DNA of 38,266 nucleotides, taken from Deltaproteobacteria bacterium. Lineage in GTDB: Bacteria > Desulfobacterota > UBA8473. The position numbers and the translations under genes were made by a program. Shown piece by piece: positions 1-38,266 of the stretch. The notes beneath the pieces were generated by a model. The model had not been told where the DNA came from, searched no databases, and saw only the letters and a list, made by a program, of their open reading frames with translations. The stretch lies in the NCBI GenBank assembly GCA_003599365.1, contig QZJR01000078.1, positions 1 through 38,266 of the forward strand. The letters run 5' to 3'. Every line of letters starts with the position of its first letter. Positions within the stretch are counted from its first letter, which is position 1.

Positions 1-1
1 G

Positions 2-394
2 GATGTTTTCAGGGAGATTCCCTGTGGGAGTGAAACCATCCTCATCGTTGAGGATGAGGAGACGGTACGGAAGCTCACAGTCAGAGTATTGGAAAGGCAG
101 GGATACAAATTGCTGGAGGCATCTGATGGGAATGAGGCTCTACTCCTCTGCGAAGAGTTCAAGGATTCTATTCATCTGATTCTGACCGATGTGGTAATGC
201 CCGGGATGAGCGGGCGTAAGCTGGTGGACTTTCTAAAAGAGATTTGTCCGGAGATAAAGGCTCTCTATATGTCCGGTTACACCGATAATGCAATAGTCCA
301 TCATGGTATGCTGGAAGAAGGGATAGAGTTTATTCAGAAGCCTTTTACCATGGAAAAATTGGCAGGAAAAGTGAGGGAGGTGCTGGATAAATGA
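2..394 (+). CDS. C-terminal receiver (REC) domain, probably of a hybrid sensor histidine kinase/response regulator; 5' end lies outside the window
   Basis: Frame is open from position 2: GSETILIVEDEETVRKL...LILTDVVMPGMSG...YMSGY...FIQKPF, with the acidic pair, phospho-Asp and KPF Lys. Confidence 0.85.
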   Translation, partial: DVFREIPCGSETILIVEDEETVRKLTVRVLERQGYKLLEASDGNEALLLCEEFKDSIHLILTDVVMPGMSGRKLVDFLKEICPEIKALYMSGYTDNAIVHHGMLEEGIEFIQKPFTMEKLAGKVREVLDK

Positions 395-481
395 CAGCAT
401 TGCTATGTTATTTTCGAAACGTTCTACTAGTATGGCATCCCTATATTTTTATAAGCCACTCTTTATGAAAGGGGATATCCT

Positions 482-2734
482 ATGATCAGCTCAAGACTTA
501 AGACCTATTTTCTGCTAGCTATTTTTGGTGCCATTATTGTTGCCTTAGTTGGATATTACTATACAAAAAAGGATTTACCGCCATATCCGGAAAAGGTCGT
601 CATGGAAAGCGGTGAACTGTTGACCGGAAAGGCCCAAATCATGGCTGGCCAACAGGTCTGGCAGAAATACGGCCTGATGGATATTGGGAGTGTCTGGGGG
701 CACGGCACTTACAGGGGTCCTGATTTTACTGCGCAAGCCCTGCACAATATGGGACAGAATATGCGGGAAAAGTTAGCCCATGAAAGAAGTGGAACTTCTT
801 ATCAGTCCCTTAATACAGAGTCTAAAGGGGGGGTAGACGCTGTTGTTATCAACCAAATCAAGACCAACCGATATGATTCAACCAATGACACCCTGACCCT
901 GACACCTCTCCAGACAGCGGCTCTCCTTGAAAATCGTAAATTCTACGACAACCTTTTCTCAGAGGGAAATAGAAGAGGTCCAATCCGTGCAGGAACTATC
1001 AAGGATACTCAGGAACGGCAGAATCTGGCCGACTTCTTTTTCTGGACGGCATGGTGCGCCGGGACCATTCGGCCCGGAGATACTCATACTTATACCAACA
1101 ATTGGCCCCACGACCCGGAGGTGGGAAATTTGGTCTCCGGAAAATCTCTGGTCTGGTCTGCAATATCCTTGGTGGCCTTCGGTATTATCCTTGGATTGAT
1201 TATTTTCCTGTTTCATAAATACGAGTTCAATCGTGGGTCGTTGCCGTATAAACCCGAACCTGCCCTGGCGCTGGCCGCAGCGAAAATATCCTCCAGTCAG
1301 AAGAAAACAGCCAAATTTTTCCTGGTCGTGGCTGCCCTGTTTTTCTTGCAGGTTATCATAGGCGGATTGATGGCCAGCTATACGGTGAACCCCGACTCCT
1401 TTTACGGAATTGATTTTGTAGCGAAATTCATACCTTATAATTGGGTTAAAACATGGCACCTTCAGTTAGCTGTATTCTGGATAGCCACCTCATGGATCGG
1501 TATGACCCTGTTTGTTTCCCCACGGGTCGGAGGTAAGGAACCGGCGGGACAGGGATTCTTGGTAGATGTCCTCTTCGTGGCTGTGATCATTGTTGCCTTG
1601 GGAAGCCTCACGGGAGAAGTTCTAGGAATAAAAGGGCTATTGGGCAAAGCCTGGTTCTGGTTGGGACATCAGGGTTGGGAATACCTGGAACTGGGCCGTC
1701 TGTGGCAGATTCTGCTGCTCATAGGTCTCATATTATGGCTGCTTTTGGTGGTCCGTGCATTAAAAGATCATTTTGCTTCCGGACAGGACAAATGGGGGTT
1801 ACCTCACTTCCTGGCATATTCCGGGATTGCGGTTGTTGGTTTTTTCTCTTTCGGTCTCCTCTATAATCCTCAGTCCCATTTGACCATTGCCGATTTCTGG
1901 CGGTGGTGGGTGGTGCATACGTGGGTTGAAGGAGCATTTGAGTTCTTTGCTGCAGCTGCAATCGTTTTTGTGATGGTAAATCTGGGACTGGTCGATCTGA
2001 AGGCCGGACTTCGCACCGTTTATTTTACCGTTTCCCTTGCTCTGGGCTCAGGTATCATCGGTGTAGGGCATCATTACTACTGGTTTGGCGAGCCTTCCTT
2101 CTGGCTGGCTTTGGGGTCTACCATATCAGCCCTGGAACCTGTGCCAATTTTGCTCCTTCTTGCCGAGGTGTGGCATGGACAAAAAGCGCTTGTCAAAGCA
2201 GGCAGTGGGTTCCCTTATCGGTATCCACTGATGTTTCTGATGGCCTCTGTTGTTTGGGAATTTGTAGGGGCAGGAGTCATGGGGCTCTCGATTACTACAC
2301 CGGTAGTAAATTACTATGAACACGGAACCTATCTGACCGTTAATCACGGTCACACTGCCTTGTTCGGGACTTACGGTCTTCTGGCCATCGGTTTACTGTT
2401 GTTTTCCATGCGGGGATTAGTCATGGAGAATGGATGGAATGACCGGTTACTCAAGGTATCTTTCTGGGGAACGAATATCGGGCTTTTTATTATGTTTATC
2501 GGGACGTTATTGCCTATCGGTATCCTTCAGGTTCTGGATAATATTAAATACGGTTTCTGGCATGCCCGTTCGGATGAATTCTGGTTTCAGGATACCATTC
2601 AATTATTAGGGCAAGCCAGGATGCTGCCAGACCTGCTGATTATCCTTGGCGCTGGCTCCCTCCTCCTGTTTATGCTTAAGACCATAACCAAACTGAAACC
2701 GGTTGAGGTTAAATCCGGTGAAAAGTTCGATTAG
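482..2734 (+). CDS. norB: Quinol-dependent nitric oxide reductase (qNOR, NorZ-type long NorB)
   Basis: 750-aa membrane protein with GSVWGHGTYRGPDFTA, YTNNWP, TWHLQ, QGWEYLELGRLWQ, WWVVHTWVEGAFE, GHHYYW, SALEPVP and HGHTALFG. RBS aagggg upstream. Confidence 0.95.
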   Translation: MISSRLKTYFLLAIFGAIIVALVGYYYTKKDLPPYPEKVVMESGELLTGKAQIMAGQQVWQKYGLMDIGSVWGHGTYRGPDFTAQALHNMGQNMREKLAHERSGTSYQSLNTESKGGVDAVVINQIKTNRYDSTNDTLTLTPLQTAALLENRKFYDNLFSEGNRRGPIRAGTIKDTQERQNLADFFFWTAWCAGTIRPGDTHTYTNNWPHDPEVGNLVSGKSLVWSAISLVAFGIILGLIIFLFHKYEFNRGSLPYKPEPALALAAAKISSSQKKTAKFFLVVAALFFLQVIIGGLMASYTVNPDSFYGIDFVAKFIPYNWVKTWHLQLAVFWIATSWIGMTLFVSPRVGGKEPAGQGFLVDVLFVAVIIVALGSLTGEVLGIKGLLGKAWFWLGHQGWEYLELGRLWQILLLIGLILWLLLVVRALKDHFASGQDKWGLPHFLAYSGIAVVGFFSFGLLYNPQSHLTIADFWRWWVVHTWVEGAFEFFAAAAIVFVMVNLGLVDLKAGLRTVYFTVSLALGSGIIGVGHHYYWFGEPSFWLALGSTISALEPVPILLLLAEVWHGQKALVKAGSGFPYRYPLMFLMASVVWEFVGAGVMGLSITTPVVNYYEHGTYLTVNHGHTALFGTYGLLAIGLLLFSMRGLVMENGWNDRLLKVSFWGTNIGLFIMFIGTLLPIGILQVLDNIKYGFWHARSDEFWFQDTIQLLGQARMLPDLLIILGAGSLLLFMLKTITKLKPVEVKSGEKFD

Positions 2735-2765
2735 CAGCGGACAAGCTGAATAAACCATAACCAAC

Positions 2766-2795
2766 TCAGACCCCCCCTCGCAAGGGGGGGTCTGA
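2766..2795. terminator. Perfect 13-bp stem hairpin after norB (terminator, RNA-stabilising stem or REP-like)
   Basis: tcagaccccccct-cgca-agggggggtctga, followed by tggatttttg. The U-tract is weak. Confidence 0.55.
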
Positions 2796-2823
2796 TGGAT
2801 TTTTGATATCCAGGTGAACAAAA

Positions 2824-3447
2824 ATGGACAAGAATACACTGAACCGTAATATCAGTTGCCCAGGGCCTTTGGATATCTCGGACGAGGATGTATTAAAGGC
2901 CATGAGAGACGTCCAAGGATATCTGGATATAACCCCGGCTGATGCCAAAGAGCTCTACCGCTTTGCCTATAGGCATGCCATTGAACGTCTCACCCATTCG
3001 GTCAGGGCAAGGGATGTTATGACCAAAACAGTAATTTCTGTCAAGATAGATACCTCCCTGGAAGAAGTAGCAGAGCTGATGGCACATCACGGTATCTCCG
3101 GTGTTCCGGTGATTGAGGGGGAAGGTATGGTTGCGGGCATCATCTCTGAAAAAGACTTCCTGCATAATATGGACAACGAAGGCGCCAGCTCATTCATGGG
3201 CATCCTGGCCCATTGTTTGAAAAGAGGGGGATGTATTGCCCTATCAATACTTAAATGGAAAGCCGAAGACATCATGACATCCCCTGCGGTAACTGTGGAG
3301 GAAGATACACCCGTTTCTGAAATTGCCGGCATTTTTACGAAAAAGAATATTAACAGGGTGCCGGTTGTTGACAGGAAGGGTAAACTGATCGGGATTGTCT
3401 CGCGGGCGGACATTGTCCAGTCATCGTCTCAGATAATTGAGAAATAG
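2824..3447 (+). CDS. CBS-domain pair protein
   Basis: ARDVMTKTVISV...ISGVPV...GIISEKD and AEDIMTSPAVTV...INRVPVVD...GIVSRADI. The N-terminal YLDITPAD motif is typical of HPP-associated CBS proteins. Confidence 0.9.
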   Translation: MDKNTLNRNISCPGPLDISDEDVLKAMRDVQGYLDITPADAKELYRFAYRHAIERLTHSVRARDVMTKTVISVKIDTSLEEVAELMAHHGISGVPVIEGEGMVAGIISEKDFLHNMDNEGASSFMGILAHCLKRGGCIALSILKWKAEDIMTSPAVTVEEDTPVSEIAGIFTKKNINRVPVVDRKGKLIGIVSRADIVQSSSQIIEK

Positions 3448-3456
3448 GATTACCGG

Positions 3457-4008
3457 ATGAGGAATAGAACAATGAACTACTTCAAGAAAATGATCGGAAC
3501 AACAAAGAGCCCGCCATCTGTTGGTTTTTCTGAGATAGTCTGGTCATGGATAGGCGCCTTTCTTGGCATTGCCCCCTTAGCCTTGCTAAACTACACTATC
3601 CTCGAAAAAACAGATATGGTAATGCTTATAGGTTCTTTTGGAGCCTCATCCGTGCTTATCTATGGCGCAATCAAGAGCCCGCTGGCTCAGCCAAGGAATC
3701 TCATAGGTGGTCACATAATTTCAGCTCTTGTAGGCGTGACCTCATACAAGATACTCTACAGTCATATGTGGCTGGCTTCATCCATAGCGGTGGCAACATC
3801 AATTGTGGCTATGCATGCAACAAAAACCCTTCACCCCCCTGGGGGTGCCACGGCACTGATTGCAGTTACGGGAAGTCAGAAGATCATCAATCTTGGTTAT
3901 CTCTATGTAGTAATACCCGTCGGTCTGGGTGCAGCCATTATGTTAATTATTGCACTTCTAGTAAACAATATGCCCAAAAGCCGTAGATACCCGGAATTCT
4001 GGTTCTGA
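3457..4008 (+). CDS. HPP family integral membrane protein (start may be ATG 3472)
   Basis: GSFGASSVLIYG, SPLAQPRNLIGGH and TLHPPGGATALIAV motifs. Confidence 0.92.
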   Translation: MRNRTMNYFKKMIGTTKSPPSVGFSEIVWSWIGAFLGIAPLALLNYTILEKTDMVMLIGSFGASSVLIYGAIKSPLAQPRNLIGGHIISALVGVTSYKILYSHMWLASSIAVATSIVAMHATKTLHPPGGATALIAVTGSQKIINLGYLYVVIPVGLGAAIMLIIALLVNNMPKSRRYPEFWF

Positions 4009-4095
4009 TCAACGAAAACACAGTAAGCAAAGAAAAGGATGTGTAAGTACTGGATCGATATATGAAGTTATTCGCTGTTCTATCAATGAGCTACC

Positions 4096-4119
4096 TATAG
4101 TGAACGAATTAAATAAATT
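4096..4119 (+). repeat. Orphan left end of the MITE-like element found intact at 27860-27984
   Basis: 24/24 identity: tatagtgaacgaattaaataaatt equals 27860-27883. Confidence 0.85.
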
Positions 4120-4478
4120 TGGCAGCCATGCGAGTGCTTCTTAATAGTGTTGGTCTATCATTTAACGATTTGGAAAAGATCTTTGTGGCAGGCGGTTTTG
4201 GTAACTACCTGAACGTGGAAAAGGCTATATTTATAGGTCTGCTTCCGGATATCCCTGTAGAACGAGTGCAGTTTATTGGTAACAGTTCTCTTACCGGTAC
4301 CCGAATGGCGTTGCTTTCCAGACATGCCTTTGCCAGGGCAAAAAACCTGGCGAACCAGATGACTTACTTCGAACTCTCCGTGAATCAAGACTTCATGAAT
4401 GAGTTTGTAGCATCTCTCTTTTTACCGCATACCGATATGAACCTGTTTCCTACGGTAAGGCGTTTGTTGGCAACTTAG
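4119..4478 (+). pseudogene. 3' fragment of an ASKHA-domain RACo-like (corrinoid reductive activator, DUF4445) gene
   Basis: IFVAGGFGNYLNVEKAIFIGLLPD...GNSSLTG...MTYFELS...FMNEFVASLFLPHTD is the RACo C-terminus. Only about 119 aa of a much longer protein remain, there is no RBS, and it abuts a repeat end. Confidence 0.8.
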
Positions 4479-4705
4479 GCAAAAGGATTTCAAATATCTG
4501 TAGTAACCGAACCATAACGACGACAAATATGGCAAGACCGGAAAAACAAGGAAGAACAAGATCGCGCACAATGAATCTGCAAAGATGAAGACCTCTCATG
4601 GAGTTATCCATGGTTAGCATGGTGGATGTCTGCAGATGCCAAGGAACAGGTTATCGTTTATGCCAAAGCATTTGAGGATACACACGGTGAATGTGGAGTT
4701 GAGAA

Positions 4706-5176
4706 ATGCAGCAGAGCGTTAACCGAAATAAGAATTGGCTTTACCTTATAATACTTGGTTTGGCTATTGGCGTTGTGTCGGGCGTGGGAGCGTACACTTT
4801 TCTTTATGCAAAAGGTTTCTCCTACATGAGCAATGCCCCGGAGGTCTGCACCAATTGTCATGTTATGGACGCTAACTACAATGCCTGGGTTAAATCGAGC
4901 CATAAAAACGTGGCTGTTTGCAACGACTGTCACGCGCCGCACTCCTTTTTGCGCAAGTATGAAACTAAGATAGTCAATGGTTTTTTACATTCATTTGCGT
5001 TCACTACCGGGCGTTTTCCCGACCCGATTCGGATTACCAATCGCAGCCGCCGGATCGCCGAGCAAACGTGCCGCTATTGTCATGCTGATATTGTTCAACA
5101 GATAGACACCGCGCATAAGGGCGCCGAACCGCTTGACTGCCTGCGTTGCCATCCGTCGGTGGGTCACTTGGAGTAA
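4706..5176 (+). CDS. nrfH: Cytochrome c nitrite reductase small subunit (tetraheme NapC/NirT-family quinol dehydrogenase)
   Basis: N-terminal TM helix, YMSNAPEVCTNCHVM, four CxxCH motifs (CTNCH, CNDCH, CRYCH, CLRCH), C-terminal VGH. Confidence 0.93.
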   Translation: MQQSVNRNKNWLYLIILGLAIGVVSGVGAYTFLYAKGFSYMSNAPEVCTNCHVMDANYNAWVKSSHKNVAVCNDCHAPHSFLRKYETKIVNGFLHSFAFTTGRFPDPIRITNRSRRIAEQTCRYCHADIVQQIDTAHKGAEPLDCLRCHPSVGHLE

Positions 5177-5293
5177 GGACATGTATAAAAAAGGAGAGAT
5201 CGGCAAAGTGTTACGGGGTCTGACACCTGGATCGTTAAAACCCCATGGGCGGGACGTCCATGCCATTTTAGGAATACGAAAGCGAGGGATACC

Positions 5294-6757
5294 ATGAACA
5301 TTAGACAAAGATTGATCTCCGCCGCGCAGCGCTGCGGCACAACCGTTCCCAGAATGCTGGCGTTTTTGATTGCGGTCATTGTGGGGACCATGGTTATAAC
5401 GTTCTTCGTGACGACAATCCTGATCAACATCTTCGAGCGCAAGCAGGAGGCGCGTAATCCGTTCTATCGAGTGGTAGAGTTGGATGATACCACGGAAGAT
5501 CCAGCGTTATGGGGCAAGGATTTCCCGCAGCAATACGATGCCTATCTACGCACAGTGGATCAGGTGCGCACAAAATACGGCGGGAGTGAAGCAGTCCAAC
5601 GAACACCGACCAATGTTGATCCGCGTTCCGTTCTTGCCCGGTCACGCCTCGAAAGCGATCCACGCCTCAAGAAGATTTGGGCGGGTTACGCCTTTGCCAT
5701 AGACTTCCGCGAAGAGCGCGGCCACGCCTATATGCTCGACGACCAGACCTACACGGAACGACAGCGTGTAGTCAAACAACCCGGAGCCTGTATACATTGC
5801 CACGCTTCGGTCTATGTGCCTTACAAGAAACTGGGCGACGGCAACTTGATAAAAGGCTTCGAAAAGATGAACCAGATGCCGTACTTCGAGGCGCGTAAAC
5901 TGGTTACTCACCCTGTGGCATGTATTGACTGCCACGATCCCAAGGACATGCAGCTCCGCATTACCCGCCCTGGATTTCTCGAGGGCATCCGCGTTTACAA
6001 GGAATCTCAGGGGATTCGAAACTACGACGTCAATGCCATGGCCACGCGCCAGGAGATGCGTTCCTTTGTTTGTGGGCAATGTCACGTGGAGTATTACTTT
6101 AAAGGCCAGGAAAAGCGCCTTACCTACCCGTGGTTTAAAGGACTCCAGGCTGATAATATCCTCGCATACTATGACGAGACAGGTTTCAAAGACTGGGCAC
6201 ACGCTGAAACAGGTGCGCCGATGCTCAAGGCTCAGCATCCTGAGTTTGAAACGTGGAAACAGGGAATTCACTCACGCGCCGGGGTGGCCTGCGCGGACTG
6301 CCACATGCCCTACAAGCGTGTAGGCGCACTCAAGATCAGTGACCATCATGTGAGTAGTCCGCTATTACCGGGCAATATCACCAATGCATGCCAGACCTGC
6401 CACCGTGTGCCGGAATCAGAGCTGAAGGCCCGGGCCGAGCAGATTCAGAACCGCGTGTTCGAGATGCGCAATGTGGCAATGGATGCGCTGGTAGAATTCA
6501 TTGGAGAGCTCAAGACGGCACGAATAGCCGGAGCAACCGACAATCAACTAATGGTTCCTCGGAAGCTCCAACGCAAGGCACAATTCCTGCTTGACTTCGT
6601 CGAATCCGAGAACTCGATGGGCTTTCACGCTCCACAGGAGTCCGAGCGTCTGCTGTTTCTGTCGCTTGACTATACGCGGCAAGGGCAAAAAGCAGTACAA
6701 GCCCTTAGCATGGAACTCTCTTCTACCGCTAAGTTCTCTTCGAAGGGAAAGCGTTGA
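5294..6757 (+). CDS. nrfA: Ammonia-forming cytochrome c552 nitrite reductase, CxxCH-type
   Basis: WAGYAFAIDFREERGHAY, CGQCHVEYYF, KAQHPEFE, SDHH and SENSMGFHAP. Five heme motifs: CIHCH, CIDCH, CGQCH, CADCH, CQTCH. Confidence 0.95.
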   Translation: MNIRQRLISAAQRCGTTVPRMLAFLIAVIVGTMVITFFVTTILINIFERKQEARNPFYRVVELDDTTEDPALWGKDFPQQYDAYLRTVDQVRTKYGGSEAVQRTPTNVDPRSVLARSRLESDPRLKKIWAGYAFAIDFREERGHAYMLDDQTYTERQRVVKQPGACIHCHASVYVPYKKLGDGNLIKGFEKMNQMPYFEARKLVTHPVACIDCHDPKDMQLRITRPGFLEGIRVYKESQGIRNYDVNAMATRQEMRSFVCGQCHVEYYFKGQEKRLTYPWFKGLQADNILAYYDETGFKDWAHAETGAPMLKAQHPEFETWKQGIHSRAGVACADCHMPYKRVGALKISDHHVSSPLLPGNITNACQTCHRVPESELKARAEQIQNRVFEMRNVAMDALVEFIGELKTARIAGATDNQLMVPRKLQRKAQFLLDFVESENSMGFHAPQESERLLFLSLDYTRQGQKAVQALSMELSSTAKFSSKGKR

Positions 6758-6984
6758 AGATTTCTTCGGCGTTATCCGTCATTACGGCTGCTGTTGTCGG
6801 TGTGGTTCTGAATCTGGCAGTCTGGTTCGGGATATATGTGATATTTCCGCAAACAGGCGGAATCAACTGGTTTGCAATCATATTGGGAATAATATCATTT
6901 ACAGCTATGCAATGGCTTAAAATCGGAATGATTCCGGTAATTGCGGTTTCAGGCATAGCTGGAGTAGTATGGAATTTATTTTAA
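6754..6984 (+). pseudogene. chrA: 3' remnant of a chromate efflux transporter (CHR family)
   Basis: ALSVITAAVVGVVLNLAVWFG...KIGMIPVIAVSGIAG resembles the ChrA C-terminal helices. Only 76 aa, with a TTG start overlapping the nrfA stop. Confidence 0.7.
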
Positions 6985-7014
6985 AATATATCTAACCAGA
7001 AAGGAGTTTATCGT

Positions 7015-7752
7015 ATGCCCCCGTATAACAAACATTTGGAGGCAAGCGCAAAACGAACAGGGAAATCTTATCAACAAATGCACGACTGGCTTGACAATCA
7101 TCCGCAGATGAAAGCCGAACGTCATAGTTTGGACAAACTTTTTGAAAACATCGAATTTGTAAAAACATCATGGGGAGAGGAAGCGGTTAAAGAATATCTT
7201 CAACATATCGTGGAAGACTCGGCAATGCAGGACATTGAAGCCCTTCAAAAAGCCGGATGTCCTGATGAGGCGGTTTCCCACAGTATCGAGGTTGCCAGAA
7301 AAGCATTGGAGATTTCAAGCAGAGTTAAAATTAATGTGGATCGGAAATTAATCATTCGCGGCGCGGTTTACCATGATCTGGGCAAGTCAAAAACCTACGG
7401 AATGCAGCATGGCGAAATCGGAGCGCAGATGGCGCAGGAACTGAATTTAGAGAATGAGATTATACAAATCATTCTAAAGCATATCCGGGGTGGGCTTACA
7501 GAACCTGAAGCAGTCGAACTCAATCTTCCGGTACGGGATTACAAGCTGAAAACGCCGGAAGAAAAGATTATCATTTATGCAGACAGGATGGTTGACATCT
7601 ACACCGACGGCATTGTTCCGGATACAGATGAAAAAGATGCTGAAAATCGTTTTGTTGAAATTTTGCAGCAGTATGAAAAATATGGCAAAAATGCTGTCAC
7701 TCTGAAAAGATATATCGATATGCACCAAGAAATTCATAGGTGGATGAATTGA
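7015..7752 (+). CDS. HD-domain (HDIG/TIGR00295-like) metal-dependent phosphohydrolase with an extra His-rich N-terminal domain
   Basis: HSIEVARKA...YHDLGK...HGEIGA...KHIRGG...YADR. RBS aaggag. Confidence 0.85.
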   Translation: MPPYNKHLEASAKRTGKSYQQMHDWLDNHPQMKAERHSLDKLFENIEFVKTSWGEEAVKEYLQHIVEDSAMQDIEALQKAGCPDEAVSHSIEVARKALEISSRVKINVDRKLIIRGAVYHDLGKSKTYGMQHGEIGAQMAQELNLENEIIQIILKHIRGGLTEPEAVELNLPVRDYKLKTPEEKIIIYADRMVDIYTDGIVPDTDEKDAENRFVEILQQYEKYGKNAVTLKRYIDMHQEIHRWMN

Positions 7753-7812
7753 TTTTATTTTGTTAAGAAGCAGAGACTTGTAACAAGGTCAAAAATAGAA
7801 TTTAGAGATAAC

Positions 7813-10800
7813 ATGTTAAATCTATTTAATTTTTTTAAGAAAGAAGATGCCTGCACACTGCTTACTCCGCTTGAAGGCAAACAAGCTGAAAGATACCGCC
7901 ATTTCAGAGAACTGCTAAAAAACAATTACCTTGCGCTTCACCTGATTGCGGATTTGGAGGAAGCCTGTTACGGAGGCAAACCGTTCACGCTTCACTGGGT
8001 AAGGATGAAATATCAGAAACTTTTTGAAGCAATAAGTAACATTATTTCATCATTTGAAGGTTTATCCAAAAAGGATATTTCATCGCTTATCCGGGCAAGG
8101 GATGTTATCGGCAATGCCATAAATGAAGAGTTCCGTCCCGAATTCGAGTTTCTAAGCAAAGATATTGTTATTCCTTTTGATGCCTTAACAAGTGCGGAAA
8201 TGAAGAAAATGACAGGCTCAAAAGCCGGAAACCTTGCACTTATCCGAAATGTTCTGGGCTTGCCGGTGCCGGACGGATTTGTGGTAACTGCGTATGCGTT
8301 TCAAAAATTCATGGATGCAAACGGTCTGAATGAGCCTGTTGCAGAAGCATTGGAGGAGATGTCTGTTGAATCCGGTGAAGAGATTGAACGGGTCAGCCGG
8401 AAAATCATAGATATGATTATGCAGTCGCCGGTTCCTTCCGAGATCGAAGAAGCATTGATAAACGCTTATGCCGCGCTTGAACAGAAAACTGTGCCTGGCG
8501 TGCATATTGCCGTTAGAAGCAGCGCAATCGGCGAAGATACGGAAGCCTCATTTGCAGGTCAGTATTCGACAGAGCTGAATGTAACAAAAGACCATATTAT
8601 ACATGCCTATAAAACAGTGATCGCAAGCAAGTATTCCGCACGGGCAATTTCTTACCGGACACATTACGGGCTGGATGATAGGGAAACGCCAATGTGTGTA
8701 GCAGGAATTGTGATGCTGAATCCAAAAGCCAGTGGCGTGCTTTACACAAAGAATCCGACCGAACCTTTTTCTGATGCGGTCAAAATCAATGCGGTCTTAG
8801 GGCTTGGGGAGTATCTGGTTGACGGAAGCGCTTCGCCGGATGTGTTTGTGGCAGACAAAAAAAGAAATATCATTTTGGAAAAACATATCGGTTCCAAAGA
8901 ATTTCGGATGGTAAATCTGAGCGGCGGCGGAATAGATTTGGAAAAAATACCCGAATCCGAAAGACAAATTCCTGCTATTGACGATTCCATCCTGTTTCAA
9001 CTGAGAGATTTCGGGCTAAAACTTGAAGAATATTTCGGAAACCCGCAGGATGTGGAATGGGCAGTGGATAAAAACGGAAAACTGTTTATTCTGCAGTCCA
9101 GACCCCTGAATATTACAGACACCAAAGCTTCGGAAGAAAAAATCGAGGTGAATGAGGCAGAGTATCCGGTTCTGATTTCAAGCGGAAAAGCGGCATCGCC
9201 GGGCGTGGCAATCGGAAATGTTTTTATTGTAGCCCCGGATATTGCGCTCAAAGATATTCCTGCCTATTCCATTCTTGTCGCCAAAACCGCATCGCCAAGT
9301 TATGCCGAAGCCATCGGCAGACTGCGAGGAATCATAACCGATATGGGGAGCACAACCAGTCATCTGGCTTCCGTAGCCCGTGAATTCGGAGTGCCGATGC
9401 TGGCGGACACCAAAAACGCCACATCGGTTCTTGCAAATCAGGATACCGTTACCTTTTATGCCGATATTACCAAAGTCTGGCAGGGAGCCGTGCAATCGCT
9501 CGAAAAGCATGTGAAACCTGCCAAACGCCCGATGTTCGAAAGTCCGGTATATCAAAAAACCAGAAAAATCCTTGACCACATTACGCCGCTTCATCTGACA
9601 GACCCCAAATCCCCGTCATTTACCCCTGAAGGATGTAATAGTATTCATGATATTATCAGGTTCACCCACGAAGAGTCCATGAAACAGATGTTTTCTTTCG
9701 GAGAAACCACAGGAAAAGGCATGACTTCCGTGAAACTGACCGCAAACCTTCCGATGTTCTTTTATCTGATTGACATCGGCGGAGGACTTAAGTTCGGGCT
9801 CTCCACCTGCGATGTTGTTACTCCGGACAGTGTGGAATCCATCCCGTTCAAGGCGGTGTGGAAAGGTTTTACGCATCCTGGCATCACATGGTCAGGCGCA
9901 ATTAACCTCAGTATGGGCAATTTTATGACTCTCATGGCTTCGGGAGCAACAGCGGGCGAAATGCCGGGCGCCACGCCCAGTTATGTTCTGATTGCGCAGG
10001 ATTATATGAATATGAGTGCGCGCTTTGGATACCATTTTGCGACCATTGATACGCTTTGCACTGAAGACAGCAACCAGAATTATATCACGCTGCAATTTTC
10101 AGGAGGCGTAGGGACATATTACCGGCGTTCTTTAAGGATTAATTTTCTTGGAAATGTGCTTAAGCGGCTGGGTTTTGAAGTATCTCTCAAAGGAGATCTG
10201 CTGGATGCGGCTCTGATGAGATATGACAAAGCAGCCACAGAGGAAAAGCTCGATCAGTTGGCTCGTCTTCTGGCATGCAGCCGCCTTCTGGACATGGCGA
10301 TTTCAGGTCAGGAACAGGTCGGTGAAATGGCAGAGTCCTTTTTCAGACAGGAATATAATTTTCTTGAAAGAAAACAGGAAAATGACCCAAAGGAATTGTA
10401 TGTTCACACCGGCTTTTGGAAGACGGTTAAAGAAAAGGATCATATTCGCTGCATTCAGGACGGAGCCAAATGGGGAAACGCTCTCACATCAGGGGTTTCA
10501 AAGCTCATGGGCAAAATGTTCGGAGATTCGTATCAGGAATTTTTGGACAACATCGACGCCTATCATTATTTCCCTTTTGCTATCGCCAAAAACAGCGAGA
10601 TTTCAGACGGATCGGCATCGGTTCTTGTCAATGCAGCATCAGGAAGCATTGACAGAGCCGGTGGCCTGGCATTCGGCATCAAAGATGTCTGCAACTATTT
10701 TGTTTTCAGAATTAATGCCCTTGAAGACAACGTGATTCTGTTTGAATTTGACAAATGCAAGAGGTATCAACGAAAGTCATTTAAAAAGAAAATAAATGCC

Positions 10801-10998
10801 GGCGAATGGTATTTGCTTAAAGTGGAAATTACGGGAAATACATTCAAAGGCTTTGTAAACGATGAACTGCTCATGGAATACGAAGCACAGCGAACTTTGA
10901 GCGGATATATCGGGCTTTGGACAAAAGCGGATTCGGTTACCCATTTTGAGAATTTACAGATTCAATCCGAACAGACCGTGAGAACAATTGAATTTTGA
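7813..10998 (+). CDS. PEP-synthase/dikinase-like protein: ATP-grasp (PPDK_N) + phospho-His swivel domain + C-terminal DUF1080/ConA-like beta-sandwich
   Basis: GSKAGNL, VPDGFVVT, AVRSSAIGED, SFAGQY, GLGEYLVDG, QDVEWA and LQSRPL; swivel motif TDMGSTTSHLASVAREFGVP; C-terminal NYFVFRINALEDNV...GYIGLWTKADSVTHFENL. Confidence 0.85.
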   Translation: MLNLFNFFKKEDACTLLTPLEGKQAERYRHFRELLKNNYLALHLIADLEEACYGGKPFTLHWVRMKYQKLFEAISNIISSFEGLSKKDISSLIRARDVIGNAINEEFRPEFEFLSKDIVIPFDALTSAEMKKMTGSKAGNLALIRNVLGLPVPDGFVVTAYAFQKFMDANGLNEPVAEALEEMSVESGEEIERVSRKIIDMIMQSPVPSEIEEALINAYAALEQKTVPGVHIAVRSSAIGEDTEASFAGQYSTELNVTKDHIIHAYKTVIASKYSARAISYRTHYGLDDRETPMCVAGIVMLNPKASGVLYTKNPTEPFSDAVKINAVLGLGEYLVDGSASPDVFVADKKRNIILEKHIGSKEFRMVNLSGGGIDLEKIPESERQIPAIDDSILFQLRDFGLKLEEYFGNPQDVEWAVDKNGKLFILQSRPLNITDTKASEEKIEVNEAEYPVLISSGKAASPGVAIGNVFIVAPDIALKDIPAYSILVAKTASPSYAEAIGRLRGIITDMGSTTSHLASVAREFGVPMLADTKNATSVLANQDTVTFYADITKVWQGAVQSLEKHVKPAKRPMFESPVYQKTRKILDHITPLHLTDPKSPSFTPEGCNSIHDIIRFTHEESMKQMFSFGETTGKGMTSVKLTANLPMFFYLIDIGGGLKFGLSTCDVVTPDSVESIPFKAVWKGFTHPGITWSGAINLSMGNFMTLMASGATAGEMPGATPSYVLIAQDYMNMSARFGYHFATIDTLCTEDSNQNYITLQFSGGVGTYYRRSLRINFLGNVLKRLGFEVSLKGDLLDAALMRYDKAATEEKLDQLARLLACSRLLDMAISGQEQVGEMAESFFRQEYNFLERKQENDPKELYVHTGFWKTVKEKDHIRCIQDGAKWGNALTSGVSKLMGKMFGDSYQEFLDNIDAYHYFPFAIAKNSEISDGSASVLVNAASGSIDRAGGLAFGIKDVCNYFVFRINALEDNVILFEFDKCKRYQRKSFKKKINAGEWYLLKVEITGNTFKGFVNDELLMEYEAQRTLSGYIGLWTKADSVTHFENLQIQSEQTVRTIEF

Positions 10999-12232
10999 CA
11001 GTCTGAAATCAGATATTATACTTCTTTTTTCGACACGCATTATACGTTTGTTTGCTTATGGCTTTCTGTCGGTTGTGCTGGTGTTGTACTTGGCGGAAAT
11101 CGGATTGAGCGGCTATGAAATCGGTCTGCTGCTGTCGCTGACGCTGCTCGGAGATGTGGCGGTTTCGCTGTGGATTACTACCGTTACGGACCGCATTGGC
11201 AGGAAACGGATGCTCATTTTCGGCTCTGTCCTGATGGTATCGGCAGGAGCGGTATTTGTTTTTACAAAGAACCCGCTATTTCTGACCGTCGCCGCTATTG
11301 TCGGCATCATCAGCCCGAGCGGAAACGAAATCGGCCCTTTTCTTTCCATAGAACAGGCTGCCCTGTCGCAACTGCTTCCGGATCAAAGACGCACCCATGT
11401 ATTCGGATGGTACAATCTTGCCGGATCATTTGCCACAGCCCTTGGGGCGCTTTGCAGCGGATGGCTGGTAGAATCTTTGCAAAAATCAGGGTTCACAATG
11501 TCAGACGCATACCGCTGTGTTTTATTCGGTTATTCTGCCTGCGGATTGCTGCTGATTCTGTTATTTATCGGACTGTCATCGGGTGTTGAAACAGGCAAAA
11601 CCCCGACCGTAAAGTGCAAAATGGGGCTTCACCGTTCGAGGAAGGTAGTCATCAAATTAAGCGCCTTGTTTTCTCTTGATGCGTTTGCAGGCGGCTTTAT
11701 CGTTCAAAGTATAGTGGCATACTGGTTTCATATCCGTTTCGGCGCCGATACAGGCGTTTTAGGCAGTATCTTTTTCGGGGCAAATATTCTGGCTGGAATT
11801 TCAGCGCTGCTTGCCGCCCGTATTGCAAAACGCATCGGGCTTATCAAAACAATGGTTTTTACGCATATTCCGTCAAATATACTGCTGTGTATTGTGCCTC
11901 TGATGCCGAATCTTGCATTGGCAATTTCTGTGTTGATGCTGCGTTTCAGTATTTCACAGATGGATGTGCCTACCCGTCAGTCATATATAATGGCGGTTGT
12001 GCTTCCTGATGAACGGGTTGCGGCATCCGGCATTACAAACATTGCCCGTTCAATAGGGGCCGCAGTATCGCCTTCTTTAAGCATATTTTTCTTTGCTAAT
12101 CCATTGTTTATCAGCGCTCCTTTTTTTCTGGCAGGCGGTCTGAAAATAATTTACGATTTGTGCCTTTACCACATGTTTCAGAATATCAAGCCGCCCGAAG
12201 AGAAAGGCACGCTAGTTGAGATGAAAAAATAA
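10988..12232 (+). CDS. MFS transporter
   Basis: About 12 hydrophobic segments, motif A (TDRIGRKRML), and MDVPTRQSY. The start overlaps the dikinase-like gene end. Confidence 0.9.
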   Translation: MNFDSLKSDIILLFSTRIIRLFAYGFLSVVLVLYLAEIGLSGYEIGLLLSLTLLGDVAVSLWITTVTDRIGRKRMLIFGSVLMVSAGAVFVFTKNPLFLTVAAIVGIISPSGNEIGPFLSIEQAALSQLLPDQRRTHVFGWYNLAGSFATALGALCSGWLVESLQKSGFTMSDAYRCVLFGYSACGLLLILLFIGLSSGVETGKTPTVKCKMGLHRSRKVVIKLSALFSLDAFAGGFIVQSIVAYWFHIRFGADTGVLGSIFFGANILAGISALLAARIAKRIGLIKTMVFTHIPSNILLCIVPLMPNLALAISVLMLRFSISQMDVPTRQSYIMAVVLPDERVAASGITNIARSIGAAVSPSLSIFFFANPLFISAPFFLAGGLKIIYDLCLYHMFQNIKPPEEKGTLVEMKK

Positions 12233-12513
12233 ATCGCCAAAGTCTCTTGTCAAATTTCCTGGTCAGGCCACACTTACTACAAGGCTTCTGACCTGTTGAT
12301 AACTCCCACAACTTTTTTACTATCGCAGCGAGGACAATTTTTCATAGCTGATTTCTACATTACATCAGCTAATTATCAAAGAACTAAGTGCAATTTAAAT
12401 GGGGAATTACCTTTAATTTAAAGGCATCTAAGATATGCTACAGTTCCTCCCGCGCGCCGCACTGTTTCGGAAAATCGTCCATATCTCCTTGATTCCATCT
12501 GCTGATTTCGCTA

Positions 12514-12570
12514 ACCATTTCGCTCGATTAAATCCTGACAGACTCGTCAAAACCGGTTGACAAGCAGGCC
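12514..12570 (+). repeat. Degenerate copy of the promoter region at 16040-16094
   Basis: 22-bp identity aaaaccggttgacaagcaggcc (12549-12570 = 16073-16094), plus shared accattt and aaatcctga upstream. Confidence 0.8.
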
Positions 12571-12599
12571 CGATTTTTGCCATTGATGATCTGAACAGA

Positions 12600-14243
12600 C
12601 GGTCAACTAAGGACTGCCTCATATTCAATTTTGTTGCCACCAATACCATAGAAGGCAGGGTTCTCCGGAGGCTGCTGGAAAGACTCCAGGAAATACGCAA
12701 TGCCCTTGATGATGATGCAGTGTTCAATGTTGTGGGAGAAGTCCTTCCGGCTGTTCATATAGAACGCATCCTTCGTGACTATTATGCAGGCAGGCTTGGA
12801 GACGCTGATCTCGAAGAACGCCTGCTTGAAAACGTGGATGAGAGGCAGTTTCGAGCTATCTGCCAGAATGCACTGGAAGGTCTGGCATCAAAAACACTTA
12901 ATCTGGAAATGCTGATAGAACGCCGCGCCCGATCACAGGAATGCCGTGTAGTGCCTGAGACTATAGCCAGGTTTATCCGCGAAGCGGCCGAATACGTTCC
13001 ACTCAAGCTCAAGACATTAGATAATATGCCTCACACATTTGAACCGGCGCGAACCCCTGTAATTCTCCAAAAATACGAGCGGGAACCCAACTGGAAATTA
13101 CCTGCATTAGCAGTCAAATACCCGCGTTGTTCCACCGACCGCGTCACGGCTGAAACCCACAATCTCGAATGGGTAACACCTGGCCACCCACTTTTTGAAG
13201 CAATTCGCAGGCACACCTTTGAAAAAGCCGTTGAAACATTCGGTAAAGGCGCTTGTTTCTATTCCTTACAGCACGAAGTTCCATCCCGTATCGACTTCTA
13301 TCGGGCACGAGTTGTTGATGGCTTAGGGCAGGTTGTTCACGAACGGCTTTTTGCGGTGGAGATTAGGGACAATACCGGCCCATGTCTCCGTGAGTCGAAC
13401 ATGCTCGGAGATTTTATGCCTGCCGAAGCGCCGGAAGAAATCCCGGGTGTTACTTCAGTGCCTGAAGCTTCTGCGTGGCTGCACAAGAATGCTCTTGAGG
13501 CATTTCTCGAAGAAACACGCAAAGAGCGCTTGGCAGAGGTACAACGCATTGCTGAGCACGTGGAACTTTCGCTTACCGAACTGCTTCAACGGGCGGATGA
13601 AGAGATTGGGAAGGCCATGGAGGACAGGGAGAAAGGTATTGCCGGAGCAGACGGACGTATGGCTCAGGCAGAAAACCGACACGCCGAACTTATGGCCCGC
13701 CGCGAACGTCGCAGACAGGAACTCGAACGCCAGGGGGCGTTGTCGCTTCAGGCTATAGAACGTATTACAAGCATTATTGTCCTTCCTCATCCCGAACGCG
13801 AAGCGCCTGACGTCCGTAGTATGCGGCCGAATTCGGAGACTGAAGCCATTGCCATGAAAGTGGTAATGGATTATGAAAAGGTTAAGGGTCGACAAGTTTA
13901 CGATGTTCACGAGAAGAACCTTGGCTACGATATCACCAGTTTGGACATCAACTCCGGAGAACTGCGTCTCATTGAGGTGAAGGGGATAGGCGATGTCACG
14001 GGGACGATTTTGCTTTCGCCCAACGAACGCCGTGTAGCAGAAGACTGGCGAGACTGCTATTGGCTCTATGTAGTGACAAGTTGCAATACAACGCCGACCA
14101 TGCAGGAACCTATCAAAGACCCAGCACGTTTTCCATGGCGCGAGGTTACAAAGGTTGCCCACTACCGGCTCGAAGTAAACGCCATGACGAGACCGATGAT
14201 GGTCAGGGAGGATAAACCACCGTATGGAAGACAGAAACCATGA
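12600..14243 (+). pseudogene. 5'-truncated SNF2-family helicase with C-terminal DUF3883 (NOV_C, PD-(D/E)xK-like) domain
   Basis: Upstream of the GTG 12720 ORF the frame reads KDCLIFNFVATNTIEGRVLRRLLERLQEIR, the segment after helicase motif VI. The C-terminus has NLGYDITS...RLIEVKG...NE...YWLYVV. No Walker A or DExH is present. Confidence 0.75.
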
Positions 14244-15288
14244 GATCCTTTGAATATGGATATTATCTTGAAACGCCGCTTTCCCATGCGCTTCTGATGA
14301 CAATGCGATCATTGGGTGAATTCAGAGGTCGCCAGACACTTTATACCGACCAGTTTCCTGAAGTTCTGGATACATTACGGCGGGTCGCTATTATACAGAG
14401 CACGGAATCATCGAACAGAATCGAGGGCATTACCGTTGGCCCGGGTAGAATCGAAGCCATTGTTTCAAAGAAAGCCAGCCCTCGCGACCGTTCCGAGCAG
14501 GAAGTCGCAGGATACAGAGATTTCTTGCATCCATCCATACCAACCATGCCGGGCTTGAAGTTTCAAACAGCCTCATCCTGGACTGGCATCGAGCCCTATA
14601 CCGTTTCACCAATGAAATGGGTGGAAAATGGAAAGAAAAGGACAATGCTATTCTTGAAGTTAGACAGGATGGGCGTCAAGTGGTGCGCTTTCAGCCCGTG
14701 TCCGCGCTGGCCACACCGGATTTTATGAACGGCCTGAGTAAGCTGTTCAAGCAGGCCACGGACAATGCTGAAACCGACCCTCTGCTGCAAATTGCCACGT
14801 TTGTTTTTGATTTTGAATGTATTCATCCTTTCAAAGACGGGAACGGACGTATCGGACGTCTGCTTACGCTTCTTCTCCTCTATCACGCCGGGTATGAAGT
14901 CGGCGGATACATAAGTCTGGAACGCATCATTGAAGACAGCAAGGATACCTATTACGAAGCGCTCAACAAAAGCTCGCAAGGCTGGCATGAGGGAAAGCAT
15001 GATCTTCGTCCCTGGTGGAATTATTTCCTAGGGATGCTGATTGCAGCTTACAAGGATTTTGAAGACAGGGTCGGAAAAATAACGTCAGCAAGGGGCGCAA
15101 AGAGAGAAATGGTGATAAATGCCATTGAAAGTCTGTCTGAGAAGTTTACGATCGGCGACCTCAGACGAGCCTGCCCCGGTGTGAGCTATCCCACCCTTCA
15201 GCGCGCTCTTGCCGATTTGAGAAAGGAAAAGAAGGTAAGGTGTCTCGGCAGGGGGCCTGATGCAGAATGGGAGCACATCAAGGGTTGA
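14240..15288 (+). pseudogene. Fic-family protein with C-terminal HTH, split by a 1-nt frameshift near 14521
   Basis: The 5' frame gives STESSNRIEG...SEQEVAGYRD. The second frame continues LASIHTNHAG...WHRALY...GGKWK...HPFKDGNGRIGR...CPGVS. Confidence 0.88.
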
Positions 15289-15326
15289 TAAGATAATCTT
15301 ATCACGACATGCTGAAGTGATAAGAT
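15286..15326. promoter_or_regulatory. Nested inverted repeats at the Fic stop codon (putative protein-binding site)
   Basis: tgataagat-a-atcttatca and atcttatcac-N11-gtgataagat. Confidence 0.4.
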
Positions 15327-15354
15327 TGCAACGGTGTGGCTGATCCAAAAGTTG

Positions 15355-15495
15355 ATGGCCGAGCTGTTCCAATATGAAAAGTTCCGGAAACAGATGCTGA
15401 ACGCGCCCTCTCCCGTGGAGCGGCATTTCCTAGAAGCGGTCCGGGAGGTTAAAGAACTGGAGAAGGTCAAAACAGCAAGCTCGAAGAAGCAGTGA
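15355..15495 (+). pseudogene. C-terminal stub resembling RhuM-family proteins
   Basis: QYEKFRKQMLNAPSPVERHFLEAVREVKELEK...* recalls the RhuM C-terminus. Recognition from memory only. Confidence 0.45.
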
Positions 15496-15541
15496 AAGGA
15501 TGCTGGCGGGAAATGGACGGCAAACAAGGACAAGTCATGAG

Positions 15542-15590
15542 TGACAGCATCGTAAAAAGTAAATTTTCCCATCCCCCGGCGGGAGGGGAC
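15542..15590 (+). repeat. Half MITE: terminal-repeat-like end plus one REP-type arm, fused to the norB duplicate
   Basis: tgacagcatcgtaaaaagt resembles tgatggcttcgtaaaaagt at 38147. It is followed by the GC-rich arm cccatcccccggcgggagggga. Confidence 0.55.
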
Positions 15591-15954
15591 TTACGGTCTT
15601 CTAGCCATCGGTTTGCTTTTGTTTTCCATGCGGGGGTTAGTCAGGGAGGATGGATGGAGTGACGGGTCACTCAAGGTCTCTTTCTGGGGAACTAATATCG
15701 GGCTTTTTATTATTTTCATCGGGACTTTATTGCCTATCGGTATCCTCCAGGTTCTTGATAATATCAAATACGGCTTCTGGCATGCCCGTTCAGATGAATT
15801 CTGGTTCCAGGATACCATTCAATTATTAGGACAAATCAGGGCGTTGCCAGACCTGCTGATTATCCTTGGCGCTGGTAGGATCCTCCTGTTCATGGTTAAG
15901 GCGATAACCAGACTGAAACAGGCTGAGGTGAAATCTGGTGAAAGGTTTGATTAG
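15586..15954 (+). pseudogene. norB: Second copy of the 3' end of qNOR (norB fragment)
   Basis: Ungapped match to 2366-2734 (offset 13,220 bp). Manual count gives about 42 mismatches in 370 bp (~89%), many at third codon positions. Confidence 0.95.
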
Positions 15955-16080
15955 CGGGCAGGGGAAATAGAGAAGGTTATCGAATACCTCTTCCCTACCG
16001 TGAAGAGTGTGATGGATATTACACCAGTTGGTCTCGGTGACCATTTTACTACGTCAAATCCTGAAACTCGGAAAAACCGG

Positions 16081-16108
16081 TTGACAAGCAGGCCGGTTTC
16101 CATATAAT
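16081..16108 (+). promoter_or_regulatory. Consensus sigma70 promoter
   Basis: TTGACA (16081-16086), 16-bp spacer, TATAAT (16103-16108). Confidence 0.75.
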
Positions 16109-16144
16109 CTAAACTCTAAACCAGTTTGTTCTAATCGTATAAGA

Positions 16145-16192
16145 TGGAAATTCCGGAAGGAAGAAGTGGACGGCTGGGTGAAGTCGGGGTAA
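16145..16192 (+). pseudogene. C-terminal stub of an excisionase-like HTH_17 regulator
   Basis: WKFRKEEVDGWVKSG* is the typical end of small excisionase-family DNA-binding proteins that head defence operons. Confidence 0.55.
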
Positions 16193-16208
16193 AAAGGAGG
16201 GAAGGCAT

Positions 16209-16499
16209 GTGGAATTAGAGAAAAGTCTAAGACTGAAACGCAACGATATCCTACTTCTGGCTTCACGGCACGGGGCAAAAAATGTCAGAATTTTCGGTTC
16301 TGCCGCCAGAGGAGAAGCAGTGCAGGAAAGCGACGTGGACTTTTTGGTAAAAATGGAAGATGGACGTAGCCTCCTCGATCTTAGCGCTCTTGTCGCGGAT
16401 CTTCAGGATATTCTTGGGCGGAGGGTAGACGTTGTTTCTGAAGACGGTCTTTACTGGCTGCTGCGACGGAAGATTCTCAAGGAGGCTAAGCCGTTATGA
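16209..16499 (+). CDS. Minimal nucleotidyltransferase (MntA-type antitoxin)
   Basis: RIFGSAARGE...SDVDFLV...LGRRVDVV. RBS aggagg. Stop overlaps the next start (ATGA). Confidence 0.9.
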   Translation: MELEKSLRLKRNDILLLASRHGAKNVRIFGSAARGEAVQESDVDFLVKMEDGRSLLDLSALVADLQDILGRRVDVVSEDGLYWLLRRKILKEAKPL

Positions 16500-16707
16500 C
16501 GAAAGATTCCCGTGTTTACCTAGTCCAGATACTTGAGCGGATCGAGAGAATCATTCAGTATACTGCCACTGGAAGGAACACTTTTTTTTCAGACCCGCTA
16601 ATCCAGGATGCCGTCATCAGAAATTTCAGGTTTCTATTTCTGCAATTCTCCCGCCGCTTGATCAGATCGAAAAGGAGCTTGCCGGCGATGAAAAAACAAG
16701 CGAATAA
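16496..16707 (+). pseudogene. HepT-like (DUF86/HEPN) RNase toxin with an internal deletion and frameshift
   Basis: MTKDSRVYLVQILERIERI...QDAVIRNF is a DUF86 N-terminus. There is no RxxxxH motif, and a C-terminal-like tail (ISAILPPLDQIEKELAG..*) follows in another frame from 16627. Confidence 0.75.
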
Positions 16708-16727
16708 GAGAAAGTAAAAAAGCAAAA

Positions 16728-17057
16728 GTGATGGATGTTCTGCTCACGTTCACAGGATTTCATGATCCCTATTTCAAGGGGCTGGTTGACCAGGAGGAAC
16801 AGCCCGGGCACATCCTTTCCCTCCTAAACACACGCTCATTCGATCATATATTTCTTTTCGATACCCCAAGCACACAACGGGTTACTGGGGAAACAAAGGA
16901 CACTATAACGAAACTCCATAGTGGTAGCGAGGCACACGTTCTTGAAATCAACCTTTCCGATCCGACCAATTACCAAGAAATATTAATAGGGCTCAGAGTG
17001 CACCTTCATCGTAATATACCTCACAAATCATACTTGATTCACATTATTATCCAATAG
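16728..17057 (+). pseudogene. N-terminal fragment of an RtcR-like (CARF-type) sigma54 activator
   Basis: VLLTFTGFHDPY...GHILSLL...FDHIFLF...LSDPTNYQEI fits the CARF-like Rossmann start of these regulators. No AAA/GAFTGA domain follows. Confidence 0.55.
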
Positions 17058-17158
17058 ATATCGCTTATAATAAGTTTTTAAATAAACAAGTTCGGCACGC
17101 TTTCAAAGATACCCTTTCACGAAGCAACGACCCTTTTAGACTGTATCTCGCCTTCTTA

Positions 17159-19330
17159 ATGCATTGCCCAGCAATCTCTCTCACCTATCTCACTATCCAT
17201 GTATGCGAAGGGTTTGGGTCTCATGGAACTTTTGAAGTTTACCCGTTTATTCAAGATGCCCTTAAGCTTCCAGAATCATTAACAACATCTCAAAAGAATA
17301 AGCTGTGGAAGGCTTACAGGGCCTCATGCCTTAAATTGGGTCTTTCCATCTCAACGCGTCTTTCCGGTGCCCATTTCATGGTTGATGAGTACCTGAGACA
17401 AAGTGGTGTTCCCATCCCATATGTAGGAGACCTGACAGATAAAATGCTTCGTTATGGAAAAGTCACAGGTATTCCCGATGATGATGATCCCGCTGCTATT
17501 AAAAGATGGCAAGAAGGGTTGAGCCTTAGGCTTTTGCCACCTTTTTCGAAAGTAGCAAGACAGGCAATCGTCTTGGATGATAACGGTTATTATATCCGCC
17601 TCTTTCTCAAGCTTCTTGAAAAGCCAGCAGAGCCTGCTAGCGCACTATCAGATTTTGAATTGCGAATGTCCGATGCGATCCACAGACAGGAAATAACCGC
17701 AGTTCTCCGCCGAAAAGGTAAGTCTCTTCGTATCGTACAGGTCTTATGGAGAGATAATCAACTTGGCGTTGAACTCCCGCCTGGAGAAGGGGTGGAATGG
17801 TCGATAACGGTTGGGGATATAACAACCAACTATATCGGACAGATGGAAAGCAGATTTATTCCCTTTGATAAACCTTTACCACCGTTTGTTGAAATAAAAG
17901 GTGAGGATCGCAGCAGACCGCCAATAAGTCTATGGGAAGATGAGAGAAATAATCGTCTACTGATATTTACTGCGTCCGGCACCTTTGTCAACTCGTCAAA
18001 ACTGAGCGAAGCGCCAATAACCCTGGAGCCTGGTGACTATCATCTGGTTTTGCGTTTCATTCCGGATGGTCTAAGAGAAACCGTTGAGGAGGTGAGAATA
18101 CAGCCTTCACTGTATCTGCTTCCCCTACGTTTGGAACCCGGGGAAAAATTTGTTCTGAAGCACGGACCGGCCACCCTTGAACTGCATGCTGATCTGAAGC
18201 CGATTCTTCTTTGGGAGGGTACTAGCATCAAAGGGCTTAGAGGCAATGAAATATATTGCAGCAATAATTTGAAGCTGCGTGCAATCATTCCCGAAGAATA
18301 TTTTGTAGATGGTATTAAATATTACATTCGTTTTAGCCAGGCAGCAGAAACTGATGAACTAATTGCACAAATCTCCAACGATCAACCCGATGCAGCCATT
18401 ATCAATGTATACAAACTTATTCGAAATAGGTGGAGACCTGGCGTCACAAGGATTCTCGCTGAAATCTACCGTGAAGGGATACAGCGCCCCGTTTTTCGCT
18501 CGGCCATCATGTTATGGATAGGACTGGAGACGGTTAGAAGTCGGACACACTTCTATTGTTCTGCTCATCCATCCAATTTGATCGAGGAAGAATGCGACAA
18601 CCTTTTCATCAACAGAGAGGAGTCATATATCAGTTACCGGAACAAAGACAATCGATTTTTTCGCATGGTCTTCAATCTTGGCGATGCGAAGCGCTTTATC
18701 TTCACTTTGCCTGTTCCGGGAATATTCATGCAATTGAAAGATTATTCCGCTTCGACTGAAATTGAACGACCCTTAACAAAAGGATCCACACTTTCCGTTG
18801 CCCGGAATTCGAGAAACGTTCTCGAAATATCTTCCACATCAAGTGGGTTCTTAAAATTGGGTAATTTTAGGGCACGTGTGGATTTCAGTAAAAGGCTTCC
18901 CTTGTCCGGTCTCATTGAGTACCTGGGCCCGGAAACACATACGCTTCAGTTCATAGACGATGAAAGAGGCTGCGAAGAAGACCTATTGAATTTGGTTTCA
19001 CCTCATGAAATCCTCGCTTATTCGGTAGAACCCAAAAGTAATTTTTACCGCATTAGGTTTTCCCTGGCGCAGCAAGTCACGGAACTCACTATGAGAGCTA
19101 TTGATTTACTTTCCGGAACGTGTGAGATGCTACTTTTAGAATGTAATAGCACTTTCGAATCGACAGAATCCGGAGTACGCGGCTGGTTGACGTGTGAAAG
19201 CAATAACCAACAAGGTTTCTTCAATCACGATTTGTTGCTTTCGCTTAACGCGTGGCCTAATGGAACGTGGGTTATTGATCCTGAAGCTAAGATAAATGGA
19301 CGTTGGAACTCTGATCTCCCTCGCAGCTGA
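17159..19330 (+). CDS. Large hypothetical protein (723 aa), probably defence-island associated and truncated at one or both ends
   Basis: Long ORF whose frame is open back to 17015 with no obvious RBS. Helical N-part, beta-rich remainder, abrupt end next to a pseudogene. Confidence 0.6.
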   Translation: MHCPAISLTYLTIHVCEGFGSHGTFEVYPFIQDALKLPESLTTSQKNKLWKAYRASCLKLGLSISTRLSGAHFMVDEYLRQSGVPIPYVGDLTDKMLRYGKVTGIPDDDDPAAIKRWQEGLSLRLLPPFSKVARQAIVLDDNGYYIRLFLKLLEKPAEPASALSDFELRMSDAIHRQEITAVLRRKGKSLRIVQVLWRDNQLGVELPPGEGVEWSITVGDITTNYIGQMESRFIPFDKPLPPFVEIKGEDRSRPPISLWEDERNNRLLIFTASGTFVNSSKLSEAPITLEPGDYHLVLRFIPDGLRETVEEVRIQPSLYLLPLRLEPGEKFVLKHGPATLELHADLKPILLWEGTSIKGLRGNEIYCSNNLKLRAIIPEEYFVDGIKYYIRFSQAAETDELIAQISNDQPDAAIINVYKLIRNRWRPGVTRILAEIYREGIQRPVFRSAIMLWIGLETVRSRTHFYCSAHPSNLIEEECDNLFINREESYISYRNKDNRFFRMVFNLGDAKRFIFTLPVPGIFMQLKDYSASTEIERPLTKGSTLSVARNSRNVLEISSTSSGFLKLGNFRARVDFSKRLPLSGLIEYLGPETHTLQFIDDERGCEEDLLNLVSPHEILAYSVEPKSNFYRIRFSLAQQVTELTMRAIDLLSGTCEMLLLECNSTFESTESGVRGWLTCESNNQQGFFNHDLLLSLNAWPNGTWVIDPEAKINGRWNSDLPRS

Positions 19331-19369
19331 TACATCACAGTCTTGTCGTCAACCCTTCGAGTTGCGTTG

Positions 19370-19831
19370 CTTCATCAACATTACCACCGGGCTTCAGGTG
19401 TTGGAAACCGATTTTATATTTGAAGCGCCGGACAGATGCCTGATCAAATCTTAAAAGCGGTTCGTCGTGCAGATCAGGATGCCTCGAAATCGTTCTATCT
19501 GGGCGAGCAAGTCTTTGGTATGGCTGATTTCCCAATATCTGACAGCCCGGCTGCGAATGAAAAGGAAAGAATCCGTATCGTCCATAACCAGTACGGTATC
19601 CTTCGCTTCTGCCTTGGAAAAAACCTGGCTGATATTCTGTTCAGTTTAGCCCATATAGGGGCTTACAATGTCGCTGGTTCTCTTGACCATAAGTTCTCTT
19701 TCCAGATGTCCGGCAATCTGGCGCGCCAGTTCACTATTTCCTGTGTCAGGCGGACCGTAGAAAAGAAGGTTGAAGTTTCTGACTAGTTGCTGCTGATCGG
19801 AACTGCGGAGACAACGATCAAACTCTTTCAG
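19370..19831 (-). pseudogene. Degraded AAA+ ATPase
   Basis: Manual minus-strand translation: NLLFYGPPDTGNSELARQIA...SDIVSPYMG*TEQNI...VLVMDDTDSFL...LAQIERFRGILICTTNRF*, then DQASVRRF in a shifted frame. Walker A and B are degenerate, with stops at 19646-19648 and 19451-19453. Confidence 0.85.
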
Positions 19832-19869
19832 GTGTTATGAGGGCAACAGCCCTTAAAGATTTGACCCTA

Positions 19870-20667
19870 TCAAATGCTCGGCGTACCGCATTCTTTAAGA
19901 AAATCATTCAGGTTCCCCTCATTTCGTATTCCTAAACGAGTAAGGGCAAAGTCGTACCTGACCGGGTCCTCTGGAGAGATTGTTCTGAAGGCGGCGGTTA
20001 TCTCAGATGCGGTGCGTATATCTGCCTGTTTTCGCCCTGTTATCTTGAGGGAAAGACATATCCTGTGCATGTGGGTATCAAGAGGGACGATGAGCTTGGA
20101 TGCCGGCACTGTATCCCACCCCCCTGGGTCTACTTCATCCTCCCTCACCATCCAGCGCAGGAAAAGGTTCAACCGTTTGCATGCACTGCCTTTCGTTGGA
20201 GAGGGCAAGAGGCTGTTAGCCCTGCCGTTGTGCTCAGTGGTCAATTCCTTAGCAAAGGCTGAAATCGCTGGCAGGATTGTACTATCACGATCATTCATGC
20301 CGGCAGCAAAACATGCATGAAGGGAACCATACCGTCCTATAACGCCTTTGATCCCCAAAAGCATCGATACAAGATCCTCTCCCGTGGTAAACCGATGTTT
20401 GAATCCTGCAAAGTCGGGAAGAAGTGCCTCCCTTGAGGCCTGGTTCAGAAAGATATATGGAGATGGTTGCATAAGCTCCCGCACTAAGGAAACACTTTTC
20501 AGTATCTGTTGAACCCTTCCATAGGCAAGGGACGAGGCAACTAGACCAACTATCTCACGGTCTCTAATATCTGCATAATTATATAAGAACTCAAGGGGAT
20601 CCGGATGGACGAACTCTCGTCGGTTGTATCTGGCATAAAGGTCGTCAAGGACATTTTTTTTAAGCAT
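19870..20667 (-). CDS. TIGR02757/DUF2400 family protein
   Basis: DPLEF, SLAYGRV, SACKRLNLFLRWMVR, PLDTHMHR and DPVRYDFAL. Confidence 0.9.
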   Translation of the reverse strand: MLKKNVLDDLYARYNRREFVHPDPLEFLYNYADIRDREIVGLVASSLAYGRVQQILKSVSLVRELMQPSPYIFLNQASREALLPDFAGFKHRFTTGEDLVSMLLGIKGVIGRYGSLHACFAAGMNDRDSTILPAISAFAKELTTEHNGRANSLLPSPTKGSACKRLNLFLRWMVREDEVDPGGWDTVPASKLIVPLDTHMHRICLSLKITGRKQADIRTASEITAAFRTISPEDPVRYDFALTRLGIRNEGNLNDFLKECGTPSI

Positions 20668-20673
20668 TGTCGG

Positions 20674-21849
20674 CTATTCAGCCTTTGCCTTTTTATAAAG
20701 AGGAGACATATTCCTCAGAAACTCAACTGCTTCCCTTAATGCATCCAGGAATCGGTCAATATCAGACTCTTTAGTGTCTCGACCGAAACTGATAACCAGA
20801 GTCCCCTGGGCATCGGCATACTCTCTGCCAATGGAGAGAAGTACATGGGAAGCCCGAAGTGCCCCGGAAGCACAAGCCGACCTGGTAGAAACAGCTATGT
20901 TCTTCTCATCCAGCATAAGGACGATGCTCTCTCCTTCAATATACCTTATGGATACAGAGACCAGATTGGGCAGAGAAAATTCAGGATGCCCGTTTATAAT
21001 AATATCCTCAATGCTTTCCTTCAGCCCCCTTATCAGCCTGTCCTTCAACTTCCTTGCATGTTCTACCCTGCATTCCATCTCCCGAAAGGCAATGTCAGCG
21101 GCCACCCCCATCCCGATTATACCGATGAGGTTTTCCGTGCCCGCCCGCCTTCCATCCTCCTGAGCTCCACCGTCAATTAATGGCAACGGTGATACTCCTC
21201 GACGGATGTAAAGCCCCCCCACCCCTGATGGACCATTAAACTGATTGGAAGAGAAACTAAGTAAATCCACACCCAGATACTGAACATCAATGGGCATGAC
21301 ACCCACCGATGCCACAGCATCACTGTGGAAGAGAATATCCTTTTCCCGGGTAATCCGGGCAATTTCCTTTATGGGCTGAATGGTTCCGATTTCGTTGTTG
21401 CCATGCATGATCGTCACCAGAATGGTTTCGTCTGTTACTGCCTTGGCAATGTCATCAGGGTTTACCAATCCATATTCGTTCACAGAGACTGATGTTACCC
21501 TGTAGTCCATCTTCATCAGCCTCCTGAGAGACTTCAGGACGGCATTGTGCTCAATGTTAGAGGTTATGATGTGTTTCCCCTTGCCTGCTTTTGCTAAGGC
21601 TATCCCCTTTATGGCATGATTGATAGATTCAGTGCCGGATGAGGTGAACACCAACTCTTGGGGTGAGGCACAGTTTATCAGTCGGGCTGCTTTTTCCCTT
21701 GCCTGCTCCAATACCTCTGTTGCCTGTTCACCTAATTGGTGGGGGCTGGAAGGATTACCATGGTTTTTCTTGATAGCTTCGATCATGGCCTCCTGAACCT
21801 CAGGCAAGAGGGGATTGGCTGATATGTAGTCTAAGTTTATCGTATTCAT
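20674..21849 (-). CDS. iscS: IscS/NifS-family (class V PLP fold) protein lacking the canonical Schiff-base lysine
   Basis: GNPSS, FTSSGTES, IEHNAV, NNEIGTIQP, RAGTEN and STRSACAS. SSNQFNGP stands in place of SAHKxxGP. ATG at 21849 overlaps the iscU stop. Confidence 0.88.
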   Translation of the reverse strand: MNTINLDYISANPLLPEVQEAMIEAIKKNHGNPSSPHQLGEQATEVLEQAREKAARLINCASPQELVFTSSGTESINHAIKGIALAKAGKGKHIITSNIEHNAVLKSLRRLMKMDYRVTSVSVNEYGLVNPDDIAKAVTDETILVTIMHGNNEIGTIQPIKEIARITREKDILFHSDAVASVGVMPIDVQYLGVDLLSFSSNQFNGPSGVGGLYIRRGVSPLPLIDGGAQEDGRRAGTENLIGIIGMGVAADIAFREMECRVEHARKLKDRLIRGLKESIEDIIINGHPEFSLPNLVSVSIRYIEGESIVLMLDEKNIAVSTRSACASGALRASHVLLSIGREYADAQGTLVISFGRDTKESDIDRFLDALREAVEFLRNMSPLYKKAKAE

Positions 21850-22373
21850 TTGAAAATCTCCTTGCCAAGATCCTTGCCACAGTTTGAACAAAACTCCATC
21901 GCCTCTCCTAAGTCGGTATCGCAGTAAGGACACCGACAGGTGTCTCCTTTGGTATGCTCATGCTTGTCTTCTGCCTTTGGAGGAGACTTGACCTTGCCTG
22001 CCTTTTTGTCTTCATAGTCCTTTATGGCCAGTTGAAGGGCATCTGCTCCCAGGTTGGAACAATGAAGCTTGTTTTTGGGTAAACCTTCAAGAGCCTCAGC
22101 TACCGATTTGTTGGTAATCTTCCTGGCATCTTCTATAGTCTTACCCTTGGCCATCTCTGTGAGCATGCTGGAAACAGCAATGGCTGCCCCGCACCCAAAT
22201 GTCAAAAACTTGATATCCTCAATACGGTCATCCTTAACCTTGATGTAAATGTTCATCATGTCACCACAGACAGGATTGCCAACCTCTCCTACCCCATCCG
22301 CATCCTTCATCTCCCCAACATTGCGGGGATTCTTAAAATGATCCATTACTACCTCTGAATACATCTCTTCCAC
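21846..22373 (-). CDS. iscU: Fe-S scaffold IscU/NifU N-domain protein with a C-terminal zinc-ribbon extension
   Basis: YSEVVMDHFKNPRNVG, GNPVCGD, FGCGAAIA and LPKNKLHCS; tail CPYC-x10-CSNC. Confidence 0.92.
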   Translation of the reverse strand: MEEMYSEVVMDHFKNPRNVGEMKDADGVGEVGNPVCGDMMNIYIKVKDDRIEDIKFLTFGCGAAIAVSSMLTEMAKGKTIEDARKITNKSVAEALEGLPKNKLHCSNLGADALQLAIKDYEDKKAGKVKSPPKAEDKHEHTKGDTCRCPYCDTDLGEAMEFCSNCGKDLGKEIFK

Positions 22374-22431
22374 CTCCCTATGTTTAAACCCATTATAACC
22401 ACCCTGGCTAATTCGATTAGTTGTTTTCTCT

Positions 22432-22490
22432 ATAAGACTATCGTCCTTTAGTCTATTTTCTTAATATAATCCCTTTTTTCTTTTTGTAAA
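22432..22490 (-). promoter_or_regulatory. Putative sigma70 promoter of iscU-iscS with an IscR/Rrf2-like operator
   Basis: Minus strand TTTACA-N16-TATATT (22490-22463). Inverted repeat AGACTA-N8-TAGTCT at 22435-22454. Confidence 0.5.
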
Positions 22491-22577
22491 CCCCTATTAT
22501 GTCAGGGCAGGCAATTCAAAAGTTGTTCATGTATGGTTAAATCTTATAGTCTTTTACTTTTTTCCAACATGCCATCT

Positions 22578-22675
22578 CAATAAGCTCGTGAGTGAGATTA
22601 CCTTGTTGATACTGACCGCGATGCGGGCCGGCTCTGCCGTTATCTGAAAAACTGTGTTTGCCACTTGGCCATTCT
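22578..22675 (-). pseudogene. Internal remnant of a flavin-reductase paralog
   Basis: Encodes NGQVANTVFQITAEPARIAVSINK and, after a frameshift, NLTHE. Nucleotide similarity to about 27500-27597. Confidence 0.85.
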
Positions 22676-22752
22676 ATATAAGAATAATATTCTCAAACAC
22701 TTAGCCTATTAGGTTCAAACTTCCGATACAAACAGTTTTTTAGCTGTCGACG

Positions 22753-23163
22753 CTAAAAAGCCTTTATCCCGACCATCAGCGTCCACACCACTAGAGTTGC
22801 GGTGAGCGCGTATAACCCTAGCCACTTTAAATAGTTATAATAATTTTTAAATCTTCGCCTAACAGCTATTTTTAATATGATGACGGCGGTAATCGAGTTG
22901 CCGATTATTATGTGCGCGACCGTTTTTATCCCGTGAATATCTCGGAAGAAATCGGATACTATGATGCCCAGCACCGCGAGTAATATCAAAATTACGAGCG
23001 CTATGCGGCTAGCCAGACAGTGCAGTTTTCTACGCTGTGCTGCATCTTTGGGAGGTTTTTTACCGAAGGCTATCGCCCATATCAAGATAACCATCCAGAT
23101 AGTAACCAATAATAGAATGCTGGCTAAGACGTCTTTTATCAGGGTCAATTCCATAGAAATCAA
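22753..23163 (-). CDS. Small 4-TM membrane protein, possibly cytochrome b561-like (start may be ATG 23154)
   Basis: Four hydrophobic helices with His in RRKLH and VAHIIIG. Adjacent to a cytochrome c gene. Confidence 0.6.
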   Translation of the reverse strand: MISMELTLIKDVLASILLLVTIWMVILIWAIAFGKKPPKDAAQRRKLHCLASRIALVILILLAVLGIIVSDFFRDIHGIKTVAHIIIGNSITAVIILKIAVRRRFKNYYNYLKWLGLYALTATLVVWTLMVGIKAF

Positions 23164-23166
23164 AAA

Positions 23167-23481
23167 CTACTTTTTGGGCGGTATCGCGTTGACGAGATAA
23201 TTGACAATCAGCCCTTTTTCTTCGTCCGTCAACTCGCCTAGCCGTTTATGTTTATGTTTCATCTTCTCAGCCATCTTGCTGACGACCTTGTTCCACCTCT
23301 GTTGGGTGTAATTTTTATTTAAAGGCTTTTCTGTGGAGTGACATATCGAGCACTTTGTCTCGAAAAGCTCTTTTCCCTTGGTGAGACTCAGTTGTTTGTC
23401 CGCCTTAGGGGAGTCCGTCTGTGCGATAACAAAGGCCGGTATAAAGATTAAAGCTATCAATCCTGTTAAAATTTTTCGCAT
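23167..23481 (-). CDS. Periplasmic monoheme cytochrome c
   Basis: Signal peptide, GKELFETKCSICH, WNKVVSKM. RBS ggaggg. Confidence 0.85.
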   Translation of the reverse strand: MRKILTGLIALIFIPAFVIAQTDSPKADKQLSLTKGKELFETKCSICHSTEKPLNKNYTQQRWNKVVSKMAEKMKHKHKRLGELTDEEKGLIVNYLVNAIPPKK

Positions 23482-23731
23482 TTATCCCTCCTATAGGACT
23501 TTGTGTTATTGCTATATTACTCTTTCCTCATCGTATTGAGAATGAATTCAGCGGACTGACAGCCTGCTTCGGAATAACACTGCTCACCGATGGCCTAGTA
23601 TATTTTATCCCTTCTTAAACGTTGTCCCTTGTCTCCTTATAATCAGCGACTTGGAAGCAATGGAAAAAATTCAGTAGAGGTAAGTTAAGCCCAGACTCCT
23701 ATGAAGCCATCCAATCAGACCCTCTGATTCC

Positions 23732-24583
23732 TCATGCATATCCTTCCATGATCTTTTTTAGCATCATCCGATCCACATCTCGTCCCACCAGAGGCCCTTG
23801 GCTCAAAACGGGAAAGTGTTCCTCAAATGGTGGTCTCTCATTCCGGTATATGACCCCTACTGGGATTCGATCTCCCCACTGATCTGCTGTCTTAACGGCT
23901 GCGTACCAGTCTGTAGGGTCGTAATCTTTGGGCAAGGGATAGCATCTAGACTTGTACCAAGCGAAGGTATTGACCTTGTTGAAAGAGACACAGGGCTGTA
24001 GAACATCGATAAGGGAAAAGCCGCGATACGCTATTGCCTGTTGAATTATGTCCGAAAGGTTATCTGTCAGCCTGGCGAAAGCACGAGCTACAAAACCGGC
24101 ATGCATGGCAACGGCTACAACCGCAGGATTGAAAGCAGCCGAAGCTACACCACCTGGCTGAACCTTGGTGATGAACCCTTCATCCGAAGTGGGACTGGCC
24201 TGCCCCTTGGTCAACCCATACACCTGGTTATTGTGGGCGAGGAGTGTCACGTCAATATTACGGCGTATTGCTGCAAGAAAATGGTTTCCTCCCTCTCCAT
24301 AGCTACAGCCATCTCCGCTTTCGACTATGACAGTCAGTTCGGGATTGGCCAGCTTCGCTCCGGTTGCTACGGGCAGTGACCTACCGTGGAGACCATTAAA
24401 GACATTGGCATTCAGGTAGTGAGGTGCCTTGGCGGCTTGACCTATGCCAGAGATGAAAAGCACCTGGTGGGGTTCTAATCCTCTGGCTACTAGGGCCTGC
24501 TTCATTGCCTCCAAAATGGAAAAGTTGCCACAGCCAGGACACCAAGTTGTATCATACTTTCCATAATCGCTGATTGTTACCAT
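23732..24583 (-). CDS. korB: 2-oxoacid:ferredoxin oxidoreductase beta subunit
   Basis: WCPGCGN, SGIG, LHGR, SGDG, NNQVYGLTKGQASPT and LQPCVSFN. Confidence 0.93.
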   Translation of the reverse strand: MVTISDYGKYDTTWCPGCGNFSILEAMKQALVARGLEPHQVLFISGIGQAAKAPHYLNANVFNGLHGRSLPVATGAKLANPELTVIVESGDGCSYGEGGNHFLAAIRRNIDVTLLAHNNQVYGLTKGQASPTSDEGFITKVQPGGVASAAFNPAVVAVAMHAGFVARAFARLTDNLSDIIQQAIAYRGFSLIDVLQPCVSFNKVNTFAWYKSRCYPLPKDYDPTDWYAAVKTADQWGDRIPVGVIYRNERPPFEEHFPVLSQGPLVGRDVDRMMLKKIMEGYA

Positions 24584-24616
24584 GGTTCTCCCCTCTATAG
24601 GTTAAATAAGTATGAT

Positions 24617-24642
24617 TCATCTCCCAACTAATTGGGAGATGA
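24617..24642. terminator. 11-bp hairpin between korA and korB
   Basis: tcatctcccaa-ctaa-ttgggagatga. Confidence 0.4.
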
Positions 24643-24653
24643 TCTTATAGTTA

Positions 24654-26339
24654 TTAATTACTACATAGTTTCCTAAGGATGTATTCCGGTGTAATCGGTA
24701 ACCCGTCATATCGCAACACCTGTTTGGCGATCAGCACCCCTGTCTCTCTTCGAATCAATCGGGCCAGTTGCCCGGTGGCATTTCCCTCTATACACACTAA
24801 TTCACGCGTCTTTTGAAGATGTTCCGAAAACTGCTCTGAGACCAAAGGCCAAACCTGGGTAAAATGGAGTGTGGCTATCCGTTTCCCGTTGGATCTCATC
24901 TGACTTGCGGCCTCAAGCACCGCACCCTTACTCGATCCCCATGAAACTAAAACCATATCCGGCTTTTCATCTCCCTGCAGTTGAGGCGGGAGCACCTCTG
25001 CTTTGATTCCTTCTCCCTTTTTAAGGCGTTTTTCTACCATCCTCTGGCGGACTGTCAGATCCTCAGTTATATGGCCATCTTCACTATGTTCATCACTATC
25101 GGCTACAACGAGGTGTTTGGAAATCCCTGGTAACATTCGCTGAGAGATACCGCTATCTGTAAAAGCATAGCGACGATACGGAGAAGATGAACTGGTCAGA
25201 GCATAAGAAGGGTTTACAGGAGACATGTCCTCAATGTCAAAAGGGTCTATAGCACGATACGAATCAGCGAAAAACTGATCCGTCAAAATAAAAATCGGCC
25301 CCTGATATCGCTCTGCAAGTTCAAATGCCTTTCGTGTTAGATAAAAACACTCTTCCACCGTACCAGGAGCGAAGATGGCTCGAGGGAACTCTCCGTGACC
25401 GCTGTGGAGCACTAATTCCATGTCCGACTGCTCGGTACGTGTTGGCAGACCAGTTGCCGGTGCAGGACGCTGAGAAACAACGATGACAATAGGAGTTTCA
25501 GTCATTGCTGCCAAACTCACTCCCTCGGTCATTAAGGCAAATCCGCCTCCAGAGGTACCTACCATGCTGGGGGCACCAGTGAATGATGCCCCTATAGCCA
25601 TGTTGATGGCGGCAATCTCGTCCTCAGCCTGCTCCACGATTATCCCCATTTTTTCAGACTTACCTGCCAGATTGACAGCTATGGAGGTTGCCGGGGTCAT
25701 AGGATAGAAGGAGTAGAACTTCAAGCCCGCTGATAGGGCTCCCAGGGCAATGGCTTCATTACCGTTCATAACCAGGCGGTCTGATGCATGGGAAACACGA
25801 GGTAGCTTTTGGAAAGATAGTGGCTGGTCGGCGGTCCACCGAAAGGCCTTTTCCAATACCAGTCGATTCTCTTTCACAGTCTCTTGATCCATCTTGTCAA
25901 AGAATTTATTCATTGTTTGGGAGACTAATTCTTCGTCAAGACCAATGAGGTAACTAACTACACCGAGAGCCGCAATGTTTAAGAACTTATCGGGAGCCCA
26001 CTGTTTGAAAGGAACTTTGATACCCTGATCATCGGCAATATCAAGTGCCTCGTCCATAATGATAAGCCCCCAAGGAGACAGTTCTTCCCGATGTATCCTG
26101 ACTGTATCCTTATCGAGGGGGACGAGGATATCTACCGCTTCCTGGGGAGCAATTACCTCATCAGCACCCATGCGAATAGCAAAGCTATTATGACCACCAC
26201 GAATTCGAGACTGGTAGCTCTGGGTCACGACTACTGAATAACCACTCCGCGCCACGCTCTTAGTAAGTATTTCCCCTATCGTTACCAGCCCCTGACCTGC
26301 CTCCCCCCCGATGAGCACGTTAATAGTATTTCTCGTCAC
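24654..26339 (-). CDS. korA: 2-oxoacid:ferredoxin oxidoreductase alpha subunit (gamma-alpha fusion)
   Basis: GGEAGQG, SRIRGGH, YPMTPAT, QAEDEIAA, TSGGGFALM and GLPTRTEQSD. Confidence 0.93.
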   Translation of the reverse strand: MTRNTINVLIGGEAGQGLVTIGEILTKSVARSGYSVVVTQSYQSRIRGGHNSFAIRMGADEVIAPQEAVDILVPLDKDTVRIHREELSPWGLIIMDEALDIADDQGIKVPFKQWAPDKFLNIAALGVVSYLIGLDEELVSQTMNKFFDKMDQETVKENRLVLEKAFRWTADQPLSFQKLPRVSHASDRLVMNGNEAIALGALSAGLKFYSFYPMTPATSIAVNLAGKSEKMGIIVEQAEDEIAAINMAIGASFTGAPSMVGTSGGGFALMTEGVSLAAMTETPIVIVVSQRPAPATGLPTRTEQSDMELVLHSGHGEFPRAIFAPGTVEECFYLTRKAFELAERYQGPIFILTDQFFADSYRAIDPFDIEDMSPVNPSYALTSSSSPYRRYAFTDSGISQRMLPGISKHLVVADSDEHSEDGHITEDLTVRQRMVEKRLKKGEGIKAEVLPPQLQGDEKPDMVLVSWGSSKGAVLEAASQMRSNGKRIATLHFTQVWPLVSEQFSEHLQKTRELVCIEGNATGQLARLIRRETGVLIAKQVLRYDGLPITPEYILRKLCSN

Positions 26340-26416
26340 GTTATATCCCTCCTTTGTAAAGCCTCTTAAAAAGTATTCCTTCCGGCTTCAGGACAGATGC
26401 TTTGACCAATCTGAGT

Positions 26417-27124
26417 TCAACTTCCATCCTTTCTCTTGTCAGCTCCCAGGGCTTCGCTAGCCATCTCGCTAACCCGTCGAACACTAAAGTGCCAGTCTCT
26501 ATAGAGATGTACCTCTGCATTGTCAGTCAAGAGAGCTTCAAGCTGTGAACGGCCATCTTGGACACCGAGCAATCCCATAGCCCATGCGGCCAGAGCCCTA
26601 ACCGTAGCATCTGATGAGCCCAGGCAGGGGTAAAGAATACGGGTGGCATCTTTCTCTCGTAATATATCGGGTCTCACCTGGGCCAGCCTTCCTAGACCCC
26701 ACACGACACCCCGCTGCAATGGTTGATAATCTATGTAATTCCCATCTTCTCGAATATAAGAAAGCAGGATATGGGCAAATTCCTCGGCCAGACCTTCATT
26801 GCATGTCATAATCTCGCCCATTGCCTCCGGTGCCCCCCACCCTATTCCTCCGGATTCGTCGTTTAGACTCCACATGAGGTGACGCATTATCGTGCGGGCT
26901 GACTCCATATCCTTTGCGGCAATATTAGAAACGATAAAGCCCATAGCAGTGACCGCCCTCCACTTCATATCTTCATCATCGGTATAGAGGGATGCAATAA
27001 GGGTATTGATGACCTTACGAGGATGCAGTTTAGATAATTCATCAAGTGCCTGATCAAAATCCGGTAATTTTAGCAGGCTTAATACCCTGTGCTTTAGAGC
27101 TGTTCTCCCTGTGCTCTTTTTCAA
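26417..27124 (-). CDS. DVU0298-like HEAT/PBS-lyase repeat protein
   Basis: LMWSLNDESGGIGWGAPEAMGEI motif and helical repeats. Confidence 0.8.
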   Translation of the reverse strand: MKKSTGRTALKHRVLSLLKLPDFDQALDELSKLHPRKVINTLIASLYTDDEDMKWRAVTAMGFIVSNIAAKDMESARTIMRHLMWSLNDESGGIGWGAPEAMGEIMTCNEGLAEEFAHILLSYIREDGNYIDYQPLQRGVVWGLGRLAQVRPDILREKDATRILYPCLGSSDATVRALAAWAMGLLGVQDGRSQLEALLTDNAEVHLYRDWHFSVRRVSEMASEALGADKRKDGS

Positions 27125-27145
27125 CGTGCTCTCTTAAGTAAGCCT

Positions 27146-27679
27146 TCATTTTCTCCCGGTATCAGACCTATAAGTGGGCGCATTCTTTGGGGACTTACCC
27201 TTCTTGACTTCCTGGTAATAAGCATAGGTAAGGGGTCTGCCTTCACGGAGTACTCCAGCACTGACAACATCTCCAAAAAAGACTGTATGAGTCCCCACGT
27301 CAATCTGGTTAAAGACCCTGGCCTCTATTATTGAAAGGGCATAATCCATGACTATGGGACAGCCCGTGCTTCCTGTTTTTACCTGGAAGCACTGTGACAG
27401 TTTGTCAATGTCCCGGCCACACTTAAAGCCGAAAAGCCCTATAAATGTCATTGGCGTGGACTCATCCAGAACGGAAACGGTGAATAAACCACTCTTTGAG
27501 ATGTACTCATGGGTGAGATTGTCTTTATTGATACTGAGCGCTATACGGGGTGGCTCTGCCGTTATCTGAAAGACTGTGTTCGCCACCTGGCCATTCTGCT
27601 TGCCGTTAAACCCTGACGAGACAATGTACATTCCATAGCTGAGGTCCCAGAGGGCTTTTTTGTCTATCTTGTTGTTCAT
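27146..27679 (-). CDS. Flavin reductase-like FMN-binding protein (homologous to the N-domain of high-molecular-weight rubredoxin)
   Basis: LSYGMYIVSS, NGQVANTVFQIT, FGFKCGRDIDK, DVGTHTVF and PLTYAYY...PKNAPTY. Confidence 0.88.
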   Translation of the reverse strand: MNNKIDKKALWDLSYGMYIVSSGFNGKQNGQVANTVFQITAEPPRIALSINKDNLTHEYISKSGLFTVSVLDESTPMTFIGLFGFKCGRDIDKLSQCFQVKTGSTGCPIVMDYALSIIEARVFNQIDVGTHTVFFGDVVSAGVLREGRPLTYAYYQEVKKGKSPKNAPTYRSDTGRK

Positions 27680-27701
27680 GATGAGGCTCTCCTCTCTATA
27701 A

Positions 27702-27858
27702 TTAGGCCATCCTGAAAAATGAAATTTCCTTTGGAACGAACATGAACAGGATTATTAAATCGTTTACAGTTGACAGTTCGCAGTTAACCGTGAACCGTGA
27801 ACAGTTTTTAAAACCTGCGCTAGAGAGTGGAAAAGGGAATTTTTCAGTGTGAACTTAA
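27702..27858. repeat. MITE-like element with imperfect terminal inverted repeats and an internal heptamer array
   Basis: ttaggccatcctgaaaaat ... atttttcagtgtgaacttaa. Six 7-mers at 27763-27804. A related end, ttagttcgtcctgaaaaa, occurs near 31500. Confidence 0.55.
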
Positions 27859-27859
27859 T

Positions 27860-27984
27860 TATAGTGAACGAATTAAATAAATTGACAAGAAGGATGTCAT
27901 TGCGAGCGCAGCGAAGCAATCTTATGGGATTGCCACGTCGCTATCGCTCCTCGCAATGACCACTTTATTAAGCCGTTCACTATA
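27860..27984. mobile_element. 125-bp MITE-like element with an internal REP doublet
   Basis: TIRs tatagtgaacg / cgttcactata. Internal gtcattgcgag...gcaatc / gattgc...ctcgcaatgac (27896-27960). Confidence 0.8.
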
Positions 27985-28012
27985 GATAAGGGGAACGTGC
28001 AAGCCCCGTTTT

Positions 28013-28387
28013 TTATGCCTTCCACAGGCCATGCAAATTACAGTACTCCCGGGCCGTGATTTTTTCTGCATCAATGCAAAAGACAGCTTCGGGTGCTTCC
28101 CCTGCCTTCAAAAATTGACGATATGCCGTACCGTCTGCAATTACTTCGATCCATTCGATGAAGTGTTTTTCCTCCATAGGATGGGGAACACTTCCGATTT
28201 TTACCTTGAAGCCACTCTGGGTCTTTTCTACCACGGGAACATGCTTCTCCCTGGCTGCATCGGTTGTGTTCTCTACATAAAGCTTCATGGGCTGGCCGCA
28301 GCACACCAACTCACCTTTTCCTTCATGAAGCATCTCTACAATGTTTCCACATATTTCACATTTGTAAATCTCTAATCTCTTTGTCAT
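28013..28387 (-). CDS. dfx: Desulfoferrodoxin (2Fe superoxide reductase)
   Basis: YKCEICGN...[22 protein letters not shown] and [11 protein letters not shown] 28387 with RBS aaggag. Confidence 0.96.
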
Positions 28388-28475
28388 GGCTGTTCTCCTT
28401 TCTGGATTGGTAAAACGTTTTGTAAACAACATCCTAATACTGTCATTTCAAGTGAAACGACATCTTAATAAAAGT

Positions 28476-28928
28476 TCAGTTATCCGTCAGAACCTCCTCG
28501 TCCCATAACTTTTCAAAGAAGAGTTTATGGGCTCCTTCTTCGGCAGCAAGATTTTCAAAGAGTTGCCTTGAAGGTGAATCCGTGATGAGCTTTGCTAAAT
28601 CCGTGTAAAGGTGCATGGATGCTAATTCTCGACGCATAGCTATCTGCAGGAGGTCCTGCCATTTCATATCTGGCGAAGGCTCCTTATCCACCAGGTAATC
28701 TGCTATCTTGAGATTCTGTACAGGGTTGACCACTTTTTGGAAATAACCGGAGACATCCATTTTCTTGAGCCGGTCCCTGTGACTCTCTTCTACCGCCGCT
28801 ATTTTACGCAGTTCCTCTGTTATGGGCTTTACTTTCACTCTGCCCGAGAGGAGGTTGTAAAAGTCAACAGCCTCCTGCTCCTTTTCTATAGCAAAGGCTA
28901 TAATGTCCTTAAGTTCTTCTATTTTCAT
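28476..28928 (-). CDS. Ferritin-like/rubrerythrin-family diiron protein
   Basis: FAIEKEQEAVDFY, EESH, AMRRE and EEGAH. ATG 28928. Confidence 0.88.
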   Translation of the reverse strand: MKIEELKDIIAFAIEKEQEAVDFYNLLSGRVKVKPITEELRKIAAVEESHRDRLKKMDVSGYFQKVVNPVQNLKIADYLVDKEPSPDMKWQDLLQIAMRRELASMHLYTDLAKLITDSPSRQLFENLAAEEGAHKLFFEKLWDEEVLTDN

Positions 28929-29006
28929 ACCTACCTCTCTTTTCTGAAATTCTTTTTTGCAGTCAAGCAATCTGTTACTTAAAGGTTCTCCATTAGGCAT
29001 TTTACG

Positions 29007-29522
29007 CTAGGTTAGCTTTTTCACTGCTGTCAGTATTGCATCATAATCAGGTTCTTCAGCGATCTCTTTGACTAAAGAGATATACTGTATAATTCCGTTG
29101 CGATCAACCACGAAAACCGCTCTTGCCAACAGTCTTAGTTCCTTTATCAGAACACCGTATAAAGTGCCAAAGGAAGCGTCCCGATGGTCGGAAAGTGTCT
29201 GAACTCGGGTGATACCGGCAGCACCACACCAGCGCTTCTGTGCAAAGGGCAGATCCATGCTTATCGTAAGCACAACAACATCAGAACTAAGTTGGCCGGC
29301 CTCCTTGTTAAATCGCCTCGTCTCCATATCGCACACTGAGGTATCCAGAGATGGCACTGAGGAGATAATGCATACCTTGCCGAGGAATTTTGAAAACCTA
29401 ACCGGAGAAAGCTCATTATCCAACACTTCGAAGTCCGGCGCCTTATCTCCAACTCTGACTTCGTTCCCTACCAGCGTCAGCGGGTTTCCCCTCATTGTTA
29501 CAATTCCCTTTCTCTCTTTCAT
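29007..29522 (-). CDS. tpx: Thiol peroxidase (Tpx-type peroxiredoxin)
   Basis: VPSLDTSVC, SMDLPFAQKRWCG and LLARAVFV. Confidence 0.95.
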   Translation of the reverse strand: MKERKGIVTMRGNPLTLVGNEVRVGDKAPDFEVLDNELSPVRFSKFLGKVCIISSVPSLDTSVCDMETRRFNKEAGQLSSDVVVLTISMDLPFAQKRWCGAAGITRVQTLSDHRDASFGTLYGVLIKELRLLARAVFVVDRNGIIQYISLVKEIAEEPDYDAILTAVKKLT

Positions 29523-29558
29523 TTTACTCTCCTTAAAAAAGGGTGATGTTTAGGGTTT

Positions 29559-30131
29559 CTACCAGTTCTCTGCCAGGAGCTCGAAGTGAGCCTGAGGATG
29601 GTCACATGCAGGACATCTATCCGGTGCCTCGGTTCCCTCATGAAGATAACCGCAATTACGGCAGCGCCAAACCACGGCCTTGCCCTTCTTAAAGACTGTC
29701 CCTGCTTTGATGTTGGCAAGGAGTCCAAGGTAGCGTCTCTCGTGTTGCTTTTCAGCAACGGCTATTGATTCGAATATCCTGGCTATATCTACAAAACCCT
29801 CTTCCCGAGCAATTTTAGCAAAAGAAGGATACATATCTGTCCACTCGTAGTTTTCGCCTCCTGCTGCTTCCTTCAGATTCTCAGATGTCTTACCTATGAC
29901 GCCAGCGGGAAACGAAGCCTGAATCTGAACTTCACCTCCTTTCAGGAGTTTGAAGAGCCGTTTGGCGTGTTCCTTTTCCTGATTGGCGGTCTCCTCGAGA
30001 ATAAACGCTATCTGTTCGAACCCTTCCTTCTTTGCCTGGCTGGCAAAGTAGGTATAACGGTTTCGGGCCTGCGACTCGCCCGCAAAGGCAGTCAAGATAT
30101 TTCTCTCTGTTTTACTCCCCTTTAATTTCAT
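29559..30131 (-). CDS. rbr: Rubrerythrin
   Basis: [21 protein letters not shown] and EKQH, plus WRCRNCG...CPACDHP. Confidence 0.96.
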
Positions 30132-30200
30132 AAAATCCCCCTTTCCTTCGTATTTTATTCAATTTTAACCTTGAGGTATTCGTAAAGAATTCCAACGACT

Positions 30201-30281
30201 TGTCATTTCGAGCAAAGCGAGAAATCTTAATCGTTAGTAATGTTAAGAGATTCAGATTCCTCACATTCGTTCGGAATGACA
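30201..30281. repeat. REP-like inverted doublet
   Basis: tgtcatttcgagcaaagcgagaaatct ... agattcctcacattcgttcggaatgaca, preceded by ttcgtaaagaa. Confidence 0.7.
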
Positions 30282-30312
30282 TATTGTTTGGTAGTGCACG
30301 CTGATCAATTTT

Positions 30313-30347
30313 ACTGGCAACTGACCACTGACAACGGACAACCGACA
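30313..30347. repeat. Degenerate heptamer tandem array
   Basis: actggca actgacc actgaca acggaca accgaca. Confidence 0.75.
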
Positions 30348-30824
30348 CTACTTATTGTCTCTGGTCAAGAGGAAAAGCTTTCTCAAATGTTCCTGCTCCT
30401 GATGAACAAGTTCTTCAATTGCATCCATTTGTGATTCTCGGACTAAACCCTTTACCTCCACAAAGAAGATTATAGACTCCTTTTCAAACCCTATAGCCAC
30501 ATCCAGGGCATCCTTCCTGTCCTTTACCTTATTTAGCACCTCATTTATACCCTCTTTTTTCGTAAACACATTCATTTCTGCCATAGCCTGAATATAGTCA
30601 TAATATTCCTCTTTGTCCGGGATATCAGGCTCGTAGTCCTTGAAGGTTTCATAGAGGGATTCAAGTCTTCTTATATGTTTTTCTTCTTCATCTGCCAGAT
30701 AGTCAAAAAGCATCTTCACATCTTCTTGCTCCATTGAGTCGGCCAAAGATCGATAGAAGGCAAAACCGTTTTTTTCGATCTGTATGGCTACCTTGATTAT
30801 TTCACTACCAGAAAAGAATAACAT
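30348..30824 (-). CDS. Ferritin-like/rubrerythrin-family protein
   Basis: AIQIEKNGFAFY, EEEKH, AIGFEKESIIFF and EQEH. Confidence 0.88.
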   Translation of the reverse strand: MLFFSGSEIIKVAIQIEKNGFAFYRSLADSMEQEDVKMLFDYLADEEEKHIRRLESLYETFKDYEPDIPDKEEYYDYIQAMAEMNVFTKKEGINEVLNKVKDRKDALDVAIGFEKESIIFFVEVKGLVRESQMDAIEELVHQEQEHLRKLFLLTRDNK

Positions 30825-30868
30825 TATATCTCTCCTTCATTTTAAGTTTATGAGGTTTTGAAAAAGTA

Positions 30869-31483
30869 TCAGGCAACCCTCTTAAAATTTTCCTTTGTTG
30901 CTTTGCAGACAGGACACTCCTCTGGCAAGTCTCCATCAAAGACATAGCCACAGACCTGACATACATGGTAATCAACCACTTGATCCGTTACCATGGCAGA
31001 TAAGGCATCCTTGTAGAGTTTGCTGTGCCTTTCTTCCACATCCCTGGAGCGGGAAAAACTCCCTGCGATATCCTCCCTGTTAAGTTCCATGGCATCCTTG
31101 ATTAGAGGAGGATATATTTGGGTATTGGCTTTGATCTCGTTCTCAAAGGCAGCCTTCAGATTATCCTCGGTGCTGCCGATTACCCCCTCCATGTACTTGA
31201 GATACTCGGATGCATGGACCCTTTCTGCCTCGGCAACTGCCCTGAAAAGACCCGCAATCTGGGGCAATCCTTCCTCCTCGGCCTTTTTGGCAAAGGCCAG
31301 GTTCCGTACATGTGCCTTCGATTCTCCGGCAAAGGCATCTTTCAGGCTTTTTTCAAGGACATCCGGCAATTTCTCATAAAGGATAAACTGGTACTTCGAG
31401 GCCCCACACACAGGGCATTTATCAGGCGGGCCTTCGCCTTCATGGATATAACCGCAAACCGTACATTTCCATTTTTTGCTCAT
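30869..31483 (-). CDS. Rubrerythrin-family protein with rubredoxin-like domains at both termini
   Basis: WKCTVCG...CPVC, then AFAGESKA, ERVH and EERH, then CQVCG...CPVC. Confidence 0.9.
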   Translation of the reverse strand: MSKKWKCTVCGYIHEGEGPPDKCPVCGASKYQFILYEKLPDVLEKSLKDAFAGESKAHVRNLAFAKKAEEEGLPQIAGLFRAVAEAERVHASEYLKYMEGVIGSTEDNLKAAFENEIKANTQIYPPLIKDAMELNREDIAGSFSRSRDVEERHSKLYKDALSAMVTDQVVDYHVCQVCGYVFDGDLPEECPVCKATKENFKRVA

Positions 31484-31529
31484 CAGTACCTCACTTTGAT
31501 TAGTTCGTCCTGAAAAAGCCAGATCAATC

Positions 31530-32717
31530 CTACAGGCCGGACAGACGCTGCGCTATCTTTTTCCCAAGTTCATGGCAGGCATGAATGCCCTCTTTATCGG
31601 GCACATACTGTATCTTCAAGCCGGGATCGATGATTTCGAATTTCATCGCTTCCAGTTCCTTATTAATCAGGTTCATAGCCTCACCGCTCCAGCCATAGGA
31701 ACAAAAGGCGGCGCCAACCTTGTTCTTCGGTCTAAGTCCCTTCATATAGGTCAGAAAATCGCTGACTGTAGGGAATAGTCCATTATTCAGGGTTGGAGAA
31801 CCGACGATGACTGCCCCTGCATCAATAACCTCTGTCATTATGTCGCTTCTGTGACATGACCGCAGATGCAGTGGTTTGGCATCTATCCCTTCCTCTCCCA
31901 GAGCGGCTACAATAGCCTCTGCCATCTTTTTTGTGCTTTGCCACATGGTGTCGTAAATAACCACTGCCTTTTTCTTGGGTTTCTGTTTACTCCATTCAAC
32001 GTAAGCCTTTATTATTTTAGCAGGGTCTTTACGCCAGATGATGCCGTGATCAGGACAGATTGTATTGAAAGTCAATCCCATCTCTGTTACTTTATCGACA
32101 AGTTTAAGAATAAGCGGAGAATATAGTAAAAGAATATTGGCAAAATACTTGAGGGCATGGGGCATGATAGCCTCGCCCATCTGGTCATCAAACCTTTCCA
32201 ACCCTGCGTAATGCTGTCCGAAGGCATCACTGGAAAAGAGGAGTTTATCCTCTTTGACATAGGTAAACATACTGTCCGGCCAGTGTAACATCCTGGTTTC
32301 TAAAAAAACCAGGGTTCTTTTGCCCAGGCTCAAATCCCCGCCATCTTCCACGGGCTTATAATTCCATTTCTCCTGAAAATGACAGGAGAGATTTTTATGA
32401 CCCATCCTTGAGCAGAACAGGGGTTTATCTTCCCCGATTTTGTGCATCACTCTTGGGAGACTGCCTGAATGGTCCATCTCTGTGTGATTGCTGATAACAT
32501 AATCGATCTTTTTGGGGTCAACAATCCGGCTGATGTTTTCTAGTAGTTCATCGGCAAACTCCTTTTTAACGGTATCAATCAGGGTAATCTTTTTATCCAT
32601 GATCAGGTAGGAGTTATAGGTTGTTCCCTGATATGTAGAATATCCGTGAAAATCTCTGATATTCCAGTCAATAGCCCCAACCCAGTAAATTCCGTCAACT
32701 ATTTCTGTGGGTTTCAT
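31530..32717 (-). CDS. fprA: Class A flavodiiron protein (rubredoxin:O2/NO oxidoreductase)
   Basis: GTTYNSYL, NHTEMDHSG, LHWPDSM, SSDAFGQH and PDHG; flavodoxin domain YDTMWQST, GSPT, SYGWSGE. Confidence 0.95.
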   Translation of the reverse strand: MKPTEIVDGIYWVGAIDWNIRDFHGYSTYQGTTYNSYLIMDKKITLIDTVKKEFADELLENISRIVDPKKIDYVISNHTEMDHSGSLPRVMHKIGEDKPLFCSRMGHKNLSCHFQEKWNYKPVEDGGDLSLGKRTLVFLETRMLHWPDSMFTYVKEDKLLFSSDAFGQHYAGLERFDDQMGEAIMPHALKYFANILLLYSPLILKLVDKVTEMGLTFNTICPDHGIIWRKDPAKIIKAYVEWSKQKPKKKAVVIYDTMWQSTKKMAEAIVAALGEEGIDAKPLHLRSCHRSDIMTEVIDAGAVIVGSPTLNNGLFPTVSDFLTYMKGLRPKNKVGAAFCSYGWSGEAMNLINKELEAMKFEIIDPGLKIQYVPDKEGIHACHELGKKIAQRLSGL

Positions 32718-32738
32718 TTGTCCCTCCGTGTCTGGTAT

Positions 32739-32897
32739 TTACTCCTTTTCAAACTGGTCCTTCGATGCCCCACAGACAGGACATGACCAGTCATCTGGCA
32801 AGTCTTCGAATCTGGTCCCAGGTTTTATTCCGTTATCCGGATCCCCCTGAGCCGGGTCATAAATATAACCACAGACTGTGCATACATATTTATCCAT
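32739..32897 (-). CDS. rub: Rubredoxin (52 aa; not in the ORF track)
   Basis: Manual translation [55 protein letters not shown] aaggagg. Confidence 0.97.
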
Positions 32898-32917
32898 AAA
32901 ATTTAACCTCCTTCTTT

Positions 32918-33003
32918 AACAGCGGGCTTAAGCCCGCTGTTGTCATACCCGCTGTTGTTGTTATGTCCGTTGTTGTCATGCCCGCTGTCGATACCCCCTG
33001 TTG
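32918..33003. repeat. Perfect 24-bp palindrome followed by degenerate tandem copies of its right arm
   Basis: aacagcgggcttaagcccgctgtt, then about 5 units related to cccgctgttgtcat. Confidence 0.75.
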
Positions 33004-33008
33004 AGTAG

Positions 33009-33992
33009 TCAGCTCTCAGCTTCTTGATTTTTGGAACTGACAAGAGTTTTTACCCTTTCTTCAATCTCATCCCTAACCTCTCGCATAAAGTTTATTGGCT
33101 TATCAGAGGGGTCATGTAAATTCCAGTCATGGATGGGTACACCGGGAATATAAGGGCATTCTTCACCGCAACCCATTGAAATTATTGAGTCTGGCTTCAT
33201 ATAGTCTAAAACATCTTCAATGGATTTTGTCCTGCGAAATGCCATGTCTATCCCTTTTTCTTTCATTACCTCGACCATCGGCATATTTATCCCGCTTGCC
33301 GGCTGACTTCCGGCACTTTCCGCTTCAATCCTGTCCCCAGCATAGTACTGTGCAAATGCACTTGCCATCTGGCTGCGGCAGGCGTTTTCCCTACAGACAA
33401 AGAGGATTTTTTTCTTATTGAGAAGAGGCTCAATGAGCAGTCTGGTCTTTTCCTTCACCTCTGTCAGGGCTGTCGGGTGCTTTGCAATATCTCCTGGTCT
33501 CTCTATTTGCCTGTAGGTAAGACTTCCGTCAAAACCGGCACCAACGGCATCAAAAAAATATTTGGCTGTAAGGATAATGCCTTCAAAGAGGTTTTTACCT
33601 CTTGTGGCACCCAGAGCCAGTAAAAAGCCATGCCTCCACTTCCGACCCGGGTCTGTGAGTTTATGGATATACCTCCTTGCCCACAGGGTTTGACTGCGAT
33701 CGATAAGTGCCTTCAATTGTGCAGGAGCCCCGTAGAAGAATACAGGGGTAACCATTACTATTATATCTGCCTTCCAAAGTAAGGGATATATTTCCTCCAT
33801 ATCATCGCTTATAGAACAAAACCCTTCCCTTTCACAGGTGCCACATTCCTGACAAGGGGTTATCCTTTTGCTGGTTACCTCCAGGTTATATGTTCGTGCA
33901 CCGAGCCTTTCAGCCTCGGTCAGGAATGATGCAAGCAAGATGCTCGTGTTTCCATTCTTGCGAGGGCTTCCCTGTAATCCGAGAATAAACAT
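33009..33992 (-). CDS. Iron-sulfur flavoprotein (NAD(P)H:FMN reductase-like) fused to an ArsC/LMW-PTP domain
   Basis: GSPRKNGNT, CQECGTC-x5-C, TPVFF and LKALIDR; then ILFVCRENACRSQMA, SAGS, MGCGEECP and DP. Confidence 0.88.
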   Translation of the reverse strand: MFILGLQGSPRKNGNTSILLASFLTEAERLGARTYNLEVTSKRITPCQECGTCEREGFCSISDDMEEIYPLLWKADIIVMVTPVFFYGAPAQLKALIDRSQTLWARRYIHKLTDPGRKWRHGFLLALGATRGKNLFEGIILTAKYFFDAVGAGFDGSLTYRQIERPGDIAKHPTALTEVKEKTRLLIEPLLNKKKILFVCRENACRSQMASAFAQYYAGDRIEAESAGSQPASGINMPMVEVMKEKGIDMAFRRTKSIEDVLDYMKPDSIISMGCGEECPYIPGVPIHDWNLHDPSDKPINFMREVRDEIEERVKTLVSSKNQEAES

Positions 33993-34013
33993 ATTTCTCT
34001 CCCAAATTGTTAC

Positions 34014-34211
34014 TTATTCAACCTCGTATCCGAATCTTCCGACGTGTTCTCTGACCGTATCCACGCTAACGGGTTTTTCCTCGTCAAAACTTGCCACGCC
34101 CTTGTCTAGATCGACCTTTACATTTTTAATACCTTCAATTTCATTCAGGGCTTTAGTTACCGCCATGACACAGTGATTGCAGGACATCCCTTTTACCTTA
34201 ATAGTCGTCAT
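34014..34211 (-). CDS. copZ: Copper chaperone (HMA domain)
   Basis: VKGMSCNHCVMAV...GY, 65 aa. Confidence 0.9.
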   Translation of the reverse strand: MTTIKVKGMSCNHCVMAVTKALNEIEGIKNVKVDLDKGVASFDEEKPVSVDTVREHVGRFGYEVE

Positions 34212-34284
34212 GATTTTACCCCCATTTATTAATATGTTAGTATCGTTTGTTATAAGCAGCCCGTAAAGCTGGCGTAGTGTTCTC

Positions 34285-34896
34285 TTATCCCACTAAACGT
34301 CTGGTAACCTCAGCCACATGCTTTCCCTGGAACCGAGCAATGGCAAGTTCGTTTTCACTCGGCAAACGACTGCCGTCAGGGCCGGCAATTGTAGAGGAAC
34401 CATAGGGGCTTCCTCCTGAAACTTCATCAACAATCATCAATCTCTTCTCGGAATATGGAACTCCGACTATTATCATCCCGTGATGCAATAGTGTGGTATG
34501 AAAACTCAAGATTGTAGATTCCTGGCCTCCATGTTGTGTTCCGCTGGAGGCAAATACACTCCCTACCTTTCCTACCAATGCATTATTAGCCCATAGCCCC
34601 CCTGTAGTATCGAAGAATGTCCGCATCTGTCCGCTCATCATGCCAAAACGTGTTGGAGTACCGAAGACAACAGCGTCTGCTTCGGTTAGGTTTCCCAGGA
34701 TAGCCGTAGGAATATGGGCAAACATTTTCTTGGTTTCTATTGCACCCATCTTAGCCAGAACCTCATCCGGGAGAGTCTCAGGGACTTGAAACAGTTTGAC
34801 CTGTGTACCACTTACCTGTCCGGCGCCTTCGGCAATCGCCTCTGCTAAACGATAGATATGACCATAGATACTGTGAAAAATGATATTAATCTTCAT
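34285..34896 (-). CDS. wrbA: NAD(P)H:quinone oxidoreductase WrbA
   Basis: SIYGH, GTPTRFG, SSGTQHGGQEST and GGSPYG. ATG 34896 with RBS aaggagg. Confidence 0.95.
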   Translation of the reverse strand: MKINIIFHSIYGHIYRLAEAIAEGAGQVSGTQVKLFQVPETLPDEVLAKMGAIETKKMFAHIPTAILGNLTEADAVVFGTPTRFGMMSGQMRTFFDTTGGLWANNALVGKVGSVFASSGTQHGGQESTILSFHTTLLHHGMIIVGVPYSEKRLMIVDEVSGGSPYGSSTIAGPDGSRLPSENELAIARFQGKHVAEVTRRLVG

Positions 34897-34927
34897 AGTT
34901 CCTCCTTTTTTTATCGATAAAAAAATG

Positions 34928-35464
34928 TTAACCACCCCAAGGCATTTTGGAATAGGTATCAGAGAGTTTATCGCGGTATTCCTTAAAAAACTTCTCGTGG
35001 CTTTTTTCCCAACGGGAAAGCATTAAGAGAGCTCCCCCTAACTCTCCTTCCGTATTTTCGGCCATCCTTTCGTAAAATTCACACAGGTCCCTTTCTATGA
35101 GCCAGGCTGTGTTGAAAACCGTAACATCAGGGATCATTGAGCCATCGACGCATTGCTGCAAGAACTCTGACTTAGCTCGCGTGTCGAAATAATCTGTGGG
35201 TTCTAGAACCATATTCTTCAGGTTTGAAAGATTGATTTTGCCCTCCTGCTCCAAATTATTCAGAATTCCTTTGATAAAGAGGATGTGTTTTTCCTCTTCC
35301 TCGATCAATCGTTTGAATGCACTAACCGCCGCTCCTATGCCCATTCGCTTAAGGGAGGATTTAAAAAAGTCCTTTCCGGTCTCTTCCTGATTCAAGGCAT
35401 ATTCGAAGACCTTGATCAAATTTTTATTGCCGGTTATATACCCATCTTTGTTGTTTTTTGTCAT
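34928..35464 (-). CDS. Ferritin-like/rubrerythrin-family protein
   Basis: YALNQEETG, EEEKH, AWLIERD and WEKSH. Confidence 0.85.
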   Translation of the reverse strand: MTKNNKDGYITGNKNLIKVFEYALNQEETGKDFFKSSLKRMGIGAAVSAFKRLIEEEEKHILFIKGILNNLEQEGKINLSNLKNMVLEPTDYFDTRAKSEFLQQCVDGSMIPDVTVFNTAWLIERDLCEFYERMAENTEGELGGALLMLSRWEKSHEKFFKEYRDKLSDTYSKMPWGG

Positions 35465-35532
35465 AACTATGCCTCCTGAAAGGGCGCTTCTCTGTGCTCT
35501 AACACTACCCTAAAGTGCAAAGGGTTGAGATA

Positions 35533-35763
35533 TTATTCCTGTAATTTCTGTTTCCAGAAGGCCATTATACCATCTTTCCCAAAGGACACCTGTATCAGTT
35601 CCCACCCTTGTCTGCCTCGTTCATTTAAGATGTCCTGGAGTATCTTCGTTTGATCCGTAGGAACCTGCTCCAGGGTGCATTCGGCAGACTCTGAACAAAA
35701 GTAAACCAGTTCCTTGAATGCCTCAGCGGGGTGTTTAGTGATTTGGTATTCAAACCGTTTCAT
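35533..35763 (-). CDS. Small DUF4177-like protein
   Basis: RFEYQI...ILNERGRQGWELIQV...FWK. Confidence 0.7.
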   Translation of the reverse strand: MKRFEYQITKHPAEAFKELVYFCSESAECTLEQVPTDQTKILQDILNERGRQGWELIQVSFGKDGIMAFWKQKLQE

Positions 35764-35779
35764 AACGTCTCCTTTTTCG

Positions 35780-37873
35780 CTAATCCAATTTAATGGCCAA
35801 TTTTAGGTTTTCCAAGTCTGTTATAGGAGTTTTACACACATACTGTTCACACAGGTATACCGTTGGTTGATGGTTTATCGGATGAAGTGCTTCTACAAAA
35901 GGAGCTAGCGTGGAGAGTATCCTACCTTCATCTCCACCCGGCTGGAGCAACAGCACCTTATTGGGCAGAAAGATTTTGTTGACAACCTGGAGCATCGCCC
36001 TTGTGGTTTCATGGGAAGGGTCTCCGACAATGACGATCTCCAGACTTGGGCCGACCATAAAATCGAGAGCGTTTAAGAATTGAGAATACCCCATAGGCAA
36101 AGCCGCAACATGACTGGAAAATGCCTCTGCTAACTGATCGGCCCTTTTCTCCAGATCAGTGTTTCCAGTCATACGGGCCAGACGCAGAAGGTTCAGCGCC
36201 GCCACAGAGTTGCCTGAAGGCAGGGCTCCATCATATATCTCTTTGCTCCTGGCAATAAGTATCTCATTGTCTTTCCCCGTGAAGTAAAAACCCCCTTTCG
36301 AGTCATCCCAGAAAAGGTCAATCATTCCCTTGTTGATTTCAATGGCGTCTTTCAGGTATGATATGTTAAAAGTAGCCTCATACAACTCGATAAGTCCCCA
36401 AACCAGAAAAGAATAGTCGTCCAGGTATCCAGGATACGCCACATCACCTTGCCTGTATCGCCGGAAGAGTTGGCCGTCGGGTTTCCTCAGTTTTTCCAGG
36501 ATGAAGGATGCAGCTTGCTTTGCAGCATCTATATATAATTCATTCCCCAGTGCCTTGTATCCTTTGGCCAGAGCCGCTATCATGAGTCCATTCCAGGAAG
36601 TGATAATCTTGTCATCCTTCAAAGGATGAACCCGCTTCTCTCTGTCCATAAATAGGAGTCGTCCGGCTTCCTCCAAAAGGGTTTCAAGCTTAGCTAAATC
36701 CATACCTTTTTGCTCAGCAAAGACCTCAAGAGCTATAGGGATGTGGGGGATGCTTAAGCCATCCTCAAAATTGCCTGCTTGGTTGATGTCATAGAAATGG
36801 CAGTAGAGGTCGCCCAGCTCATCCCCTAAATGATCCTTGACCTGCTGGGGTGTCCAGAGGTAGAATAACCCCTCCTTGCCTTCACTGTCGGCATCTTCCG
36901 CCGAGTAGAACCCGCCTTCAGGGGCTGTCATGTCTCGCAACACATAGGTAAATATCTCACCGGCCACCGCTGCATACCGGGGATTTTTTGTTACCTGATA
37001 TGCTTCGATGTAGGACATGGACAGCAGGGCTTGATCGTATAGCATCTTTTCAAAGTGAGGTGCCAGCCACTTTTCATCAACAGAATAACGGTGGAAACCA
37101 TAGCCAATCTGGTCGAAAACACCTCCGAATCGCATGGCATCGAGAGTCTTTTCTGCCATATTAAGGGCATTCGAATCGTTGCTGCGCCTATACCACCTCA
37201 AGAGAAAGGTCAACTGATGTGGTGTGGGAAATTTAGGTGCACCTCCGAAGCCTCCCCACTTTGGATCAAAGCTCCTTGCAAGTTGCTCATAACCCTTCTG
37301 AAGGGTATCAATGCCTAAGGTCTGGCCTTCGGAAGCCAGGTCTGCCCTTGGCTGAATGGCATTGGTAATCTCTTCGCCAGCCCTGAGAATGCGCTCCCGA
37401 TCCTTCTCCCACAAGGCTGCTATTTGAGTCAGGACATCTGTAAAACCAGCCATCCCCATACGGCTCGACTTCGGGAGATAGGTGCCTGAAAAAAAGGGTT
37501 TACCTTCGGATGTCATGAAGATGGAAAGGGGCCATCCTCCACGCCCTGTCATGGACTGGCACGCTGACATGTATATTTGGTCAATATCCGGCCGTTCTTC
37601 CCGATCTACTTTGATGGCAACATACGATTGGTTCAGTATGCGGGCAACTTCCTTGTCCTCAAAAGATTCATGTGCCATAACATGGCACCAGTGACAGGTG
37701 GCATACCCTATGGATAGGAAGATAGGCTTATCTTCCTTTTTCGCCTTTTGTAAAGCCTCATCACCCCAGGGATGCCAGTTCACAGGATTCTTGGCATGCT
37801 GGAGCAAATAAGGACTCTTCTCATGTATCAATTGGTTAAAACCCACCTTTGCTCCTTCTTCATTGTCATCCAT
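35780..37873 (-). CDS. Thioredoxin-domain YyaL/SSP411 (DUF255) protein
   Basis: [48 protein letters not shown] and DDK..WNGL. Confidence 0.93.
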
Positions 37874-37909
37874 ATAAAACTCACGAGATGATTATTATGA
37901 AAAGATTTT

Positions 37910-38095
37910 TTAGGATGTCCCTTCTAGCGTGCACTTCGTGAAGTCGATTTCATTCCCGCAACCTGTACAGATATGCTTCTTGTCAAACTCGTCTGAAAAT
38001 ATTTCCTTCTCCTTGCCACAATTGGGACATTTACAGGTTAATAATTTTAAGTTCTTAAAATTCTCAAAGCCAGGGCAATGTCTCGGTGTAGTCAT
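37910..38095 (-). CDS. Small Cys-rich zinc-ribbon-like protein (61 aa)
   Basis: HCPG, CKCPNCG..EIFSDE, CTGCG. RBS ggagga. Confidence 0.75.
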   Translation of the reverse strand: MTTPRHCPGFENFKNLKLLTCKCPNCGKEKEIFSDEFDKKHICTGCGNEIDFTKCTLEGTS

Positions 38096-38145
38096 AACAA
38101 ATCCTCCCAGCACAAAATTTCTGACAAACTTTGGCTAATAAACGA

Positions 38146-38266
38146 TTGATGGCTTCGTAAAAAGTCTATCTGCGGCGTTGCACTGCATCCTTCGTCGTTG
38201 CAGCGTACCCCTAAGTACGCTTCACTCCTCAGGATTTGCGCGCCTTGCATCTGGAGCTTTTTACTT
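38146..38266. mobile_element. MITE-like palindromic element, cut by the window end
   Basis: ttgatggcttcgtaaaaagtc ... gagctttttactt (gtaaaaag/ctttttac), with an internal gcgtac-N6-gtacgc hairpin. Confidence 0.7.

Follow-up and report, generated by a model that had tools for sequence, protein, structure and literature searches.

Four closely spaced genes at 6754 to 12232 of the window (the whole 38,266-nt stretch of DNA that was analyzed) raise the question of whether they form one dedicated system and what such a system would do. The original prediction proposed an undescribed system that phosphorylates, dephosphorylates, and exports a small molecule or oxyanion, or alternatively a regulatory phosphorelay that controls the transporters. 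The features of the locus are as follows.

6754 to 6984, plus strand: chrA', C-terminal remnant of ChrA (CHR family), 76 aa, TTG start, about the last two membrane helices
7015 to 7752, plus strand: HD/HDIG phosphohydrolase of the small chrB-associated HD family, 245 aa
7813 to 10998, plus strand: long-form barrel-less PEP-synthase-like dikinase, 1061 aa
8209 to 9150, plus strand: dikinase ATP-grasp nucleotide-binding domain, residues 133 to 446, PF01326
9265 to 9453, plus strand: dikinase phospho-His swivel domain, residues 485 to 547, PF00391; H517 codon at 9361 to 9363
9505 to 10422, plus strand: dikinase family-specific middle domain, at the barrel position, residues 565 to 870
10576 to 10989, plus strand: dikinase C-terminal beta-sandwich, CBM66/ConA-like, residues ~922 to 1059
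10988 to 12232, plus strand: MFS transporter of a strongly conserved unnamed subfamily, 414 aa, TTG start
4460 to 19886, no strand: variable region of ~15.4 kb with nrfHA, the operon, and defence-like gene fragments, from comparison with same-genus genomes

Gene order and genomic setting

The list of open reading frames reproduced the predicted operon, with all four ORFs on one strand, gaps of 30 bp (chrA'-HD) and 60 bp (HD-dikinase), and an 11-bp overlap between the MFS start and the dikinase stop. The three intact ORFs (HD, dikinase, and MFS) were stop-free, and terminator-like sites inside the operon were not in excess (six versus 7.2 expected by chance). The G+C content of the operon was 0.447 (chrA' 0.41, HD 0.42, dikinase 0.45, and MFS 0.47), compared with 0.536 for nrfA on the left and 0.514 for the NOV_C gene on the right. 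Since the entire window has a G+C content of 0.464, the AT-rich style ascribed to the operon sets it apart from its immediate flanks only, not from the window at large.

In this sulfate-reducer-type genome, the variable region has a RACo C-terminal fragment on its left border and a DUF2400 gene on its right, and also holds a NOV_C/HmaA-like C-terminal part and a CARF-like piece. The sequences that flank 4460 to 19886 are directly adjacent in two same-genus genomes (G003 and G005), and likewise in a third (G006), there from ~2735. Contigs of three public runs carried nrfA at ~99% identity and matched the window until 6694, where unlike sequence followed. The nrfA-chrA' junction is thus strain-specific or possibly an assembly join, because these contigs diverge at that point and none among the pieces listed from the three runs bridges it. 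The chrA'-HD junction was bridged by a 229-nt contig with zero differences.

The first gene had been taken for an oxyanion-exporter remnant, and the comparisons agreed. Its 76-aa product matched approximately the final third of PF02417 (Chromate_transp; positions 104 to 166 of 166; E 3e-4; 21.3 bits, sub-threshold against a cut-off of 28.6) and was 60% identical to residues 359 to 437 of the 440-aa ChrA at locus L019. A full-length ChrA transporter (two CHR domains, ~400 to 460 aa) was ruled out, since only that stretch is represented, and no further chrA pieces occur elsewhere in the window; the chrA part in this genome is a dead tail. A search of the 74%-complete genome for chrB (PF09828) gave no match, and neither did the control genomes. 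The locus thus differs from a chr determinant in having 76 aa of ChrA and no detected chrB. It resembles one in its ChrA-type tail and in its HD family, a regular chrB neighbor, and full chrA and/or chrB adjoins the dikinase in L017, L019, L023, L027, and L093. A literature search found no published description of an HD hydrolase or dikinase within chr operons.

Domain architecture of the dikinase

Pfam identified PPDK_N (PF01326; E 8e-89) and the mobile domain (PF00391; E 5e-17) in the dikinase, and gave no match to the PEP/pyruvate barrel (PF02896). All 25 long-form orthologues compared share the S516-H517-L518 motif without variation. PDB chains of PpsA (8a8e, 9dae, and 2ols) aligned to residues ~114 to 571 only (E 1e-90 to 1e-101), and the PEP synthase model NF005057 scored 340.8 bits (cut-off 598) and ended at model position 479 of 798. 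As predicted, the kinase is not an ordinary PEP synthase: ATP-grasp and swivel are present, but the barrel is absent in Pfam, NCBIfam, and PDB profile comparison, and the equivalog score is below cut-off. The window dikinase has the same domain order as PpsA (ATP-grasp, then swivel) and the same T-S-H phospho-His motif. It differs in lacking the TIM barrel and in adding ~115 N-terminal residues and ~490 unrelated C-terminal residues.

PigC, RedH, and phenylphosphate synthase are barrel-less dikinase relatives that act on small molecules; the NCBIfam PigC and RedH models matched the ATP-grasp part only. The same held for the rifampin phosphotransferase (RPH) model NF041857 (228 bits, cut-off 999), and this candidate was rejected because of that score and because the swivel lies at 485 to 547 of 1061 residues rather than at the C terminus. 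RPH, which is barrel-less, relies on its swivel His to move phosphate out of the ATP-grasp domain into a non-barrel acceptor domain, where an Arg/Glu pair positions the phospho-His (excerpt of PMC4844700). RPH differs in its C-terminal swivel and in having the acceptor domain in its middle, and neither sequence profile nor fold search matched its RIF-binding domain to the middle domain of the window protein. For VadK (Rv1127c), a PPDK-derived protein that has lost the barrel, His autophosphorylation and a regulatory role have been reported (excerpt of preprint PMC12636432). Compared by shared domains, VadK and the window dikinase are alike in their PPDK/PpsA derivation and missing barrel; VadK differs in that it derives from PPDK and is actinobacterial. 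VadK is not known to have extra C-terminal domains.

The middle domain carries the motif C608..H612-D613..R616..H619-E620, of which H612, D613, R616, and H619 were invariant across 100 sequences. Pfam matched this domain in none of the 100 members, and no PDB relative was found (best Foldseek E 0.03; best VIA Z 5.9); the AF2 model had a pLDDT of 84. The C-terminal beta-sandwich is CBM66-like in both profile (levanase CBM66 4azz, E 2e-6) and fold (Foldseek match to 4b1m_C, E 1e-11, TM(target) 0.81), with weak sub-threshold Pfam jelly-roll matches at residues 985 to 1052. No signal peptide was apparent on reading the N terminus. A glucan, water dikinase with a SEX4-type phosphatase was not supported, as Pfam found no starch-binding CBM20 or CBM45 module at E <= 0.01.

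Partners of the dikinase and its relatives

The HD protein matched PF01966 (E 3e-15) and passed the HDIG model TIGR00277 (64 bits, cut-off 27.6); it failed TIGR00295 (99 bits, cut-off 172). It is 53% identical to the HD protein adjoining chrA in L023. HD orthologues adjoined chrB or chrA in seven of nine loci, and all nine strong HD loci had chrB, chrA, or an MFS-like gene and no dikinase within 1.5 kb. Because the HD gene accompanies chr genes without the dikinase, it may belong functionally to the chr module rather than counteract the dikinase. Homologues of the MFS protein (PF07690, E 2e-29) that are 66 to 91% identical occur in several phyla, labelled just "MFS transporter"; none of the eight MFS orthologues (62 to 66% identical) in 401 phylum genomes had a dikinase within 1.5 kb. 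For four closer dikinase homologues (65 to 77% identical), the length of the longest contig was the same as for MFS homologues (19601, 14884, 15215, and 24350).

Close relatives of the block vary. In L093, an independent contig of 67 kb, the HD-dikinase-MFS block is 91% identical in nucleotide sequence; its flanks are different, and a full chrB stands at its head. L092 encodes an 88% identical dikinase with no MFS gene downstream. A contig of run X2 passes from the HD end (7747) to the MFS start (11004) through 25 nt of other sequence, indicating that a relative carries HD-MFS without the dikinase. Among 26 long-form loci (the window, 24 genome loci, and L093), the dikinase was adjoined by chrA or chrB in six, an MFS gene in five, and an orthologous HD gene in three. 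The expected recurrence was therefore found in part, and most dikinase relatives have other partners. The idea of one dedicated four-gene system did not hold: chrB-HD-(MFS or chrA) recurs without the dikinase, MFS orthologues mostly lack it, and its relatives associate with TauE, response regulators, and USP. The "system" is two recurring modules joined, chrB-HD-(MFS or chrA) and the dikinase family.

A phosphatase gene adjoined the dikinase in 14 of the 26 loci, and the partners have three unrelated folds: ArsC-like LMW-PTP (eight), DSP (three), and HD (three). For seven LMW-PTP genes, the distance from their end to the start of the dikinase gene is between -4 and +4 bp. The LMW-PTP partners have a CX5R-S loop and a DP motif, most retain the ArsC-type Cys pair of thioredoxin-coupled arsenate reductases, and four bear a thioredoxin-like (DF family) N-terminal extension; the Cys pair and extensions hint at redox chemistry on an oxyanion rather than simple protein dephosphorylation. 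Two loci, ordered TauE-TauE-DUF169-MCP-LMWP-dikinase (L022) and COG3221-HK-sigma54 RR-LMWP-dikinase (L013), place long-form dikinases on the same plan as the Desulfovibrio nitrate cluster.

The dikinase family comprises ~1,700 clusters at 50% identity. Across 66 loci, short-form dikinases neighbored a signalling cluster (receiver, PAS/Cache; 44), TauE (22), USP (nine), and DASS (five). The genome under study has three short-form paralogues with TauE and receiver neighbors, in TauE-hyp-dikinase-REC-dikinase-HK and TauE-hyp-REC-dikinase operons (contigs C70 and C16). Of 20 Desulfovibrionaceae loci fetched with a DSP phosphatase, 17 had a middle-domain dikinase directly upstream; one such dikinase aligned with residues 331 to 860 of the window protein at 34% identity, C..HD..R..HE motif included. 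Two Desulfovibrionaceae genomes held five and nine dikinase copies.

Korte 2014 (Table 3, PMC4001038, available in part) lists the nitrate cluster as DUF169-TauE-hyp-COG3221-HK-REC-dikinase (DVU0246)-DSP (DVU0245). According to the same partial source, transposon insertions in the dikinase, REC, DVU0250, or TauE gene of D. vulgaris left growth at 100 mM nitrate unaffected, the D. vulgaris phosphatase mutant was still nitrate-sensitive (fitness -6.04), the D. alaskensis G20 phosphatase mutant had high rather than low fitness, and nitrate was proposed to enter via a leaky thiosulfate transporter. The short form appears to match this cluster, with DVU0246/Dde_0604 linked through gene order and DSP-linked relatives, and the label "undescribed" was too strong for a family with such mutant phenotypes (PMC4001038, in part). 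By its middle domain and invariant H-D..R..H, the window dikinase is a predicted member of this barrel-less "nitrate-cluster" family. Shared features are ATP-grasp and mobile His domains with no barrel annotated, an adjoining phosphatase gene (DSP DVU0245/Dde_0605), an anion permease in the operon, and, in DSP-linked Desulfovibrionaceae dikinases, the middle domain and its motif. The window protein differs in being of the long form, to which a CBM66-like module is added. The phosphatase beside it is HD rather than DSP or another PTP type, its permease is MFS (plus the ChrA tail) rather than TauE, and no receiver, HK, COG3221, or DUF169 gene lies beside it; the regulator in L093 is ChrB.

A candidate switch on oxyanion transport

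We tentatively favor, at somewhat less than an even chance, a kinase/phosphatase switch, driven by ATP, that acts on oxyanion transport, in which the block would be a mobile ChrB-type oxyanion-stress module (chrA, HD, and MFS) with an inserted nitrate-cluster-family dikinase. Both the proposed phosphorylation/dephosphorylation with transport and the phosphorelay alternative are compatible with the architecture and neighborhoods. The switch is suggested by the phosphatase partners with their three unrelated folds, the permease and signalling neighbors, the nitrate-cluster mutants, and the conserved block in L093. Against it stand the HD and MFS families and the X2 variant, which occur without the dikinase, the lack of receiver and TauE genes next to the dikinase in the window, the redox features of the LMW-PTPs, the fitness of the D. 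alaskensis G20 phosphatase mutant, and the truncated chrA with no chrB found in the 74%-complete genome.

There is a limited probability that the dikinase instead phosphorylates a small molecule, an oxyanion or toxic metabolite (ATP + X + H2O -> X-P + AMP + Pi), and that the CX5R or HD partner then reduces or hydrolyzes X-P, or the MFS/ChrA pump exports it, in a detoxification or activation pathway rather than a switch. Characterized barrel-less relatives all act on small molecules, RPH for example (PMC4844700, in part), and the sulfate-activating enzyme accepts both chromate and arsenate, which also inhibit sulfate reducers (PMC9723548, in part). The ArsC-like character of the commonest partner, a thioredoxin-reductase-like gene (L031) and a GST gene (L036) after the dikinase, and the recurring chrA/chrB and efflux-type MFS neighbors point the same way. 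However, five and nine copies per genome with mainly receiver, PAS/Cache, USP, and CBS neighbors look like regulation rather than catabolism, and neither the DSP nor the HD partners are reductases. The D. vulgaris kinase, receiver, and permease mutants also share one phenotype, as for a single control pathway (PMC4001038, in part).

It is unlikely that island shuffling alone assembled the genes, with chrA' dead, chrB missing, and the dikinase dropped between the HD and MFS genes and working, if at all, independently of them. Such shuffling would suit the fragment-bearing ~15.4-kb region, absent between conserved flanks of same-genus genomes, the separate occurrence of both modules, the X2 and L092 arrangements, and a quick tree in which chrA/chrB-linked dikinases did not form one supported clade. 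The block nevertheless persists in L093 between different flanks, the dikinase and MFS genes of the window overlap by 11 bp, with intact HD, dikinase, and MFS ORFs and no excess of internal terminator-like sites, and chrA/chrB adjoins the dikinase in five lineages besides the near-identical L093, far more often than expected of a gene that occurs about once per genome.

In plant starch metabolism, GWD phosphorylates and the SEX4/LSF2 phosphatases remove the phosphate. A similar glycan dikinase, guided by the CBM66-like module and opposed by a DSP-type phosphatase, would fit the fold and profile match, the DSP genes in three long-form loci, and the middle-domain dikinases directly upstream of the DSP in 17 of 20 Desulfovibrionaceae loci fetched with it, but is very improbable given the generic ConA-like fold, the length of the family proteins (just 15 among the top 150 representatives could accommodate the beta-sandwich, which makes it an accessory domain), the lack of an apparent signal peptide or CBM20/CBM45 match, and the absence of recurring glycan-metabolism genes near the long- and short-form loci examined.

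The kinase/phosphatase switch draws on the domain architecture, barrel loss, family-wide neighborhoods, and HD-dikinase-MFS conservation described here, and on opposite kinase and phosphatase mutant phenotypes in Desulfovibrio (PMC4001038, in part). Autophosphorylation, the acceptor, the regulatory output, and the anion are what we infer. The ATP-grasp domain would phosphorylate swivel residue H517 at the expense of ATP, releasing AMP and Pi as in PpsA and RPH. The swivel would deliver the phosphoryl group to the H612/D613/R616/H619(E620) face of the middle domain, for which the RPH Arg/Glu acceptor site would be a template, and this domain would transfer it to its acceptor, for which a transport-apparatus protein is the likeliest candidate. 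The co-encoded phosphohydrolase, here HD and elsewhere an ArsC-like LMW-PTP or DSP, would remove the mark. The output would be flux control of the co-encoded anion permease, MFS in this operon and TauE, ChrA, or DASS elsewhere in the family.

Layout and genomic setting of the operon

The original prediction described four tightly spaced same-strand genes, and its ORF positions, gaps, and overlap were all reproduced:

6754–6984, + strand: chrA', 76 aa, sub-threshold Pfam match to the last third of the chromate-transporter model
7015–7752, + strand: HD gene, 245 aa, HD domain (Pfam)
7813–10998, + strand: dikinase gene, 1061 aa, PPDK_N and PEP-utilizer mobile domain (Pfam)
10988–12232, + strand: MFS gene, 414 aa, MFS_1 (Pfam)

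The genes are separated by gaps of 30 and 60 bp, followed by an 11-bp overlap. The chrA' product is 60% identical to residues 359–437 of a 440-aa ChrA, and no further chrA pieces were found in the window. The G+C content of the operon block is 44.7%, against 53.6% for nrfA on its left, 51.4% for the NOV_C gene on its right, and 46.4% for the whole window. Scans for promoters (12 versus 9.9) and terminators (6 found versus 7.2 expected) gave results at chance level. PADLOC returned nothing for the dikinase; its match for the HD protein was no better than chance, and the PDB contained no sequence relative of that protein at E ≤ 0.01. At two unrelated loci (window 6739–6984 and L017:1988–2170, from one of the homologous loci compared), only the last ~60–80 chrA codons are kept, free of stops, and these remnants lie immediately 5' of an HD or dikinase gene. 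The remnant may have been retained as a promoter or coupling region, or may encode a small membrane protein.

In genomes of the same genus, the sequence at window position ~4460 is directly joined to that at ~19886, and the ~15.4-kb variable region between (4460–19886) is lacking. Besides the operon, this region contains nrfHA, a RACo tail, a C-terminal part resembling NOV_C/HmaA, one SoFic-like and one MNT-like gene, and a CARF-like piece. Features at its edges and around a 723-aa ORF (17159–19330) that matched nothing in Pfam or PADLOC are as follows:

4119–4478: 119-aa RACo ASKHA C-terminal fragment, left edge of the variable region
16209–16499: MNT-like nucleotidyltransferase, neighbor of the 723-aa ORF
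16728–17057: CARF-like fragment, neighbor of the 723-aa ORF
19870–20667, - strand: DUF2400 gene, right edge of the variable region

No same-genus genome encodes the long-form dikinase (the form with a C-terminal beta-sandwich), the HD protein, or the MFS protein of the window, and neither a full chrA nor a chrB was found in the window's 74%-complete assembly. In three public sequencing runs, contigs with ~99% identical nrfA part from the window after position 6694 (junction 6694–6757), and the depths of nrfA and of the operon are inversely related between runs. The nrfA/chrA' junction may thus be a breakpoint particular to the strain, or else a join made in assembly.

Several repeats were also observed. 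A 25-nt stretch (4095–4119) recurs without mismatch on four further contigs of the genome, and a ~200-nt stretch (4462–4663) recurs at 73–78% identity on another contig as well as in genomes of the same genus; both are repeat elements. A 34-nt direct repeat (12542–12575 and 16066–16099, 88% identical) flanks the NOV_C/HmaA-C-like gene, a 162-aa ORF, and the SoFic-like Fic gene, and may delimit an inserted cassette.

Domains and family of the dikinase

A Pfam search found no PEP/pyruvate barrel in the dikinase. The NCBIfam PpsA models cover only residues 116–574 and score far under their cut-offs; the RPH, PigC, and RedH models likewise fall far short of theirs. Solved PpsA chains align up to residue ~571. 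His517 lies in an S-H-L motif and is invariant across 25 long-form orthologues. The strongly conserved middle domain follows (residues 565–870), and the last ~140 residues form a CBM66/ConA-like beta-sandwich.

None of 100 members matched a Pfam family in the middle domain. Its structural model (pLDDT 84) had no convincing relative in the PDB by Foldseek (best E of 0.03), and the best Z score in a wide VIA search was 5.9, inside the tool's stated noise; neither result proves the fold new. In the ESM Atlas, all hits were to clusters either unnamed or labeled "PEP-utilizing" (scores of 0.82–0.84). Residues H612, D613, R616, and H619 are invariant in the 100 members, which include long and short forms (the latter without the beta-sandwich), and C608, E620, and H741 are nearly so. 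The conserved residues share one helix in the predicted model. An Arg/Glu pair is described for the RPH acceptor domain in the available text of PMC4844700; from this analogy, we infer that the helix may be a second phosphotransfer site.

A profile search with the middle domain retrieved 1,703 clusters at 50% identity, 845 of them at E ≤ 1e-30. Among the best 150 of the 1,703, short-form proteins of 800–999 aa account for 84 and long-form proteins of 1000 aa or more for 15; the other 51 are shorter and most likely fragments. In members of ~800 aa or more, the middle domain starts at about residue 540–610, past the swivel. Each of three genomes counted carries several copies. Our literature search turned up no paper dealing with the family's biochemistry, with the middle domain, or with a dikinase or HD gene within chr operons. 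A study of sulfate transporters (PMC5840216) does not mention kinase, chromate, or universal stress, and PMC10102598 does not mention DVU0245–0251. The family is so far known from genetics only.

Gene neighborhoods of the dikinase and of the chr module

We compared 26 long-form loci, 24 of them from species genomes, plus the window and L093, an independent metagenome contig; the window and L093 represent a single lineage within this count. Three loci were excluded: L033, which is cut by a contig end; the short-form locus L035; and L092, a 3.1-kb piece lacking its upstream part. Partner counts are lower bounds because a contig end hides one flank in L002, L021, L032, L034, and L075.

Partners of the long-form dikinase among 26 loci
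Phosphatase of any kind: at least 14
ArsC-like LMW-PTP: at least 8, seven of which end -4 to +4 bp from the dikinase start
DSP phosphatase: at least 3
Orthologue of the window's HD protein: at least 3
chrA or chrB: at least 6 (window, L093, L017, L019, L023, and L027)
MFS: at least 5

The HD protein of L023 is a true orthologue of that in the window (53%), and the MFS proteins of L019 and L023 are only distantly related to the window's (31% over 129 aa). Four ArsC-like LMW-PTP partners carry an N-terminal extension (L013:7277–7996, L020:7318–8004, L024:7315–8004, and L036:5196–5948), which in L013 matches a DF family (seleno)protein model. Most LMW-PTP partners retain the ArsC-type Cys pair, and together these features hint at redox cycling. 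One locus (L025:4112–11174) has a tandem pair of long-form dikinase genes flanking a DSP phosphatase gene. In a quick tree of long-form dikinases with a backbone support of 36, in which the outgroup rows L081_par and L086_par were wrongly chosen ORFs (branch length 10), the chr-linked dikinases formed no single supported clade.

Short-form neighborhoods were surveyed at 66 loci, with neighbor clusters named from representative members only.

Neighbors of the short-form dikinase among 66 loci
Signalling cluster (receiver domains, PAS/Cache sensors): 44
TauE/SafE permeases: 22
USP: 9
Unnamed ~230-aa protein: 8
CBS: 7
DASS symporters: 5

Two short-form dikinases occur at 17 of the 66 loci, and tandem pairs are common. 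The window's genome has three short-form genes, in operons of the order TauE-hyp-dikinase-REC-dikinase-HK and TauE-hyp-REC-dikinase.

The four genes had been proposed as one system that should recur elsewhere. This held in part: HD-dikinase-MFS recurs with chrB in L093 (order chrB-HD-dikinase-MFS), which is 91% identical in nucleotide sequence to window 6998–12207 and has unrelated flanks, but HD and MFS orthologues also occur without the dikinase. HD orthologues were present in 12 of 401 genomes of the phylum. At nine distinct strong loci (L121–L129), chrB or chrA adjoins the HD gene in seven and an MFS-like gene, assigned by BLASTP only at 24–36% identity, in the other two; none has a dikinase gene within 1.5 kb. 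The ~70-aa N-terminal part of this small HD/HDIG family, which regularly adjoins chrB and chrA, is sometimes a separate small ORF. MFS orthologues (62–66% identical) were found in eight genomes, likewise with no dikinase gene within 1.5 kb, and two of these loci have a ChrB_C-only gene upstream. On a contig from the public run X2, the end of the HD gene is joined directly to the start of the MFS gene. From these arrangements, the dikinase gene looks to have been inserted into a chrB-HD-MFS/chrA module. Four dikinase homologues (65–77% identical) lie on contigs equal in size to those of MFS homologues, which suggests that the dikinase-MFS pair persists in a closer clade. The chrB-HD-(MFS or chrA) module is itself undescribed.

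The Desulfovibrio nitrate cluster and possible roles of the dikinase

A probably related locus is described in the available text of Korte et al. 2014 (PMC4001038) for D. alaskensis and D. vulgaris, with the order DUF169, TauE, hypothetical, COG3221 binding protein, HK, receiver, DVU0246 (a "PPDK PEP/pyruvate-binding + mobile domain" protein), and DVU0245 (a DSP phosphatase). There, mutants in DVU0246, DVU0247, DVU0250, and DVU0251 grow with 100 mM nitrate, whereas the DVU0245 mutant is still nitrate-sensitive (fitness of -6.04); in D. alaskensis G20, the fitness of the phosphatase mutant is instead positive. Those authors suggested nitrate entry through a leaky thiosulfate transporter (PMC4001038). 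We found a full-length DSP orthologue in 30 of 61 Desulfovibrionaceae genomes, and the gene immediately 5' of it encodes the middle domain at 17 of 20 loci retrieved. One such dikinase and the window protein share 34% identity over residues 331–860, a stretch that takes in the motif. The long-form loci L022 and L013 share the plan of the nitrate cluster, but with an LMW-PTP instead of the DSP.

The phosphatase partner of the dikinase, of three unrelated folds, has been replaced at least three times. Together with the recurrent permease and signalling neighbors and the opposite phenotypes of the D. vulgaris kinase and phosphatase mutants, this makes a kinase/phosphatase switch on anion transport the best-fitting reading, which we hold tentatively. 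Activation of a small molecule or oxyanion, favored by the chr link and by the commonest partner with its ArsC-type cysteines and thioredoxin-like extensions, is rather unlikely. Slightly less likely again is that plain shuffling brought these genes together by accident, and a glycan kinase is very improbable.

On the boldest, quite doubtful version of the oxyanion-activating reading, the family would comprise not protein kinases but an "oxyanion, water dikinase." Such an enzyme would be a PTS-like phosphoryl carrier driven by ATP, whose middle domain would phosphorylate the transported tetrahedral oxyanion, with chromate-, arsenate-, thiosulfate-, or sulfite-type anions as candidates. The activated anion would then meet one of three fates: reduction by the ArsC-like/thioredoxin-like partner, hydrolysis by the DSP or HD partner, or expulsion through ChrA, MFS, or TauE. 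If true, such a route would be a second means of oxyanion activation beside ATP sulfurylase, and would account for the association of dikinase genes in sulfate reducers with both chr genes and anion permeases.

Industry curbs sulfate reducers with sulfate-like oxyanions, among them nitrate, perchlorate, molybdate, and chromate, and resistance is largely decided by anion entry and exit, according to the available texts of PMC9723548 and PMC4001038. The large dikinase family has a strong published mutant phenotype; new in the window are the long form, the HD partner, and the MFS/ChrA/ChrB context. The family also pairs with ChrB/ChrA/MFS modules and an HD hydrolase, and a gene set is defined for testing an ATP-driven switch, or an activation step, of anion transport.
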